Source: Gammaproteobacteria bacterium
Lineage (GTDB): Bacteria; Pseudomonadota; Gammaproteobacteria; Steroidobacterales; GCA-2729495
NCBI GenBank assembly: GCA_030583605.1
Contig: CP129466.1
Span: 3,289,028 to 3,353,027, forward strand
Direction: 5' to 3'
DNA: 64,000 nucleotides
Shown here: in pieces, positions 1 to 64,000 of the stretch
Layout of the letters: every line of letters begins with the position of its first letter
How positions within the stretch are numbered: position 1 is the stretch's first letter
The notes under the pieces: model-generated
The model's database searches: none
What the model was told of the DNA's origin: nothing
Seen by the model: only the letters and a program-made list of their open reading frames with translations
Translations under genes and position numbers: made by a program

Positions 1-620
1 GCACCGGCCGCCTCGCAGGCACGCGCGAGGCCGAGTGCGAAGTTCAGCGGGTGCAGGTGCATGGCACCGCCGTCGAGCAGGCCACCGAAGAAGGCGCGGC
101 TGCCGAGCATCGCGGGCAGCTCCCCGGCGGGAATGAAGCGGGCATCGTGGTAGCCGTAGTCGCGCGCGAGCTTCTCCGCCCGGGCGCGCAGCGCAGTGGT
201 GTCGCCCGGCTTCGCGGCGGCGATCAACTGGCCTGCCCGCAGATCGCAGTCGATGCCGTGGCGCGCAATCCGCTCGCGGACGCTGTCCTTCGCCTCCGTG
301 GACAGATCCCACAGGCGCCGCGCCTGCTCGCGGCCGAAGCGTGCCTCCAGCTCAGCCTCGTCCTGGCGCAGGCCGCTGCCAATCTGCCCGCCGTTGCGCC
401 CGGCCGCCCCCCAGCCGATGCGTTGCGCCTCGAGCAGCACCACCTTGTAGCCGCGCTCGACCAGATGCAGCGCCGCCGAGAGCCCCGTATAGCCGCCACC
501 GATGACGCACACATCGGCATGGACGCGCCCGCGCAGCCTGGGCCGCCGTATCAGCCCGACGGCGGACGCGGCGTAGTACGAGTCCGGGTAACCGTTTTGC
601 ACGGGCGGGCACAGCACCAT
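1..620 (-). CDS. FAD-dependent oxidoreductase, gamma-glutamylputrescine oxidase (PuuB/OrdL)-like; 3' end runs off the window
   Basis: Reverse-strand reading from ATG at 620-618 gives MVLCPPVQNGYPDSYYAASAV...DVCVIGGGYTGLSAALHLVERGYKVVLLEAQRIGWGAAGRNGGQ. This has a GxGxxG Rossmann fold and the SYYAAS N-terminus typical of PuuB/OrdL. Absent from the ORF track because there is no stop inside the window. Confidence 0.8.
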   Translation of the reverse strand, partial: MVLCPPVQNGYPDSYYAASAVGLIRRPRLRGRVHADVCVIGGGYTGLSAALHLVERGYKVVLLEAQRIGWGAAGRNGGQIGSGLRQDEAELEARFGREQARRLWDLSTEAKDSVRERIARHGIDCDLRAGQLIAAAKPGDTTALRARAEKLARDYGYHDARFIPAGELPAMLGSRAFFGGLLDGGAMHLHPLNFALGLARACEAAG

Positions 621-668
621 GTCGCACGAAGGTGCGTTCCAGTATGACCGAAACCGCCCTGCCCGATT

Positions 669-1856
669 TCACCCCTGCCGCAGCGGCCGGCGGAAGAACC
701 AGGCGGCCATGGCGGCGCAACCGCCCGCGCCCAGTGCGAGCGGCCAGGCCGGGTCCGCGCCATAGAGCGTCGTGGCGAGCACCGGCCCGATCAACATGCC
801 GAGCACCGGGGCCGTGGCAAGCAGGCCGGCTACGGCACCCTGCTCGCCCGGCGTCACGCTCAGCGTTGCCGCCGCATTCAACCCCGAACTCAGGCTGCTG
901 TAGCCGAGCCCGATCAGCGCATAAGCGAAGTAGAGTTCGTGCACGCTGCGCGCCGCGAGCAGCACCAGCAGCGACAGCGCGAGCACCACGAAACCCGCCC
1001 GCAGCAGCGCGACCGGGGCCGGCCGGAAGCGCTGCAGGATGCCGGCCTGCACGACGACCATCACCACGCCCATGACCAGCAGCGCGACGCTGGTCGCGCG
1101 CGTGACCGGCTCCCGCCCGGACAAGCCGAAGCCATCCTCTAGGTAGAACACCGTGATGGTCTGCACGCCGGTGAGGACCAGCACCCCCAGGCACCAGGCA
1201 GCCAGGTAGGGAAACACCCGACGGTCGGTCGGCGCCATGCGGGCGCGAGTGCTCGTCGCGGCGTGCCGGGCAGGCTCGCGCAATGCCAGGCTCGCGACTG
1301 CGGCTACCGCGGCGGAGAGCCCGGCAGCCACGTACATCGGCAGGACCGCGCCGATCGCCGACAAGGTACCGCCCGCGATGGGCCCGAGGATCGTGCCCAC
1401 CCCGCCCGCGACGCCGATCAGCGCCATGCCCCGCGTGCGCTCCTGCGCGGCCGTGATGTCGGCCACATAGGCCGTTGCCGCCGGTTGCGTGGCCGCCGCC
1501 AGCAGACCGTAACCGAGGCGGGCGGCGAGCAGCAGCGCGAAGAGCGAGCCGGGCGCGATCCAGCCGGCGAGACCGGCCTGCAGCGCCAGGGCGAGCAGCA
1601 GGAACCCCAGTGCGTAGCCGGCGAGACCGATGATGAATACCGGCCGGCGCCCGATGTCCTGGCTGCGCCGGCCCCAGTACGGCGAGGCGAAACCGAGCGT
1701 GACATTCGCCGCGGCAATCAGCACGCCGTACTGCAGCTCCGACAGGCCGAGCTGGCGCACCAGCGGCCCGAACACGACGAACAGCAGCGCCATGCCGATC
1801 CGGTCGCTCACCATCCCCGCGACCAGGATGGCCCTGTCGCGAGTGCCGGCAGTCAC
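669..1856 (-). CDS. MFS transporter
   Basis: 395 aa, about 12 hydrophobic spans. MFS motif A in the TM2-TM3 loop (WGRRSQDIGRRPVF). The start overlaps the upstream esterase stop by 4 nt. Confidence 0.85.
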   Translation of the reverse strand: MTAGTRDRAILVAGMVSDRIGMALLFVVFGPLVRQLGLSELQYGVLIAAANVTLGFASPYWGRRSQDIGRRPVFIIGLAGYALGFLLLALALQAGLAGWIAPGSLFALLLAARLGYGLLAAATQPAATAYVADITAAQERTRGMALIGVAGGVGTILGPIAGGTLSAIGAVLPMYVAAGLSAAVAAVASLALREPARHAATSTRARMAPTDRRVFPYLAAWCLGVLVLTGVQTITVFYLEDGFGLSGREPVTRATSVALLVMGVVMVVVQAGILQRFRPAPVALLRAGFVVLALSLLVLLAARSVHELYFAYALIGLGYSSLSSGLNAAATLSVTPGEQGAVAGLLATAPVLGMLIGPVLATTLYGADPAWPLALGAGGCAAMAAWFFRRPLRQG

Positions 1857-3583
1857 TGGCCGGACTGCTTGACCTTGCTGTCGTAGGCCGCCCGGCGCAG
1901 CATCGCCCGCTGCTCGAGGTAATCGAGCGTGTCCTTGTACAGGCCCGGCTGCGGCCCGATGCGCTCGCCGAACACCATGGCGAGATCCTCCGCCGCGTCG
2001 TAGGCAGGCCAGTGCGGCAGTCCCGGTCCGTTCGGGTCACCGTTCCTCGCGAAGTTGATCCAGTACTGGCGCAGCCGGTCACCCCAGGCGAAGTCCGCCG
2101 CACTCAGCTCGGGTGACTTCGGCAGGTTGAGCTCCGGGCGCGCGCGCAGCACCCCGAAGATGAACGGAACTTCGATGCCGTGGCCGGCACCCGGCACTTC
2201 GCCCCGCATGCTCTCCTGCACGTAGGTGACGTGGTAGAGCCAGGTCGGAGCGCCGCGGCGGCTCATCTGTCGCGCGAGGTAGCGGGTCGAGGTCAGGAAC
2301 AGCCCCTCGGCGAACCAGCGTTGCGAAACGCCGATGCGGGTCCACTGGTCGTCGAAAACGGCGAGATCCTCCGCGGACAGCCCGTCGAGCATGGCGCCCG
2401 CCATGAACCACTTGCCGATCAGCGGAATGCCCGCAATCTGGTCCCACTCCCAGCTGTTCGCGCCGCCGATGTAGGGCACGTCGTGTTGTGCGCCACGCTC
2501 GAATATCCGCACGATATCGTCGGGCACGACCCGGCCATCGACGACCGGGTTGAAGCTGATGAGCTGCTGCTCCTGGTACTCGATGATCTGCTCCGGCGTC
2601 AGCGCGCGCAGACCGCGGGCCACCGCGCCGTCGTCGCCCGCGACGCCGAAGTGCTCCGCGAACGCGACACCGACCTCGTTCCACGACTGTTCGTGCGGGC
2701 CGGTCGGGCCGGGGCTCGACACGCGCCGGCTGCCGTCGAGCGTGATCGCGCTGCCTTGCGCGATGGCGCGCTGGAACAGGCCCTTCGAGGCCGGCGTGAC
2801 CATGAGCACGTTGACCGACACCCCGCCGGCGGAGTGGCCGAAGATCGTCACCCGCTGCGCATCGCCACCGAAGGCCGCGATGTTGTCGCGGACCCACTCC
2901 AGCGCGGCGATCTGGTCCATCACACCGTAGTTGGCCTGCGGCTCCTGCGGCTGGGTGCGCGTGAGCGCCGGATGGGCGAAGCGGCCGAGAAACCCGATGC
3001 GGTAGTTGACCGTGACGATGACCAGCCCGGCGCGCGCGAGTACGCTGCCGTCGTGCTCCGGAAACGAGCCGGAGCCGTACTTCATGTTGCCGCCGTGGAA
3101 ATACACCATCACCGGCCAGCGCGTGTCCGCCACCGGTGCCGGCGCCCAGATGTTCAGCGTCAGGCAGTCCTCGTTCATGCCGACCGTTCGGATATGTTCG
3201 TCGGCCCACGGCGGGTACTTGCCGACCGCCTGCGGGCAGACCGCGCCAAAGCGGTCGGCAGGCCGCACGCCCGTCCAGTGCTCGTGCGGCGCCGGCGGAC
3301 GCCAGCGGCGCTCGCCGGTCGGTGGTGCTGCAAAGGGAATGCCGCGAAAGACCCGCAACCCGTCCGCTTCCACGCCCGCTACCGCGCCCGCCGTGGTCTG
3401 CACGACCGGGGCAGCAAGCGCGCTGGCCCCGAGCATCCAACAGGCGACGAGCAGCAGCGCACGCGGGACTGCGGTGCGGCCCCCCCGGGGATGAGTGCCG
3501 GCCCGGGGTCGCCGTGCACGGGAAACCAGAGGTATCCGCATTGTATTTCGCATGGCTGACGCCTTCCCTCTCATGCTCTGCAC
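1853..3583 (-). CDS. type-B carboxylesterase/lipase, secreted (start uncertain; Met at 3541 also possible)
   Basis: Oxyanion HGG (VYFHGGNM) and nucleophile elbow GHSAGG (TIFGHSAGGVSV). Hydrophobic signal-like segment ALLLVACWMLGASALAAP. Confidence 0.85.
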   Translation of the reverse strand: MQSMRGKASAMRNTMRIPLVSRARRPRAGTHPRGGRTAVPRALLLVACWMLGASALAAPVVQTTAGAVAGVEADGLRVFRGIPFAAPPTGERRWRPPAPHEHWTGVRPADRFGAVCPQAVGKYPPWADEHIRTVGMNEDCLTLNIWAPAPVADTRWPVMVYFHGGNMKYGSGSFPEHDGSVLARAGLVIVTVNYRIGFLGRFAHPALTRTQPQEPQANYGVMDQIAALEWVRDNIAAFGGDAQRVTIFGHSAGGVSVNVLMVTPASKGLFQRAIAQGSAITLDGSRRVSSPGPTGPHEQSWNEVGVAFAEHFGVAGDDGAVARGLRALTPEQIIEYQEQQLISFNPVVDGRVVPDDIVRIFERGAQHDVPYIGGANSWEWDQIAGIPLIGKWFMAGAMLDGLSAEDLAVFDDQWTRIGVSQRWFAEGLFLTSTRYLARQMSRRGAPTWLYHVTYVQESMRGEVPGAGHGIEVPFIFGVLRARPELNLPKSPELSAADFAWGDRLRQYWINFARNGDPNGPGLPHWPAYDAAEDLAMVFGERIGPQPGLYKDTLDYLEQRAMLRRAAYDSKVKQSGQ

Positions 3584-3790
3584 CGGCCGGTGGAGTATGC
3601 GTCATGCGCCCCGGGGCCGCAGCCCCGGGGCGGTGATCCGCGCAACCGGTTTCGCTTACACTGCGGGGCCCGCGTCGACGCACCGCCCGGATCCGATCAT
3701 GCCAGCCCCGCACTCCACGAGCGAAAGACTCACTGCTGCCGCGAAACGGGTCGCCCGGCCCCCGGCCCGCCTCGACGCGGAGTGCGGCCG

Positions 3791-4450
3791 GTGAGCGGCG
3801 CCACGACACTGGCGGTGCTCGCCTTCGGTTTCATGCTCGGGCTGCGCCACGCCACCGAGCCCGATCACGTCGTCGCGGTATCGACCATCGTCAGCGAACG
3901 GCGCTCGCTGCTGAAGGCGGCGACGGTGGGCGTCTACTGGGGTCTCGGCCATACGGCGTCGCTCCTCGTCGTCGGACTGCTCGCGATCGGGGCGGGCATC
4001 ATGGTTCCCGAGTCGATTGCCAGCAGGCTCGAACTCGGCGTCGCCGCGATGATCGTCCTGCTCGGTGCGAGCCTGCTGCGCTCCGCGCTCGCGCCGGCCG
4101 CCGCGCCCGATGACGGGCACCGCATGGCGCACTCGGGCGAGGCGCATGCGTCGCGCATCGGCTGGAAGCCGCTGATCGTCGGCATGATTCACGGGCTCGC
4201 CGGCTCCGCCGCCCTGATCGTGCTGATCCAGGCCGAACTGGCGCGCGAGGCCTCGGGCCTCCTCGGCATCGGCTTCCTGCTGCTCTTTGGCGTCGGCTCG
4301 ATCGCCGGGATGCTCGCCATGGGCACGGTGATCAGCCTGCCCTTCGTGCTCAGCGCGGGTTCCATCGCGCCGCTGCGGGCGTACCTGCAACGCCTCGCCG
4401 GGGCCGGCAGCGTGCTGTTCGGGTTGTATTACGGCTGGCAGGCCTGGTAG
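3791..4450 (+). CDS. NicO/UreH-like metal (Ni/Co-type) transporter family membrane protein
   Basis: Taken from GTG 3791; the upstream part of ORF 3590-4450 is Arg/Pro-rich and non-membrane. About 6 hydrophobic spans. LGLRHATEPDHVVAV and WGLGHTAS motifs resemble the H-x4-DH signature of this family (recalled, not searched). Confidence 0.55.
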   Translation: MSGATTLAVLAFGFMLGLRHATEPDHVVAVSTIVSERRSLLKAATVGVYWGLGHTASLLVVGLLAIGAGIMVPESIASRLELGVAAMIVLLGASLLRSALAPAAAPDDGHRMAHSGEAHASRIGWKPLIVGMIHGLAGSAALIVLIQAELAREASGLLGIGFLLLFGVGSIAGMLAMGTVISLPFVLSAGSIAPLRAYLQRLAGAGSVLFGLYYGWQAW

Positions 4451-4468
4451 CCGCCGGCCGTCCTGCGC

Positions 4469-5836
4469 TCAGCCGGCCATCGCGCGCGCGGTAATGTCGA
4501 GCGTGCGCCGCGCCTTGTCCACCAGTTCGTCGATGTGCGAGCGGGTCACCACCAGGGGTGGGGCGACGATCATCGAATCGCGCACGTGACGCATGACGAG
4601 CCCCTGCTCGACGCTCGTGTCGCGGCAGGTCTCGCCGATCGCCTTCGCGGCGGGAAACCGCGCCCGCGTCGCCTTGTCGGCCACCAGTTCGAGCGCGCCC
4701 ATCAGGCCCACGCAGCGAGCCTCGCCGACCAGCGGGTGATCGGCAAGGCTCAGCCAGCATTGCGCGAAATAAGGTGCGAGCTCCTCGTGCACCCGCTCGA
4801 CGATGCCCTCGCGACGCATCAGTTCCAGCGCGGCCACGGCCACGGCGCAGGCCACCGGGTTGCCCGAGTGCGTGAAGCCGTGATGGAACTCACCGCCCTC
4901 GTCCACCAGCGCATCGCCGACACGATCACCGACGAGCACGCCACCAAGCGGCAGGTAGCCGCTGTTCACCGCTTTCGCGAACACGATCAGGTCGGGCTCG
5001 ATGCCGTAGTACTGTGACCCGAACCACTCGCCGAGGCGGCCGAAGCCGGTGATCACCTCGTCGGCAACCAGCAGGATGCCGTACTCGTCGCAGATGCGCT
5101 GGATCTCCGGCCAGTAGCTGTCCGGCGGAATGATCACGCCGCCGGCGCCCTGCACCGGCTCGCCGATGAAGGCGGCAACCTGGTCTGCGCCGATCTCGCG
5201 GATCTTCTGCTCGAGCGCCCCGGCAACCCTGAGTCCAAACTCGTCCGGGTGCAGCCCGGCGCCGAGCTCGAACCAGTACGGCTGCTCGATGTGCGCAATG
5301 CCGGGTATCGGGAGGTCGCCCTGCGCCTGCTGCGCGGGCATGCCGCCGAGGCTCATGCCGCCGATGGTGCTGCCGTGGTAGGCGTTCCTCCGGCTGATGA
5401 CGGTCTTCCTGCCGGGCTGGCCCTGGATATCCCAGAACCGGCGCACGAGGCGGATGATGGTGTCGCTCGCCTCCGACCCGGAGTTCGTGAAGAAGACGCG
5501 GCCGAACGCGGGCGGCGCAAGCTCCGCGAGCAGTGTCGCCAGCTCGATTGCCGGCGGATGCGTGCACTGGAAGAAGCTGTTGTAGTAAGGCAGCGTTTCG
5601 AGCTGGCGCAATGCCGCCTCGATCAGCTCGCGCCGCCCGTAGCCCAGGCTGACGCACCACAACCCCGACATGCCGTCGAGTATCCGGCGCCCGTCGGCTT
5701 CGTAGATGTACACGCCTTCGCCGCGGGTGATGACCCGCGTGCCGCGCGCGCCGATCTGGTGGTGGTCGCTGAACGGATGCAGGTAGTGGCGCCGATCGAG
5801 TTCCTGCAGGTCTGCCAATGTTTCACGGTGCTTCAT
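4469..5836 (-). CDS. class-III PLP aminotransferase, putrescine/omega-amino acid--pyruvate aminotransferase (SpuC-like)
   Basis: Motifs FTNSGSEA, LLVADEVITGFGRLG and FAKAVNSGYLPLGG (Schiff-base Lys). Start set at Met 5836 (MKHRETLADLQELDRRHYLHPFSD), 45 nt downstream of the upstream gene's stop. Confidence 0.85.
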   Translation of the reverse strand: MKHRETLADLQELDRRHYLHPFSDHHQIGARGTRVITRGEGVYIYEADGRRILDGMSGLWCVSLGYGRRELIEAALRQLETLPYYNSFFQCTHPPAIELATLLAELAPPAFGRVFFTNSGSEASDTIIRLVRRFWDIQGQPGRKTVISRRNAYHGSTIGGMSLGGMPAQQAQGDLPIPGIAHIEQPYWFELGAGLHPDEFGLRVAGALEQKIREIGADQVAAFIGEPVQGAGGVIIPPDSYWPEIQRICDEYGILLVADEVITGFGRLGEWFGSQYYGIEPDLIVFAKAVNSGYLPLGGVLVGDRVGDALVDEGGEFHHGFTHSGNPVACAVAVAALELMRREGIVERVHEELAPYFAQCWLSLADHPLVGEARCVGLMGALELVADKATRARFPAAKAIGETCRDTSVEQGLVMRHVRDSMIVAPPLVVTRSHIDELVDKARRTLDITARAMAG

Positions 5837-5880
5837 GCAGTCGAGCGCCCCCAGTGTCCAGATCGCGGCTGCCGCCGCTC

Positions 5881-7221
5881 CTACACATTCAGCAGCAGGA
5901 ACTCCCGCTCCCACGGGCTGATCACCTCGAAGAACCGTTCCTGCTCCTCGCGCTTGATGGCCGCGTAGACCTGCACGAAGCGCTCGCCGAGCAGCCTGCG
6001 CAGCGGTTCGCTGCCTTCGAGCAGTTCAAGTGACTCGTTGAGCGTGCGCGGCAGGGCGAACGGCAGCCGGTAGGCGTTGCCGGTCTCCGGCGCGGAGGGC
6101 TCAAGCCGCTCCTGCATGCCGAGGTAGCCGCAGGCGAGCGAGGCTGCGATTGCGAGATAGGGATTCACATCAGAGCCCGCCACGCGGTTCTCGACACGCC
6201 GGTCCTGCGGGCCGGTTTCCGGCACCCGGAGCCCGACCGTGCGATTGTCGTAGCCCCACTGCAGGTTGATGGGCGCCGCCATGTAGCGCGTGAAGCGCCG
6301 GTAGGAATTCACGTAGGGCGCAAGCAGCAGCGCCACATGCGGCAGGTAGGTCTGCAGCCCGCCGATGAAATGGCGGAACTGCGGGCTCTCGCTGCCGTCG
6401 GGCTGGGAAAACACGTTCGCGCCATCCTCCGCCCGGACCACGCTCAGGTGCCAGTGCATGGAGCTGCCCGGTTCGTTCTGCATGGGCTTGGCCATGAACG
6501 TGGCGTAGATCTCGTGGCGCATCGCCGCCTCGCGCACGATCCGCTTGAAGACGAACGTCTGGTCGGACAGCGCCATCGCGTCGCCGTGCAGGAAGTTCAC
6601 CTCGAGCTGCGCCGTGCCCTCTTCGTGGACCAGGTTGTCGACCTCGATCTGCATCGCTTCGCAGTAGTCGTAGATGTCCTCGATGAGCGGCTCGAACTCG
6701 TCGATCGCGTCCAGGCTGTAGGGCTGGCGCACGGTCTCGGCGCGCCCGGAACGCCCGGTCGGCGGCACGAGCGGGTAGTCGGGATCCGTGTTGCGCTTGA
6801 CCAGGTAGAACTCGACCTCCGGCGCCACGACCGGGCGCAGGCCGCGCGCGGCATACAGGTCGAGGATGTTGCGCAGCACCTGCCGCGGGGCGATATCCAC
6901 GGGCGTGCCGTCCATCAGCTCGCAGTCGTGGATGACCAGCGCAGTCGGCTCGTTCGCCCATGGCACCAGGCGGATGGTCGAGAGATCCGGCTCCGCGATC
7001 ATGTCGCGGTCGGTGGGCGAGAACACCGTCTCCTCCGGGTGCTCGCCGGTGACCGTCTGGATGAAGACGGATTCGGGCAGCCGCATGCCACCTTGGGCTG
7101 CGAAGGTCTTCGCCGGCATGAACTTGCCGCGCGCGATCCCGGCCTGGTCGGGGATGATCGCCTCGACCTCGGAGATCCTGCGCTCGGTCATCCAGTCGAC
7201 GAGATCCTGTCTGTGGTTCAT
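5881..7221 (-). CDS. glutamine synthetase family protein, gamma-glutamylpolyamine synthetase (PuuA-like)
   Basis: 446 aa with GS catalytic-domain motifs (PEVEFYL, MAKPMQNEPGSSMHWHLS, GYDNRTVGLRVP). Context with PuuD-, PuuB- and SpuC-like genes. Confidence 0.85.
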   Translation of the reverse strand: MNHRQDLVDWMTERRISEVEAIIPDQAGIARGKFMPAKTFAAQGGMRLPESVFIQTVTGEHPEETVFSPTDRDMIAEPDLSTIRLVPWANEPTALVIHDCELMDGTPVDIAPRQVLRNILDLYAARGLRPVVAPEVEFYLVKRNTDPDYPLVPPTGRSGRAETVRQPYSLDAIDEFEPLIEDIYDYCEAMQIEVDNLVHEEGTAQLEVNFLHGDAMALSDQTFVFKRIVREAAMRHEIYATFMAKPMQNEPGSSMHWHLSVVRAEDGANVFSQPDGSESPQFRHFIGGLQTYLPHVALLLAPYVNSYRRFTRYMAAPINLQWGYDNRTVGLRVPETGPQDRRVENRVAGSDVNPYLAIAASLACGYLGMQERLEPSAPETGNAYRLPFALPRTLNESLELLEGSEPLRRLLGERFVQVYAAIKREEQERFFEVISPWEREFLLLNV

Positions 7222-7251
7222 ATCGTTCCGTTCACGCGCGCTGCGCGCATT

Positions 7252-8004
7252 TCATCCGGCACGGTAGCGCCGCGCGGCGTCGCCGAACGCCTGGAAGATC
7301 GTCATGGAGAGCGGGTTCTGCCGGGCCTGCCACTCCGGGTGCCATTGCACGGCCAGCGAGAACCCGGGTGCGTCGCGCACCACGAATGCCTCGATGAGCC
7401 CGTCGGGCGCGACTGCCTCCACCGCGAGCGCCCCGGCGAGGGCATCCACGCCCTGCGAGTGAACGGAATTCACCGTGGCATGCGTCTGCCCGCTGATCCG
7501 CTCGAGCAACCCGCCGGGCGTGAACGTCACCTCGTGCCGCGGCGCGTACTGCAGTTCCAGCGGGTCGTCGGGGTCCTCGCGGTGATTGCCGAAGCCCGGC
7601 AACTCATGCACCGCCTGATGCAGGGAGCCGCCAAACGCGACGTTCATCTCCTGGAAGCCGCGGCAGATCGCCATCAGTGGCAGACCCGCGCGCACTGCTG
7701 CAGGTATCAGCGCCAGCGCGGCGCGATCGCGCTCGGGGTCGTGCTTCGTGCCGGGCTTGCTCGGCGGCCCGTCGTACTGGCGCGGCTCGACGTTCGACGG
7801 GCTGCCGGTGAGCAGCAGCCCGTCGAGCCGGCCGAGCATCCCGGCGACGTCGAACGTACCGCCGAGCACGGGCACACACAGCGGATCGCCGCCGGCGCCA
7901 TCGGCAATGGCAAGCAGGTACTTCTCTCCGGTGACGTGGAACGGATGGTGACCGAGCTGGCGCCGGTCGCAGATGACGCCGATGAGCGGACGCGGGTTGC
8001 GCAT
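7252..8004 (-). CDS. gamma-glutamyl-gamma-aminobutyrate hydrolase (PuuD-like), class-I glutamine amidotransferase / peptidase C26
   Basis: Nucleophile context PLMAICRGFQEMNVAFGGSL and His context LAVQWHPEW. Start set at MRNPRPLIGVICD. Confidence 0.8.
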   Translation of the reverse strand: MRNPRPLIGVICDRRQLGHHPFHVTGEKYLLAIADGAGGDPLCVPVLGGTFDVAGMLGRLDGLLLTGSPSNVEPRQYDGPPSKPGTKHDPERDRAALALIPAAVRAGLPLMAICRGFQEMNVAFGGSLHQAVHELPGFGNHREDPDDPLELQYAPRHEVTFTPGGLLERISGQTHATVNSVHSQGVDALAGALAVEAVAPDGLIEAFVVRDAPGFSLAVQWHPEWQARQNPLSMTIFQAFGDAARRYRAG

Positions 8005-8170
8005 GGAACTACGTTGCCAGAGCGCCCGCCACCCCGCCACCACCCCCTGTCGCGCCAAAGGGATGCAGCAGGCGCCCCGCTGCTTGATGCAGTGCTTTGC
8101 GCTGGCTGCGGGATTCTGTCAGATGGCTTCCTGAAGGGGTCGGCACACGTTCGCCGGCGGGTATCGCGTC

Positions 8171-9613
8171 TCAGAAGAGCGCGCGGTTCAGCGCCAGGTG
8201 CACCTGGATGCTGGCCGCAAAACCGAGGGCGACTGCCCAGGTCCAGCGCAGGTGCCCGAAGAACGTGTAGTCGCCGCGCGCCTGCCCCATCAGGGCGACA
8301 CCGGCCGCCGAGCCGATCGATAGCAGCGAACCACCGACACCGGCGGTGAGCGTGACCAGCAACCAGTGCCCGTGCGACATGTCGGGGGACATGTTGAGAA
8401 CCGCGAACATGATCGGGATGTTGTCCACGACCGACGAGGCGACACCGACGAGAACGTTCGCCGCCAGCGGACCGAGATCGGTGTAGGTGGCCCGCGCGAG
8501 CACATGCAGGTAGCCCAGCGCGCCTAGACCGCCGACGCTGATGACCACGCCGTAGAAGAACAGCAGCGTGTCCCACTCGACCCGCTTCATGCTGACGAAG
8601 ATGTCGAAGGGTTTTTTCGCCGGCTTGAAGCCCTCCGGAGCCGGCGGACGCATGGCCTCGGACATCGGACCGTTGTAGACGCGCAGCTCGTCGCGCCGGA
8701 TCAGGTAACCCCAGGTGGTCAGCAGCCCCAGCCCCGTCATCATGCCGAGCGCCGGTGGCAGGTGCAGAAAGTTATGTCCGGCCACGGTGAGTGCGATGGT
8801 GAAGGCGAACAGGACGACGACGACGTAACCGCCCGGTTTCACCGTCGCACCGGCGCCGGTCGCGGCCGGCCTCGCGTCGGGCACCGCGAACGACATCGCG
8901 GCCGCGGGAATCAGCCAGTTCACCAGCGCAGGCACGAACAGGTCGAAGAATTCGAAGAAAGTCACGACGCCGCGCTGCCAGACCATCAGCGTCGTGATGT
9001 CGCCGAACGGGCTGAAAGCGCCGCCGGCGTTGGCCGCCACGACGATATTGATGCATCCCAGGGAGATGAACCGCGGATTGCCGGCGCCGACGGCGATCAC
9101 CACCGCGCCCATGACCAGGGCCGTGGTCAGGTTGTCGACGACCGGCGAGATCCAGAACGCCAGGGCCCCGGTGATCCAGAACAGTGCCCGCAGACGCAAG
9201 CCGCGGGCGACCAGCCAGTCCCGCAGCGCATCGAAGATCGCGCGTTCCTGCAGGGTGTTCACGAAGGTCATCGCCGAGAGCAGGAACAGCAGCAGCTCGC
9301 CATACTCTTCGATCTGGCTGCGCAGGATATCCCCCGCCCCGGCGATGCCGGCCTCGGCGTAGGCCACGCCGACCAGCATCCAGATCACCCCGGCGGCAAT
9401 CACCATCGACTTCGACTTGCGCAGGTGGGTGAACTCCTCGGCCACGACGAACGCGTAGGCGACGAGGAACACCAGCAGCGCGGCAATGGCAAATGGCGTG
9501 TGGATAAGATTGGCGGCGGCGATAGCCGGCTCCGCGCCGTCCGCCAGGGCGGCCGGTGCGAGTGCCAACCCGCCCAGCACGCCGCCTGCGCACCAGATCC
9601 AGGCCATCGACAT
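8171..9613 (-). CDS. nhaD: NhaD-type Na+/H+ antiporter (ArsB/NhaD permease superfamily)
   Basis: Polytopic membrane protein of about 480 aa from Met 9613, with N-terminal signal-like MSMAWIWCAGGVLGGLALAPAALA. Conserved blocks (SPVVDNLTTALVMG, FSPFGDITTLMVW, SSVVDNIPIMFAVL) are as I recall for NhaD. Confidence 0.7.
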   Translation of the reverse strand: MSMAWIWCAGGVLGGLALAPAALADGAEPAIAAANLIHTPFAIAALLVFLVAYAFVVAEEFTHLRKSKSMVIAAGVIWMLVGVAYAEAGIAGAGDILRSQIEEYGELLLFLLSAMTFVNTLQERAIFDALRDWLVARGLRLRALFWITGALAFWISPVVDNLTTALVMGAVVIAVGAGNPRFISLGCINIVVAANAGGAFSPFGDITTLMVWQRGVVTFFEFFDLFVPALVNWLIPAAAMSFAVPDARPAATGAGATVKPGGYVVVVLFAFTIALTVAGHNFLHLPPALGMMTGLGLLTTWGYLIRRDELRVYNGPMSEAMRPPAPEGFKPAKKPFDIFVSMKRVEWDTLLFFYGVVISVGGLGALGYLHVLARATYTDLGPLAANVLVGVASSVVDNIPIMFAVLNMSPDMSHGHWLLVTLTAGVGGSLLSIGSAAGVALMGQARGDYTFFGHLRWTWAVALGFAASIQVHLALNRALF

Positions 9614-9721
9614 TCGAACTCTCCGGGACGCCATCCGCTGCGCAGCGTACCCCAGTGCGCGGCAAGTTGCCGGCCGGGCCCGTTCCGAAGGATCATAGCG
9701 GCGGGCAGCAGGAAGCGTGCA

Positions 9722-10153
9722 ATGACCACCAATACCCAAGCAGACTCCGGATTCGGTGTCGGCGATTTCGCCTTGCGGCTCGTCATCGCGCTGGCGCTCG
9801 TATTACTGACCTTCAACCCCACCCGGTATTGCTTCGTCGCCTGGCTGATGCGGTCGATTGCGGCCGGTGAGGCCAGCGCCATTCACGCGCTGGCGGGTAT
9901 CGTGCTGCTCATCGGCTGGGTGGTCTTCCTCAACGCCGCCAGGGACTCCCTCGGCGCCGCGGGTTTCGTTCTGGGCGCGGCATTCTTCGCCGCGCTGGTG
10001 TGGGCGCTCACCGACTTCGACCTGATCGATCTCGACTCGGGTACTGCCGTCGTCTGGATTGCCCTCATCTGCATCGCTGCCCTGCTCGCCGTCGGCATGT
10101 CATGGGGGCACTGGAAACGCCAGGCGAGCGGCCAGGTCGAGATGGACCGCTAG
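9722..10153 (+). CDS. small integral membrane protein, unknown function
   Basis: Only the last 143 codons of ORF 8762-10153 look real, with 4 clear hydrophobic spans (LRLVIALALVLLTF, ALAGIVLLIGWVVFL, FVLGAAFFAALVWAL, VVWIALICIAALLAVG). The upstream part is antisense to nhaD. Confidence 0.55.
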   Translation: MTTNTQADSGFGVGDFALRLVIALALVLLTFNPTRYCFVAWLMRSIAAGEASAIHALAGIVLLIGWVVFLNAARDSLGAAGFVLGAAFFAALVWALTDFDLIDLDSGTAVVWIALICIAALLAVGMSWGHWKRQASGQVEMDR

Positions 10154-11052
10154 GGCGCGGTCCAGGCCATCCCGGCGCGGCAGCTGTCGATCAGCCGCTG
10201 GATGGCAGGATGGCGTACGCGCCTGCCCAGTGTGAGCGCATAGAGACGGTCGACGAGCCCTGGAACCGTGCCGAGCTGAAGCAGGCCGTCGCGACGCTTC
10301 GCCTCCTCGGCCAGCGCCTGGCGGATCGGCACCAGGCCGTGGCCACGCGAAGCGAAGCCGTTCATCAGCGGGACATCGTCGAGCTCGCCGACGATGCGCG
10401 GCCGAATACCCTCTTCGGCAAACCAGGAGTCGAGCCCCTCGCGCAACACGCCGCCGGCAGACGGTAGCAGCAGCGGAGCGCCGTCGAGCGATCGCGGGAA
10501 CCCCTCACGGTATCGTCCGGCCAGACGCGCCGTGCCGTAGATGCCAATGCGCGTCTCGCCGATCAGGTGCGCATGGATGGGTCCCGCGCTCGCGCGTGGC
10601 GGCAGGCGATCGGTTATCAATACGTGCACGGTGCCGGCAATCAGCGCGCGGCACATGGCATCGAGGCCGCCAACCGACACCTCGATCCTGACGGTGTTCT
10701 TCGACCCGAAGACCGGGCGCAGGGCGGCATAGAACAACGACCTCGGCACCGAGGCGAGCATCGCGACGCGCAAGCGGCCTTCGCGCTGGCCCGAGACCGC
10801 CTCGACCAGCTCGAAACCGAGTCGGAAGATCTGCTCGCAGTAACTCGCCACGACCTCGCCCTGCGGAGTCAGGCGCACGCCACGTGACCGGCGCAGGAAC
10901 AGTCTCGTGCCGAGCGCGGCTTCGAGCGAGGCGAGCTGCGCGCTCAGCGTCGAGTGGCGCACGCCGAGCAGACGGCTCGCGCCGGCGAGGCTGCCCTCCT
11001 GCGCGACGATCCAGAAGCGGTACAGATGGTGATAGTTGGGGCGAGCTGCCAT
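10150..11052 (-). CDS. LysR-family transcriptional regulator, NhaR-like
   Basis: The N-terminal HTH NYHHLYRFWIVAQEGSLAGASRLLGVRHSTLSAQLASLEAALGTRLFLR closely resembles E. coli NhaR (NYNHLYYFW...). Located 2 genes from nhaD. Confidence 0.8.
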   Translation of the reverse strand: MAARPNYHHLYRFWIVAQEGSLAGASRLLGVRHSTLSAQLASLEAALGTRLFLRRSRGVRLTPQGEVVASYCEQIFRLGFELVEAVSGQREGRLRVAMLASVPRSLFYAALRPVFGSKNTVRIEVSVGGLDAMCRALIAGTVHVLITDRLPPRASAGPIHAHLIGETRIGIYGTARLAGRYREGFPRSLDGAPLLLPSAGGVLREGLDSWFAEEGIRPRIVGELDDVPLMNGFASRGHGLVPIRQALAEEAKRRDGLLQLGTVPGLVDRLYALTLGRRVRHPAIQRLIDSCRAGMAWTAP

Positions 11053-11147
11053 TCTCCCGCGGGCTCCTCGCAACTCAGGCGGCGACTCCTTCCGGCCGTT
11101 GCCTCATTGTGGCAGAGCGACTCACCCGAACGCAGCTGCGTTTTTTT

Positions 11148-11649
11148 GGTTCTTCGCCGATCTGCGGGAATGCAGCGGCTCGCTGGTGGACGATGCGGTG
11201 GTCGCGGCCCCGGTGCGTGCCGCTCCTCGCACGTCCATGTGCTCGTCGCTATGGGTTACGCCGGCTGCTGCCCTCCTGGCAACCGGCTCCACACATGCCC
11301 GCGCCGGGGCCGCGCCCACCGCTGCATCCGCCTCGCCAGGGGCGATGTGTCGCACGACGACCGGGGCGTGGATCCGGATGCCAGGGGGGTGCGACTCCGC
11401 CCGTCTCCGGGCCGAGCCCATCAGCCGGCTGGCCGAGCAGGCACCGCGAGCAAGGCTAAGCTCGCAGAGGCAGCGGCAGGGATGCCGCTGCTGCGCGCCC
11501 ACGAGACCCAAGGATGTCGAGTGGCGCGCACTCCGCAGCGAGCACGCCTGCGAGGGCACCCGCAGGGCCAGCCGGCGGCGAGACCCGGCGATGGGCGGAG
11601 TCCTATGCAGCCTTCGCCGCATGATGACCCTGCAGACGGGAGAAGAACC
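11148..11649 (+). mobile_element. MITE-like non-autonomous element, copy 1 (502 bp)
   Basis: Starts GGTTCTTCGCCGATCTGCGGG and ends CCCTGCAGACGGGAGAAGAACC (17/21 inverted-repeat match). Flanked by T7 on both sides (11141-11147 and 11650-11656). About 95% identical to 24805-25305. No conserved ORF. Confidence 0.8.
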
Positions 11650-11720
11650 TTTTTTTCGACAGCTGCAGTCGTGGCGTTGGGCTGGGCGCGTCGGCACCGG
11701 CCCGCTAGCCTCGCAGGATA

Positions 11721-12449
11721 ATGGCCACTGCCCCCAGGAACTCCCGCACGGCGCTCGAACTGCCGCGCCTCCCCTACGCCCCCGATGCGCTCGCGCCCGG
11801 CATCTCCGCCGATGCGTTGCTCTATCACTACGGGCACCACCACGCCGGCTACTGCAGGACTGTCGCCCGCCTCGTCCGGGGCAACCGCAGATTCGAGGAC
11901 GCCTCGCTCGAGGAGATCATCGGCGAAGCTACCGGCGCGCTGGCGAACGCCGCGGCGCAGGTCTGGAACCATACGTTCTACTGGCGTTCGCTCTGCCCAC
12001 GACCTGGCCGGCCGGATGCGGCGCTGCTGCGCGCGATCGACCGCTCCTTCGGCTCGCGGGCTGCGCTCTCGAGACGGTTCCGGAAAGAGGCGCTGGATCT
12101 GTTCGGCAGCGGCTGGGTCTGGCTGGTCGCAACCGGCAGCGGCACGCTCGACGTCGTCTCCACGCCCAATGCGGGCTTGCGCCTGCACGAAGAAGGCTGG
12201 TGGCCCTTGCTCGTCTGCGATGTGTGGGAGCACGCCTATTACATCGACTATCGCGGCGACCGCGCCGCCTACCTCGATGCATTCTGGGCGGCCATCGACT
12301 GGGTAATCGCGAGCGAGCGTTACGCTACGCTGCGCGCCAGGGGCAGGCTGCAGCGGCAGGCGGCTCCCGATCGTCGGCCGGGGCGTTGGAGCGTACAGGG
12401 TAGCCACAGCTGGCACCCGGCTGTCGGTCCGCATCACGCAGCGGAGTAG
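11721..12449 (+). CDS. sodB: Fe/Mn superoxide dismutase (Fe-SOD-like) with a ~35-aa C-terminal extension
   Basis: LPRLPYAPDALAPGISADALLYHYGHHH, QVWNHTFYW, GSGWVWLV and DVWEHAYYIDY (metal ligands H, H, D, H). RBS AGGA lies before the ATG. Confidence 0.9.
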   Translation: MATAPRNSRTALELPRLPYAPDALAPGISADALLYHYGHHHAGYCRTVARLVRGNRRFEDASLEEIIGEATGALANAAAQVWNHTFYWRSLCPRPGRPDAALLRAIDRSFGSRAALSRRFRKEALDLFGSGWVWLVATGSGTLDVVSTPNAGLRLHEEGWWPLLVCDVWEHAYYIDYRGDRAAYLDAFWAAIDWVIASERYATLRARGRLQRQAAPDRRPGRWSVQGSHSWHPAVGPHHAAE

Positions 12450-12454
12450 CGCCG

Positions 12455-13117
12455 TTGCATGAACCCTTCGCCATCCGGGACTGCGCGCTCGTCGCGATTG
12501 CGACCGGTCAGCGTGCCCAGACGCTGCGCGAACTGCGCGACGGCCTGCTCCGGGTGCCCAGAGAGAGCATCTACTACCACTTCTGGGGGCGGCTGTTGCG
12601 GCCGCGGTTCGACGACACGGAATTCCACAACGACTTCGCCGCCTGGACGCGCCACTGCCTGCACGACGAAACCCTGGCCGAGCGGCTGGCGGTGATAGAT
12701 CCCGCGGATTTCACCGACCTCGAGGAGCTGCGCCACGAACTGGTGGAGGTCATCGAGAATCGGCTCGACGAGACCGACGTCATGCAGTTCGCGCGACGTG
12801 ACCGGCAATTTCATTTCCGCCGTTGCCAGACAGTGGTGTTCGACACCGGCAACCGCGTGTGCGATCCACAAGCACTGGCGCAGGCCATTCCGGCCATGTC
12901 CGTCGGCAGCGTCTATTACCACGTAATCGACGCTCGCTGGCGCGAACCGGTGCGGACGGACGACTTCAGAACCTGGCTCCGCCAGTTCGGCCGCAAGTAC
13001 GGACCACTGTGCGACGAGCTGGCTGGCGTCGACCCCTATTTCTCGAACCTCGCGCAGCTGCGCGCCGAGATCGGGAGGCTGGTCGGCGCCTTCATCGACA
13101 GGGGGGCGGCCCGATGA
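12455..13117 (+). CDS. conserved hypothetical two-repeat protein (recalled as the DUF5752-type partner of TreT genes; unverified)
   Basis: TTG start 6 nt after the sodB stop, with GGAG 8 nt upstream. Two ~85-aa internal repeats (SIYYHFW...NDFAAW...LAVIDPADFTDLEELRHEL and SVYYHVI...DDFRTWL...LAGVDPYFSNLAQLRAEI). The stop overlaps the treT start (ATGA). Confidence 0.65.
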   Translation: MHEPFAIRDCALVAIATGQRAQTLRELRDGLLRVPRESIYYHFWGRLLRPRFDDTEFHNDFAAWTRHCLHDETLAERLAVIDPADFTDLEELRHELVEVIENRLDETDVMQFARRDRQFHFRRCQTVVFDTGNRVCDPQALAQAIPAMSVGSVYYHVIDARWREPVRTDDFRTWLRQFGRKYGPLCDELAGVDPYFSNLAQLRAEIGRLVGAFIDRGAAR

Positions 13118-14361
13118 GCGGCAGCACGCTGCTGAAGCAATACGCGGAAGTAGCCGGCCGCGACGTAGTGCGCCAGCTCGAGCTGCTCGCCGCGCCGCTG
13201 AAGGGCCTGCGGCTCGTGCACGTCAACTCGACCCGACGCGGCGGCGGCGTCGCCGAAATCCTGGAGAAGCTGGTTCCGCTCATGACGGAGCTCGGCATCG
13301 CCGCGAGCTGGGAAGTGATCGAGGGATCACCAGAGTTCTACGAGTGCACGAAACTCTTTCACAATGCGCTGCAGGGGCAGAACACGACGGTGCCCGAGAG
13401 GCTGCTCAGCGAATACGAGCGCGTCAACGAGCTCAACGCGGCTCGCATGCGCGCCGAACTCGAGCAGGCCGACATCGTGTTCATTCACGATCCGCAACCG
13501 GCTGCACTACTGAGCCACATGCCCAAGCGCAAGGGCAAGTGGATCTGGCGCTGTCACATCGACGTCAGCCATCCGCATCGACCAGTGTGGCGCTACCTGC
13601 GCCCGCTGGTCGCCGAGCACGATGTGAGCGTGTTCTCGCTCGCGGATTTCGTCCAGTTGCTGCCGCATCCGGTCTATCTCATACCGCCGAGCATCGACCC
13701 ACTGTCGGAGAAGAACGCCGAGTTGCCTGCCGAGGAGATCGACGCCGTGTGCCGGCGCTTCGGGATCGACCGCAACCGGCCGATGGTATTGCAGGTCTCC
13801 CGCTACGACCGCTTCAAGGATCCGGTGGGCGTGGTGCAGGCCTTCCGGCTCACGCGGACCTTCGTGCCCGGTCTGCAGCTGGTGCTTGCCGGAGGTGGCG
13901 CGGCGGACGATCCCGAGGGCGAGGTGGTCCTGAAGGAAGTCCATGGCGCGGCGAACGGCGATCCCGATATCCACATCCTGCTGTTGCCGGCGGACGCAAA
14001 CCGGGTGATCAACGCCCTGCAGCGCGCTGCCGACGTCGTGTTGCAGAAGTCGATCAAGGAGGGCTTCGGCCTGACGGTCACCGAGGCGCTCTGGAAGGCC
14101 AAGCCGGTGATCGGCGGCGATACCGGCGGCATCCGGCTCCAGGTCGTCGACCACCACACGGGTTTTCTCGTCAGCTCCCCGGAGGGCGCGGCGCTGCGCC
14201 TGCGGTACCTGCTGCACAACCGCGAGAAAAGCGCGGCGATGGGCGCGGCGGGCCGGGAACACGTCCTGCAGAACTTCCTGAACACCCGCCAACTGCGCGA
14301 ATACCTGACGCTGATCGTAAGCCTGGTTCGCGGTTGCGCGGACCGCATCGAACTGACCTGA
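13114..14361 (+). CDS. treT: trehalose glycosyltransferring synthase TreT (GT4)
   Basis: Blocks match archaeal TreT as I recall it: HVNSTRRGGGVAEIL, FHNALQG, HDPQPAAL, WRCHIDVS, PPSIDPLSEKN, QVSRYDRFKDP, DDPEG, LQKSIKEGFGLTVTEALWKAKPVIGG. Confidence 0.85.
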   Translation: MSGSTLLKQYAEVAGRDVVRQLELLAAPLKGLRLVHVNSTRRGGGVAEILEKLVPLMTELGIAASWEVIEGSPEFYECTKLFHNALQGQNTTVPERLLSEYERVNELNAARMRAELEQADIVFIHDPQPAALLSHMPKRKGKWIWRCHIDVSHPHRPVWRYLRPLVAEHDVSVFSLADFVQLLPHPVYLIPPSIDPLSEKNAELPAEEIDAVCRRFGIDRNRPMVLQVSRYDRFKDPVGVVQAFRLTRTFVPGLQLVLAGGGAADDPEGEVVLKEVHGAANGDPDIHILLLPADANRVINALQRAADVVLQKSIKEGFGLTVTEALWKAKPVIGGDTGGIRLQVVDHHTGFLVSSPEGAALRLRYLLHNREKSAAMGAAGREHVLQNFLNTRQLREYLTLIVSLVRGCADRIELT

Positions 14362-14364
14362 CGG

Positions 14365-15177
14365 GTGATGGCACAGGTCATGGACGAGCCCGTTGCGAAC
14401 GACAGACTGAGCAGTTTCAACGCCGCGCTGGCCCGATCCGGCCATGGCGTGCTGCTGTTCGATTACGACGGCACCCTCGCGCCGTTCGCCCTCGACACCA
14501 ACGCGGTGCGGCCCTATCCGGGCATCGCCGCTGCGCTCGATGCCATCATGGACACTGCGCGCGCACGCGTGCTCATCGTCACCGGCCGCTACCTGAAGGC
14601 CACCCCGCCGGCACTCGATACCCGCAATCGACCCGAGATCTGGGGTTCGCACGGACGTGAACGCCTGCAGCCCGACGGTCGCTACGACGTAGCCCCGATC
14701 GATGAATTCGCGCTGCGCGGACTGGCCATCGCCGATGCATGGAAGGCTGACGTCGAAGCCGCCGGCGGGCGCGCCGAGGCAAAACCGGGCGCGATCGCCT
14801 TCCATTGGCGCGGCACCGGCGCGGCCCAGATGGCGCGAATCCGCGATCTGGTGACGGCGGGCTTCCACGCCGAAGCGCTGGAGGGTGTACTCGAACTGCG
14901 CCATTTCGATGGCGGACTCGAGTTGCGGGCGCCGGGTCTCGACAAAGGCGACGTGGTCCGGTCCGTCCTCACCGAGACGGCACCCGAGGTGCCCGTCGCT
15001 TATCTCGGCGATGATCTCACTGACGAGGATGCCTTCAAGGCCTTGCGTGGTCGCGGCCTGAGTGTCCTCGTACGCGGAGAGTGTCGCCAGACCGCCGCAG
15101 ACCTGTGGGTCCGGCCGCCGCAGGCCCTGCTGGAACTGCTCGGGCTGTGGCGCGATGCGCTGGCGGAGGCGCTCTGA
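14365..15177 (+). CDS. otsB: trehalose-6-phosphate phosphatase (HAD superfamily)
   Basis: HAD motif I LLFDYDGTLAPF, motif IV YLGDDLTDEDAF, and FHWRG/ELR blocks typical of OtsB. Confidence 0.8.
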   Translation: MMAQVMDEPVANDRLSSFNAALARSGHGVLLFDYDGTLAPFALDTNAVRPYPGIAAALDAIMDTARARVLIVTGRYLKATPPALDTRNRPEIWGSHGRERLQPDGRYDVAPIDEFALRGLAIADAWKADVEAAGGRAEAKPGAIAFHWRGTGAAQMARIRDLVTAGFHAEALEGVLELRHFDGGLELRAPGLDKGDVVRSVLTETAPEVPVAYLGDDLTDEDAFKALRGRGLSVLVRGECRQTAADLWVRPPQALLELLGLWRDALAEAL

Positions 15178-16241
15178 TGGACGTCGCGCTCGCGGGCGGG
15201 TGGCTCGGCAATTCGGTCCTGCAGTGGCTGCTGGCCGCCGCAGTCGCCACGTTCGCCGGCGTGACGATTGCGGCGTTGCTGCGCCTGGCCCGCACCCGCA
15301 TTACAGCCTGGGCAAAGTCCACCGACGGCCAGCTCGACGACGCGGTGGCCGAGCTGCTGGGGGCGACGAGACGCTGGTTCGTACTTGCCGTGGCCGTGCT
15401 GATCGGCGTCGAAACCCTGACGTTGCCTGAGCGCCTCGGCGACCTGGTTACGAAGTTGTTCGTCGTCGCCGTGCTGGTCCAGGCGGGATTGTGGCTGCAC
15501 GCCGGCATTGGCGGCTGGCTCAGGGGTCAACTGGAACGTCACCGGGCCAGCGATGCGACCAGCGCGACCACGGCCACGATCCTCGGCTTCATCGCCCGCG
15601 TGGCGTCATGGACCCTGGTCCTGTTGCTGGTACTGGAGAATTTCGGCGTCGATATCACCGCGCTGGTCGCCAGCCTCGGCATCGGCGGCATTGCGGTCGC
15701 GCTCGCGGTGCAAAACATCCTAGGCGACGTATTTGCCTCGCTCGCCATTGCACTCGACCAGCCGGTGGTCATCGGGGATTTCATCGTCGTCGGCGACGCG
15801 ATGGGCAACGTGGAACGCATCGGCCTGAAGACAACGCATCTGCGCAGCCTGTCCGGAGAGCTGATCGTAATCGCCAACAACGACCTGCTCGGCAGCCGCA
15901 TCCGTAACTTCAAGCGGATGTTCCAGCGCCGGATCCTCTTCGGCTTTCGCGTGAGCTACGACACGCCACCGCAGAAGCTGCGCCGCATCCCGGAGCTCGT
16001 GCGTGAGATCGTCGAGCGCGAGGAGCTCGCCCGCTTCGATCGGGCGCATTTCGCCAGTTTCGGCAGCTTCGCGCTGGAGTTCGAGGTCGTCTATTTCGTT
16101 CGCGATCCCGACTTCAACAAGTACATGGACATCCAGCAGCGCATCAACCTGAACCTGATCGAAGCGCTGAGCGCAGCCCGCGTGGAGTTCGCCTACCCGA
16201 CCCAGACCGTTCACCTCGCTTCACCCGTCGGGCCGGCTTGA
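15177..16241 (+). CDS. MscS-family mechanosensitive channel
   Basis: Start MDVALAGGW overlaps the otsB stop (TGATG). N-terminal TM helices are followed by the MscS beta-domain signature VVIGDFIVVGDAMGNVERIGLKTTHLRSLSGELIVIANNDL. Confidence 0.85.
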   Translation: MDVALAGGWLGNSVLQWLLAAAVATFAGVTIAALLRLARTRITAWAKSTDGQLDDAVAELLGATRRWFVLAVAVLIGVETLTLPERLGDLVTKLFVVAVLVQAGLWLHAGIGGWLRGQLERHRASDATSATTATILGFIARVASWTLVLLLVLENFGVDITALVASLGIGGIAVALAVQNILGDVFASLAIALDQPVVIGDFIVVGDAMGNVERIGLKTTHLRSLSGELIVIANNDLLGSRIRNFKRMFQRRILFGFRVSYDTPPQKLRRIPELVREIVEREELARFDRAHFASFGSFALEFEVVYFVRDPDFNKYMDIQQRINLNLIEALSAARVEFAYPTQTVHLASPVGPA

Positions 16242-17755
16242 TGCGCGCAGCGCCACGCAGCCGCCTGATCGTGGTGTCGAACCGGCTGCCGTTGAAGGTT
16301 GAGCGCACCGGGCCCGCAGAGTGCCACGTGTCTCCTGGCACCGGCGGGTTGGTCTCTGCGATGGCTCCGGTCATGCGCGCCCGCGGCGGGGTGTGGATCG
16401 GATGGCCGGGCACGAGCGGCAATGACGAACTGCTGCGCAAGGAGTTCCGGAGGGCCGGGCAGCGGGAGGGCTACCGCTTCGAGCCCGTGTTCCTCACCAG
16501 GGAAGAGCGCGATGCCTTCTACTACGGCTTCTCCAACGAGGTGGTCTGGCCGCTGTTTCACGACCTTCAGTCGCTGTGCAGATTCGACCCGGCATACTGG
16601 CGCGGGTACCTCGCGGTCAACCGCCGGTACGCCGACGTCATCGCAAAAAGAACGACCCATGCAGATTTCATCTGGGTGCACGACTACCAGCTGATGGGCG
16701 TAGGCAGGGCGTTACGCGACCTGGGGCACGAGGCCTGCTGCGCATTTTTCCTGCACATTCCGTTCCCGTCACCGGACATCTTCGGCAAGCTGCCGTGGCG
16801 CGAGTCCGTGCTGCGCTCGCTGTTCGCCTACGACCTCGTCGGATTCCAGACCCGTCGTGACCGGCGCAACTTTCTCGACTGCATCGACCGGTTCCTGCCC
16901 GACGCCGAGGTCAGTGGCCGTGGCCAGTCACTGGTGCGGTTGCGCCTCGGTGAGCGCGAATCGCGCGCCGGCTGGTTCCCGATCGGCATCGACCACAACG
17001 ACTTCTACCGGCGCGCGAACTCACCCGAGGTCGTGCGCCGTGCCCACGACCTGCGCCGCCTGCTGCCGGATCGCCACCTGATCCTCGGCATCGATCGGCT
17101 CGATTACACCAAGGGAATTCCGGAGCGGCTCTGTGCATTCCGCAACGCGCTCGAGCGTTATCCGGACCTCCACGAGCGCGTCACGCTGATCCAGATCGTC
17201 GTGCCGAGCCGCGCTGACATACCGCAGTACCAGGAGCTGAAATCCCGCATCGAAAACCTCGTCGGCGAGATCAACGGACGTTTCACCCGGCCCGGCGGCT
17301 GGGTCCCGATCCACTACGTGTTCCGCGCGCTCGAACCGGACGACCTGCTCGCCTTTTACCACGCCTGCCAGATCGCCCTGATCACGCCCCTGAAAGACGG
17401 CATGAACCTGGTAGCCAAGGAGTACTGTGCCTGCGATCCCGACGAGAACGGGGTATTGATACTGTCGGAGTTCGCCGGCGCTGCCGTGCAGATGGCGTCC
17501 GGCGCGCTGCTGGTGAACCCCTGCGACATCGAGGCGGTGGCCGACACATTGCACACCGCATTCCTGATGTCCGGTGGCGAACGGCGTGCGCGCATGCGAC
17601 GCCTGCGCCGCGGGATCCGCCGCCAGGACGTTTTCTGGTGGGTGGACACGTTCATGAGCGCGGCCACGGGAGCAATCACCGCAGCGCGGCCGACCCACGC
17701 TGGCCGGCCCAGTCATGCCGTTCAACCGTGCAGCGCAACGCCCCGGCCGCACTAG
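16241..17755 (+). CDS. otsA: alpha,alpha-trehalose-phosphate synthase (GT20)
   Basis: RLIVVSNRLP, GGLVSAM, WIGWPG, WVHDYQL, GIDRLDYTKGIPERL, DGMNLVAKEY. The ATG overlaps the mscS stop by 1 nt. Confidence 0.9.
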   Translation: MRAAPRSRLIVVSNRLPLKVERTGPAECHVSPGTGGLVSAMAPVMRARGGVWIGWPGTSGNDELLRKEFRRAGQREGYRFEPVFLTREERDAFYYGFSNEVVWPLFHDLQSLCRFDPAYWRGYLAVNRRYADVIAKRTTHADFIWVHDYQLMGVGRALRDLGHEACCAFFLHIPFPSPDIFGKLPWRESVLRSLFAYDLVGFQTRRDRRNFLDCIDRFLPDAEVSGRGQSLVRLRLGERESRAGWFPIGIDHNDFYRRANSPEVVRRAHDLRRLLPDRHLILGIDRLDYTKGIPERLCAFRNALERYPDLHERVTLIQIVVPSRADIPQYQELKSRIENLVGEINGRFTRPGGWVPIHYVFRALEPDDLLAFYHACQIALITPLKDGMNLVAKEYCACDPDENGVLILSEFAGAAVQMASGALLVNPCDIEAVADTLHTAFLMSGGERRARMRRLRRGIRRQDVFWWVDTFMSAATGAITAARPTHAGRPSHAVQPCSATPRPH

Positions 17756-17897
17756 CCTGGAGCAGGGTTGCACCGGGCCGCACACGGGTGGTGCCGCACG
17801 CGGGCGATTGGCGGTGCCAAAGGCCCGGGGTATGCTGCGCGCGTTCCGGCGCATTCCAGTCGATTCCGAACCGACCCGCTCCAGGCAGGACCACAGC

Positions 17898-18278
17898 ATG
17901 CGACGCCACCGATTCGCCCCGCTCGCGCGCGTGGCTGCCGCCGTCACCCTGGCGGCCGGCTGCGCCACGATGGCGCCACCCACCAACGAGATCGCCAACG
18001 CAGATCTCGCCATCAAGAGGGCCGAGCAGGCCAGCGCGTCGCAGTACGCACCGCTGGAAATGCAACTCGCGCGGGAAAAACTGGATCAGTCCCGTGACCA
18101 GGCGCAGGCGGGCGGCAAGGCCAGGCTGATCCAGGCGCGACGGCTGGCCGAGGAGTCGCTCGTGCAGGCACAGCTCGCCGAAGCCGTTGCCAACAACGAG
18201 CGCGCCAAAGCCAACAAGGCGGAAGCGGAAAAGACCATCGAAAGCCTGCGTGACGGGATGGACGGGGAGCAGAAATGA
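17898..18278 (+). CDS. DUF4398-type lipoprotein
   Basis: Signal plus lipobox (AAVTLAAGC). Helical ADLAIKRAEQASASQYAPLEMQLAREKLDQ pattern. The stop overlaps the next start. Confidence 0.7.
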   Translation: MRRHRFAPLARVAAAVTLAAGCATMAPPTNEIANADLAIKRAEQASASQYAPLEMQLAREKLDQSRDQAQAGGKARLIQARRLAEESLVQAQLAEAVANNERAKANKAEAEKTIESLRDGMDGEQK

Positions 18279-19135
18279 GTCCGACCGGCATCAGGAACCG
18301 GGACGGATGCATCACCGCGGCGTCCGGCTTTGCCCGTGTTGCACTCCTCGCCTGTGCCGTCGCCATCGCGGGTTGCGCCACCGCGCCCAATGCCGACCTC
18401 GAGAAGGCACGCGCGAGCTACCAGGCCGCGGCCCAGAATCCCGATATTGCGCGTTACGCCTCGGTGGCCCTCTATGAGGCGAAGAAGGATCTCGACAAGG
18501 CCGAAGCCGAGCACGCCGAAGACAACGACCCCGCGGAGATTGCGCATCTTGCCGCACTGGTGGAAACCCGCGTGAAGATTGCGCGCGTGACGGCCGATAC
18601 CGGCCAGGCTCGCGCCGGCACGCAGGCGCTGCTCGAGCAGCGCGACAAGCTGCAGTTGCAGGCACGCACCGTCGCCGCGGAACGCGCCATGGAGCGCGCG
18701 CAGCAGGCGGAGAAGGCGCTGGCCGATCTGCAGGCCGAACGCACCAATCGCGGCATTGTGCTGAATTTCTCCGGGGACATCCTGTTCGATGTCAACGAAG
18801 CGACTATCTTCCCCGGCGCGCGACCCAGCCTCGATCGCGTCGTGGCGTTTCTGCGCGACAACCCCGGGCGCAACGTGCTGATCGAGGGACACACCGACAG
18901 TTCAGGCAATGACGAATACAACATGGCGCTGTCGCAGCGTCGCGCAGATGCGATCGGCAACTACCTCGTCAGCGGTGGCATTGCCGGCAGCCGGATCACG
19001 GCGCGCGGCTACGGCAGGACCATGCCGGTGGCGTCCAATGCCAGTGCCGCCGGCCGCCAGCAGAACCGGCGGGTATCCATCGTCATTCTCGACGCAGGAC
19101 AGAAAGTAACGGACCCGGTGCCGCACCGGCCCTGA
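18275..19135 (+). CDS. OmpA-family lipoprotein with DUF4398-like N-terminal half
   Basis: Lipobox VAIAGC. C-terminal OmpA peptidoglycan-binding motif: FDVNEATI...IEGHTDSSGNDEYNMALSQRRADAIGNYL...RGYGRTMPVA...NRRVSIVI. Confidence 0.85.
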   Translation: MSPTGIRNRDGCITAASGFARVALLACAVAIAGCATAPNADLEKARASYQAAAQNPDIARYASVALYEAKKDLDKAEAEHAEDNDPAEIAHLAALVETRVKIARVTADTGQARAGTQALLEQRDKLQLQARTVAAERAMERAQQAEKALADLQAERTNRGIVLNFSGDILFDVNEATIFPGARPSLDRVVAFLRDNPGRNVLIEGHTDSSGNDEYNMALSQRRADAIGNYLVSGGIAGSRITARGYGRTMPVASNASAAGRQQNRRVSIVILDAGQKVTDPVPHRP

Positions 19136-19243
19136 ATGAAACGCCCCCGGACGGGCGACGGCGGCGCCGGGCGACCGGAGCCGCGCGCCCGCCGGGCCAG
19201 GTAAAGCGCCACTGCCCAGGTCACGCCCGGATCCCCTCGACCG

Positions 19244-20143
19244 ATGTTCGACTACTTTCTCCGCCACTGGCGTGGCGAACTGCCCTTGCCGGTCGCTTGG
19301 TGGCTGAACGGCGTCGGTCTCACCGTCCTGCAACTCTGGACGGATTTGCGTGGTGGCTTGTTTGCCCTGTTCCCGGAGCCGGAGACGCGGCTGGGAATCG
19401 TTGCGATCCTCACGGCCGGCTTTCTCCTTGCGCTGCTCGTGCCCGCCTGGCAGGTCATCGGGATATTCCGCACGGCTGAACGCCGCGCTGCCGCCGGCGG
19501 TACCGTACTTGCGGCGCGGCTCGCGCAGTCCGCGACTACGCTGCTCGCGATCCTGCTCGCCACGCGCTGCATCATTGTCGCGGGCGAGAGCGTGCCCGGC
19601 GTGCGCCTCGCGCTCGGCCCGGAAAGCAGCTACTCGGTCGCAGTCAGTCACTCGGGACGTCTGCTCGAAATCCGCGGCGCCCTGACCTTCGGCCTGGCCC
19701 GCGACGTCGAGCGGGCGCTTTCCGCCCACCCGGCGGTGCGGCGCGTGCGCCTCGAGAGCGGCGGCGGAGCGCTGAGCGAGGCGCGCCGCCTGCGCGCGCT
19801 GATCGTTGCCGGCAACCTCGACACCGACAGCCGCAGCCTGTGCGCGAGCGCCTGCGTATCGGCCTACATCGGCGGTCGCAACCGGTTGCTCAGCCGGGCC
19901 GCAAGAATCGGCGTGCACCTGCCGCGCAATCCGGGTTTCGGATTGCGCCCAATCGTGAGCCCGGCCTACGCGCAGGAACTCACGTATTTTGCCGACCGGG
20001 GTGTCCCGCTATGGTTCCTGCAGCGCTGGGTACAGAGCGGACGGGAATTCTGGTATCCGACCCCGGCGCAACTGCGCGAGGCCGGCATCGTGCACACGTT
20101 CTTCGGCCGGCCCAGGCCCGGCGAGGAGTTCTACTACCGTTGA
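19244..20143 (+). CDS. membrane protein with C-terminal COG3904-like (ClpP/NfeD-like) periplasmic domain; function unknown
   Basis: 299 aa with 3-4 N-terminal hydrophobic spans. The C-terminal LEIRGALTFGLARDVERAL...ESGGGALSEARRLRALI pattern is recalled from COG3904-type proteins. Confidence 0.5.
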   Translation: MFDYFLRHWRGELPLPVAWWLNGVGLTVLQLWTDLRGGLFALFPEPETRLGIVAILTAGFLLALLVPAWQVIGIFRTAERRAAAGGTVLAARLAQSATTLLAILLATRCIIVAGESVPGVRLALGPESSYSVAVSHSGRLLEIRGALTFGLARDVERALSAHPAVRRVRLESGGGALSEARRLRALIVAGNLDTDSRSLCASACVSAYIGGRNRLLSRAARIGVHLPRNPGFGLRPIVSPAYAQELTYFADRGVPLWFLQRWVQSGREFWYPTPAQLREAGIVHTFFGRPRPGEEFYYR

Positions 20144-20209
20144 GCGGTGGCCACGCAGTGGCAAAGCCTCATCGCACAACTGCGCGATGAACCGGACAGC
20201 ACGCCCCGG

Positions 20210-20704
20210 TCAACCGCGCTGATCGACCCGGACGACGCGCAGGTCGCGCGTCATGCGGATGGCATCCTCGATGTGATCGTAATAGCCGGGCAACAGGTCC
20301 GCTTCGCTGTAGCCGAGGCCGCGGTAGAACCGGCGGGCGACCTGGTTGCCGGCGCGAACCTCCAGGTTGACCTCGAAGGTACCAGCCACCAGCGCCGTCT
20401 CTTCGAGCCAGCGCACCATGCGCTTGCCGAGACCCGCACGACGGAAGCGCGGCTCGACCGCGAGCAGGTTCAGGTGCGCTGCTTCGTCGCCGAAACCCAT
20501 GATGGCAAACCCGGCCAGCTCATCCCCCCTGCGCGCCGCCAGGACCACGCTCTCCGGATCCTGCACATGGCGCGCAACGCGGCGCGTGGTCCATGACCAG
20601 GACGGCAGTCCCGCCTCGATGAGCCGGCGTGACATGAGTGCGATCGGCACGGAATCGGCAGGGCGCGCCAGAGCGAGCGTCTCGAGGTGAGATTGTTCGT
20701 GCAC
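20210..20704 (-). CDS. GNAT N-acetyltransferase (RimI-like)
   Basis: GTG start at 20704 preceded by GGGGGAAAAAA. Acetyl-CoA motif A LLAVEPRFRRAGLGKRMV. C-terminus RRFYRGLGY. The upstream 160 codons of ORF 20210-21190 are rejected. Confidence 0.75.
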   Translation of the reverse strand: MHEQSHLETLALARPADSVPIALMSRRLIEAGLPSWSWTTRRVARHVQDPESVVLAARRGDELAGFAIMGFGDEAAHLNLLAVEPRFRRAGLGKRMVRWLEETALVAGTFEVNLEVRAGNQVARRFYRGLGYSEADLLPGYYDHIEDAIRMTRDLRVVRVDQRG

Positions 20705-20957
20705 TTTTTTCCCCCTGCGCGATTTTCGGGTGACTGTAACACCGCTGACCGCCTCGTATGAGCAGGATAGACATAACCATCCGCTGCGCAGTTGCCACGA
20801 TTGCGGCGCTGCCGTTGGCCGACCGGCACAGCATTCATTCGATGCTGCATCCCTGGGCCGGGGTCGCGGTCGATCACCCGCAGTGTCATCGATGGACGGG
20901 CGCCCGGGGCCGGATGCAAATCGGTACACTGTCCCCGGTGGTGACGGAGTCGAGCCA

Positions 20958-21476
20958 ATGACCTGGCTGCGGGCAATCCTGACGATCGCGGCTCTGGCCG
21001 CAGGGTGGGCAGCGCCGGCCGCGGCGGGCGACGACCCGTTCCAGCGCATCCGGACACTCGAAGGAGTCTGGTACGCCGTTGACGGGAAGGGCGCGGTCAC
21101 GGACCAGATCGTCAGCGTCTTCCACGTGACCGCCAACGGCCACAGCGTCCAGGAAGTCATGTTTCCCGGTGCTGCGAACGAGATGGTCAATATGTACTAC
21201 CGCGACGGCGACAGCGTGCGCATGACGCATTACTGCGCCGGCGGCAACCAGCCGACCATGCAACTGGTGCCGACCCCCGCGCAGGGCGTCATCCAGCTCG
21301 AGTTCGTCGACATCACGAACATGATCACCATGGACGACGAGCACATGCGCGAAGGCCGGTTCGAGTGGCTGGGCGACGATCGCCTGAAGACCGAGTGGCG
21401 CGTGTATCGCAACGGCCAGTTCCTGGAGGCCTCGCAATTCGAGATGGCGCGCCGCACGGAGACCCGCAGCCGCTGA
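20958..21476 (+). CDS. secreted hypothetical protein
   Basis: Start MTWLRAILTIAALAAGWAAPAAAG (signal peptide). About 150-aa mature domain with no motif I can name. Confidence 0.55.
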   Translation: MTWLRAILTIAALAAGWAAPAAAGDDPFQRIRTLEGVWYAVDGKGAVTDQIVSVFHVTANGHSVQEVMFPGAANEMVNMYYRDGDSVRMTHYCAGGNQPTMQLVPTPAQGVIQLEFVDITNMITMDDEHMREGRFEWLGDDRLKTEWRVYRNGQFLEASQFEMARRTETRSR

Positions 21477-21483
21477 CCGCGCC

Positions 21484-22779
21484 ATGACCACGGACCTCCA
21501 GCACGCCCTGCCCCATCTCTCGAGCCCGCACAACCTGCGACGCCTGGTCTGGCTTCGCATCATCGTCATACCGGGCGCCGCGATTGCGCTGCTGGTCGCC
21601 AGTCGCTTTTACCAGCTGCCGATACGCATCGCCCCGCTCGTGACCATCCTGGGCGTGCTGGCGCTGGTCAATTTCTGGACCTGGCAGCGCCTGCGCGGCG
21701 GACGGGAGATTCCGCACGCCGAGTTCTTCGCCCAGATGCTGGTGGATGTCCTCGCGCTGACCGGCATTCTTTATTACAGCGGCGGTTCAACCAACCCGTT
21801 CGCCTACCTGTTCCTGCTGCCGCTCGCGATCAGCGCCACCGTGCTGCCGCGACGGTACACCTGGCCGATGGCGGCCATCACCGCGGTGTGCTACACGTTC
21901 CTGCTCGTCTACCGCGTGCCGCTGCCGCCCTTCAGCCCGCCGGAGAACGGCTCGGGCTTCGTGATTCATGTCGTCGGCATGTGGCTCGGCTTCGTGCTGA
22001 GCGCCGTGCTGATCGCGCAGTTCGTGGTCAGCATGGGAGAAACGCTGCGCGACCAGGAGCGCAGCCTCGCCGAGGCGCGCGAACGCGCCCTGCGCGACGA
22101 ACGCGTGGTGGCCGTGGCGACGCTCGCTGCCGGCGCTGCCCACGAGTTGTCGACGCCGCTCGCGACGATGGCGCTCCTGACGACGGAACTCGCCGAAGAG
22201 TACCCATCCGACCGCTATCCCGAACTGCACGAGAGGATCGAGGTGCTGCGCGGGCAGATCCGCAAGTGCAAGGAGTCGCTCTCCGTGATCTCGGCCGGTG
22301 CCGGCGCTGACCGCGCCGACGCGGCGCGCCCGATCCGGGTCGATGCGTTCATCCGCCATGCCGTGAGTGAAGTCCACCGGTTGCGCCCGGGCGCCCGCAT
22401 CGCGGTCCGCATCGAGGGCGAGCGGCCAGCCCCTGAAATCGTCGTCGAGCGCACGCTGACCCAGGCGCTGCTCAACATCCTGCACAATGCCGTGGATGCT
22501 TCGCCAGCCGAGGTGCGCGTGATCTGCGACTGGAATGGGGATCGGGTCCGCATCGACGTCGCGGACCACGGGCCCGGCATCAGCCTCGGCGCGCTGCGAC
22601 CGGGCAGCAGGCCGGCGCGATCCACCAAGGATTCAGGGCTCGGCCTCGGCCTGTTCCTGACGCACACGGCCCTGAGCCACCTCGGCGGCGAGATCAGTTT
22701 TGCAGACGCGCCGGGCGGCGGCGCGCTGGTTTCGGTGCAACTGCCGCTTGCGCGGCAGCAGACGGGAGCATCGACATGA
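21484..22779 (+). CDS. regB: redox-responsive sensor histidine kinase, RegB/PrrB/ActS family
   Basis: Six N-terminal TM spans and H-box AAGAAHELSTPLATM. Cys in IRKCKESL sits at the position I recall for the RegB redox Cys. N and G boxes (LHNAVDAS, DHGPGI, GLGLGLF). Confidence 0.75.
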   Translation: MTTDLQHALPHLSSPHNLRRLVWLRIIVIPGAAIALLVASRFYQLPIRIAPLVTILGVLALVNFWTWQRLRGGREIPHAEFFAQMLVDVLALTGILYYSGGSTNPFAYLFLLPLAISATVLPRRYTWPMAAITAVCYTFLLVYRVPLPPFSPPENGSGFVIHVVGMWLGFVLSAVLIAQFVVSMGETLRDQERSLAEARERALRDERVVAVATLAAGAAHELSTPLATMALLTTELAEEYPSDRYPELHERIEVLRGQIRKCKESLSVISAGAGADRADAARPIRVDAFIRHAVSEVHRLRPGARIAVRIEGERPAPEIVVERTLTQALLNILHNAVDASPAEVRVICDWNGDRVRIDVADHGPGISLGALRPGSRPARSTKDSGLGLGLFLTHTALSHLGGEISFADAPGGGALVSVQLPLARQQTGAST

Positions 22780-23336
22780 CATCTGCCCCCGCCCCGGGCG
22801 CACGACCCACCATGCTCGTCGTGGATGACGACGAGATCTTCTGCGGCGTGCTGGCGCGCGCCCTGGAGCGGCGCGGCTTCAGCGTAACCACCGCGCAGTC
22901 GGTGGCGCAGGCGCGCCAGATGATCGACAGGGCACGACCGGAGTTCGCGGTCGTCGACCTGCGGATCGGCAACGACTCCGGCCTGCAACTCGTGCGGGTC
23001 CTCGCCGCCCTGGCACCGCCAACGAAATCAGTCGTGCTCACCGGTTACGGCAGCATCGCGACCGCCGTGGAAGCGGTCAAACTCGGCGCCATGCACTATC
23101 TCACCAAGCCCGTCGAGGTCGACGAGATCCTGGCGGCGCTGCAGGGCGCGCTGCCGGCGATTGGCGAAACCACCGAAGCGCACCCGAAACCCCTGTCGGT
23201 ACGGCGCGCCGAGTGGGAGCACATCCAGCGGGTGTTGAGCGAGCACGGCGGCAATATCTCGGCCGCGGCCCGCGCACTCGGCATTCACCGGCGGACCCTG
23301 CAGCGCAAGCTGCACAAGCGGCCCGTCCGCAGCTGA
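22776..23336 (+). CDS. regA: response regulator, RegA/PrrA/ActR family
   Basis: Receiver (LVVDDDE, VVDLRIG, LTKP) plus C-terminal Fis-type HTH GNISAAARALGIHRRTLQRKL. The start overlaps the regB stop. Confidence 0.8.
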   Translation: MTSAPAPGARPTMLVVDDDEIFCGVLARALERRGFSVTTAQSVAQARQMIDRARPEFAVVDLRIGNDSGLQLVRVLAALAPPTKSVVLTGYGSIATAVEAVKLGAMHYLTKPVEVDEILAALQGALPAIGETTEAHPKPLSVRRAEWEHIQRVLSEHGGNISAAARALGIHRRTLQRKLHKRPVRS

Positions 23337-23356
23337 CGGGCGCATCGCCCCGACGC

Positions 23357-24400
23357 TCAGCGCAGCGGTTCGCGGAGGCGGCCGTCGCCGTGGTCATGCG
23401 GGCGCCGGCGGTGAGCGCCGTGCGCGTCGGGCGGCACTGCCGCGTAGGCGAGATGCAGCACATCGAGCGCCGGCAGGTGATGCATGGCGGCCTCGCGCAG
23501 GCGCGCCGCAATTGCTGCGCCTTCGTGCACCGGCAGATCCGGGTCCACGACGAGATCGGCTTCCGCATGCAGGCGGTGCCCGATCCAGCGGGCGCGAATG
23601 TTGTCGAGACGTTTGACGCCCCGGACGTGTTCCGCGGTGTGACGCAACTCGGCCAGCACCTCCGGCTCGACACCATCCAGCATGCGGGAGAACACCGCCT
23701 TCGCGGACTGCCAGACGATGCCGAAGATCATCGTGGTGATGACCAGGCCGACCACCGGATCAGCCAGGGGCAAGCCCAGCCACACACCAAACGCCCCGAG
23801 CACGACCGCCAGGCTGGTCAGCCCGTCCACACGCGCGTGGTAGCCGTCGGCGATGAGCGCGGCGCTCCGGATCTCGCGGCCGATGCGGATGCGAAACACC
23901 GCGACCGCCTCGTTGCCGGCGAAACCGATGACGCCGGCCGCAGCCACGGCGCCGAGAAACGCGATCGGTCGCGGGTCAAACAAGCGCTCTACGGCCTGGT
24001 AACCGGCAACGATTGCACTGAAGAGGATCAGCGCCACGACGATGACGCCGGCCAGGTCTTCCACACGGCCGTAGCCGTAGGTGAACCGCTCGGTCGGCTT
24101 GCGCCGCGCGAACCAGAAAGCCACGTACAGCGGCACGGCCGTCGCCGCGTCGCCGAGGTTGTGGATCGTGTCGGCCAGCAACGCCACGCTGCCCGACAGC
24201 CAGACCACGAGCATCTGCACGATGGCAGTGAGGGTCAATCCGATGAACGACCACTTGATCGCCCAGATGCCCCTGTCGGTGGTGGCAATCGTCGGGTCCG
24301 GAGCGCCGTGCACATGGCCGTGACCCTGGGCAAGGTGACTGTGCCCCGCGGCACCGAATCCGAGCCAGTCCAGCGCTGTCCTGATCATGGCCTTGCCCAC
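23357..24400 (-). CDS. cation diffusion facilitator (CDF) metal efflux transporter, DmeF/CzcD-like
   Basis: Six TM spans with CDF signature in TM2/TM5 (LLADTIHNLGDA, ADGYHARVDGLTSL). His-rich N-terminus (GHSHLAQGHGHVHG) and C-terminus. Confidence 0.85.
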   Translation of the reverse strand: MGKAMIRTALDWLGFGAAGHSHLAQGHGHVHGAPDPTIATTDRGIWAIKWSFIGLTLTAIVQMLVVWLSGSVALLADTIHNLGDAATAVPLYVAFWFARRKPTERFTYGYGRVEDLAGVIVVALILFSAIVAGYQAVERLFDPRPIAFLGAVAAAGVIGFAGNEAVAVFRIRIGREIRSAALIADGYHARVDGLTSLAVVLGAFGVWLGLPLADPVVGLVITTMIFGIVWQSAKAVFSRMLDGVEPEVLAELRHTAEHVRGVKRLDNIRARWIGHRLHAEADLVVDPDLPVHEGAAIAARLREAAMHHLPALDVLHLAYAAVPPDAHGAHRRRPHDHGDGRLREPLR

Positions 24401-24415
24401 GTGCGTTCTTTCCGG

Positions 24416-24721
24416 TCAGAGGTAGCGGGTGATCTTCTTGAACTTCTCGATGGTGGCGCGCTGCTCGCGCGTCGCCGGACCCATCGCCGCCTCGAGGCAG
24501 TGCTCGACGTGGTCGTGGATCAGCACCGCCTTGGCGCCTTCCAGCGCCCTGATCACCGCCTGCATCTGCTGCGCGACATCGAGGCAGTCACGCTGCCTCT
24601 CGATCATGCCGATGATCGTCTGCAGGTGCCCGTCGGCTCGCTTGAGCCGGTTGATCACTTCCCCGTGGCTGGCGTGGATATGGGGTTGCAGATCACTCTG
24701 GCGGCGCGCGACGGCTGGCAT
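24416..24721 (-). CDS. CsoR/RcnR/FrmR-family metal-sensing repressor (DmeR/RcnR-like)
   Basis: 101 aa; RLKRADGHLQTIIGMIERQRDCLDVAQQMQAVIRALEGA...HDHVEHC (DUF156 helical-bundle pattern). 15 nt upstream of the CDF gene. Confidence 0.85.
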   Translation of the reverse strand: MPAVARRQSDLQPHIHASHGEVINRLKRADGHLQTIIGMIERQRDCLDVAQQMQAVIRALEGAKAVLIHDHVEHCLEAAMGPATREQRATIEKFKKITRYL

Positions 24722-24754
24722 GGCGGTGTGCTCCCTGGCCCGGAGGCGGCAGCG

Positions 24755-24773
24755 TATCCCCTCCAGGGGGATA
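24755..24773. promoter_or_regulatory. candidate CsoR/RcnR-type operator TATCCCC-TCCAG-GGGGATA
   Basis: Perfect 7-bp inverted arms with C/G tracts flanked by AT ends, 34-52 nt upstream of the repressor start codon. This architecture is typical of this repressor family. Confidence 0.6.
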
Positions 24774-24804
24774 GGTCAACGCGCGAGCGCGCGGGCCCAC
24801 GATA

Positions 24805-25305
24805 GGTTCTTCGCCGATCTGCGGGAATGCAGCGGCTCGCTGGTGGACGATGCGGTGGTCGTGCCCCCGGCGCGTGCCGCTCCTCGCACGTCCCTGTGCT
24901 CGTCGCTATGGGTTGCGCCGGCTGCGGCCCTCCTGGCAGCCGGCTCCACACATGCCCGCGCCGGGGCCGTGACCACCGCTGCATCCGCCTCGCCAGGGGC
25001 GATGTGTCGCACGACGACCGGGGCGTGGATCCGGATGCCAGGGTGGTGCGACTGCGCCCGTCTCCGGGCCGAGCCCATCAGCCGGCTGGCCGAGCAGGCG
25101 TAGCGAGCAAGGCTAAGCTCGCAGAGGCAGCGGCAGGGATGCCGCTGCTGCGCGCCCACGAGACCAGGGATGTCGAGTGGCGCGCACTCCGCAGCGAGCA
25201 CGCCTGCGAGGGCACCCGCAGGGCCAGCCGGCGGCGAGACCCGGGGATGGGCGGAGTCCTATGCAGCCTTCGCCGCATGATGACCTCGCAGATCGGCGAA
25301 GAACC
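24805..25305 (+). mobile_element. MITE-like non-autonomous element, copy 2 (501 bp)
   Basis: Perfect 19-bp terminal inverted repeats (GGTTCTTCGCCGATCTGCG ... CGCAGATCGGCGAAGAACC). Perfect 8-bp direct duplication CCACGATA at 24797-24804 and 25306-25313. Confidence 0.85.
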
Positions 25306-25442
25306 CCACGATATGAAGAACAGCAGGGCCGCCGGTGTCGGCGCACTGCCGGACGAGGAACTGCGGGAACGGATCGCGGCCGACGTCGGCAGCCACTGGC
25401 CCGCAACGGGGCGAGGCGGTGCCGGGCCGCCCGGGGCGGGCT

Positions 25443-27572
25443 TCAGTCGCGCCGCTTGCGGCGCGGCGGCGTGGCGCCGGGTGCGTCCGGCAGCCCGGTG
25501 TGCTGGGTGCGAAACGACAGCCCGCGGCGCGGCTGGCGGCGGCCTTCGTGGTGCCGGCCGGTGCCGGTCGGCTGCCAGGCAGGAACGAGCTGGTGGGGCG
25601 CACTGCCGATGAGGTCGGCTCGCCCCATGCGGCGCAATGCATCGCGCAGCATCGGCCAGTTCTCCGCATCGTGATAGCGCAGGAATGCCTTGTGCAGGCG
25701 TCGCACCTTCAGGCCCCTCGGGATACGCACGTTCTCGCTCGATCGCGTTACGCGCCGCAGCGGATTCTTGCCCGAATAGTACATGGCGGTGGCCGTGGCC
25801 ATCGGCGCCGGCAGGAATGCCTGCACCTGGTCGGCCCGGTAGCCGTTTTGTTTCAGCCACAACGCCAGCTCGAGCATGTCCTCATCGCTCGTGCCGGGAT
25901 GGGCGGCGATGAAATACGGGATCAGGTACTGCTCCTTGCCCGCTTCGGCCGAGTATCGGTCGAACAGCTCGCGGAACCGGTGATACGGCGCGAGACCCGG
26001 CTTCATCATCTTGGTGAGCGGCCCTTCCGAGATCGCCTCGGGCGCGATCTTGAGGTAACCGCCGACGTGGTGCTGCACGAGTTCCTTCACGTACTCGGGC
26101 GACTCTGCCGCGAGGTCGTAGCGTACGCCCGAGGCGATCAGCACCTTGCGGATGCCCGGCAGCTCGCGCGCCTTGCGGTACAGGCGAATCAGCGACGTGT
26201 GGTCGGTGTTGAGGTTCGGGCAGACCCCCGGGTACACGCATGACGGGCGACGACAGGCAGCCTCGATCTTGCGGCTCCGGCAAGCGAGCCGGTACATGTT
26301 GGCCGTGGGACCACCGAGATCGGAGATGACGCCGGTGAAGCCCGGCACCGTATCGCGCACCCGCTCGATCTCGCGCAGCACGGACTTCTCCGACCGGCTC
26401 TGGATGATGCGCCCCTCGTGCTCCGTGATCGAGCAGAAGGTGCAGCCGCCGAAGCAGCCGCGCTGGATCGCCACCGAGAAGCGGATCATCTCGTAAGCGG
26501 GAATCTTTGCCGTCCCGTAGACCGGGTGCGGCCGGCGCTGGTACGGCAACTCGTAGATGCCGTCCATCTCGCTGGTCGTCAGCGGCAGCGGCGGCGGGTT
26601 CAGCCAGACATCCATGTCGCCGTGACGCTGCACCAGCGCACGCGCGTTGCCCGGGTTCGACTCCAGGTGCAGGATGCGCGAGGCATGTGCATAGAGCACC
26701 GGGTCTGCAGCCACCTCGCTGTAACCCGGGATGCGGATGACGCAGTGCGAGCGCTCGGCGTTGTCCACCTCGCGCGAGGCATGGACGATGCGGTGATCGG
26801 CCGCCGCGCCGGTTTCAGGCGGCGGAGGAGGTGCGACCGCAGCCGCCGGTGCGCCGGGCGCCTCGATGCTCGTGGAGTCGATCTCGATCCATTCCGGCGT
26901 GATGTGCCGGCGCACGAACGCCGTCCCGCGCACGTCGGTAATGGCGCTGATCGGCTCGCCCCCCTCGAGCCGGTGTGCGATCTCGGCGATCTGCCGCTCG
27001 CCGTTGCCGAACACCAGCATGTCGGCTTTTGCATCGAGCAGGATCGAACGGCGCACCTTCTCCGACCAGTAATCGAAATGCGCGATCCGGCGCAACGAAG
27101 CCTCGATGCCGCCGATGACCACCGGCACGCCGGGGTATGCCTCGCGCGCACGCTGGGAGTAAACGATCACCGAGCGGTCCGGCCGGTGGCCGCCCGCGCC
27201 GCCGGCGGTATAAGCGTCGTCGCTGCGGATCCGCCGGTCCGACGTGTAGCGGTTGACCATGGAGTCCATGTTGCCGGCGGTGATCCCGAAGAACAGCCGC
27301 GGCCGGCCCAGGGCCCGAAACGCCGCCACGTCCTGCCAGTCCGGCTGCGAGAGGATGCCGACCCGAAAACCCTGGGCCTCGAGGAAACGGCCGACGATCG
27401 CCATGCCGAAACTCGGGTGGTCCACGTAGGCGTCGCCGGTCACCAGAATGACGTCGCATTGCTCCCAGCCGAGCGCTGCCCGTTCTGCGCCGCTCATCGG
27501 CAGGAACGGCGCCGCAGCGGCCGGCGCGCGCTCCGGTTTCGGGTAGGAAAAGAGGTTACGTGCCGCGTGCAT
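25443..27572 (-). CDS. ygiQ: YgiQ-family radical SAM protein (UPF0313)
   Basis: From Met 27572: [57 protein letters not shown] is near-identical in pattern to E. coli YgiQ. CFGGCTFC radical-SAM cluster and a basic C-terminal tail. Confidence 0.9.
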
Positions 27573-27630
27573 GGCGCTATGGTACCGGAGGCGGGTGCGG
27601 GCAGGCGTGGCCGTTCGGTACCATAGCGTC

Positions 27631-28293
27631 ATGCGATTGCTGCTGGTCGAGGACGACACCATGATCGGCGAGGCCGTCCGCCTCGGGCTGCGCCGGCAGG
27701 GCCTCGCCGTGGACTGGGTGCAGGACGGCGCCGCGGCCAAGGCGGCGCTGTCGGCCGAGAACTTCGACCTGATGCTGCTCGACCTCGGCCTGCCGAAGCT
27801 CGACGGATTGCAGCTGCTGCAGTGGCTGCGAGGCACCGGCAGCACGCTGCCGGTGCTGATCCTGACCGCCCGGGACTCGGTCGAAGACCGGATCAAGGGC
27901 CTCGACGCCGGCGCCGACGATTACATCGTCAAGCCCTTCGACCTCGACGAACTCGCCGCGCGCCTGCGCGCCGTGCTGCGCCGCCAGACGGGCCGCGCCG
28001 AGAACCTCGTAGAGCACCTCGGCGTGACGCTGAATCCTGCCAGCCGCGAAGTGACTCGGGACGGGGTGGCCATCAACCTGTCTCACCGCGAGTTCGCGTT
28101 GCTCGAAGCGCTGATCGACAGGCCCGGCCAGGTGCTCTCGCGCACGCAGCTCGAGGAACGGCTCTACGGCTGGGGCGAGGAAGTCGAGAGCAACGCGGTC
28201 GAGGTCCACATCCATAACCTGCGCAAGAAACTCGGCGCCGATTACATCCAGAACGTGCGCGGAGTCGGTTACCGGCTGCGCGCCGCTTCATGA
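27631..28293 (+). CDS. OmpR-family response regulator (QseB/BasR-like)
   Basis: [26 protein letters not shown], and a winged-helix C-terminus ([12 protein letters not shown]...[11 protein letters not shown]). Confidence 0.85.
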
Positions 28294-29600
28294 CCACCAT
28301 CCGCGCGCGGCTGCTCGTGTGGCTGCTCTCCGCGGTGATCGCCGCTGCCCTCTCCGGCGCGTTCACGACCTACCAGATCACGCTCGAGAGCGCCGGCGAG
28401 GTCTTCGACGAGCAACTCCAGCAGACGGCCTACTCCCTGCGCGACCAGTCGTTCGAATTCGCGCTGCCCCCGCAGCTGCCTGCCTCGGAGACACGCAACA
28501 GGGTCGTCGTCCAGGTCTGGACCGCCAACGGCGTACGGCTGTATTTCTCCGAGGTCTACCGCGAGCTGCCGGGGCTGCAGCCCCCGGGGTTCTCCAACGT
28601 CAAGGCCGGCAACGTGACCTGGCGGGTCTTCTCGCTGCCGAGCCGCGGCTACGTGATCCAGGTGGCCCAGCCGCTGGTGGTGCGCCAGAGCCGCGCCATC
28701 GGCCTGGCCCTGCAAACACTCACGCCCCTCGCCCTGATGCTCCCGATCCTGGGCGCAGCGATCTGGCTGATCGTCGGCACCCAGCTGAAACCGCTCGATC
28801 GCCTCGCGCAATCGGTGCGCTTGCGCGAGGCCGATGCACTCGAGCCGTTCGCCGAGCCCGGCCTGCCTGACGAAATCCGGCCGCTGGTCATGGCGCTGAA
28901 CGATCTGCTCGCACGCCTGCGCACCGCCATCAATGCGCAGCAGGCGTTCATCGCGGATGCCGCGCACGAGCTGCGCACGCCGCTCACCGCGGTCCGCCTG
29001 CAGTTACAGCTCGCCGAGAAGGCCGAGAGCGAGGAGGAGAAAACTGCGGCGTTCGCGCAGTTGCGCCATGGTATCGGGCGCACCGCGCGCCTGGTCGAAC
29101 AGATGCTGAATCTCGCGCGCCACGAGGCTTCTCCAATGGTGCGCGAGATCGTGGCGCTGGAGGCGCTCGCGCGCGAGGTGGTGGCTGATCTTGCGCCGCT
29201 CGCCGACGCGCGCCACCAGGACTTCGGGCTGGCGGAGTCCTCGCCGGCCGTCGTGCGTGGCGATCCGCACGCGCTGCGTATGCTGTTGCGCAATCTTGCC
29301 GATAACGCCATCCGCTACAGCCCGGAGGGCGGCAAGGTGGACGTGAGCGTCGGCGTACTCGCCGGCACACCCTTCCTGCGGGTGGCCGATTCGGGCCCCG
29401 GTATTCCGCCCGAGGATCGCGAGCGGGTATTCGCCCGCTTCTTCCGTCGTGCCGACAGCGGCGTCAGCGGCACCGGACTGGGCCTGGCCATCGTCCGGAG
29501 CATCGTCAAAAACCATAATGCAAACATAGAGTTGTCAGACAACCCCGGCGGTGGCGGACTGAGCGTAACGGTCACCTTCCCGGTCGCCGCTGAAGATTAA
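28290..29600 (+). CDS. sensor histidine kinase (QseC/BasS-like)
   Basis: Two TM spans, H-box ADAAHELRTPLTAV, N box LADNAIRYSP, and G boxes DSGPGIP and GTGLGLAIV. The start overlaps the regulator's stop. Confidence 0.85.
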   Translation: MTTIRARLLVWLLSAVIAAALSGAFTTYQITLESAGEVFDEQLQQTAYSLRDQSFEFALPPQLPASETRNRVVVQVWTANGVRLYFSEVYRELPGLQPPGFSNVKAGNVTWRVFSLPSRGYVIQVAQPLVVRQSRAIGLALQTLTPLALMLPILGAAIWLIVGTQLKPLDRLAQSVRLREADALEPFAEPGLPDEIRPLVMALNDLLARLRTAINAQQAFIADAAHELRTPLTAVRLQLQLAEKAESEEEKTAAFAQLRHGIGRTARLVEQMLNLARHEASPMVREIVALEALAREVVADLAPLADARHQDFGLAESSPAVVRGDPHALRMLLRNLADNAIRYSPEGGKVDVSVGVLAGTPFLRVADSGPGIPPEDRERVFARFFRRADSGVSGTGLGLAIVRSIVKNHNANIELSDNPGGGGLSVTVTFPVAAED

Positions 29601-29734
29601 GCATTCTTTAAGTAAACACCCCTACTCTGCGCACCATCGATTTGCGCAAGCGGTTGCCGAGACGCCCTCCCCGCAACGGGCGAAGACGACGAAGCGACCC
29701 ACTCGAAGATCCTCCAGACGAGTCACGAATCGAG

Positions 29735-29770
29735 CAGGCCGGTGCCCCCCCCCACCGGCCTGTTTTTTTT
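29735..29770 (+). terminator. rho-independent terminator
   Basis: 10-bp stem CAGGCCGGTG / CACCGGCCTG with a C-rich loop, followed by T8. Lies 135 nt downstream of the kinase stop. Confidence 0.75.
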
Positions 29771-29813
29771 CCGTCTGCGTTCGCAGTGTTGCACCGACCT
29801 ATTGCACCAATGT

Positions 29814-29840
29814 GAACCTCGCGGCACGCAGGCGGTCACA
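29814..29840 (+). promoter_or_regulatory. candidate sigma-E (RpoE)-type promoter for degP/htrA
   Basis: GAACCT-N16-TCACA compared with the recalled consensus GGAACTT-N16-TCAAA. About 115 nt upstream of the degP-like ATG; degP is a classical RpoE regulon member. Confidence 0.4.
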
Positions 29841-29892
29841 TACCCGGCGCGCAGACTCACCGAGCAGCGCGTGTAAGCAAGTCTTAAGCGAC

Positions 29893-29908
29893 GTTCACTA
29901 GTGTGAAC
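29893..29908. promoter_or_regulatory. 16-bp palindrome GTTCAC-TAGT-GTGAAC upstream of degP/htrA
   Basis: Perfect 6-bp arms. A third GTGAAC lies at 29812-29817. About 50 nt upstream of the ATG. Confidence 0.3.
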
Positions 29909-29956
29909 ATCCAACGGCTTGCATGGTGCGAATCAACAGTGAGTGGCACGCGTAAC

Positions 29957-31453
29957 ATGAATACAAAGTCGTTAGTTATCTCCGGCGTCGTCGTGGCTGC
30001 TGTCGCAGGCTCGGCCATTTTCCTCCCCACGGCATGGCACTCCCCCGCCATCGCCGCGACCCCCCCAGAGCCGTCTGCGACAACTTCCGCGCCGGCGCCG
30101 GCCTCTTCTCCCCCCGTTGTAGCCGGCCTGCCGGATTTCAGCACGCTGGTCGAGCGGTTCGGGCCAGCCGTCGTGAACATCACCGTCAAGCAGGAGATGC
30201 GCACGTCGGCCCGCGGCCGCTTCGATGACCCGATGGAAAGCTCGCCGTTTGCGCCGTTCTTTCGCGGTCTTCCGGCACCACCCGCCCGCCCCATGACCGG
30301 CCAGGGCTCGGGGTTCATCATTTCGGCCGACGGGCTCGTGCTCACTAACGCGCACGTGGTCGACGATGCGGACGAAGTCACCGTCAAGCTCACCGACAAA
30401 CGCGAGTTCACCGCACAGGTGCTGGGCAAGGACAAGCTGACCGACGTCGCCGTGCTGCGAATCGACGCGCACGATCTGCCGTTCGTTCAGTTCGGCAACC
30501 CGGAAGACCTGCAGGTCGGCGAGTGGGTCGTCGCAATCGGTTCTCCCTTCGGCTTCGAGAACTCCGTGACGGCCGGCATCGTCAGCGCCAAGGGTCGCGC
30601 GCTGCCCGACGACACTTACGTGCCGTTCATCCAGACGGACGTGGCGGTCAACCCCGGCAACTCCGGTGGCCCGTTGTTCAACCTGCGCGGTGAGGTCGTC
30701 GGCATCAACTCGCAGATCTTCAGCCGCACCGGCGGATACCAGGGCGTGTCCTTCGCCATCCCCATCGACGTGGCGATGCGCGTGCAGAAGGATCTCGTGG
30801 CGGATGGGCATGTGTCACGCGGCTGGCTCGGCGTCGGCATCCAGGGCATGAGCCGCCAGCTTGCCGAGAGCTTCGGTCTCGATCAGCCGCGCGGCGCACT
30901 CGTCTCGCAGGTGATGCCGGGCAGCCCGGCCGCCACGGCAGGGCTCCAGGCCGGCGACGTCATCCTCGAGTTCGGCGGCAAGGCGATCAATGATTCCTCC
31001 GACCTGCCGCCGCTCGTCGGCGCCACCAGGATCGGGACCGACGTACCCCTGAAGGTCCTGCGCAACGGCAAGGAGAAGAACCTCACGGCCGAGATCGCAC
31101 GACTCGCTGACGATGATGGCGGCGAGCCTGAGGCAACCCTCGGCTCCAACGGCAATGAGTCGCGCTCGCACCTCGGAGTGGCGGTCGCCGATCTGTCGGA
31201 CAGCCAGCGCGCCCAGCTCGGCATCGAGCATGGCGGCGTCGTGGTCACACAGGTCAGCGATGGCCCGGCTGCCGAGGCTGGCATCCGGCGCGGCGACGTG
31301 CTGCTGCAACTCGGCCGGGAGCAGATCGACGGCAGCCAGAAGCTGCGCGAACTCCTCGACAAGGCGCCGCAAGGCAAGCCGATCCCGATCCTGGTCCGGC
31401 GTGGCGAAAACACCTTGTTCCTCGCGTTGCAGCCGGCCTCGCGAAACGGCTAG
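29957..31453 (+). CDS. htrA: periplasmic serine endoprotease, DegP/DegQ (HtrA) family
   Basis: Signal peptide; triad contexts LTNAHVV, DVAVLRI and GNSGGPLFN; two PDZ-like repeats. Confidence 0.9.
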   Translation: MNTKSLVISGVVVAAVAGSAIFLPTAWHSPAIAATPPEPSATTSAPAPASSPPVVAGLPDFSTLVERFGPAVVNITVKQEMRTSARGRFDDPMESSPFAPFFRGLPAPPARPMTGQGSGFIISADGLVLTNAHVVDDADEVTVKLTDKREFTAQVLGKDKLTDVAVLRIDAHDLPFVQFGNPEDLQVGEWVVAIGSPFGFENSVTAGIVSAKGRALPDDTYVPFIQTDVAVNPGNSGGPLFNLRGEVVGINSQIFSRTGGYQGVSFAIPIDVAMRVQKDLVADGHVSRGWLGVGIQGMSRQLAESFGLDQPRGALVSQVMPGSPAATAGLQAGDVILEFGGKAINDSSDLPPLVGATRIGTDVPLKVLRNGKEKNLTAEIARLADDDGGEPEATLGSNGNESRSHLGVAVADLSDSQRAQLGIEHGGVVVTQVSDGPAAEAGIRRGDVLLQLGREQIDGSQKLRELLDKAPQGKPIPILVRRGENTLFLALQPASRNG

Positions 31454-31493
31454 TCCCCCCTGTGACACGCCCTCCTGACGGGCGTGCGCTCCA

Positions 31494-31525
31494 CGGCCGG
31501 GCGACCACGCCCGGCCGTTTTTTTT
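31494..31525 (+). terminator. rho-independent terminator of htrA
   Basis: 10-bp stem CGGCCGGGCG / CGCCCGGCCG, 4-nt loop, then T8. MITE copy 3 starts at the next base. Confidence 0.8.
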
Positions 31526-32025
31526 GGTTCTTCGCAGATTGGCGGGATCATCATGCGGCGAAGGCTGCATAGGACTCCGCCCATCCCCGGGTCTCGCCGC
31601 CGGCTGGCCCTGCGGGTGCCCTCGCCGGCGTGCTCGCTGCGGAGTGCGCGCCACTCGACATCCTGGTCTCGTGGGCGCGCAGCAGCGGCATCCCTGCCGC
31701 TGCCTCTGCGAGCTTAGCCTTGCTCGCTACGCCTGCTCGGCCAACCGGCTGATGGGCTCGGCCCGGAGACGGGCGGAGTCGCAGCAGCCTGACAAGCGGT
31801 TCTGCGCCCCGAGCACCTTGCGACGCATCGCGCCTGGCGAGGCGGGCGCAGCGGTGGTCACGGCCCCGGCGCGGGCATGTGTGGAGCCGGTTGCCAGGAG
31901 GGCAGCAACCGGCGGAACTCATAGCGACGAGCACAGGGACGTGCGAGGAGCGGCACGCGCCGGGGGCACGACCACCGCATCGTCCACCAGCGAGCCGCTG
32001 CATGCCCGCAGATCGGCGAAGAACC
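31526..32025 (-). mobile_element. MITE-like non-autonomous element, copy 3 (500 bp, inverted relative to copies 1-2)
   Basis: The reverse complement aligns end to end with copies 1 and 2, with the same GGTTCTTCG... termini. Flanked by T8 (left) and C+T6 (right). Contains a 47-nt diverged internal block at 31778-31824. Confidence 0.8.
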
Positions 32026-32248
32026 CTTTTTTCTGGTGCTGCGCCGATCGGCGGGGACGGGGTGCCGTCGCTACGGAGTCGATGCGCTGGTTCCGCATGA
32101 GGACACAGGAGGAACCCGTTCCTTTTCGAGCTCCTGCCCGTCCACGGCACCGCGAGCGGGCGGCGCCCGGCATGAAACCTCCGCCCGGCAATTGAGTACA
32201 CTGTGCGCGGCGTAACGGGGATCGGTATCCCCGGATTGGGGGAGCCGC

Positions 32249-33628
32249 ATGAATTCGATGTTTCGCCGCCGCCCGGTGGATACGAACCCGCATCGCGATA
32301 CGGGCCTGCACCGCAGCCTTAGCGCATTCGACCTGACCCTGCTCGGTATCGGCTCGATCATTGGCGCCGGCATCTTCGTGCTGACCGGAATCGCGGCCGC
32401 CACCCGAGCCGGGCCCGGCATCGTGCTGTCCTACGTCGTCGCGGGCCTCGCCTGCGGCTTCACCGCGCTCGCTTACGCGGAGCTCGCCAGCATGCTCGGC
32501 GGCGCCGGCAGCGCCTACAGCTATGCGTACAACAGTTTCGGCGAGCTGGTCGCGTGGCTGGTCGGCTGGAACCTGATCCTCGAGTACGGCGCCTCCGTCT
32601 CCGCGGTGGCAGTCGCCTGGTCCGGCTACGTCGGCAACGTGCTGGCGGCAGCCGGGTTGTCCTTACCCGATGCGCTCATGCACCCGCCGGTGGAGGGCGG
32701 CATCGTGAACCTGCCGGCGCTGCTCATCATCGTGGCGCTCGGCTTCCTGCTGACCGCAGGCGTCAAGGACAGCGCCCGCGTGAACAACGCCATCGCATTC
32801 ATCAAGGTCGGCGCCATCATCGTCTTCATCGTCGCCGCCGTTCCGCACATCGAGCCCGCCAACTGGCAGCCCTTCCTGCCGTTCGGCGTTTCCGGCATTT
32901 TCGGCGGCGCCAGCCTGATCTTCTTCGCCTACATCGGCTTCGATGCCATTTCCACCGCCGGCGAGGAAGCCCGCAACCCCGGTCGCGACATGCCGATCGC
33001 CATCCTGAGTTCGCTGGTGATCTGCACACTCATATATATCGTGGTGGCGGGCCTGCTCACCGCGATCGCGCCCTACCAGACGCTCAATGTCGCCTCCCCG
33101 GTCGCCGACGCACTGCTCAACGCAGGCGTGCGCTGGGGTGGCGCCGTGGTGGCGGCCGGCGCCATCGCCGGCCTGACTTCCGTCATGCTGGTGCAGTACT
33201 ACGGCCAGACGCGGATCTTCCTGGCGATGGCTCGCGACGGGCTGATCTCCCCGGCGTTCGCCCAGGTGCATGCCCAACGGCGCACTCCGATGAAATCGAT
33301 CTTCATCTGCGGCGCTGCCATGGCGCTTTCGGCCGGCTTCATGCCGCTCACGATCATCGCCGAGATCGTCAACATCGGCACTCTGTTCGCATTCGTCTTC
33401 GTGTGCGGCGGCGTGATCGTCCTGCGCCGCCATTACCCGGACCTGCCCCGCCCCTACCGGGTGCCCGGCGGCGACCTCGTCCCGGTGCTCGGCATCCTGA
33501 GCTGCCTCGGGCTGATGGCATTCCTGCCGCTGGCGACCTGGGTGCGGTTCGCGGTTTGGCTCGTTGTCGGGCTGGTCATCTATTTCGGCTACTCGCGCCA
33601 GCGGAGCACGCTCGGCCGCGCGGGATGA
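32249..33628 (+). CDS. APC-superfamily amino acid permease (cationic amino acid transporter-like)
   Basis: 459 aa, about 12-13 TM spans. N-terminal LSAFDLTLLGIGSIIGAGIFVLTG signature; FFAYIGFDAISTAGEEARNP block. Confidence 0.85.
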   Translation: MNSMFRRRPVDTNPHRDTGLHRSLSAFDLTLLGIGSIIGAGIFVLTGIAAATRAGPGIVLSYVVAGLACGFTALAYAELASMLGGAGSAYSYAYNSFGELVAWLVGWNLILEYGASVSAVAVAWSGYVGNVLAAAGLSLPDALMHPPVEGGIVNLPALLIIVALGFLLTAGVKDSARVNNAIAFIKVGAIIVFIVAAVPHIEPANWQPFLPFGVSGIFGGASLIFFAYIGFDAISTAGEEARNPGRDMPIAILSSLVICTLIYIVVAGLLTAIAPYQTLNVASPVADALLNAGVRWGGAVVAAGAIAGLTSVMLVQYYGQTRIFLAMARDGLISPAFAQVHAQRRTPMKSIFICGAAMALSAGFMPLTIIAEIVNIGTLFAFVFVCGGVIVLRRHYPDLPRPYRVPGGDLVPVLGILSCLGLMAFLPLATWVRFAVWLVVGLVIYFGYSRQRSTLGRAG

Positions 33629-33667
33629 GCGGCCCCTGTCCGTCGCAGCCGGCGTGACGCGCCCGGC

Positions 33668-34132
33668 TCAGTAGGGCGTGCCGTCCTTGTGGACGAAGTC
33701 GGCGGCGCCGCTGTAGCGCTCGGGCAGGAATTTCATGTCGATATCCGGATACTCGCCATGGTCCGCCTCGTCACGGCCGCCGACGACCAGCAGCAGGGCA
33801 TCCGCATCCGAGCGGTTGATGAAGTGGTGGCCGTTGCGATCGCCGCCGCGGAATCCGGCGCAGTCTCCGGCCCGCATCGGGTGCTCGCCCGCGTCATCCA
33901 CCATGGTCAGCTCGCCGGCAAGCACGTAGACAAACTCGTCCTCGACCGCGTGCCAGTGGCGCTGGCTCGACCAGGTGCCGGGCGGAAGCGTCACCAGATT
34001 GACTCCGAACTGGGTCAGGCCCGCGGCGTCACCGAGGCGATGCCAGCTGCGCTTGCGGCAGGGCTCGTCGAACGGTGATGGATAGCGGCTGCCCGCACCT
34101 CGCGGCGCAGCCTGCGCGTCGATCTTCGGCAT
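33668..34132 (-). CDS. cupin-domain protein
   Basis: Cupin motifs SQRHWHAVEDEFVYVLAG and GDCAGFRGGDRNGHHFIN. Confidence 0.75.
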   Translation of the reverse strand: MPKIDAQAAPRGAGSRYPSPFDEPCRKRSWHRLGDAAGLTQFGVNLVTLPPGTWSSQRHWHAVEDEFVYVLAGELTMVDDAGEHPMRAGDCAGFRGGDRNGHHFINRSDADALLLVVGGRDEADHGEYPDIDMKFLPERYSGAADFVHKDGTPY

Positions 34133-34168
34133 ACCTACCTCCGCTGCGGCGACGGGCCGCGTTGCCGG

Positions 34169-36229
34169 TCAGTTCCACTGCGACCAGTCGCGGCGATTCT
34201 CGGCCACGTGAAACAGCGCCGCGATCACCCGCCGGTCGAACTCGGTGCCGGCGCCGCGCAGCAGTTCATCGAGCGCCGCTTTCACGGAGATTCCTTCGCG
34301 GTACGCGCGGCTGCTGACCAGCGCGACGAAGGCATTGGCCACCGCAAGCACCTGGCCGGCGAGGGTGATCCGCTCGCCACTCAGGCCGTGCGGATAGCCG
34401 CGCCCATCGGGGCGCTCCTGCTTCTGCGCAATGATGTCCATTACCGGGCCATCGAACTCCAGGCCGCGCAGCAATTCCAGGCCGTAGTCTACGTGCTTGC
34501 GCAGCAGTTCCTGTTCGGCGGCGTTCAGCGGTTCGCTCTTCGTGAGGATGTCGGCCGGGATCATGATCTTGCCGATGTTGGCGAGGCTCGCCGCCAGGTC
34601 GAGCAGGCCCCGCTCGCTGTCGTTGAACCCGAGTTCGCGCGCCAGGGCATCCACCACCTCGGTCATGCGCCGCGCATGGTTGGCGGAGAACGGGTCGTGG
34701 CGATCCACCGCGCTCACCAGCGTCAGCACCAGGCGTCGCAGCAGGCTGGTGTTGCGCCGGTGTGCCGCCTCGAGGTCGGTGACGTCGCTCAGCACGAGCA
34801 ACGTCGGCGCGTACTCTCCGGCCAGGCGCTCGACCGGAATGAAACTCGCGCGATAGCTGCGGGTCGTCGCCCCGGAGGGCCAGTGCAGCAGCTTGTGCAC
34901 CACCGCCTGTTGCTGGGTGGCCGCCTCGATGCCCGCGTGCAGATCGTGCAGCTGGCCCGAGGACAGGAAGCTCGCGAGTCTGGTATCCAGCACGTCCGCG
35001 ATGGCCGACCCGACCGCTGCCGCCGCGGCCTGGTTCACGAACAGCACGCGCTCCTCGCGGCTCACGAGCAGGGTCAGCACGTCCAGGTTGTCGGTGATCG
35101 TGTGCAGTCGCTCGGTCTGGCGTTGCAGGCGACCGGCCTTGTCCGCGAGTTCGTCGGCATGGTGGCGCGAGCGCACGCTGCTGCCGTGGCGCCAGGCGGC
35201 CACGACGATGGCAACGATGGCGACCAGCGCCAGCGAAAGCGCGAGCAGCATGAAGCGGCGCCGTTCGTCGGCGAGGCTGAGGGCCGCAGCCGCATCCACC
35301 TGCTGCGCCAGCACCCAGCCCTCTTCGCCGCGGATACGGCGGCTCACCTGCAGCACCGGCCGGCCGAGGTAATTGTCGAGCGCCACGAAGCGCCCCGGAG
35401 CGGCAACAGCCGCGATCTCGGCGAGATCCGCCCGATCCGCGGGAAGCGTGCGCCGCAGGCCGGGCGAGCCGTCACGCGTCGGCGACAGCAGCACGACCGT
35501 GTCGGCGCGGCGCTCGAGGAGCAGCGACTCGTTGTCCTCGACGAAGGCCGGACTGCGTGTCAGCAACGGAAACAGCTCCTGCTCCGCACTGCGGATGCCG
35601 AGGAGCACGCCCAGCGGGCGCTCGTTGTCCGGGCCGCGGGTGCCCGGCACGGCATTGATCGCCACCGCAATCACGAGCACCGCCGCATCCTGCGCATCGC
35701 GCATCAGCACCGCGCCGGCGCGCGGCGGGTCCTGCAGGGCATTGCGCGCCATGGCCGCAAAGTTTGCGCGCGCCTCCACCAGCCCGGGCGTCGCCAGCAC
35801 GGGATTGAGGTTCATGTCGAAGATGACCAACCCTTCCGCGCGCGGCTGTGCCAGGTTGGCCGGCACGCGGATGCGCGACGCCGTGGCGTAGCCGAACCGC
35901 TCCGCGGCCGCGAGCAGCAGGTTACGCAGGTAACCGAGCGTATCGGGCTCGACGCCTGCGGCGCCCGACGCCTGCCCGAGCTGCCAGAGATAAAAGCGCA
36001 GCGAGGCGTTGGCGGCCAGCTCCTGCAGGTTGCGGCGGTCGGCGGAAACCAGCCGGTGAATCGCGTCGGCTTTGGCATCCGCGACCAGCCCGAGCCGCGA
36101 CTCCCATTGCAACAGGTCGCGTTCGCGTTCCTGCCCGATGTAGGCGTTGATAAGGAATGCCCCGAAGCCGACCAGCGCCAGCAGCGCCAGCACCCCGGCA
36201 GTGATGGAGAATCTCACCGGAGCGCTCAC
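34169..36229 (-). CDS. transmembrane sensor: periplasmic domain - PAS - HD-GYP (c-di-GMP phosphodiesterase type)
   Basis: GTG 36229 overlaps the upstream gene's TGA (GTGA). TM1 FSITAGVLALLALVGFGAFLINAYI, a ~295-aa periplasmic segment, then TM2 FMLLALSLALVAIVAIVVAAW. PAS-like LVSREERVLFVNQAA...LLVLSDVTDLE. HD-GYP motifs RHDPFSANHARRM, IGKIMIP and ERPDGRGYPHGL. Confidence 0.8.
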   Translation of the reverse strand: MSAPVRFSITAGVLALLALVGFGAFLINAYIGQERERDLLQWESRLGLVADAKADAIHRLVSADRRNLQELAANASLRFYLWQLGQASGAAGVEPDTLGYLRNLLLAAAERFGYATASRIRVPANLAQPRAEGLVIFDMNLNPVLATPGLVEARANFAAMARNALQDPPRAGAVLMRDAQDAAVLVIAVAINAVPGTRGPDNERPLGVLLGIRSAEQELFPLLTRSPAFVEDNESLLLERRADTVVLLSPTRDGSPGLRRTLPADRADLAEIAAVAAPGRFVALDNYLGRPVLQVSRRIRGEEGWVLAQQVDAAAALSLADERRRFMLLALSLALVAIVAIVVAAWRHGSSVRSRHHADELADKAGRLQRQTERLHTITDNLDVLTLLVSREERVLFVNQAAAAAVGSAIADVLDTRLASFLSSGQLHDLHAGIEAATQQQAVVHKLLHWPSGATTRSYRASFIPVERLAGEYAPTLLVLSDVTDLEAAHRRNTSLLRRLVLTLVSAVDRHDPFSANHARRMTEVVDALARELGFNDSERGLLDLAASLANIGKIMIPADILTKSEPLNAAEQELLRKHVDYGLELLRGLEFDGPVMDIIAQKQERPDGRGYPHGLSGERITLAGQVLAVANAFVALVSSRAYREGISVKAALDELLRGAGTEFDRRVIAALFHVAENRRDWSQWN

Positions 36230-36882
36230 GAACGCGAACCCCGGTTGCCCGGCGTGTGGATCCACCAGCCGCGCTCGTTGATCGAATAGACCGGCGCGTA
36301 GTGCACCACCTGCCGGTGCCCGAGCACGCCGGGCACCTGGTTGTCGAGCACCAGTATGTCGGCGCCACTGCCGACCGCCAGCACCGCATGGGGCACGGCG
36401 AGGTTCGTGTCCTGCACCACGACGATACGCATCTCGTCCTGCGGATACCCGAGCCAGCGCAAGGAGAAGTACTTGGTGATCGCGAAGTCCTCGCAATCGC
36501 CGCCGTTCGCGAAAAACTCCCTGGGAATCGCCCAGTAGTCCTCGATGCCGTAGTTCTCCAGATCGAGGATGTAATCCTTCTCGTTGGCGTAGCGATTCAC
36601 CTCGCGCAGTTGCTCGGCCACCGGCAGCGCCCGGATGCGGTCGAGAAACGCGAGCCAGCGCCTCATGTGACAGCGATTGAGGCGCCGCTCATCGCAATCA
36701 CCATCGCGCAGGTTGTCGCGCAGTTGCCGCTCGAGGGCGTTGAGCCATTGTGGAAAGTCGGCGAGGTTTTCCTGCGCGGCCTGGCGGTAGCCGAACAGGT
36801 TCGCAGGAAATGCAGCGGCGACCATCGGACAGAACGCAAGCAGCAGGAGTACCCGGGCCGCACCCCGGCGGAACTGCGACAT
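36226..36882 (-). CDS. periplasmic transglutaminase-like cysteine protease (BTLCP / LapG family)
   Basis: From Met 36882: signal peptide MSQFRRGAARVLLLLAFCPMVAAAFP. Catalytic contexts GGDCEDFAITKYFSL (Cys), AVPHAVLAV (His) and LVLDN (Asp), matching the BTLCP pattern I recall. Confidence 0.75.
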   Translation of the reverse strand: MSQFRRGAARVLLLLAFCPMVAAAFPANLFGYRQAAQENLADFPQWLNALERQLRDNLRDGDCDERRLNRCHMRRWLAFLDRIRALPVAEQLREVNRYANEKDYILDLENYGIEDYWAIPREFFANGGDCEDFAITKYFSLRWLGYPQDEMRIVVVQDTNLAVPHAVLAVGSGADILVLDNQVPGVLGHRQVVHYAPVYSINERGWWIHTPGNRGSRS

Positions 36883-36907
36883 AATCGATTGAGCCGGCGA
36901 CGAGCAG

Positions 36908-36925
36908 CCCGTAGTATCCCGTAGT
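36908..36925. promoter_or_regulatory. tandem direct repeat CCCGTAGT-AT-CCCGTAGT in a 61-bp divergent intergenic region
   Basis: Two identical 8-mers with 10-bp periodicity between the BTLCP start (36882) and the Slam start (36944). An 8-bp palindrome AATCGATT lies at 36883-36890. Confidence 0.35.
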
Positions 36926-36943
36926 CCCTGGCGATTTAACAAT

Positions 36944-38230
36944 ATGCACATGCGTGAATTGCTCTTGTCCGGCCGCTGTATCCGAGCCTTGACCGCCCTT
37001 GCGCTCGTCCTGGCGGGATCGATTGCAACGGCCGACGAACTGCAGGACCAGTTCGATTCGGCGATCAACGCCATCGAAACGGACCGTCTGCGCACCGCGC
37101 GCGACGAACTGCTGGCGCTGCTCGCGGCGAACCCGAGCCTGAATCGCGCGCGGCTGGAGCTCGCCCGCGTCCACTATCTGTCGCAGGACTACGAACAGGC
37201 ACGTATCGAGGCGCAGCGCGTGCTCGACGACCCCAACACACCGGCCGGCGTGCGCACCACACTGCTCGCCTTCCTCGCCCAGATCGACGAAGACGAGCGG
37301 CGCAACATGCAGCGCCACCAATGGACGCCATCGGTGTATCTCGGCGCCATGTACGACAGCAACGTCAACGTCGGTCCGGACCGCGACCTGATCGATATCG
37401 GCGGGCTGCCGTTCGTCGTCCTGCCCGACTCACGCGAAACGAGCGACTGGGCCCTGGTGGTCAATCCCTCGATCGCCCATACCTACAATCCCAACAAGCG
37501 ATTCGACTCCGGGGAACACAAGGGCTTTTTCCTCTGGCAAAGCGAGGCAGGCACGTACTACCGCAGTTATTTCGACGAGGACGATTACAACCTCGGCATC
37601 CTCACGCTGCGTACCGGCCCGGTGTGGGTGGTGCCGCAGCACTGGCGGGCCTGGGTTGGACTGCAGGCGGACCAGATCTTCCTCAGCGACGAGAGTTTCG
37701 CCCTGTACACCGGCCTGAACCCCGGCGCGACCTGGCAGGTCGGGGACGCGACAGAAGTCACGCTCGAGGGCGTGGTCACCCACCGCAACCACTGGGACAG
37801 CGACGAGGAAGGCCGGGACGGCTGGTACCAGGCGGGCTCGGTCTCCGCAACGAGGTACTTCAACCAGCGCAAGTTTGCGCTGAACGGCGGCGTCGGCCTG
37901 ATCAGTTTCGATGCCGACGAGGATCGCTTCGGCCACAGCGGGCCCGAGGTCTACGGCGGATTCTTCGCCGAAGCCTGGCGCAACGGCGTGGTTTTCGGAC
38001 GGGTGGGTTACACGAAGTACGACTACGACGGCGACGAGCCAGGCTTCAACACCGCGCGCGACGACGACGAGATGCGCTACACGCTTGGCTTCGGCCACGA
38101 CATCCAGTCCGGCTTCCTCGATGACTGGTCATTGCAGGGCAGCTGGGTGTACACCGACAACGACTCGAACCTGTCGCTCTACGACTACGACCGCCACGTC
38201 GTGAATCTCGGCATCGCCCGCAGTTTCTGA
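36944..38230 (+). CDS. Slam / type XI secretion outer-membrane protein (DUF560 barrel with N-terminal TPR)
   Basis: Signal peptide, then a TPR-like helical region (RLRTARDELLALLAANPSLNRARLELARVHYLSQDYEQARIEAQRVL). Then an alternating beta pattern starting WTPSVYLGAMYDSNVNVGP and ending YDYDRHVVNLGIARSF (C-terminal Phe). Confidence 0.7.
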   Translation: MHMRELLLSGRCIRALTALALVLAGSIATADELQDQFDSAINAIETDRLRTARDELLALLAANPSLNRARLELARVHYLSQDYEQARIEAQRVLDDPNTPAGVRTTLLAFLAQIDEDERRNMQRHQWTPSVYLGAMYDSNVNVGPDRDLIDIGGLPFVVLPDSRETSDWALVVNPSIAHTYNPNKRFDSGEHKGFFLWQSEAGTYYRSYFDEDDYNLGILTLRTGPVWVVPQHWRAWVGLQADQIFLSDESFALYTGLNPGATWQVGDATEVTLEGVVTHRNHWDSDEEGRDGWYQAGSVSATRYFNQRKFALNGGVGLISFDADEDRFGHSGPEVYGGFFAEAWRNGVVFGRVGYTKYDYDGDEPGFNTARDDDEMRYTLGFGHDIQSGFLDDWSLQGSWVYTDNDSNLSLYDYDRHVVNLGIARSF

Positions 38231-38470
38231 CCGCCGGTTCGCGGTCAGCGCTGCTTCCCGACGCGTATTGAGCCCGCCGGCGCGCAGCTGCATTGCCGCG
38301 ACGCATCGCCGGCCGTTTCATTTACCATATCGCGTGAACGGGTTCTCACTGCAGCGCTGCTGTCAGTGAACAAACGTACGATTTGCGGTACAAAGGCCAT
38401 GAGGCGTACACAAGAACAGGGAATCAAACGCCCCGGCGCCGTGGCGTCGTCCCGCGGAGAACAACAAACA

Positions 38471-39679
38471 ATGCGCGCGCTCATCTTCTGCCTTGCCTTG
38501 CTGCCGGCGTTCTGGACCACCGGAGCCGTCGCCCAGACTGCGTCGCTCGATAACCGCGAATGCGCGGGGATCCTCGAACGCTGGGCGAACGACCCGAAGT
38601 CCGTGCCAAAACGCCTTGTGGACCAGTGCAAGGACCAGCTGGCCGCCGTGGCACCGGCCGCCGCGCCGGAAGAACCGATGGCCGCGGCAATCGATCCCTG
38701 CGCCGGCCCGAATGCCGGCGCCTCGGTGCTGTGCTGGGGCCCATGGGCCGGACTGGAACCCTCCGCTGCAGCACCCGTTCCCGGGGCGCCCGACACGAAC
38801 CCGGTGACCGGCCTGGAACCGCGGCCGGAAACCGCGGAGATATTCCAGCCCGAGGTCGAGCCGGATGAGGTCATCACGCCGGAACCGCCATTCCCGCCCC
38901 TGCCGCTTGGGCCCTGCACGCCGGGCGCCCCCTGCGGGTTCGCGACCCTGGTCGATGGCCGCACCAGCAGCGCAGATCCGGCCGACACGAGCTTCCACCG
39001 CTTCGACCTGGCCCCGGACGGCTCGCAGTTCACCGTCGACCCGGGTGGCGAGGGCGAAATCAATTCCGTCACCGGCATGGACACCACTTACGGCAGCCGG
39101 CCCGACGAGTACGAGAACCTCGTGGCGACCGGGCGCAGCGGCGATGAGCAGTCGCGCATCGGCGCGCGGGTGATCCGCAGCGACGATGGCGAAGGTGGCC
39201 CGGGCGACATCGAAGTGGCGGCCGACATCTGGACCCACGGCAACCGCGCCACCGGCAAGATCCAGTCGGGCTACTTTGCCTGGGGCAATGCCACCAGCCA
39301 GGCGGGGCTCGACGCGCTGCGCGGCCAGGGCGCCTCCGTGCGTTTCAGCGGGCCGATGTCGGTGGACAACGCCACCGTCGGATCAATGACACTGAACTTC
39401 GGCACGCAGCCGGCCTGGAGCGGCAACTGGGTGAACCCGGGCTACAGTTTCTCGGCCGGCGGGCGCATGAGCGGCGTCGATCTCGTCTCCGACAGCGACA
39501 AATTCAGCGCCAACGTGCTCGCGGACAGTGTCGTGCAGGGTGCATTGCTCGGCGAGCCGGGCTCGCAGTCGATCGCACACATCATCGACGTGAATCTCGC
39601 CGACAAGGGTCGGATCAAGGATGTCGGGCTGCTGCGCGAGGCAGGCGTCGCTCCTGGCATCAGCAACGCGCCGCGGTAG
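38471..39679 (+). CDS. secreted protein with C-terminal TbpB/fHbp-like 8-stranded barrel; predicted T11SS cargo
   Basis: From Met 38471 (GGAGAA RBS). SPase-I type signal MRALIFCLALLPAFWTTGAVA|Q with no lipobox. Six Cys in three clusters and a Pro-rich linker. C-terminal pattern ASVRFSGPMSV...GSMTLNFGTQPAWSGNW...FSAGGRMSGVDL...VQGALLGEPGSQSIAHIIDV...IKDVGLL resembles TbpB/fHbp/HphA barrels. Confidence 0.6.
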   Translation: MRALIFCLALLPAFWTTGAVAQTASLDNRECAGILERWANDPKSVPKRLVDQCKDQLAAVAPAAAPEEPMAAAIDPCAGPNAGASVLCWGPWAGLEPSAAAPVPGAPDTNPVTGLEPRPETAEIFQPEVEPDEVITPEPPFPPLPLGPCTPGAPCGFATLVDGRTSSADPADTSFHRFDLAPDGSQFTVDPGGEGEINSVTGMDTTYGSRPDEYENLVATGRSGDEQSRIGARVIRSDDGEGGPGDIEVAADIWTHGNRATGKIQSGYFAWGNATSQAGLDALRGQGASVRFSGPMSVDNATVGSMTLNFGTQPAWSGNWVNPGYSFSAGGRMSGVDLVSDSDKFSANVLADSVVQGALLGEPGSQSIAHIIDVNLADKGRIKDVGLLREAGVAPGISNAPR

Positions 39680-39704
39680 CGTGGCACAGACAGGACCTGT
39701 GAGA

Positions 39705-40298
39705 ATGACCATGAAACTGATTTCACGATTACTGGCCGTGGCGACGCTCGGTGCCGCAGCCAACCTGCAGGCGGCAAGCATCACGCTCGTGCCGTCCGCC
39801 TCGAACATCATCGAGGACACGCTCTTCACCGTGAACGTGGTGCTGGACGCGAGCGGTGCGCCCGGTGCAGATCCCGGCCTGTATATCGGCGAAGTGACCG
39901 TGGATTTCGACCCCACACAGCTCGCCTACCAGAGCTTTGCGTTTACCTCACCCGTCGGGCCTCTGGGGGGCGCGCCCTCCGTCGGCGCAGCCGGCGACCG
40001 GCAGACCGTGACGTTCGGATTCCAGCAGGCCACCAATAACAGCACGATCGGCACATTCAGCTTCCTCGCGCTCGGCAGCCCCGGCACCATCGCTTCGCTC
40101 GGCGTTGCCGATGCGGACGACTTCATCGGGACTTTCATCGCCAAGCTGCCGACGGATCAACCGTTCTATCCGGAGTTCAATGGCGCTTCGGTCGCCATCT
40201 CGCCGGTGCCGCTGCCCGCCACCGCATGGTTACTGGTGACGGCGCTTGCCGCAGCCAGTGCCCGGGCACGCCGGGCCCGGCACCAGCACGACGCCTGA
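39705..40298 (+). CDS. VPLPA-CTERM sorting-signal protein with cohesin-like domain
   Basis: Signal MTMKLISRLLAVATLGAAANLQA. The beta-rich domain (ITLVPSASNIIEDTLFTVNVVLDAS...GEVTVDFDPTQLAY) is cohesin-like. The C-terminus VPLPATAWLLVTALAAASARARRAR matches the VPLPA-CTERM motif, TM and Arg cluster. Confidence 0.7.
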   Translation: MTMKLISRLLAVATLGAAANLQAASITLVPSASNIIEDTLFTVNVVLDASGAPGADPGLYIGEVTVDFDPTQLAYQSFAFTSPVGPLGGAPSVGAAGDRQTVTFGFQQATNNSTIGTFSFLALGSPGTIASLGVADADDFIGTFIAKLPTDQPFYPEFNGASVAISPVPLPATAWLLVTALAAASARARRARHQHDA

Positions 40299-40308
40299 GC
40301 ACGCTTCC

Positions 40309-41802
40309 ATGGTGTTGATGGTGCGGGCGGCGCTGGCGCCGCCTGCCGCCGCCATCGCTGCGATCCTCGCGCTCGCCGGCGCTATCGGTGCTCCCGCCAG
40401 CGCCGGCGCGACGGACGATGATCCGCGCCTGATCGCCCTCGAGCATGCCGGCGAGCATGGACTGCTGGCGACCGACTACGACGTCGAGCAATTGCGAACG
40501 CTTGCCGCCGGGCCCGACGTCGACCACAACCCCGAGTTTCATCGCCTGCTCGAGGCGGCCTACGGGCGCTATTCCCGTGACGTCAGCCACGGGCGGGTCA
40601 CGCCCACGCTGGGGGACCCGGACTGGCACATCCCCGCGCGACCGCCGTTCACCGACCCGACCTCGGCACAACCGCCGGCCCACCCCCAGTACGGCCTGCT
40701 GCAGCAGGCGCTCACCCGGTACCTCGCGATCGAGCGGGGCGGCGGCTGGCCAAGCGTGCCGGCGGGTGCCACCCTGCGGCTCGGCACTCGGGATGCGCGC
40801 GTCGCGGTGCTGCGTGACCGGCTGCGCGCCAGCGGCGACTACCGCGCCGAAATGCAGGCGGATCCCTGGTTTTTCGACACCGGTCTCGACGGGGCGCTGC
40901 GCCGATTCCAGGCGCAGCACGACCTGGAGGCCACCGGCAGGCTCGACGAGCGCACGCTCGGGTATCTGAACGTACCGGCAGCGGCACGGGCAGAGCAGCT
41001 CGCCGCAGTGCTCGAGCGTTGGCGCTGGCTGCCGCCGGCGTTCGGATCGCGCTACGTGTGGGTCAATACCGCCACCACCACGCTCGATGTATTCGCGCAC
41101 GGACAGCGCGAATTCTCGATGCGCACCATCGTCGGGCATGCCAGCCGACCGACGCCGAGCCTCGCCAGCGACGTGCGCCAGGTCGTCTTCAACCCCAGCT
41201 GGTCTGTTCCCTACACCATCGCGGTGGAGGATCTGCTGCCACGCCAGCAGGAGGATCCGGGTTATCTCGCCCGTCACGCGATCCGGGTGCTCACCGGCAC
41301 GCCGGAGTCCCCGCGTGAACTCGATCCGGCCCGTATCGACTGGGCCGCGCTCGGCCCGGGGCGCTTTCCATACCGGCTGCGGCAGGATGCCGGGCCGGGC
41401 AACAGCCTCGGGCGCATCAAGCTCGCGATGGACAATCCCTTCGACATCTACCTGCACGACACGCCAGCCCGCGGCCTCTTCGACCTGACCAGTCGCACGC
41501 TCGGCTCGGGATGCGTGCGCCTCGAAGACGCCGCGCGCTTCACCACCTTCCTGCTGGCGGGTGACCGGGAGTGGACAGCCGCCGACACCGAGGCCCGCAT
41601 CGCGAGCGGCAGGACCACCACGCTGAACCTGCAACACACGTTGCCGATCTGGATCGTGTACCTCACGGCCTGGGCCGACGAGGACGGCACGGTCAACTTC
41701 CGCCGCGACGTCTATGGCTGGGACGCAAGGCTGCTCGCCGCGCTGCGCGCCCCACGCACCGCCGCGACCGAGACTGCCGGCACCCGCCGCGCCCAGCCTT
41801 GA
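40309..41802 (+). CDS. L,D-transpeptidase (YcbB/LdtD-like) with peptidoglycan-binding domain
   Basis: Signal peptide, PG-binding-like LDGALRRFQAQHDLEATGRLDERTL, and YkuD catalytic block FDIYLHDTPARGLF...LGSGCVRLED. Confidence 0.85.
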   Translation: MVLMVRAALAPPAAAIAAILALAGAIGAPASAGATDDDPRLIALEHAGEHGLLATDYDVEQLRTLAAGPDVDHNPEFHRLLEAAYGRYSRDVSHGRVTPTLGDPDWHIPARPPFTDPTSAQPPAHPQYGLLQQALTRYLAIERGGGWPSVPAGATLRLGTRDARVAVLRDRLRASGDYRAEMQADPWFFDTGLDGALRRFQAQHDLEATGRLDERTLGYLNVPAAARAEQLAAVLERWRWLPPAFGSRYVWVNTATTTLDVFAHGQREFSMRTIVGHASRPTPSLASDVRQVVFNPSWSVPYTIAVEDLLPRQQEDPGYLARHAIRVLTGTPESPRELDPARIDWAALGPGRFPYRLRQDAGPGNSLGRIKLAMDNPFDIYLHDTPARGLFDLTSRTLGSGCVRLEDAARFTTFLLAGDREWTAADTEARIASGRTTTLNLQHTLPIWIVYLTAWADEDGTVNFRRDVYGWDARLLAALRAPRTAATETAGTRRAQP

Positions 41803-41816
41803 AGCATGGTTCAAGG
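41797..41816. promoter_or_regulatory. dyad CCTTGAA-GCATGG-TTCAAGG (site A), upstream of the MerR-family gene
   Basis: Perfect 7-6-7 inverted repeat overlapping the ldt stop codon, 74 nt upstream of the MerR ATG. Same architecture as sites at 51934-51953 and 51976-51995. Confidence 0.55.
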
Positions 41817-41889
41817 TAGGGCATTCGGCTAAGATCCGGCCATGGAGCCCGGCTGAAGCCTCCCCAAATGGGCTCCGTCGACGACGACC

Positions 41890-42648
41890 ATGTCCAGCAG
41901 ACCGCTCACCATCGGCGCCCTTGCACGACGACTCAACGTATCGACCTCGATGCTGCGTTTCTACGAGCGCGAGGGCCTGCTGGCACCGGAACGACGCAGC
42001 GCCTCCGGATACCGGCTGTATCCGGCCAGCGCAGAGAAAACGCTGCTCTTCATTCGCCGCGCACAGCGGCTCGGGTTTTCACTGAACGACATCAAGCTGC
42101 TGCAGCACGGTGGCAGCAACAAGGGTCGCGACGACGTGATGAATATCGCCGAGCAGCGTTTCCTCGACATCGAGCGACGCCTCACCGAGATGCTTGTGCT
42201 GCGCCACGAGCTCGAGTTCTTTCTCGAGGACCTGACCGAGCGTGTCGGACGCGCTGCCGGAGGCCCGACCGGCAGGCTTTATCGCGAGCTCCTGAACCAG
42301 GTGTGCGGACACGAAGCGCGGCACAAGGCGCCCTCCTCGCTGGCCCGCCTCATCAAGCGACTCGGCTGCGCGCTCGCGACCGCCGAACGCGACAAGGTGT
42401 TCGCAACGCTGCGCGGCCGCCATATCCATATCTGGCGCGAGGACGACGGCTATTCGATCCTCGTCGCGAGTCGCGACCCCCAGGTCGAGAAAGCCCTGCG
42501 CCAGCTCGCTGCGAGCGAGGCTAACTGCGAGGTTCACGTCGAACCGCGTGTCTCAGAGGCCGATGAGGGTTTCCTGTTCCAGGTGCGCGGGCCGAACTCT
42601 TTTCTCTTCGCGCAACTGTTTCTGGCGCTAGAGACGGCCGAGACCTGA
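41890..42648 (+). CDS. MerR-family transcriptional regulator with atypical ~130-aa C-terminal domain
   Basis: N-terminal LTIGALARRLNVSTSMLRFYEREGLLAPERRSASGYRLY... (MerR wHTH) plus a coiled-coil. The C-terminal part is not the short Cys-loop of CueR/ZntR/CadR. Confidence 0.8.
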   Translation: MSSRPLTIGALARRLNVSTSMLRFYEREGLLAPERRSASGYRLYPASAEKTLLFIRRAQRLGFSLNDIKLLQHGGSNKGRDDVMNIAEQRFLDIERRLTEMLVLRHELEFFLEDLTERVGRAAGGPTGRLYRELLNQVCGHEARHKAPSSLARLIKRLGCALATAERDKVFATLRGRHIHIWREDDGYSILVASRDPQVEKALRQLAASEANCEVHVEPRVSEADEGFLFQVRGPNSFLFAQLFLALETAET

Positions 42649-42829
42649 GTCCCGGCACATGCCACGCGCCGGCGCCCGGCATGCAAGAGCCGTCGCGACC
42701 GGCAACCGCCGGCGCAGCGCGCTGACCCGCAGACCCGGCGCAACCCGGCTGCCGCGGACCGCCGGCTGCGGAATATCCCTATAAGATCGATACCAGGTAT
42801 TGCTTTCAAAACCTGCCGGCCGATATCAT

Positions 42830-42852
42830 AAGTGCGATACAAAATCGTTCTT
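42830..42852. promoter_or_regulatory. candidate NsrR operator AAGTGCGATAC-A-AAATCGTTCTT
   Basis: 11-1-11 imperfect inverted repeat. The right half matches the recalled consensus AAATGCATCTT at 8/11. Lies 29 nt upstream of the norB ATG, with nsrR encoded immediately downstream. Confidence 0.35.
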
Positions 42853-42880
42853 CAGCGCATCCCGTCAGAAAGGCCCCAAC

Positions 42881-45160
42881 ATGAACCCCAACCGTCGCCT
42901 CTGGAAGGCGCTTGCCGTAATTTTTGTCCTGTCTTTTGCCGTGCTTGGCTGGATTGGCCGGGAAATCTACCTGGCCGCACCACCCATCCCGGCTACGGTA
43001 CTCACCGGGAGCGGCGACGTCGTTTTCACGGGCGACCAGATACGGCATGGGCAACAGGTCTGGCTGGCCGCCGGCGGGCAGCAGCTCGGCTCCGTGTGGG
43101 GCCACGGCGGATATGTCGCCCCGGACTGGTCGGCCGACTGGCTGCACCGCGAAGCCCTCGCCCTGCGGGATCTGCAGGCCCGACAGTCCTTCGGCACACC
43201 CTACCGGCAACTCTCGGTGGACCAGCGCGGCAGTATCGATGCGCGCCTGCGTCATGAAATGCGGCATAACGATTACGACGCCGCGCGTGACCTGCTGACG
43301 GTCTCGGCCAACCGTGCCTCGGCCATCCGGGCGGTCGCGGCGCATTACTCCGGCCTGTTCGCCGACGAGCCGGGCCTTGACGGACTGCGGGAGCAGTACG
43401 CGATGACTGCCGGCACCGTGCCATCGAGCGCGGACCGCGCGGCGCTGACAGCCTTCTTCTTCTGGTCCTCCTGGGCGGCTGCCACCGACAGGCCCGGCGA
43501 GAACGGCCTCTCCTACACCAGCAACTGGCCGCACGAACCACTGGTTGGCAACGAACTGACCGCGGGCAGCGCCATCTGGACCATCGTCAGCATCGTACTG
43601 CTGATCGCCGGCATCGCGGCGATGCTCTGGTACCACGGCTCGCAACCCGAGCCGGAGGAACTGCCGGCCCCGGTGAACAACCCGCTGGAGAACATCGCTC
43701 CGACGCCGTCGATGCTGGCAACCCGCAAGTACTTCTTCGTGGCCGTCGGGCTGCTGCTCGGCCAGGTGGCGCTCGGCGCCATCACGGCACACTACGCGGT
43801 CGAGGGGCAGTCATTCTTCGGATTGCCGCTCGGCGAGATACTGCCCTACGTGGTCAGTCGCACCGCCCATACGCAGTTCGGCATCTTCTGGATTGCCACC
43901 GCATGGCTGGCAACCGGCCTGTACATCGCCCCGCTGCTCTCCGGCCATGAACCGAAAGGCCAGAAACTCGGCGTGGACCTGCTCTTCTGGGCGCTTCTCG
44001 TCATCGTGGTCGGTTCCACCATCACCGGCTGGCTCGGGACCATACAGCGGCGAGGCGTCGATTTCGCGTTCTGGATCGGCAATCAGGGTCTGGAATTCAC
44101 CAGCATGGGCCGCATCTGGCAGTTCCTGCTGTTCATCGGCCTGCTGCTGTGGCTCGTCCTGCTCGGCCGCGCGCTTTGGCCGGCGCTGCGGCGGCCCTCC
44201 GAATCACGTGGGCTGATCAGCATGGTGTTCCTCTCGGCCATTTGCATCGGCGGCTTCTATGCCACCTCGCTGGTCTGGAACCAGGAAACGCACTACTCGA
44301 TGATCGAGTACTGGCGCTGGTGGCTGGTGCACCTCTGGGTCGAGGGCTTCTTCGAAGTCTTCGCAACCGCGGTCGTCGCCCTGATCTTCGCGCGACTCGG
44401 GCTGGTGCGCACGAGCACGGCCAACAGTGCAATCGTGCTCGAGACCGCGGTCTTCCTGTTCGGCGGCATACTCGGCACGCTGCATCACCTGTACTTCACC
44501 GGCACGCCGACGTCGGTCATCGCGCTCGGTGCCGTGTTCTCCGCGCTCGAAGTGGTGCCACTGGCGCTGCTGGGGCTGGAGGGCTACCGCACCTACCGGC
44601 GCAGCCAGGCCGCACCATGGGTGGCCGAGTATCGCTGGCCGATACTCTGCTTCGTGGCAGTGGCCTTCTGGAACGTGGTCGGTGCGGGCCTCCTCGGCTT
44701 CGCGATCAACCCACCGGCGTCGCTGTACTTCGTGCAGGGACTGAACCTGACGGCGGCCCATGGCCATGCGGCGCTGTTCGGCGTGTACGGGATGCTCGGA
44801 ATCGGGCTCGCGCTGTTCTGCCTGCGCGGCCTGTTCGCGTCCGCCTGGCACGACGAACGCCTGCTCAAGCACGCGTTCTGGACCCTGAACATCGGCCTCG
44901 GGCTGATGGTGTTCCTGTCGCTGCTCCCGGCGGGGATCTACCAGGCCGTGGCGAGCATCACCGAAGGCCTGTGGTATGCGCGATCACCCGAAGTCGTGCA
45001 CTCACGCTGGATGGAACTGTTCGTCTGGCTGCGGGTGCCCGGCGATGTCGTCTTCGGACTCGGAGCGCTCTGCCTCGGCGCTTACGTACTGAAGCTGATC
45101 GCAGCCCGCTCCAGGCGGACCGCGGCGGCCACGCTCACACAGGCAGGCGAAATGGCCTGA
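42881..45160 (+). CDS. norB: quinol-dependent nitric oxide reductase (qNOR, single-subunit NorB/NorZ)
   Basis: 759 aa from Met 42881 with an N-terminal extension plus 12+ TM spans. Heme-copper oxidase-type blocks WWLVHLWVEGFFEVF and AHGHAALFGVYGMLG. Confidence 0.85.
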   Translation: MNPNRRLWKALAVIFVLSFAVLGWIGREIYLAAPPIPATVLTGSGDVVFTGDQIRHGQQVWLAAGGQQLGSVWGHGGYVAPDWSADWLHREALALRDLQARQSFGTPYRQLSVDQRGSIDARLRHEMRHNDYDAARDLLTVSANRASAIRAVAAHYSGLFADEPGLDGLREQYAMTAGTVPSSADRAALTAFFFWSSWAAATDRPGENGLSYTSNWPHEPLVGNELTAGSAIWTIVSIVLLIAGIAAMLWYHGSQPEPEELPAPVNNPLENIAPTPSMLATRKYFFVAVGLLLGQVALGAITAHYAVEGQSFFGLPLGEILPYVVSRTAHTQFGIFWIATAWLATGLYIAPLLSGHEPKGQKLGVDLLFWALLVIVVGSTITGWLGTIQRRGVDFAFWIGNQGLEFTSMGRIWQFLLFIGLLLWLVLLGRALWPALRRPSESRGLISMVFLSAICIGGFYATSLVWNQETHYSMIEYWRWWLVHLWVEGFFEVFATAVVALIFARLGLVRTSTANSAIVLETAVFLFGGILGTLHHLYFTGTPTSVIALGAVFSALEVVPLALLGLEGYRTYRRSQAAPWVAEYRWPILCFVAVAFWNVVGAGLLGFAINPPASLYFVQGLNLTAAHGHAALFGVYGMLGIGLALFCLRGLFASAWHDERLLKHAFWTLNIGLGLMVFLSLLPAGIYQAVASITEGLWYARSPEVVHSRWMELFVWLRVPGDVVFGLGALCLGAYVLKLIAARSRRTAAATLTQAGEMA

Positions 45161-45175
45161 GTGGGCTCAGGTACA

Positions 45176-45205
45176 ATGACAGGCGCCCCGCGGGGCGCCT
45201 GTCAT
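45176..45205. other. perfect 30-bp palindrome ATGACAGGCGCCCCG|CGGGGCGCCTGTCAT between norB and nsrR
   Basis: 15+15 nt perfectly self-complementary. It starts 16 nt after the norB stop and ends 20 nt before the nsrR ATG. There is no T-tract, and TACAAT lies at 45172-45177. Confidence 0.6.
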
Positions 45206-45224
45206 CCGTACGCCGGGTAACCAC

Positions 45225-45689
45225 ATGCGGCTCACGACCTTCACCGACTACAGCCTGCGCGTACTCATTTATCTGGCGATCCGCCCCGAGCAACGCGTGA
45301 CCATTGCCGAGATCGCCACCGCGTTCGATATTTCCGAAAGTCACCTGATGAAGGTCGTGCACTTTCTCGGCAAGCACGGCTTCCTTGCCAACGTACGCGG
45401 CAAAGGGGGCGGCCTGACCCTGGCATCGACGCCGGATGCCATCAATGTCGGTGCCGTCGTGCGCCTGACCGAGGCGGACTCCCTGCCGGCAGAGTGTTTC
45501 GACCCGGATCGCAACACCTGCGTCATCAGCCAATCCTGTCAGCTGCGCAAGATCCTCGGCGAAGCGGTCAGTGCGTTCTACTCGGTCCTCGAGCGCTACA
45601 GCCTGGCCGACCTCGTTGTCGGACGCAGCCAGCTCGCGCGGATCCTGTCGATCCCGGTCGAGACCGTCCGGCGCCGCGCCAGGCCCTGA
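45225..45689 (+). CDS. nsrR: Rrf2-family NO-sensing repressor NsrR
   Basis: MRLTTFTDYSLRVLIYLA...TIAEIATAFDISESHLMKVVHFLGKHGF...RGKGGG. Three Cys (CFDPDRNTCVISQSC) for the Fe-S cluster. Confidence 0.85.
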   Translation: MRLTTFTDYSLRVLIYLAIRPEQRVTIAEIATAFDISESHLMKVVHFLGKHGFLANVRGKGGGLTLASTPDAINVGAVVRLTEADSLPAECFDPDRNTCVISQSCQLRKILGEAVSAFYSVLERYSLADLVVGRSQLARILSIPVETVRRRARP

Positions 45690-45759
45690 CAGGTTGATGC
45701 AAAACCGTTAACGGCGACCCGCGGCCGCGCGACAACCAGTCGCCGCCCGACCCCGGGTA

Positions 45760-48174
45760 TTACTCGCGGCCGAAGCGGTAGCTGAGCGTCGCCCCGACCT
45801 GCCTGCCCGGCTGCAGCGTGACGCCGAATCCCCGTGGGCTCGTGGAGGAGCCCGCGCAGATGGTCGCCGGGTCGGCTGGCGGTAGTGCGGCACAATTGGT
45901 CAACGTCCCGTAGCGCCGGTCGATGTAGCGCAGGATGTCGAGCGCCGTATCGTCGTCGGTCAGATTCTTGCCCCAGACGCTGAAATCCCAGTTGCCCCAG
46001 GTCGTTCCGACGCGCGCGCCGAGGAGTTCGCGATCGCCGGTTTCGATGAGATTGTGCTCCTGGGCGTACTTCGATTCCTCGAAGGTGAAATCCGCGCCGA
46101 GGTAGACGCTGCCCCAGCTCACGGGCGTCTCGTATCGCGTGAACAAGGCGAACTGGTTTTCCGGGATGCGTGGCGATTGCCTGCCGGAGGTGTCGCCGAG
46201 GGTGTTCAGGTCCTCGAGCGTGCCATTGCCGCCGCGCAGATCGGCCTCATCGTTGCTGATATTCCTCTCGTATTCCGAGTCCGTCCAGGAATAGATCAGG
46301 CCGGCGGTCCACTCGTCGGTGATCGAGTAGGTGCTGTCCAGCTCGAACCCCCACACCTCGGTCTTGCCCACGTTGTCGATGACCGACTGCGGCACGCCAC
46401 CCGGACCCTCGATGTTGCGCGTGAACTGCTGATCGGTGACATCGTTGCGGTAGATGGCCACGTTGGCAATGACACGGCGGGCCAGCCACTCCGTCTTGGC
46501 GCCGATCTCGTAGGACCAGACCTTCTCTTCCTTGACATCACGGAAGCTCTCGTCCGGCACGCCGTCCACCACCGGCACCGTGCTGTTGAACGTCCCCGGC
46601 TTGGTGCCCTTGGCGACGTTCGCGTAGAGGTTCACTTCATCGGTCAGGCGATAGCGCGCCGTCACGCGGGGAGTCAGGCTCTCGTAGGTCTCCGAGCACG
46701 AGGGGCTCGGGCCGCAAGGCTCCACGGCCCCACTGCCATCGTTGACCCGATTGGCGACCTCGATCTCGTCTTCGGCATAACGCATCTCGAGACCCAGGGT
46801 CGTCCGTTCGCCGGCATCCCATTCGAGGCCGCCGAAAACGGCCATATTCTCGACATCCTGGTTCGTGAGGTTCGCCACGGTCTGCAACGCAGGCAACCCG
46901 CTCGGCAGTACCTTGCGGTTGGCGATCTCCTTGTTCGTCTGGTCCAGGTAATAGAGCCCGATGGTTCCGCGCAGCGGCAGGTCCTGCGCCGAAGTCATGC
47001 GTACTTCCTGCGAGAAGACTTCGTTCTCATCGCGGTCGAGCTGCCAGAAGCTCCCGAGCGAAGGGCCAATGGGAATCGGGTCATACCCCGCGTAGGACAC
47101 GTCGAAACCGGTCTGGATGCTGTCGCGTATGAAGCCGGTGACGCTGCTGAAGGTGTAGCCGCCGTACTCATATTCGACCGTCAGGTTGGCGAGCCGGCGG
47201 CGGAGCTCCACGCCCGACATCGCAGCCTGGTCCAGCAGGTCGGTGACCAGGTTCAGGCCGTTCTCGTCGGTCACCGCCTCGCCGCAGTAGTACTCGCGGG
47301 ACCGCGGTGCGTCCGGCGTGCGGAAGAAACAGTTGTTGAACGTGCGCGGCTGCAGGTAGATAGCGAAATGATCGTCTTCCGTCGTCTGAACCCCGCCCCG
47401 CAAGGAAACCTCCAGCCCATCGAGCGGCGTCCAGAGCAATCTCGCGGTCGCACTCTGGCTCTCGGTGCCGCCCACCTCGTCGCCCGTGCGCTGGTTGTCG
47501 AACTCGCCGCCGTAGGTGTCGTAGCCGGCCGCCACGTAGAAGGCGAGCTGATCGGTGATGATCGGCCCGCTCGCCCATGCCGAGGTTTCCCAGGTGTCGT
47601 GCTCCGCACCGGTGGCGCTGACACCGCCCTCGATGCGGTCCATCGAGGGCTTACGCGTGATGAAATTGATTGCGCCCGCGTAAGTGCCGCGACCAAACTG
47701 CGCCGCCTGCGGCCCCTTGATGATCTCGACGCGCTCGAGGTTGTACAGCTCAGTCGACTGCGGCGACGCCCCGAGATAGACGCCGTCTATGAAGTAGGCC
47801 ACCGCCGATGCGTTGCCGATGCCGTTCTGAATGGTCGTGATGCCGCGCATCGCGGGGCGGTCCGAACCCGGCTGGCGGCCGAAAGCCGAGGTGAAGGAGA
47901 AGCTCGGGGTAAACTTGGCGATGTCGTCGATGCTGCGGAGATTCATCTCCTCGATGCTGGTGGCGGTAAACGCGCTGACCGCAACCGGTATCTCCTGGAT
48001 GTTCTCTTCGACTTTGCGCGCGGTGACGACGATTTCCTCGACGGCGGCGGCACCGAGCGGCGCAAGCAGCACCAGGATTGCGCAACCGAGAACCGCAACG
48101 TGACGGCGGATGGATGCCTGCACGATGACCCCCCTTCGCGACTTCCGTCGCGCCCCAGTGGGTTGACGGGCCAT
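45760..48174 (-). CDS. TonB-dependent receptor (start uncertain)
   Basis: Signal, TonB-box/plug (EEIVVTARK, VEIIKGPQAAQFGRGTYAGAINFITRKP) and a long beta-barrel with alternating pattern. Confidence 0.85.
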   Translation of the reverse strand: MARQPTGARRKSRRGVIVQASIRRHVAVLGCAILVLLAPLGAAAVEEIVVTARKVEENIQEIPVAVSAFTATSIEEMNLRSIDDIAKFTPSFSFTSAFGRQPGSDRPAMRGITTIQNGIGNASAVAYFIDGVYLGASPQSTELYNLERVEIIKGPQAAQFGRGTYAGAINFITRKPSMDRIEGGVSATGAEHDTWETSAWASGPIITDQLAFYVAAGYDTYGGEFDNQRTGDEVGGTESQSATARLLWTPLDGLEVSLRGGVQTTEDDHFAIYLQPRTFNNCFFRTPDAPRSREYYCGEAVTDENGLNLVTDLLDQAAMSGVELRRRLANLTVEYEYGGYTFSSVTGFIRDSIQTGFDVSYAGYDPIPIGPSLGSFWQLDRDENEVFSQEVRMTSAQDLPLRGTIGLYYLDQTNKEIANRKVLPSGLPALQTVANLTNQDVENMAVFGGLEWDAGERTTLGLEMRYAEDEIEVANRVNDGSGAVEPCGPSPSCSETYESLTPRVTARYRLTDEVNLYANVAKGTKPGTFNSTVPVVDGVPDESFRDVKEEKVWSYEIGAKTEWLARRVIANVAIYRNDVTDQQFTRNIEGPGGVPQSVIDNVGKTEVWGFELDSTYSITDEWTAGLIYSWTDSEYERNISNDEADLRGGNGTLEDLNTLGDTSGRQSPRIPENQFALFTRYETPVSWGSVYLGADFTFEESKYAQEHNLIETGDRELLGARVGTTWGNWDFSVWGKNLTDDDTALDILRYIDRRYGTLTNCAALPPADPATICAGSSTSPRGFGVTLQPGRQVGATLSYRFGRE

Positions 48175-48274
48175 TCCTATCCCGCCGCGGTCAGGATGTC
48201 AATATGACGTTATTCCGGCCCGGCAGGGCGCCGTGTGGCGGCTGCGGCCTGCGTGCGTCATCCCGACCTGCGCC

Positions 48275-50104
48275 TCACGACACCAGCTTGGCGTCCACCT
48301 CGTCCTGCTGGATCTCGAACATGCGCGCATACCAGCCGCCCCGGCGCATGAGCTCCTCGTGCGTGCCGCGTTCCGCGATCCGGCCTTCCAGCATCACCAG
48401 GATCTCGTCGCTGTCCACGATGGTCGAGAGCCGATGGGCGATGGTGAGCGTCGTGCGACCCTGGCACAGGCGCCGCAATGCCTGCATGACGCCGAGCTCG
48501 GTTTCGACGTCGAGGCTCGAGGTCGCCTCGTCGAGCAACACGATCGGCGCATTCTTGAGAATTGCGCGGGCGATGGCCACTCGCTGGCGCTGACCGCCGG
48601 AGAGTTTCGAGCCGCGTTCTCCCGCCGGTGACTCATAGCCCTCCGGCAGACTCATGATCCAGTCGTGCAGCCCGGCCTTGCGTGCCGCCTCCTCCAGATC
48701 TGCCTGGCTGGCATCGCGCCGCCCCATGCGGATGTTCTCGCCAATGGTTTCGTTGAAGATGAAACTGCGCTGCGATACCACGGCAAACTGCTTCTGCAGC
48801 TCTGCCAGCTGGAACTCCGACAACCGGCGCGGGCCAACCCGGATCTCGCCCGTCTGCGGGTCCCAATGGCGCAACAGCAGGTTGACGATGGTGGACTTGC
48901 CGGTGCCCGAAGGACCCACCAGCGCGACATGGCGCCCGGCGGGGATGTCGAGCGTGAAGCCGTCGAAGACTTTCTTGTTGCGGCTCCATGTCTCGTCGTC
49001 CGCGTCGTACTCGAAGTTCACGTTGCTAAAGTGCAGCGACGGATCGAGCTTCGCGGCCACCGGCTCACCGGCCGTATCCTGGACCGCGGGCGGCTGGTCC
49101 ATCATCCCGAAGAGGCGGCGCGCCGCAATCAGCGACACACGGAAATCGGTGTAGTTATTCGCTGGCCCCTGCGACGTGTAGAAGCCGACGATGGAAACGG
49201 CAATGACGGCGGGGAGGTCCACCAATGCGTCGATCTTGCCGGCCAGCGCCAGCTCGATACCCCACCACGCCGCCGCGAGAATGCCCACGGTCGCGAAGAT
49301 CTCCGAGAGCGCACGCTGCGTGGCATCGGCGCCATAGAGTTTGTCCTGCCCGGACTGCATCGAGACGCCCCGCTGCCAGAGTTCGCGCGCGCGCTCTTTC
49401 TCGTAACCGAAAGCCACGGTGTCGCGCACGCCCTGGATGCTGTCGGCGACGAACGCATTGACCAGCCCGAGCTGCTCGCGGTACCGCACGCCATCGCCAC
49501 CGAGGCGGGCCACCAGCCAGGGCAGCACGAAGACGCACGCGGCGTAGAACGGCGCCAGCACCCACACCAGCGAGGGGTGCACGGTCCAGCACCAGGCCAG
49601 GATGATCATCGGCACACTGATGCCGGCCACCGCCGGGGCGAGCGTGTGGGCGTAGAACGGCTCGACGCGCTCGCAATCGCTCATCACGCGACTCACCGCA
49701 TCACCCGACTGCAGCTTGCCAGTGCGCGCTGGCGCGAGCGGCAGCATGGCGTAGTAGAACTTGTCACGGAACTCCGCGAGGATGCGAAACGCCACGTAGT
49801 GCCCGGTGTAGTTCTCGAGGTAGGAGGCAAACCCGACCAGGGTGCCCACCAGCGCGATCCAGCGCACCTGGGCCCAGATCACGTCCCAGTTGACCACCCC
49901 AGGCTCGGCGGACTCGACATAGATCCCGACACTCGCCGCGGCAATGCCGAGCAGCGCCGCCTGGCTGACGATCTTGATCACGCGCGTCACGAGCGACACG
50001 AGCATGATGCCGTTGAACGGCGACATGTAGCGCATCAGGCGGCGCATGATCTGGAAGTTGCTCGCCTGCGGCCCCTGCCCGGCGATCGCTTGTGCAGTAT
50101 TCAT
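48275..50104 (-). CDS. ABC transporter permease/ATPase, CydC-like half transporter
   Basis: From Met 50104: 6 TM spans, Walker A GPSGTGKST, signature LSGGQRQRVAIARA, Walker B VLLDEATS. 13 nt after the upstream partner's stop. Confidence 0.8.
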   Translation of the reverse strand: MNTAQAIAGQGPQASNFQIMRRLMRYMSPFNGIMLVSLVTRVIKIVSQAALLGIAAASVGIYVESAEPGVVNWDVIWAQVRWIALVGTLVGFASYLENYTGHYVAFRILAEFRDKFYYAMLPLAPARTGKLQSGDAVSRVMSDCERVEPFYAHTLAPAVAGISVPMIILAWCWTVHPSLVWVLAPFYAACVFVLPWLVARLGGDGVRYREQLGLVNAFVADSIQGVRDTVAFGYEKERARELWQRGVSMQSGQDKLYGADATQRALSEIFATVGILAAAWWGIELALAGKIDALVDLPAVIAVSIVGFYTSQGPANNYTDFRVSLIAARRLFGMMDQPPAVQDTAGEPVAAKLDPSLHFSNVNFEYDADDETWSRNKKVFDGFTLDIPAGRHVALVGPSGTGKSTIVNLLLRHWDPQTGEIRVGPRRLSEFQLAELQKQFAVVSQRSFIFNETIGENIRMGRRDASQADLEEAARKAGLHDWIMSLPEGYESPAGERGSKLSGGQRQRVAIARAILKNAPIVLLDEATSSLDVETELGVMQALRRLCQGRTTLTIAHRLSTIVDSDEILVMLEGRIAERGTHEELMRRGGWYARMFEIQQDEVDAKLVS

Positions 50105-50117
50105 CGATTCGTCTCCC

Positions 50118-51884
50118 TCAGGCGATGCCGGCAGCCGGCTTGGTCTGCATCGGCCGCGACTCCATCTCGCGCTTGGTGCGGACCATACCCGCGTAGATGC
50201 CGCCGCGCGCGAGCAATTCGGCGCGGGTGCCGCTCTCGGCCAGCCGCCCACCCTCCATGACGATGATCCGGTCGGCCTGCTCGATCGTGCTCAGGCGATG
50301 GGCGATGAGCAGCACCGTCTTGTTCGCGGTCAGCCGCGCCAGTGCCTTGTTCAGCAGGGTCTCCGTCTCGACGTCGATCTGCGATGTCGGTTCGTCGAGG
50401 ATCACGATCGGGGCGTTCTTCAGCAGCGCGCGGGCAATCGCGAGCCGCTGGGCCTGCCCGCCGGAGAGCGCCATGCCCTGGTCGCCCACCTGGGTCTGGA
50501 ACCCGTCCGGCGTGGACCGGATGAAGTCGTAGAGTTCCGCCGCCGTGGTGGCCGCGACCAGTTCCGCCTCGGTCGCGTCGGGCTTGGCCATGCGCAGGTT
50601 GTCCGCGATCGTGCCGAAGAACAGGAACGGATCCTGCGGCACGAGCGCAATCTGCTCGCGTATCCACTCCAGCGTCAGCTCTTTTTCGGGCACGCCGTCG
50701 AACAGGATCTCGCCGGACTGCGGCTCCAGCGTGCGCAGGAGCAGGTTGGTGACCGTGGTCTTGCCCGAACCGCTGCGTCCAATCAGCGCCACCGTCTCGT
50801 TCGGCTCGAGCGTCATGCTGAGGTTCTCGATGGCCGGCCGATCGGCGCCCGGATAGGTGAAGTTCACGTTGCGAAGCTCGATGCGGACGGCCTTGCCGGT
50901 GGTCCTGCCCGCGTGCGCGCTGGCGGAACTGGTGATCGGCGCCTTCTCGTCGAGGAACTTGATCACCTCGGCGGCTACCTCGCGGCCCATGGCACCGGCG
51001 AAGAAGAACTCGCCGATCAGGAGCAGCGTGCGGCTGAACTCCAGGCTGAGCAACACAACCGCCACTGCCTCGCCCGGCGTCATGAAGCCACCGCTGTAGC
51101 GGTACAGGGCGACGCCCATCGCCACGGCGGTGGAGAACAACGCGAAGCCGAGCTCGAGAAAGACGAACTGGCTCTGCGCGACCAGCAGGAGCTTCATCGT
51201 CGTGCGCCGCTGCTGTTCGTTGCCCTCCTCCATTTCTCGGCCGCGGCGTACGGCCTCGTTGAACATCTTCAGCGTCGTCATGCCCTGGATCGAATCCAGG
51301 TACTGCGCGCTGTTGCGGTTCTTTACCGCTTCGTTCTGCTTGCTGATGCGGCGGAACCCGCGCGCGGAAGAGCCGACGAACAGCGGCGTCAGCGGCACGC
51401 CCGCCAGCATCCACAGGCCCACCACCCAGTCGATCCAGAAGATCGCCGCGCAGAGGAAGATCGGGATCGCGATCGCCACCCAGACCTGCACGAAATACAC
51501 GCTGAAGTAGTAATCGAGGTACTCGACGCCCTCGGTGGCCGTGTTGGCGATCTCGCCGGTTCGCCGCTTGCCGAGGATTCCGGGACCGAGGCGCACGACC
51601 TGCTGGTAGATCCGGTCGCGCACGTTGATCTTGGCCTCCGCGGAGGCGCGAAACTGCCCGGTGCGGAACACCCACGCGAGCGCTGCCTTCAGGAACACGA
51701 GACCGGTGAGGATCCAGAACCACTGGCGCAACAGGTTGCTGCCCTCGACGGCAGCATCGACGGCCAGGCCGAGCACCCAGTAAAGAAGAATCGTGGTGGG
51801 AACGGACGCCAGTCCCGCAATGAGGCCCACCTTGACCCATTTCATGGTCGTCGGCGTGATCAGCCTGTCGTCAACACCCAGCAT
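50118..51884 (-). CDS. ABC transporter permease/ATPase, CydD-like half transporter (alternative start Met 51845)
   Basis: 588 aa (same length as E. coli CydD, as I recall). The GPGILGKRRTGEIANTATEGVEYLDYYF block parallels CydD GPAWIQGKPAGSW...IDDMHDYY. Walker A GRSGSGKTT and signature LSGGQAQRLAIARA. Confidence 0.75.
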   Translation of the reverse strand: MLGVDDRLITPTTMKWVKVGLIAGLASVPTTILLYWVLGLAVDAAVEGSNLLRQWFWILTGLVFLKAALAWVFRTGQFRASAEAKINVRDRIYQQVVRLGPGILGKRRTGEIANTATEGVEYLDYYFSVYFVQVWVAIAIPIFLCAAIFWIDWVVGLWMLAGVPLTPLFVGSSARGFRRISKQNEAVKNRNSAQYLDSIQGMTTLKMFNEAVRRGREMEEGNEQQRRTTMKLLLVAQSQFVFLELGFALFSTAVAMGVALYRYSGGFMTPGEAVAVVLLSLEFSRTLLLIGEFFFAGAMGREVAAEVIKFLDEKAPITSSASAHAGRTTGKAVRIELRNVNFTYPGADRPAIENLSMTLEPNETVALIGRSGSGKTTVTNLLLRTLEPQSGEILFDGVPEKELTLEWIREQIALVPQDPFLFFGTIADNLRMAKPDATEAELVAATTAAELYDFIRSTPDGFQTQVGDQGMALSGGQAQRLAIARALLKNAPIVILDEPTSQIDVETETLLNKALARLTANKTVLLIAHRLSTIEQADRIIVMEGGRLAESGTRAELLARGGIYAGMVRTKREMESRPMQTKPAAGIA

Positions 51885-51925
51885 GACATCGCTCCCACGG
51901 CCGGGGTCTCCGGCCTCCGATCGGC

Positions 51926-51957
51926 ACCATAAACCCTGAAGCAGGGTTCAAGGTCAA
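51926..51957 (-). promoter_or_regulatory. candidate MerR-type promoter for the ABC pair: TTGACC-N20-TATGGT with dyad site C (51934-51953)
   Basis: The minus strand reads TTGA[CCTTGAA-CCCTGC-TTCAGGG]TT-TATGGT. The 20-bp spacer is filled by the dyad. Confidence 0.5.
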
Positions 51958-51971
51958 TAGCCGGACCCTGC

Positions 51972-52003
51972 TTGACCTTGAAGCTGAGTTTAAGGTGGAT
52001 GAT
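51972..52003 (+). promoter_or_regulatory. candidate MerR-type promoter for the P1B-ATPase: TTGACC-N20-GATGAT with dyad site B (51976-51995)
   Basis: The plus strand reads TTGA[CCTTGAA-GCTGAG-TTTAAGG]TG-GATGAT. This mirrors the promoter at 51926-51957, with 14 bp between the two -35 boxes. Confidence 0.5.
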
Positions 52004-52047
52004 GCCAGCCGTCCCGGTCCCGTCGGACCGGCCGTGGATGCAGTGCA

Positions 52048-54858
52048 ATGAGCCAGGCTATTTCCGCCACCCCTGCCGCCGTGAACCCGCTGCGCGTGAA
52101 GATCGCGGGCATGGACTGCGGCAGCTGTGCGATGACGATCGAGAACAGCATGCGGCAACTGCCGGGTGTCGACGCAGTGACCGTAAGTTTCACCACGGAG
52201 TCCATGGAGCTCACCGGCAGCCCCACGCTCGCGAGCATCGAGCAGCGGTTGAAGGAGCTCGGCTACCGCATCGCCTCCGACGCGCCGCAGCCGGCGTCCA
52301 GCCCGGCCGAGGCGCACGGTGCCGCCGGGTTCTTGCGTTTTCTCTGGAAGCAGCGGCAGCTGCGCGTGGCACTCGTCATTGCCATCGCCGTGCTCGCGGG
52401 CATCCCGCTGCTCGCCGGCGCACCGGAAATCGCCGGTGTGGCCCCGCTCGACCTGCTCTTCAGCGTCGCGGTGATCGTGGCCGGCACACCGGTGTTCCTG
52501 AAAGGAATGCGGGCGCTGATCTTCGCCCGCCGCGTGACGATCGACCTGCTGATGGCGGTCGCCTCTGCCGGCGCGCTCGGCATCGGGGAGTTCGGCGAAG
52601 CAGCGACGGTGATCCTGCTCTTCACGCTCGGCGAGGCGCTCGAAGCCTACAGCGCGGAGCGTGCCCGCGGCTCGCTGCGCAGCCTCATCTCGCTGCAACC
52701 GCAGGAAGCCACCGTGCTGCGCGAGCACCGCGGCGGTCACGGCGAGCACGCCGATCATGCCCACGACGAACAGGCTGGTTGCGACCACGAAGGTCACGAC
52801 CACGGCACCCACGCACATGCCGCCCACGATCACGACGATCACGACGATCACGACTGCGCCGGGCATGGCCATACCTCGCATGGCCATGCTCACCACGACC
52901 ATGACGATCACGCCGGGCACGGCCATGAACATGGTCCTGCACACAAGCACGGCCATGCCCCGGCCTCCATCGCCACCCACGAGGCACACGCCGGTTGCGG
53001 GCACGATCACGGCGATCACGCCGGGCACGGCCACGATCATGCCGAGCACGCTCATGAGCATCATCGGGATCACGACCATGCGGCGCATGATCACGGACAC
53101 CATGAGCATCACGACGATCATGGTCATGAGCATAACGGTCACGACGGGCGCGGCGGCTGCGGACACGATCACGCGCAGCACGAACACGGGCATGAGTCGC
53201 GGCTTGCGCCGCTCCTACAGGACCAGCCCACGCCTGAACACAGGGATGCAGGAGCGGCGCAAGCCGCGACTGATGCACTCCGGGAGCACGAGGACGTGCA
53301 CATTCACCAGGTGATCCTGCCGGTGGCCGAGGTCGCGGTCGGCGACACGGTGCTGGTACGCCCGGGCCAGCGCATTCCGGTCGATGGCGAGATCACGCGC
53401 GGCCAGTCGTCGGTCAACCAGGCAGCCGTAACCGGGGAAAGCGTACCGGTGCCGCGCGATGTCGGTGATGAAGTCATGGCCGGCACCGTCAACGGCGAAG
53501 GCGCGATCGAGGTCCGCGTCACCCGGCCGGCGGGGGATGCCACCATCGCGCGTATCGCGCGACTGGTCGAACAGGCTCAGTCCCAGCGCAGCCCTGCCGA
53601 GCGTTTCATCGACCGCTTCGCGCGTTACTACACCCCTGCGGTGGTGCTGCTCGCCGCGCTGGTGGTGGCGGTGCCGGTGCTCGCCTTCGGCCAACCGCTG
53701 CTCCAGACCGCCGACGGTACGTTCGGCTGGCTGTACCGCGGCCTTGCACTGCTCATCATTGCCTGCCCCTGCGCGCTGGTAATCAGCATCCCGGTGACCG
53801 TGGTGAGCGGGCTCACGCGGCTCGCGAATCTCGGTGTGCTGGTGAAAGGCGGCGCGCAGCTCGACCGTCTTGCCGACGTGCGGGCGGTGGCGTTCGACAA
53901 GACCGGCACCCTGACGCACGGACGCCCCCAGGTGACGGCCATGGCCGGTCGCGACTGCGCGCACGAAGAAGCCGCCGCCGACGACTGCGCGAGTTGCGAA
54001 GACCTGGTGGCACTCGCCGCTTCCGTCGAGCGCGCCTCCGAGCACCCGGTGGCCCACGCGATCATCGCGGAAGCCACGCAGCGGCAGGTCCAGCACCGCT
54101 ACCAGACCAGCGGTGCGGTCACGGCGCACGCCGGCCGCGGCATCTCCGGCGAGCTCGGCAACGGCATGACGATCGCGGTCGGCAGCGACGCGCTGGTCGG
54201 CGCGGCCGGCAATGGCTTCGGGCACCTCTCCTGCCAGGCCGAGAATGCGCGTACCGCCGGCAACACCGTGATGTACGTTGCCCGCAACGACGACGTCATC
54301 GGCTTCATCGGCGTGCAGGACGAGATCCGCGAGGCCAGCCGCCTCGCATTGCAGGAGTTGCGCGACAGCGACCAGCCGGTCGCTGCCGTCATGCTGACCG
54401 GCGACAACCCGCAGGCGGCCGCACGCGTTGCCGAGCGCGTTGGCTACATCGACGATGTGCGCGCCGGGCTGCTGCCCGAGCAGAAGCTGCAGGCGATCGA
54501 GGCACTGCGCGAGCGCTACGGCGTCGTTGCGATGGTGGGAGACGGCATCAACGACGCGCCGGCGCTCGCCCGCGCCGACGTCGGCATCGCCATGGGGGCC
54601 GGCACTGCACAGGCGATGGAGACCGCCGACGTGGTGCTGATGCAGGACGATATCTCCCACGTGCCCATGGCATTGCGCCTGGCGCGCAAGTCGCGGACCC
54701 TGGTCAAGCAGAACATCGCGTTGAGCCTGGGGCTGAAACTCGCCTTCCTCGCGCTCGCCATTCCGGGCATCGCAACGCTGTGGATGGCGGTGCTCGCCGA
54801 CGTGGGCGCCACCATGCTGGTGACGCTGAACGGCATGCGGGTGCTGCGCGAGCGGTAA
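52048..54858 (+). CDS. heavy-metal P1B-type ATPase (Zn/Cd/Pb ZntA/CadA-like) with internal His-rich insertion
   Basis: HMA domain GMDCGSCA, TM6 CPC (IIACPCALVISIP), DKTGTLT, GDGINDAPAL. About 190 extra residues rich in H/D/G sit between ATVLREH and HIHQVILPVAEVAVGD. Confidence 0.9.
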   Translation: MSQAISATPAAVNPLRVKIAGMDCGSCAMTIENSMRQLPGVDAVTVSFTTESMELTGSPTLASIEQRLKELGYRIASDAPQPASSPAEAHGAAGFLRFLWKQRQLRVALVIAIAVLAGIPLLAGAPEIAGVAPLDLLFSVAVIVAGTPVFLKGMRALIFARRVTIDLLMAVASAGALGIGEFGEAATVILLFTLGEALEAYSAERARGSLRSLISLQPQEATVLREHRGGHGEHADHAHDEQAGCDHEGHDHGTHAHAAHDHDDHDDHDCAGHGHTSHGHAHHDHDDHAGHGHEHGPAHKHGHAPASIATHEAHAGCGHDHGDHAGHGHDHAEHAHEHHRDHDHAAHDHGHHEHHDDHGHEHNGHDGRGGCGHDHAQHEHGHESRLAPLLQDQPTPEHRDAGAAQAATDALREHEDVHIHQVILPVAEVAVGDTVLVRPGQRIPVDGEITRGQSSVNQAAVTGESVPVPRDVGDEVMAGTVNGEGAIEVRVTRPAGDATIARIARLVEQAQSQRSPAERFIDRFARYYTPAVVLLAALVVAVPVLAFGQPLLQTADGTFGWLYRGLALLIIACPCALVISIPVTVVSGLTRLANLGVLVKGGAQLDRLADVRAVAFDKTGTLTHGRPQVTAMAGRDCAHEEAAADDCASCEDLVALAASVERASEHPVAHAIIAEATQRQVQHRYQTSGAVTAHAGRGISGELGNGMTIAVGSDALVGAAGNGFGHLSCQAENARTAGNTVMYVARNDDVIGFIGVQDEIREASRLALQELRDSDQPVAAVMLTGDNPQAAARVAERVGYIDDVRAGLLPEQKLQAIEALRERYGVVAMVGDGINDAPALARADVGIAMGAGTAQAMETADVVLMQDDISHVPMALRLARKSRTLVKQNIALSLGLKLAFLALAIPGIATLWMAVLADVGATMLVTLNGMRVLRER

Positions 54859-54931
54859 GCGGTGTGTGATGCGCTGATCGTGTCCCCAGGGCGCGCTGGC
54901 GGCGATGAACCCAAGAACAGCCTGACGGCTT

Positions 54932-55702
54932 CTAGCGAACCCGACGATAGGCGGTACCGGCGCGCTGCTGCCAGCCGTGATACGGGTGGCGCGCGAGCAG
55001 CACCGGGTTGCGGAAAACCAGCGCCAGCAGCGCGCCGGCGACGAACCCGCCTATGTGCGCCCAGAATGCGACGCCACCGCGTCCGCTGCCGAGCGAACCG
55101 AGGCCACCGATGACCTGCACCAGGAACCAGTAACCGAGCATCCAGATTGCCGGGATGGCAACCGTGGTCACATAGAACCCGAGTATCAGCAGCATGTGCA
55201 CGCTCACCCGCGGGTAGAGCAGCACATAGGCGCCCATGACACCACCGATCGCCCCAGAGGCCCCCACCATGGGAATCGCCGATGCCGGGTTCGACACCAC
55301 CTGGATCCCGGCCGCCGCGAGTCCGCACAGCAGGTAGAACACCGCAAAGCGTGCGTGGCCCATCGAGTCCTCGACGTTGTTGCCGAAGATCCACATGAAC
55401 CACATGTTGCCGATGATGTGCATCCAGCCGCCGTGCAGGAACATGTGCGTAACGACGGACAGCCAGCTCGCCGAGTCGGTCACGACGCAGTAGGTTTCGG
55501 GCCCGATCTGCACCCGGGTGCCGGCTGCGACCGACTGCAGCAACTCACCGGGCACGAGCCCGAGGGTGCACACGGAGCGTGACAGCGCCGGCTCCGTGCC
55601 GAGTCCCTGCAGCAGCACCCAGGCCGCGACGTTCAGGCCGACGATGGCGTAAGTGACGTAGGGCGTGAGGAAGTGCGGGTTGTCGTCGCGGATCGGGAAC
55701 AT
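54932..55702 (-). CDS. rhomboid-family intramembrane serine protease
   Basis: HMFLHGGWMHIIGNMWF, GASGAIGGVMGAY (catalytic Ser) and FWAHIGGFVAG (His). Confidence 0.85.
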   Translation of the reverse strand: MFPIRDDNPHFLTPYVTYAIVGLNVAAWVLLQGLGTEPALSRSVCTLGLVPGELLQSVAAGTRVQIGPETYCVVTDSASWLSVVTHMFLHGGWMHIIGNMWFMWIFGNNVEDSMGHARFAVFYLLCGLAAAGIQVVSNPASAIPMVGASGAIGGVMGAYVLLYPRVSVHMLLILGFYVTTVAIPAIWMLGYWFLVQVIGGLGSLGSGRGGVAFWAHIGGFVAGALLALVFRNPVLLARHPYHGWQQRAGTAYRRVR

Positions 55703-55736
55703 GGCGGCATTCTAGTGTGTCGGTCTGTCTTCCCGC

Positions 55737-56291
55737 CTACAGCCGCCACTTGATATTGCAGCCGAGGCTCGGCTTCTGCCCGGACGGTGCAGGGCGGCCG
55801 GCAAGAACTGCAGCGACTGCCGCGCGCAGGTCGGCACCCGTCACCGGCACCGTGTTGCCGGGCCGGCTGCCGTCGAACTGCCCGCGATAGGCGAGTCGGC
55901 GCCCGGCGTCGTACAGGAAAAAATCGGGCGTGCAGGCGGCCTGGTACGCACGCGCCACCGCCTGGCTCTCGTCGAAGAGGTACGGGAAGCCGTAGCCGCA
56001 GCGCTGTGCGGTCTCGCGCATCTTCGCCGGTGAGTCCTCCGGATAGGCCACCGGGTCGTTGGCACTGATCGCGACGATCGCGAGTCCCTGCGGCTGATAC
56101 TCCCGCGCGAAACGCACGAAGGCGTCCTCTACGTGCTTCACGAACGGGCAATGGTTGCACCAGAACGCCACCAGCAGCGCCGGCGACGCGGCGAAATCGT
56201 CCCGCTGCACGATGCGCCCCTCGGTGCCCGGCAGTGAGAAATCGGGTGCGGCGGATCCGAGCGCCGCCATGGTCGATGCGGTTTGTGCCAC
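55737..56291 (-). CDS. thioredoxin-fold thiol-disulfide oxidoreductase (AhpC/TSA-like)
   Basis: APDFSLP...LLVAFWCNHCPFV (CxxC) and the overall Trx-like pattern. Confidence 0.75.
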   Translation of the reverse strand: MAQTASTMAALGSAAPDFSLPGTEGRIVQRDDFAASPALLVAFWCNHCPFVKHVEDAFVRFAREYQPQGLAIVAISANDPVAYPEDSPAKMRETAQRCGYGFPYLFDESQAVARAYQAACTPDFFLYDAGRRLAYRGQFDGSRPGNTVPVTGADLRAAVAAVLAGRPAPSGQKPSLGCNIKWRL

Positions 56292-56390
56292 TGCTGCTCC
56301 TTATGGTTCCGTACGCTGCATTATGCCGTTGCCGCCACTGCGCGCCGATCGGTTAGCATCTGTCTCAATGCCCCAACTGCGAGGTGCGCC

Positions 56391-57074
56391 ATGACCAGGC
56401 CGATTGCCATCCAGATCGTCTCGGACATCGTCTGTCCCTGGTGCTACATCGGCAAGCGCCGCCTGGAGAAAGCGCTCGCAGAGCGCCCCGGCATCGCCGT
56501 GGAGGTGAGCTGGTTTCCCTACCAGCTGACCCCCGACATGCCGCGCGAGGGCAAAGACCGGCGCGAACACTACGCGAGCATCTTCGGCGCAGAACGCGCC
56601 GGGCAGATCACGGCGCGCATGAAGCAGACCGGCCTCGCGGACGGCATCGCCTTCGATACCCCGCCCGGTGCGCGCTCGCCGAACACGCTCTCCGCGCACG
56701 TGCTGCTCTACTGGGCTTCGCGCTCGGCCGGCGTCGATCAGAACGCGCTGATGGAAAAGCTGTTCGCGGCGCACCACGAGCGCGGCGAGGACGTCGGCAA
56801 CCCCTACGTGCTGGCCGGCATCGCGAGCGAAGTCGGCATGAATGCGGCCGAGGTACTCAAGGCCCTGCAGGATGGCACGGACGAGGACACCGTGCGGTCG
56901 CTCATCGAACAGGCACGACAGGCCGGCGTCTCCGGCGTGCCGTTTTTCATCATCGACGGCCGGCACGGGTTGTCCGGCGCCCAGCCGCCCGAGGAATTCA
57001 TCCGTCTGCTCGACGAACTCGCGGCCGGTGACGCGCACCGGCAGCCATTGACTACGGGCGGGCCGGCGGCATGA
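56391..57074 (+). CDS. DsbA-family oxidoreductase (FrnE/2-hydroxychromene-2-carboxylate isomerase-like)
   Basis: From Met 56391: IAIQIVSDIVCPWCYIGKRRLEKAL, and C-terminal GVSGVPFFIIDG. Confidence 0.8.
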   Translation: MTRPIAIQIVSDIVCPWCYIGKRRLEKALAERPGIAVEVSWFPYQLTPDMPREGKDRREHYASIFGAERAGQITARMKQTGLADGIAFDTPPGARSPNTLSAHVLLYWASRSAGVDQNALMEKLFAAHHERGEDVGNPYVLAGIASEVGMNAAEVLKALQDGTDEDTVRSLIEQARQAGVSGVPFFIIDGRHGLSGAQPPEEFIRLLDELAAGDAHRQPLTTGGPAA

Positions 57075-57511
57075 GCGACGGCGAACACCGCAATCCGTCC
57101 CTCGGCAAGACCGCAGCGGAATGGCGCGAGCTACTGGAACCGGGGCGCTACGACGTGTTGTTCGGGGAAGGCACCGAACCGCCCTGGTCCAGCCCGCTGA
57201 ACGCGATGAAGGAGGACGGCACGTTCATCTGCGCCGCCTGCCACCTGCCGCTCTTCGAATCCGGTGGCAAATTCGACAGCGGCACGGGCTGGCCAAGCTT
57301 CTTCCGGCCCATCGACCCCGCGCGCATCGCCACCCGGCGCGATTTCCGCCTGCTCGTGCCGCGCACCGAATACCACTGCGCGCGCTGCGACGGCCACCAG
57401 GGCCATGTGTTCGACGACGGGCCCGCGCCGACGGGCAAGCGCTACTGCAACAACGGGCTGGCGCTGCGGTTCGTGCCGCGCGGCGAGCCGTTGCCGCCGC
57501 TGCGCGAGTGA
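57071..57511 (+). CDS. msrB: peptide-methionine (R)-S-oxide reductase
   Basis: CAACHLPLF...GTGWPSF...EYHCARCDGHQGHVFDDGP...RYCNNGLAL (two CxxC Zn sites plus the catalytic Cys). Confidence 0.9.
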   Translation: MSDGEHRNPSLGKTAAEWRELLEPGRYDVLFGEGTEPPWSSPLNAMKEDGTFICAACHLPLFESGGKFDSGTGWPSFFRPIDPARIATRRDFRLLVPRTEYHCARCDGHQGHVFDDGPAPTGKRYCNNGLALRFVPRGEPLPPLRE

Positions 57512-57512
57512 A

Positions 57513-58172
57513 TCAGGCGAAATAGCGCGCTTCGTCGAAAGTCCACACCCAGTGTGGCCGGATGGCGACCAGCACCGTCAGCACGATGCCGTTGATGAAC
57601 CCTTCCGCCAGCGACAGCAGCGGCAGGAACAGCAGGTAATCACCCCACGGCACGCCGTCACCAAGCGTACCCGCCGCAGCGAGGATGGCCGCCATCGCGA
57701 GACTGCCCGCCGCCATGGCGCAGGCGGCGCCAAGATAAGCGTTGAGATAGATGTAGACGAAAAAATTGCGCGGCAGCCAGCGCCGGACGGCCTGGAGCAG
57801 CGCCCAGGTCACCGCGGCCGGCAGCACGAACAGGACCAGCGCATTGGCCCCGAGCGCGGCCCAGTCGCCGTGCCCGAGCAGGCACGCGGCAATGAGCACG
57901 GGCACGGAGGCGAGGCAGGCGAGTTGCCAGCCGAACATCAGCGTGAGCGTCGTGACGCCGAAGAAGTGATAACCCGGCGCGATCTCGAGACCTGTGCGGA
58001 TCGTCCACAGCAGCATGACGGCCACGCAGCCCGCCGCAAATGCATGCTGCATCTCGGCACTGCGCAATCGCGACCACGGTGCCGTGCGCGCAGCAGCGAT
58101 GAGTACCGTGCCAGCGAGCACGGCGCCGAGGCCGAGCCAGCCGGGCGCGAGAGTTGCAGCAGTGAGTTCCAT
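57513..58172 (-). CDS. polytopic membrane protein, unknown function
   Basis: 219 aa with about 6-7 hydrophobic spans. No motif recognised. Confidence 0.55.
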   Translation of the reverse strand: MELTAATLAPGWLGLGAVLAGTVLIAAARTAPWSRLRSAEMQHAFAAGCVAVMLLWTIRTGLEIAPGYHFFGVTTLTLMFGWQLACLASVPVLIAACLLGHGDWAALGANALVLFVLPAAVTWALLQAVRRWLPRNFFVYIYLNAYLGAACAMAAGSLAMAAILAAAGTLGDGVPWGDYLLFLPLLSLAEGFINGIVLTVLVAIRPHWVWTFDEARYFA

Positions 58173-58245
58173 GGGCGCGCCAGCTTAACCGCAGCGCAAC
58201 GGTTTGGGATATAAAGAACCCGTCGACGACCGGAGACTGTCCACC

Positions 58246-58797
58246 ATGCGCAGCAACCGAATGGCCGCCAGCCTGAGCCTCCTGCTCGCAGCGATCCCCG
58301 TAATGGCCGTAGCCGACCAGGGTGGCGCGCCCGCATTGCGCGCGAGCGCACTGGGCGCCACCACTCCCGTGCACGCATTTGGACACCTGCTGCTGGCAGG
58401 CCAGCCCGGCGAGGCCGATCTCGCGCTCGCCCGCGCGCACGGCACACACACGGTGGTCACGCTGCGCCTGCCCGACGAAGCGGTGGGATTCGACGAACGC
58501 GCCGCGGCCGGGCGTCTCGACCTCGAGTATCACGATGTGCCGTGGAACGGCACCGCAGAGCAGGCGGACGCGGTGTTCACCGAAGTGCGCAGACTGCTCA
58601 ATACGACGATGGAACCGCTACTGCTGCACTGTCGAACCGCCAACCGCGTCGGAGCAGTCTGGATTCCCTGGCGCGTGCTCGATGGCGGCGTCCCGCTGGA
58701 GACCGCGGTCGCCGAAGCGAGGACCATTGGGCTGGTGAGCCCGGACCTCGAACAGCTCGCGCGCGACTACGTGCAACGGGCAGAGGAGTCGCGGTAG
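58246..58797 (+). CDS. periplasmic DUF442 / phosphatase-like (CX4R) protein
   Basis: Signal MRSNRMAASLSLLLAAIPVMAVA. LLHCRTANRVG P-loop-like motif as in DUF442 (TIGR01244-type) proteins, from memory. Confidence 0.55.
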   Translation: MRSNRMAASLSLLLAAIPVMAVADQGGAPALRASALGATTPVHAFGHLLLAGQPGEADLALARAHGTHTVVTLRLPDEAVGFDERAAAGRLDLEYHDVPWNGTAEQADAVFTEVRRLLNTTMEPLLLHCRTANRVGAVWIPWRVLDGGVPLETAVAEARTIGLVSPDLEQLARDYVQRAEESR

Positions 58798-58893
58798 CGC
58801 CCGTGCTTCCGGTTTTCGGGCCTGTGCAGTAACGCCAGACTGCATGCGCGCCGCGGTATTTTCGGCACACCACTCGTACCAGAGGAGACCGTC

Positions 58894-60024
58894 ATGACCA
58901 GGCCGCCATCGCTCTCCCGCCGGCTGTTCGTCGCCGCCGCTGCCACGCTCGCCGGAGCCGGCGGCGCGCGGGCACAGGAGCGCTCGCCAGGAGCCGTCTC
59001 CGTGCCGGCCAACGGCCGCGAGTACACACGCGTCCCGCTGCGCCGGGACACGGTCGCGGTCGGAGCCGTGCAGTCGCGTATCCGGGCGGTGGATGGGGCA
59101 TCGCCGGCGAAGGGCATCCGCGAGAACCTCGCCCACATGCTCGAGCTCATCGACAAGATGCAGTTCTACGGCGGCACCAAGGATCTCCTCTGCTTCCACG
59201 AGTTCCCGCTGCAGGGCTGGAACCCCTGGGACCGGCGCGAACTGGAACGGCTGTCGATCGACCTGCCGGGGCCGGAGACCGAGGCGATCGCGGCCAAGGC
59301 GAAAAAGTACGGCTGTTACATCCAGTTCGGCGCCTATGCGCGCGATGCCGACTGGCCCGGGCACGTACTGAGCATCACCTCGATCATCGGGCCACAAGGC
59401 GAGCTCGTGGCCCGCGACTGGAAGGCGCGCAATATCGTCGGCGTATTCCCGGGCTTCGAGCTGGTGACCACCACTGTGTACAACGTGCTCGACCGCTACG
59501 TCGAGATGTACGGCGAAGACGCGATCGTGCCGGTGCACCGGACCGACATCGGCAATCTCGCCACTTCGTCCACGCAACTCGAGCCGGAACTCTTCCGTGT
59601 CATGGCGATGAAGGGCGCGGAGATCCTGCTGCGTACCGCCTCGGGCGGCTTCGAAGCCGAGGACATCCGCATGGTGTCGCGCTACAACCGCGTCTACTCG
59701 GTGATCGTCAACAATGCCGTTTCACCGGGCAACCCAGGCTTCCTCGACGATCCGGGCGGGCGCTCCGGCGGCACAGCAATCTACGGCCCGCGCGGCGAAG
59801 AACTCGCGAAGGCCGGCTCCCGGTTCGAGCAGGACGTGGAGGCGCACATTCCCATGGCGCAGTTCCGTGCGGGCCACCGCATCCCCGATGTGCACATGCC
59901 GCTGTACGAAGCGGCGTTCCGGCAGTATCAGCCGCGGCACGCGCCGGGCCTGTTCAGCAGCTACCTGCCCACGAGCCTGCGCGATGCCAAGCGCTTCCTC
60001 GACGAGAAGGACCGCTGGCGCTGA
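58894..60024 (+). CDS. Tat-signal carbon-nitrogen hydrolase (nitrilase-superfamily) fold protein, apparently lacking the nucleophile Cys
   Basis: Twin-arginine signal SRRLFVAAAATLAGAGGARA. Glu context LLCFHEFPLQGW and Lys context RDWKARN. At the expected G-x-x-C-x-D/E-x-x-F-P-E position the sequence is IGNLATSSTQLEPE. Confidence 0.6.
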   Translation: MTRPPSLSRRLFVAAAATLAGAGGARAQERSPGAVSVPANGREYTRVPLRRDTVAVGAVQSRIRAVDGASPAKGIRENLAHMLELIDKMQFYGGTKDLLCFHEFPLQGWNPWDRRELERLSIDLPGPETEAIAAKAKKYGCYIQFGAYARDADWPGHVLSITSIIGPQGELVARDWKARNIVGVFPGFELVTTTVYNVLDRYVEMYGEDAIVPVHRTDIGNLATSSTQLEPELFRVMAMKGAEILLRTASGGFEAEDIRMVSRYNRVYSVIVNNAVSPGNPGFLDDPGGRSGGTAIYGPRGEELAKAGSRFEQDVEAHIPMAQFRAGHRIPDVHMPLYEAAFRQYQPRHAPGLFSSYLPTSLRDAKRFLDEKDRWR

Positions 60025-60602
60025 TGCGGCTGCGACCGGACACCACGGCGCCGCGGCTTCTCTCCGGCCTTGCCGCCGCGTGCCTGTTCGGACTGGCGTT
60101 GCCCGCAACCGCGCAGGTAAACCAGAAGAAGTACGACGGCTACTTCCTCGTGGGCCAGTTCGGCGAGATCTGCACCATGTGCGAAGCGGCAGTCATCTGC
60201 GAGGCGGCGCAGGCCCCCATCGCGCCGGCTGCGGTACCAGCCGACGGCAGCTTCACGCTCTACCATTTGCACACGCGCACTTTCTGGTCCCAGGTGTCGA
60301 CTATCTGGGAGTGGTTCATCAGCAATTTCAGTTCGGCTTCGCTCGCGGCAGGCCATGAGCGACCCGTCACGGTGTATGACGTGGCGAACGGCGAGTGGCA
60401 GCCGCCCGTGCAGGCACGGATGCGGGTCGCACTCGAGCCTGCACTGCTGAGCACCAGCGACGGTCGCGAGATCGATCGTCGCAATCGGCGCTGGCGCCGG
60501 TCGGCCAGCGGCGAGGCGCTCGGCTACTGCGCGCGATTGCCGCTATGGGATGCGATCGCCGCCATGCAGTCCCGCGCGCCTGCGACGAGCGGCGATGAAT
60601 AG
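60024..60602 (+). CDS. secreted hypothetical protein (Cys-containing)
   Basis: The ATG overlaps the upstream TGA by 1 nt. Signal LLSGLAAACLFGLALPATA|Q, with the CTMCEAAVIC cluster. The stop is overlapped by the next start. Confidence 0.5.
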   Translation: MRLRPDTTAPRLLSGLAAACLFGLALPATAQVNQKKYDGYFLVGQFGEICTMCEAAVICEAAQAPIAPAAVPADGSFTLYHLHTRTFWSQVSTIWEWFISNFSSASLAAGHERPVTVYDVANGEWQPPVQARMRVALEPALLSTSDGREIDRRNRRWRRSASGEALGYCARLPLWDAIAAMQSRAPATSGDE

Positions 60603-61113
60603 CGCCACCGGTACGCCGCCCGGCCCTCGGTCGGGCAGCTTCATCGGCCGGCATCCGCTGCGGATGACCGGCGTAGTGCTGAACAGCGTTTTCCGCCTGC
60701 TGTTCGGGCTCTTCTGGCTGGCCGCCGGAGTCAACAAGCTCGCCAAGGGCTGGCTCACCACCGACATCCTGAAACGCATCTTCGAGGACCGTCTCACCGA
60801 GATGCATCCCGACAGTTTCCAGGTCGCCTACCTGCAGGCGTTTGCCATACCGCTCTACAAAGCGGTCGCCTGGATCGTGACCTTCGGTGAACTCTACGTC
60901 GGCATCGGGCTGCTGCTCGGGCTCACCACGCGCTGGGCGGCGGCCCTGAGTTTTTTCATCCTGGTGAATCTGTCGCTCGGCGGCTATTACGACGCCTCGC
61001 TGATCCCGTTCTTCCTGCTGAGCCTGGTGTTCGTGATCTGGCCCTCGGGTCAGTGGTTCGGGCTCGACCGCTGGCTCGCGCGGAAGTATCCCGGCTCACG
61101 CTGGTTTTGTTAG
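60595..61113 (+). CDS. DoxX-family membrane protein
   Basis: From Met 60595: four hydrophobic spans with LLFGLFWLAAGVNKL and GELYVGIGLLLGLTTRWAA, typical of DoxX/DoxD-like proteins. Confidence 0.65.
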   Translation: MNSATGTPPGPRSGSFIGRHPLRMTGVVLNSVFRLLFGLFWLAAGVNKLAKGWLTTDILKRIFEDRLTEMHPDSFQVAYLQAFAIPLYKAVAWIVTFGELYVGIGLLLGLTTRWAAALSFFILVNLSLGGYYDASLIPFFLLSLVFVIWPSGQWFGLDRWLARKYPGSRWFC

Positions 61114-61193
61114 TACCTAGCCCGCAACCGCCGGCCGGGCCGCTCGCCACCACACTCGCCCCCCCATCGGCAGTCTTCCGCCGTGATCGTTTA

Positions 61194-61222
61194 TTGACAG
61201 TGTTTATACACTCACCTAGTCT
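61194..61222 (+). promoter_or_regulatory. sigma-70-like promoter TTGACA-N17-TAGTCT with internal palindrome AGTGT-TTAT-ACACT
   Basis: The -10 element ends 6 nt before the ATG at 61229, so the transcript would be leaderless. The palindrome (61199-61212) lies in the spacer. Confidence 0.45.
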
Positions 61223-61228
61223 CAGAGC

Positions 61229-62050
61229 ATGTCAGCCGGGCGCAGTCACTCTGTCGCGGAGCTTTCCCGCCATACCGGGTTCGATCGGCGCACCATCGTC
61301 TATTACATCCAGCAGGGCCTGATCGAGCGGCCGGGGCGGCGGGGACCCAATACCCGCTACCCGGGCGAAACCCTGACCCGCCTGCAATTCATCAGAGGAG
61401 TCAAGGAGTTACAGCAGCGTGGCCAGTTGCTGAACGTGACCCTGGCCGACATCCGGCGAGCCATGGCTGCCCGCGACACCGCCGGGCTGCAGGATCTGTT
61501 GGACCGCAGCATGCCGGTAGCGGAGGTCGAACCGCTACTCGCCGTTGCCGTACACACGGCGCCTGCTCCACCCGACAGCCCCGCACCCATGCCGCCGCCG
61601 GCCGCTACCCCGCCAGCGCCTGATACCGGGGGCCCGGCAGCGCTTACCAGGCCCGCCGATCCGCCGCCGCGGGAACGCCGCGCGTTCGGCCTGGCCGATG
61701 CCAACGTCCGCCAGCGGTTCGCCCCGGGCGGAACCGCGCCGGCGGCGACCGGACCCGCACTGGCCGCCCCGCCGCCCGTCGGCGCGACTCCCGCGTCGGC
61801 GACACCGGCACCCGCTCCGTCCCGAACACCCCTCGAGGCGGGCGACACCGACCTCGGCACCCTGCTGCGCGAACTCGAAATCCGTCCGGCCATGTCCGGA
61901 CGGCGCCTGCTGCCGGGCGCCGCGGAGCAATGGACCGAAATTCCGATCACCAGCCGGGTCTACCTCTCGGTACGCGGCCTGTCGGCCGAAGACGCGCCGC
62001 TGGCCGACGCCACCGCACGCGCGCTGAAAAAACTCCTGCGCGGACCTTGA
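61229..62050 (+). CDS. MerR-type HTH protein with long Pro/Ala-rich low-complexity region
   Basis: N-terminal SVAELSRHTGFDRRTIVYYIQQGLIERPGRRGPNTRY (MerR-like wHTH). The middle ~120 aa are P/A-rich, followed by a short ordered C-terminus. Confidence 0.55.
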   Translation: MSAGRSHSVAELSRHTGFDRRTIVYYIQQGLIERPGRRGPNTRYPGETLTRLQFIRGVKELQQRGQLLNVTLADIRRAMAARDTAGLQDLLDRSMPVAEVEPLLAVAVHTAPAPPDSPAPMPPPAATPPAPDTGGPAALTRPADPPPRERRAFGLADANVRQRFAPGGTAPAATGPALAAPPPVGATPASATPAPAPSRTPLEAGDTDLGTLLRELEIRPAMSGRRLLPGAAEQWTEIPITSRVYLSVRGLSAEDAPLADATARALKKLLRGP

Positions 62051-62061
62051 CCGCGCGGCGC

Positions 62062-63090
62062 CTAGCGCAGCTTCGGCATCACCTGCTCCGCGAACCACCG
62101 CGTCTGGCGCACCATCGCCTCCTGGCGTGCGCCGTGCGGGCCCGGCACCGGCGAGCCACCGAGCAGATACACGTGGTCGAGCCCCATGGCCAGCAACTCG
62201 CCGAGTCGTTCGATGCACTTCGACGGCGGGCCGCAGATGGAGAACCAGTCGACGAACTGATCGTCCACCAGCGCGAGATGCTCCCCGTCGTTCTGTGCAT
62301 GACGTGCCATGTCGTAGCCCGCCTTCATGCGGACCGCGAGCACCTTCAGGCGCGGCGGCAGGTGCTCGACGGGCGCATCTTTCATGCCCGCAAAATGCGC
62401 CAGCATGCCGGCAATCATGCGCCCGAGATCGATGGCACGCTGCTCGTCGGGATCGCAGACGAGGTTGATGTAGGCGCCGACGCCGAGCGATGCACGGTCA
62501 CGGCCGGTTTCGGCGAGGCGGGTGTTCAGCGTGTCGAGCGCCCAGCGCAGGCGTTCGGGTGCTGCGCCGACCGCAAAAGAAACCCGGTCGGCGATGTCGG
62601 CAGCCATGCGGATCGCCGCCGGGCCAGTGCAGGCGATGTCGATCGGCACCAGCGGCAGCTCACCCGGAGCGAGCCAGCGCAGCCGCGAAGCGGTCTCACC
62701 GCGCATCACCCGGTCACCCCGCAGGTAGCCGCGCAGCTGTTCACAGTAGAGGCGCAGCTCCGCGAGTTTCGCGTTGCGCCGGCCGATATGCGCGGCCGAC
62801 GAATCGCCGCGGCCGATGCCGCAGCGGGCCCGCCCGCCCGACTCGATCTGGAGCGTGGCGAGCGCTCCCGCGGTCACCGAAGCGTCCCGCGTGTACGGGT
62901 TGGTGACGCCGGTGCCGAGCGCGATGCGGCTGGTGCGCGCAGCCGCAAGGCTCAGCTGACCATATGGATCGGGACCCAGGCACTGCGTATCCGGGCAGGC
63001 GAGCGCGTCGAAGCCCATGGATTCGAGTTCCGCCGCGAGCCTTGCCGTGTAACCCGGCGAAGGCTCCATCACGACGCCGAACTCGGGCAC
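62062..63090 (-). CDS. LLM-class (luciferase-like) flavin/F420-dependent oxidoreductase
   Basis: From GTG 63090 (overlapping the upstream TAG by 1 nt; Met 63069 is an alternative): PEFGVVM...AELESMGFDALACPD...ALGTGVTNPYTRD pattern of the LLM family, recalled from memory. Confidence 0.6.
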   Translation of the reverse strand: MPEFGVVMEPSPGYTARLAAELESMGFDALACPDTQCLGPDPYGQLSLAAARTSRIALGTGVTNPYTRDASVTAGALATLQIESGGRARCGIGRGDSSAAHIGRRNAKLAELRLYCEQLRGYLRGDRVMRGETASRLRWLAPGELPLVPIDIACTGPAAIRMAADIADRVSFAVGAAPERLRWALDTLNTRLAETGRDRASLGVGAYINLVCDPDEQRAIDLGRMIAGMLAHFAGMKDAPVEHLPPRLKVLAVRMKAGYDMARHAQNDGEHLALVDDQFVDWFSICGPPSKCIERLGELLAMGLDHVYLLGGSPVPGPHGARQEAMVRQTRWFAEQVMPKLR

Positions 63091-63626
63091 TACTTGTGGT
63101 CTCGATGGGCGGCGAAAGCGATGCGATCGAGTAAACCGAGCAACACGGCCGATACGACGAACGTCAGGTGCAGGATCACGTACCACATGATCTTGTCGTT
63201 CGGTACCTGGTGGGCATCCATGAATACGCGCAGCAGGTGGATCGAGGAGATCGCCACGATGGAAGCGGCAACCTTGAGCTTCAGCGTGCCGGCGTCGAGC
63301 TTGCCGAGCCAGCCGAGCGTGTCGGTTGCCCTGGCGTCGATGCGCGAGACGAAGTTCTCGTAGCCCGAGAACATCACCATCACGATCAGGCTGCCGACCA
63401 GCACGATGTCGATCATCGCGAGCACCGTCAGGACCAGGTCCGCCTCGGTGGAGGTGAATGCGTGCGTGAGGACGTGGAACGCCTCCTGGAAGAACTTCAT
63501 GCCGAGCGCGAGCAGCGCCAGCGACAGCCCGATGTACAGCGGCGCGAGCAGCCAGCGACTGGCAAAGAGCAGGGTCTCGATCCAGCGCTCGAGCGGCCCA
63601 GGGTCGCCCGGTGCTCCGTTGCTCAT
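63090..63626 (-). CDS. yqhA: YqhA-family (UPF0114) membrane protein
   Basis: From Met 63626: [28 protein letters not shown]...[16 protein letters not shown]...[33 protein letters not shown]...[11 protein letters not shown]. This closely parallels E. coli YqhA. Confidence 0.9.
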
Positions 63627-63835
63627 TCCTGGTTCCCGCGAATCCTGGGCTTCAGGGCGTCGACCGCGGGCCGCATGGCCGCCCACTCGGCAGGCGATTG
63701 CTTTGATACGCTCAGTGCCACCGTCTCGCCGCCGGCCACCCGCGCCCGACGCCCTTCGGGCGCATCGGCCGCGCAGGCTGACTGCAGCGCAACCACCATC
63801 AGCAGGGCCAGGAACGCGAGCGGGTTTGTGTTCAT
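63623..63835 (-). CDS. small secreted hypothetical protein
   Basis: 70 aa with signal-like [22 protein letters not shown]. The stop overlaps the yqhA start (ATGA type). No homology recognised. Confidence 0.35.
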
Positions 63836-64000
63836 GGGGGCGCCATTGTAGCCGCGCCGTGACGCCCGGGAAGCCCCCGGGCACAGGCGCGCCGGCCGGT
63901 CGCGTCCGCCGGCTGACCTCTGCCTGCGGCGCTTGCGCTCACACGGGGGGCCCGGGTCCCCTGCCCGCGCCTGCTAATATCCGGCCATGAGCGATCTCGA

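Follow-up and report, generated by a model that had tools for sequence, protein, structure and literature searches.

A LapG-type protease gene and the gene of a predicted c-di-GMP receptor, both of the DvhG/DvhD type, are joined to the gene of a Slam-like, type 11 secretion (T11SS) transporter in a cassette that is conserved among uncultured Gammaproteobacteria. The window, i.e., the whole stretch of DNA analyzed, comprises 64,000 nt from Gammaproteobacteria bacterium GCA_030583605.1 (contig CP129466.1), with the module genes at 34169–41802 (Table 1). The predicted four-gene core consists of a BTLCP protease, a DvhD-type receptor, a Slam-like outer-membrane protein (OMP) and its putative cargo. 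We consider it moderately probable that type 11 (Slam-like) secretion is controlled here by the LapG/LapD logic as known from DvhG/DvhD, the surface domain of the cargo being released once c-di-GMP drops. The near-invariant LapG-type motif of the cargo suggests that this known switch for surface-protein release extends to T11SS, which would be the third kind of secretion system under its control. A search of the searchable literature found no link between a LapG-type protease and T11SS.

Conservation of the cassette

The gene placement given in an earlier note on this DNA was borne out, and most of its family assignments stand in Pfam and NCBIfam scans. The 61-bp divergent region described there was confirmed; in orthologous loci this spacer spans 42–179 bp, and no match to the sigma-70 consensus was found in the 61-bp spacer. 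Likewise, no type I secretion system (T1SS), GGDEF-EAL LapD or giant (RTX) adhesin was found within the 64-kb window, where no ORF exceeds 936 aa.

Table 1. Features of the module in the window (strand: +, forward; –, reverse).
Feature	Position	Strand	Basis
DvhD-like inner-membrane c-di-GMP receptor (predicted), 686 aa from GTG	34169..36229	–	Pfam, PDB matches
Degenerate HD-GYP domain	34190..34747	–	Translation; alignment to DvhD and active PDE 5z7c
Cytoplasmic PAS domain, residues about 373–490	34760..35113	–	PAS_4 at 380–487; aligns with DvhD PAS in 9rc0
Periplasmic sensor/output domain (putative), residues 31–325	35255..36139	–	Divergent dCache, weak orthologue matches
Secreted BTLCP (LapG/DvhG-type) calcium-dependent cysteine protease (predicted), 218 aa	36226..36882	–	PF06035, LapG structures
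Divergent intergenic region, 61 bp, between protease/receptor and OMP/cargo operons	36883..36943	.	Sequence
Slam-like (T11SS, DUF560/SlipAM branch) OMP (predicted), 428 aa	36944..38230	+	AF2, PF04575 in orthologues
Putative T11SS cargo and BTLCP substrate, 402 aa	38471..39679	+	AF2, Foldseek, hhalign
Predicted protease recognition/cleavage motif, CWGPWAGLEPSAAA	38732..38773	+	Translation, family alignment
VPLPA-CTERM (PEP-CTERM-type) secreted protein (predicted), 195 aa	39711..40298	+	TIGR03370; sorting signal 40206–40295, C-terminal translation
YcbB/LdtD-like L,D-transpeptidase, 497 aa	40309..41802	+	YkuD 72.8 bits, Scaffold, PG_binding_1

Synteny was studied with the cargo as seed, which gave 63 loci at the species level, counts being taken over assessable loci. 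The cargo gene is accompanied by that of the BTLCP protease in 55 of 57 loci, of the receptor in 49 of 52, and of the OMP in 53 of 57. Moreover, a second clade of cargo proteins (identity about 30%) retains the same four-gene order in 12/12 assessable metagenome loci, flanked by unrelated housekeeping genes. The four genes are thus found together across about 75 loci with variable flanks and cargo identity down to about 30%, and the adjacency of protease and receptor genes to the Slam-like transporter gene, which the earlier note allowed to be coincidental, appears not to be so.

The protease and its predicted receptor

The BTLCP assignment agrees with PF06035 (62.9 bits, cutoff 27) and the hydrophobic, signal-peptide-like N-terminus. 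The catalytic Cys/His/Asp context is intact as claimed, with D129-C130-E131, H165 and D180, as well as the calcium site, invariant among 55 orthologues. The best PDB matches are LapG structures (4fgo, 80 bits; 4u65, 70 bits), and the NCBIfam LapG equivalog yields only 92 bits (cutoff 320). The overlap of the protease TGA with the receptor GTG was confirmed (GTGA at 36229–36226); a 4-nt overlap is also the commonest arrangement across orthologous loci. The two genes are predicted to be translationally coupled.

The receptor consists of TM1, a periplasmic domain of about 295 aa, TM2, PAS and a degenerate HD-GYP, the previously proposed architecture being supported by Pfam (PAS_4, 3.8e-9; HD_5, 1.3e-36). 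Gene callers give it 682 or 698 aa, which leaves its start uncertain by about 12 codons. The periplasmic domain of the window copy has no Pfam match and no PDB sequence match; it is probably a divergent dCache, dCache_1 (PF02743) being weakly matched by 12 of 44 orthologues (best E = 2.6e-4) as the sole recurrent family.

The HD and GYP motifs had both been reported as intact. GYP indeed is, with G611-Y612-P613 kept in 49/49 orthologues, but the HD motif is lost: the DRHDPF earlier taken for it sits upstream of the real motif position, which reads LANIGK (canonical LHDIGK). QKQE and VANAF stand in place of canonical HHE and xADxF, so that HD is replaced by AN, HH by KQ, and one metal-binding Asp by Asn. 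Among the 49 orthologues, A550 is found in 48, N551 in 47, K603 in 49, Q604 in 48 and N632 in 49, and the receptors of the distant (second) clade show the same degeneracy; 4–5 of eight metal ligands are missing, and this loss is conserved.

The best PDB match of the receptor is DvhD (9rc0/9rbz), to which the sequence alone scores 135 bits and the family profile 212.6 bits across 306 residues (PAS and HD-GYP); an active phosphodiesterase reaches 92 and 147 bits, respectively. DvhD has been published as a c-di-GMP receptor without catalytic function; it is the partner of the BTLCP protease DvhG and does not hydrolyze c-di-GMP in vitro (PMC13090378). Given the lost metal ligands and the match to DvhD, the closest protein of known structure, we predict the HD-GYP protein to be a non-catalytic c-di-GMP receptor and not the likely active phosphodiesterase of the earlier note. 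In combined alignments, six of eight canonical-site c-di-GMP contacts of DvhD are kept in the receptor family (Y523, L577, Y621, M646, R650 and Y652 correspond to Y/F514, L568, Y612, L637, R641 and Y643), K582 is only partly kept (R/Q573), and the guanine-specifying E668 is replaced by Ala.

The pairing of a BTLCP with a TM/periplasmic/PAS/HD-GYP protein, earlier regarded as undescribed, is that of DvhG/DvhD (BfsG/BfsD) from Desulfovibrio (Nitratidesulfovibrio) vulgaris Hildenborough (PMC10990149; PMC13090378). There, too, the BTLCP gene adjoins that of a protein with TM, periplasmic dCache, TM, PAS and HD-GYP, the latter, deprived of its HD and HH metal ligands, serves as a c-di-GMP receptor, and the substrate motif is [T/A/P]AAG. 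By contrast, DvhD has SQ/MN substitutions where the window receptor has AN/KQ and retains E668, DvhG has a membrane anchor instead of a signal peptide, the window host is gammaproteobacterial, and the DvhG/DvhD operon contains a T1SS and the giant RTX-type adhesin DvhA, whereas the partners in the window are a Slam-like OMP and a TbpB-fold protein of 400 aa.

The canonical Lap system (LapG/LapD/LapA/LapEBC of Pseudomonas fluorescens and relatives) shares the periplasmic Ca-dependent BTLCP with its C-H-D triad, the degenerate c-di-GMP-binding inner-membrane receptor with inside-out control and, as predicted here, the cut at a di-alanine that separates a retention element in the periplasm from a linker crossing the outer membrane. 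It differs in that the window receptor has no LapD_MoxY_N, HAMP, GGDEF or EAL, the module lacks a T1SS, its substrate is small and free of repeats, and the protease is far below the LapG equivalog cutoff.

Transporter, cargo and cleavage motif

The Slam/DUF560 assignment of the OMP holds for most of the orthologues tested, but the window copy misses PF04575 in the Pfam scan and has only weak matches to TPR_Slam (18.6 bits, cutoff 35.2) and DUF2860 (22.8, cutoff 22.9). Five of six orthologues tested, 56–66% identical, pass the PF04575 gathering score, and some relatives are named "surface lipoprotein assembly modifier" or "DUF560" by NCBI. The AF2 model (pLDDT 92) has N-terminal, predicted periplasmic TPR helices (12–121) and, after them, a beta-barrel with some 14 strands, with the best TM-scores to 14-stranded OmpG, FadL and CymA.

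The cargo comprises a Sec signal peptide, a disulfide-stabilized helical hairpin, a disordered Pro/Ala linker and a TbpB-like beta domain (AF2, pLDDT 86: helices 29–60, disordered 61–145, beta-rich 150–391), with three Cys pairs invariant in the family. The TbpB-fold call gained support by comparison: the window copy has no Pfam match, but Foldseek retrieves LbpB, fHbp and HphA (probability 0.95–0.99, with weak E-values), and hhalign aligns the cargo with TbpB_B_D-positive relatives at 99.5% probability.

Known T11SS/Slam cargoes include TbpB, LbpB, fHbp, hemophilin and NilC (PMC8406197; PMC5449769; bioRxiv 10.1101/2024.09.26.615229). As in these systems, the gene of an OMP with N-terminal TPR and DUF560 barrel lies beside that of a Sec-dependent cargo with a C-terminal TbpB_B_D-type 8-stranded barrel. 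Unlike them, the window OMP belongs to a divergent branch, itself under the PF04575 threshold, the cargo is no lipoprotein, and there are no metal- or heme-uptake neighbors. Nor has any described T11SS been tied to a protease, to c-di-GMP or to an N-terminal WGxW-PAAG module, none of which is mentioned in T11SS neighborhood studies.

The cargo family has a near-invariant consensus CWGPW-x-x-[LV]-A-P-A-A-[G/A] inside the disordered linker, with A97 in 114, P98 in 117, A99 in 116 and A100 in all 118 homologues; of 60 species-level orthologues, about 55 have it, and it is shifted or degraded in a few lineages (L057/L058, L032). In distant relatives it takes the form DSVxxWG[RP]W...[P/T]AAG, W-G-x-W...[P/T]-A-A-G being invariant, and by sequence matches the experimentally defined LapG/DvhG substrate consensus [T/A/P]AAG (PMC13090378). 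The earlier statement that no clean LapG site is present is true for the window copy, which has the atypical LEPSAAAP (S-A-A-A-P versus P-A-A-G), but not for the family with its APAA[G/A]. The site (99–101) falls into a segment of the AF2 model with pLDDT < 50.

Release model and alternatives

The OMP would export the C-terminal domain of the cargo to the cell surface, with the N-terminal module remaining in the periplasm as a tether that may dock on the TPR domain or plug the barrel. In the window clade, the tether would consist of the WGPW element and the helical hairpin locked by disulfides; in the second clade, it would be the short DSVxxWGRW peptide. At high c-di-GMP, the nucleotide would occupy the non-catalytic HD-GYP site of the receptor, which would hold the protease via the periplasmic domain; upon a c-di-GMP drop, the freed protease would cut between two alanines, releasing the surface domain. 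We infer all these functions (cleavage, c-di-GMP binding, outer-membrane export, surface retention) from the sequence. The c-di-GMP-linked proteolytic switch on a T11SS-exported protein, with a LapD-like inside-out role of the HD-GYP protein, as hypothesized in the earlier note, agrees with the deep synteny and the cargo motif; its phosphodiesterase activity does not stand. We know of no T11SS cargo retained through a periplasmic N-terminus, which counts against the mechanism, as do the atypical motif of the window copy, its shift or decay in a few lineages, the Ala aligned with E668 and the weak dCache matches of the periplasmic domain.

A precedent for LapG-type proteolysis of a cargo of a non-T1SS outer-membrane transporter is type Vb CdrA/CdrB of Pseudomonas aeruginosa, where a small disulfide-containing periplasmic element keeps CdrA in the barrel (PMC4694147). 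The transporter there is Omp85/TpsB, not SlipAM/DUF560, and the cleavage site is C-terminal, whereas in the window cargo it is N-terminal. HvyA of Caulobacter crescentus, a BTLCP homologue controlling capsulation, is an example of a BTLCP enzyme acting outside Lap-type adhesin systems (PMC4241560); it is not known to have a c-di-GMP receptor partner or an outer-membrane transporter/cargo pair.

Alternatively, the c-di-GMP-gated protease could act in the periplasm and remove the N-terminal module ahead of export or in its course, licensing T11SS secretion of a soluble protein; the module would then be a propeptide or holding signal, and no surface-displayed protein would be detached. We regard such maturation as rather unlikely, though it has points in its favor: in the second clade only about 25 residues separate the signal peptide from the AA site, too small for a bulky plug and resembling a propeptide more than a retention domain, and known non-lipidated T11SS cargoes (e.g., hemophilin) are released, not retained, which the Foldseek match to HphA fits. 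Still, the N-terminal domain in the window clade is larger, is locked by disulfides and precedes a linker of about 50 residues, an arrangement resembling the plug, cleavage site and membrane-spanning linker of LapA/CdrA. Sequence alone does not separate release from maturation. It seems very improbable that the protease and receptor serve an adhesin encoded elsewhere (LapA-type T1SS or type Vb), with the OMP and cargo as unrelated neighbors: the linkage of the four genes across varied flanks, the LapG-type motif in the disordered cargo region and the lack of T1SS, LapD and giant adhesin in the window all argue otherwise, even if every characterized substrate of LapG/DvhG is a T1SS or type Vb adhesin (PMC13090378) and the adhesin search covered 64 kb of the genome. 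Hardly credible is the earlier reading in which an active HD-GYP phosphodiesterase lowers c-di-GMP locally instead of sensing it; the conserved GYP, H518 and H579 and the strong HD_5 match would suit it, but the HD, HH and Asp ligands are replaced by AN, KQ and N in nearly every orthologue (47–49 of 49) as well as in the window, and DvhD, with similar substitutions, is inactive in vitro (PMC13090378).

The two downstream genes, which the earlier note listed with the locus, are clade-specific additions outside the conserved core, and their absence from the second clade (12 assessable loci) indicates that they are dispensable for the core function. The VPLPA-CTERM call is below the TIGR03370 cutoff in the window copy (23 bits, cutoff 25.35) but above it in 5 of 10 orthologues (29–35 bits); the label "cohesin-like" found no support, with one match (E = 0.16) among 10 orthologues. 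The L,D-transpeptidase was confirmed by Pfam (YkuD, Scaffold and PG_binding_1), PRK10594 scoring 268 bits (cutoff 425). BTLCPs have a transglutaminase-like fold, and the cysteine enzyme might pass its acyl intermediate to an amine, as sortases do, covalently anchoring a cargo fragment to peptidoglycan, with the help of the L,D-transpeptidase, or to the VPLPA-CTERM protein. The linkage of both genes to the cassette in the window clade is compatible with such transpeptidation, which is nevertheless highly unlikely, given that both are missing in the second clade and that studied BTLCPs of the LapG and DvhG type are all hydrolytic proteases (PMC13090378). In the release model, we would guess that the VPLPA-CTERM protein is a partner or matrix component and that the L,D-transpeptidase acts in local peptidoglycan remodeling or tethering. 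The VPLPA-CTERM gene adjoins the cargo gene in 49 of 57 loci, and the L,D-transpeptidase gene is found downstream in 45 of 50; in one complete genome, where the cassette is split into receptor-protease-OMP-L,D-transpeptidase and cargo-VPLPA parts, the former gene remains with the cargo and the latter with the OMP.

Composition and conservation of the cassette

The cassette is organized as two divergent transcription units, 61 bp apart (36883–36943), one with the genes of a candidate c-di-GMP receptor and a BTLCP protease, the other with the genes of an outer-membrane protein (OMP), its candidate cargo, a VPLPA-CTERM protein and an L,D-transpeptidase (Ldt). Gene-by-gene inspection of the window confirmed the gene coordinates proposed in an earlier note on this DNA. 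Its statement that no LapD or T1SS genes are present within the 64-kb window is borne out as well, the remainder of the window containing no T1SS, GGDEF-EAL protein, exosortase or ORF longer than 936 aa. A promoter scan found no sigma-70-like site in the 61-bp divergent spacer, a result that is uninformative at the genome GC content of 68%.

Genes of the cassette in the window and their adjacency in loci from the cargo-seeded scan
Gene	Position	Strand	Product	Adjacent, assessable loci
Receptor	34169–36229	–	686 aa; GTG overlaps protease TGA as GTGA	49/52 (adjoins BTLCP gene)
BTLCP protease	36226–36882	–	218 aa; PF06035 match	55/57 (divergent)
OMP	36944–38230	+	428 aa	53/57 (cargo gene immediately 3')
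Cargo	38471–39679	+	402-aa secreted protein	
VPLPA-CTERM protein	39711–40298	+	195 aa; C-terminal VPLPA-CTERM signal	49/57
YcbB-like L,D-transpeptidase	40309–41802	+		45/50

The counts come from a cargo-seeded scan with one genome per species, which yielded 63 loci, all in uncultured Gammaproteobacteria, and only loci with sufficient flank were considered. This check of relatives demonstrates that the adjacency of the BTLCP, receptor and OMP genes is kept in most loci, while the flanking genes differ among loci, and the cassette is thus either mobile or maintained independently. In the complete chromosome OZ244928.1 the cassette is split: the receptor and protease genes, divergent from the OMP and Ldt genes (locus L075, 7173–12812), lie approximately 1.5 Mb from the cargo and VPLPA-CTERM genes (locus L050, 9911–11742), the latter pair being located beside a gene of an OmpA-family protein with thrombospondin-type repeats. 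The split suggests that there are two sub-modules, the machinery, and the cargo with its partner. Two further complete MAG chromosomes, OY970328.1 and OZ244979.1, also carry the module.

A metagenome scan seeded with a distant clade of cargo relatives (~30% identical) produced 29 loci, 12 of them with enough upstream sequence, and the order receptor–protease, divergent from OMP–cargo, is observed in all twelve, with the receptor gene always adjoining the BTLCP gene. In the four loci inspected downstream (L078, L081, L083 and L087), leuA and other housekeeping genes are found 3' of the cargo gene; with tblastn, none of the loci yielded an L,D-transpeptidase, and L081 alone gave a weak VPLPA-like match, located ~3.5 kb 3' of the cargo gene. 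For two individually examined distant cargo representatives, the contigs are too short to show the gene context. Hence, the conserved core consists of four genes, which are tightly and deeply co-inherited. The Ldt and VPLPA-CTERM genes, missing from the second clade, were set aside as lineage-specific additions, and neither was retained as a candidate core component or protease substrate.

The VPLPA motif is visible at the C-terminus of the window copy, which scores 23 bits against TIGR03370 (cutoff 25.35), and five of the ten orthologues reach 29–35 bits; no exosortase gene accompanies it in the window. The cohesin-like fold attributed to this surface protein in the earlier note received no support from comparison. 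Matches of VPLPA-CTERM proteins to the flocculation-associated PEP-CTERM protein PepA (NF033554) are sub-threshold (19–25 bits, cutoff 80).

Protease and putative receptor with a degenerate HD-GYP domain

The protease matches PF06035 (BTLCP / Peptidase_C93) with 62.9 bits, above the gathering cutoff of 27, and the nearest solved structures are LapG of Legionella and Pseudomonas (4fgo, 80 bits, and 4u65, 70 bits). All 55 species-level orthologues share D129-C130-E131, H165 and D180, residues that coincide with LapG catalytic positions in the alignment, C130 being the catalytic cysteine flanked by the Ca ligands D129 and E131, so that the Cys-His-Asp triad is intact. Judging by inspection of the sequence, the N-terminus is hydrophobic and ends with A-A-A-F, and the protease is predicted to be exported to the periplasm. 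Its score of 92.2 bits against the NCBIfam LapG equivalog NF045674 is far below the cutoff of 320, and therefore we regard it as a LapG-like BTLCP rather than a LapG orthologue. In addition, none of the 55 orthologues lacks cysteines C63 and C71, which may form a disulfide.

The receptor has a periplasmic domain of ~295 aa between two transmembrane segments, and then PAS_4 (3.8e-9) and HD_5 (1.3e-36). Its top PDB matches, 9rc0 and 9rbz, are the PAS/HD-GYP and HD-GYP structures of DvhD from Desulfovibrio vulgaris. The similarity to DvhD (135 bits for the single sequence, 212.6 bits over 306 residues for the 44-sequence family profile) exceeds that to the best active phosphodiesterase (92 and 147 bits, respectively). 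In the alignments, HD of the LHDIGK motif is replaced by A550-N551, the HH pair, by K603-Q604, and a further metal-ligand Asp, by N632; these substitutions are kept in 47–49 of the 49 orthologues, as well as in the distant clade, and GYP is invariant. The HD motif described as intact in the earlier note, DRHDPF, is located upstream of where the true motif aligns, and the reading as an active phosphodiesterase was rejected on the alignment to DvhD and active HD-GYP structures, with 49 orthologues checked. We thus predict from the alignments that the protein is a DvhD-type c-di-GMP receptor, conserved as non-catalytic.

DvhD carries the same kind of metal-ligand substitutions (SQ and MN), binds c-di-GMP at ~0.3 uM without hydrolysis, and controls the BTLCP protease DvhG in a reconstituted system (PMC10990149; PMC13090378). 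Both proteins have lost the HD and HH ligands, with SQ/MN in DvhD and AN/KQ in the receptor. When DvhD contacts with c-di-GMP are mapped onto the alignment, six of the eight canonical-site residues are kept (Y523, L577, Y621, M646, R650 and Y652), K582 is partly kept, and E668 is not. By analogy, the receptor would bind c-di-GMP and control the adjacent protease. The periplasmic domain of the window receptor has no Pfam match, and the family-profile search of PDB retrieved nothing meaningful (best E = 0.29). Weak dCache_1 matches in 12 of 44 orthologues (best E = 2.6e-4) fit the dCache fold solved for DvhD.

In a sub-lineage represented by three loci (L057, 6190–7881; L058; L062), the DvhD-like receptor is shorter (563 aa) and lacks the PAS domain, but shows the same HD-GYP degeneracy (LANVGK, QKQE). 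These loci have no VPLPA-CTERM gene, and in their cargo the motif has shifted or changed (PWQAPPQPLAGPILAAQ).

Outer-membrane protein, cargo and candidate cleavage motif

Assignment of the OMP to the Slam/DUF560 family, as made in the earlier note, fails for the window protein taken directly, yet is reached via its orthologues and a structural model. The window OMP has no PF04575 match at E <= 0.01, its only matches being weak: TPR_Slam (18.6 bits, cutoff 35.2) and DUF2860 (22.8 bits, cutoff 22.9). Five of the six orthologues tested (56–66% identical) pass the gathering score of PF04575 (SlipAM), with 24.7–34.9 bits against the cutoff of 22 and one match covering the full model, and some relatives are named "surface lipoprotein assembly modifier" or "DUF560" by NCBI. 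In the AF2 model (pLDDT 92), TPR-like helices (12–121) precede ~14 long strands. The best TM-scores are to 14-stranded OmpG, FadL and CymA, generic barrels of this size, and no solved Slam is among the matches listed in the fold search. Taken together, these data support a divergent Slam/T11SS-type OMP with a predicted N-terminal TPR domain and a 14-strand barrel.

The TbpB fold proposed for the cargo likewise has no direct Pfam match behind it, but is recovered via profiles, relatives and Foldseek. No Pfam domain is found in the window cargo and 120 homologues, and the profile search of 1.84 billion representatives retrieved only 136 clusters. The AF2 model (pLDDT 86) consists of a helical hairpin (29–60), a low-confidence linker (61–145) and a confident beta-rich domain (150–391). 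High-probability Foldseek matches (0.95–0.99) include LbpB, fHbp and hemophilin HphA, and these matches are weak by E-value (~1e-3 to 1e-2) and TM-score (0.27–0.44). All three proteins are T11SS cargoes. Among the ten distant cargo members scanned, four pass PF01298 (TbpB_B_D) with 27–34 bits (cutoff 26), and hhalign of the window cargo family with these TbpB_B_D-positive relatives yields 99.5% probability and E = 6e-23 over the C-terminal barrel; together, these results lend indirect support to a TbpB-type assignment of the cargo.

In 118 cargo homologues three Cys pairs are invariant, and the motif C89-W-G-P-W-x-x-[LV]-A97-P98-A99-A100-[G/A] is near-invariant, with A97 present in 114, P98 in 117, A99 in 116 and A100 in all 118. 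APAA is retained at fixed spacing in ~55 of 60 species-level orthologues. This conservation is observed though the segment is modelled as disordered (pLDDT <50 at 99–101); in the model, the motif borders the folded N-terminal portion, within the stretch of pLDDT <50. Distant cargo relatives lack the helical hairpin and have (D/E)SVxxWG[R/P]Wxx..[P/T]AAG directly after the signal peptide; in an alignment of 28 sequences with a mean column identity of 22%, no variation is seen at S, W, G, W, A, A and G.

The site of LapG and DvhG, defined experimentally, is [T/A/P]AAG, with the cut between the alanines (PMC13090378). The [P/T]AAG of the distant relatives matches this consensus, and we consider the motif a putative LapG/DvhG-type cleavage site, with cleavage by the adjacent protease predicted. 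The earlier finding of no clean LapG site holds for the window copy, which deviates from the consensus and reads LEPSAAAP (P-S-A-A-A at the site), but not for the family, where APAA[G/A] is near-invariant.

A wider superfamily (cargo-homologue clusters P0407–P0495, loci L078–L106) comprises secreted proteins of 320–470 aa with TbpB-like C-terminal barrels, an invariant N-terminal DSVxxWG[R/P]W...[P/T]AAG and variable, often Pro-rich central regions. The GC content of the contigs ranges from 42% to 63%, and thus the module spans diverse lineages.

Proposed function and genomic surroundings

By analogy with the Lap, Dvh and CdrAB systems, the C-terminal domain of the cargo would be exported via the OMP, while the N-terminal module would stay in the periplasm and tether the cargo. 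The receptor with bound c-di-GMP would restrain the protease; at low c-di-GMP the freed protease would cut at A|A, releasing the surface domain. We tentatively propose, giving it slightly less than an even chance, an unrecognised class of T11SS cargoes, in which the N-terminal DSVxxWG[R/P]W...[P/T]AAG module is the tether, and display or release is gated by c-di-GMP via a dedicated DvhG/DvhD-type pair.

In the main rival reading, cleavage would serve maturation and license secretion, rather than bring about release. The two clades point in different directions here: the short N-terminal peptide of the second clade favours maturation, whereas the plug-plus-long-linker layout of the window clade favours tethering and release. 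The other alternatives are unlikely. Coincidental adjacency of the four genes has to be set against their retention in most window-type loci and in all assessable loci of the distant clade. An active phosphodiesterase would have to function with the HD, HH and Asp ligands replaced by AN, KQ and N across orthologues, the GYP motif being retained. Sortase-like transpeptidation would involve the Ldt, which is a frequent neighbour in the window clade and was not detected in the inspected loci of the second.

Neither the class of mechanism nor the protease/receptor pair is new: the pairing, taken in the earlier note to be undescribed, is that of the published DvhG and DvhD. What appears to be novel is the coupling to T11SS, together with the N-terminal WGxW-PAAG module of the cargo. 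In the literature searched, no paper was found that considers LapG/BTLCP together with Slam/DUF560/T11SS in the biological sense. A study of T11SS neighbourhoods and cargoes does not mention LapG-type proteases, HD-GYP, c-di-GMP, L,D-transpeptidases or CTERM signals, and the founding T11SS paper, in its preprint version, is silent on them too; the neighbourhood supplement of the DvhDG paper has no Slam, transpeptidase or Gammaproteobacteria entries.

Inside-out control of a periplasmic protease has been described for the giant T1SS adhesins of the Lap and Dvh systems and for a single type Vb adhesin, CdrA. If the proposed reading is true, periplasmic proteolytic control of the LapG type, known for T1SS and T5bSS, would extend to T11SS as a third secretion pathway, and T11SS would acquire its first link to second-messenger signalling. 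Conserved coupling to Slam would make the protease/receptor pair a portable module acting on unrelated outer-membrane export routes, and would extend the HD-GYP-based receptor DvhD from Desulfovibrionales into Gammaproteobacteria. The tether would dock on the TPR domain of Slam, which would thereby be given a concrete function. For the T11SS field, where few questions of cargo recognition, retention and regulation have been answered, the module offers a testable mechanism of retention and release, and the cargo motif, a sequence handle for finding such cargoes. The hosts are uncultured Gammaproteobacteria, many apparently from engineered or aquatic samples, as judged by the names in source records, and one may speculate that regulated surface proteins matter for floc and biofilm behaviour.

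Several other genes surround the cassette in the window. A TonB-dependent receptor (45760–48174; Plug and TonB_dep_Rec) begins the region 45760–51884; after it come two neighbouring ABC exporter genes (48275–50251 and 50118–51884), which encode fused membrane and ATPase domains and lack an HlyD or TolC partner. The cassette is immediately followed by genes of a MerR-family regulator (41890–42648), a NorB-type quinol nitric-oxide reductase (42800–45160; gene call COX1 and NorB_cytochrome_c-like) and an Rrf2-family regulator (45225–45689), and the region 41890–45689 resembles a cluster for nitric-oxide detoxification. On the other side of the cassette, at a distance of a few kb (27571–31453), an OmpR-type response regulator, a sensor kinase and a DegP/HtrA-like protease are encoded, as judged on translations, and a trypsin-PDZ (HtrA-type) protease and a PhoQ-like kinase are likewise found near the cassette in an unrelated genome (locus L007).
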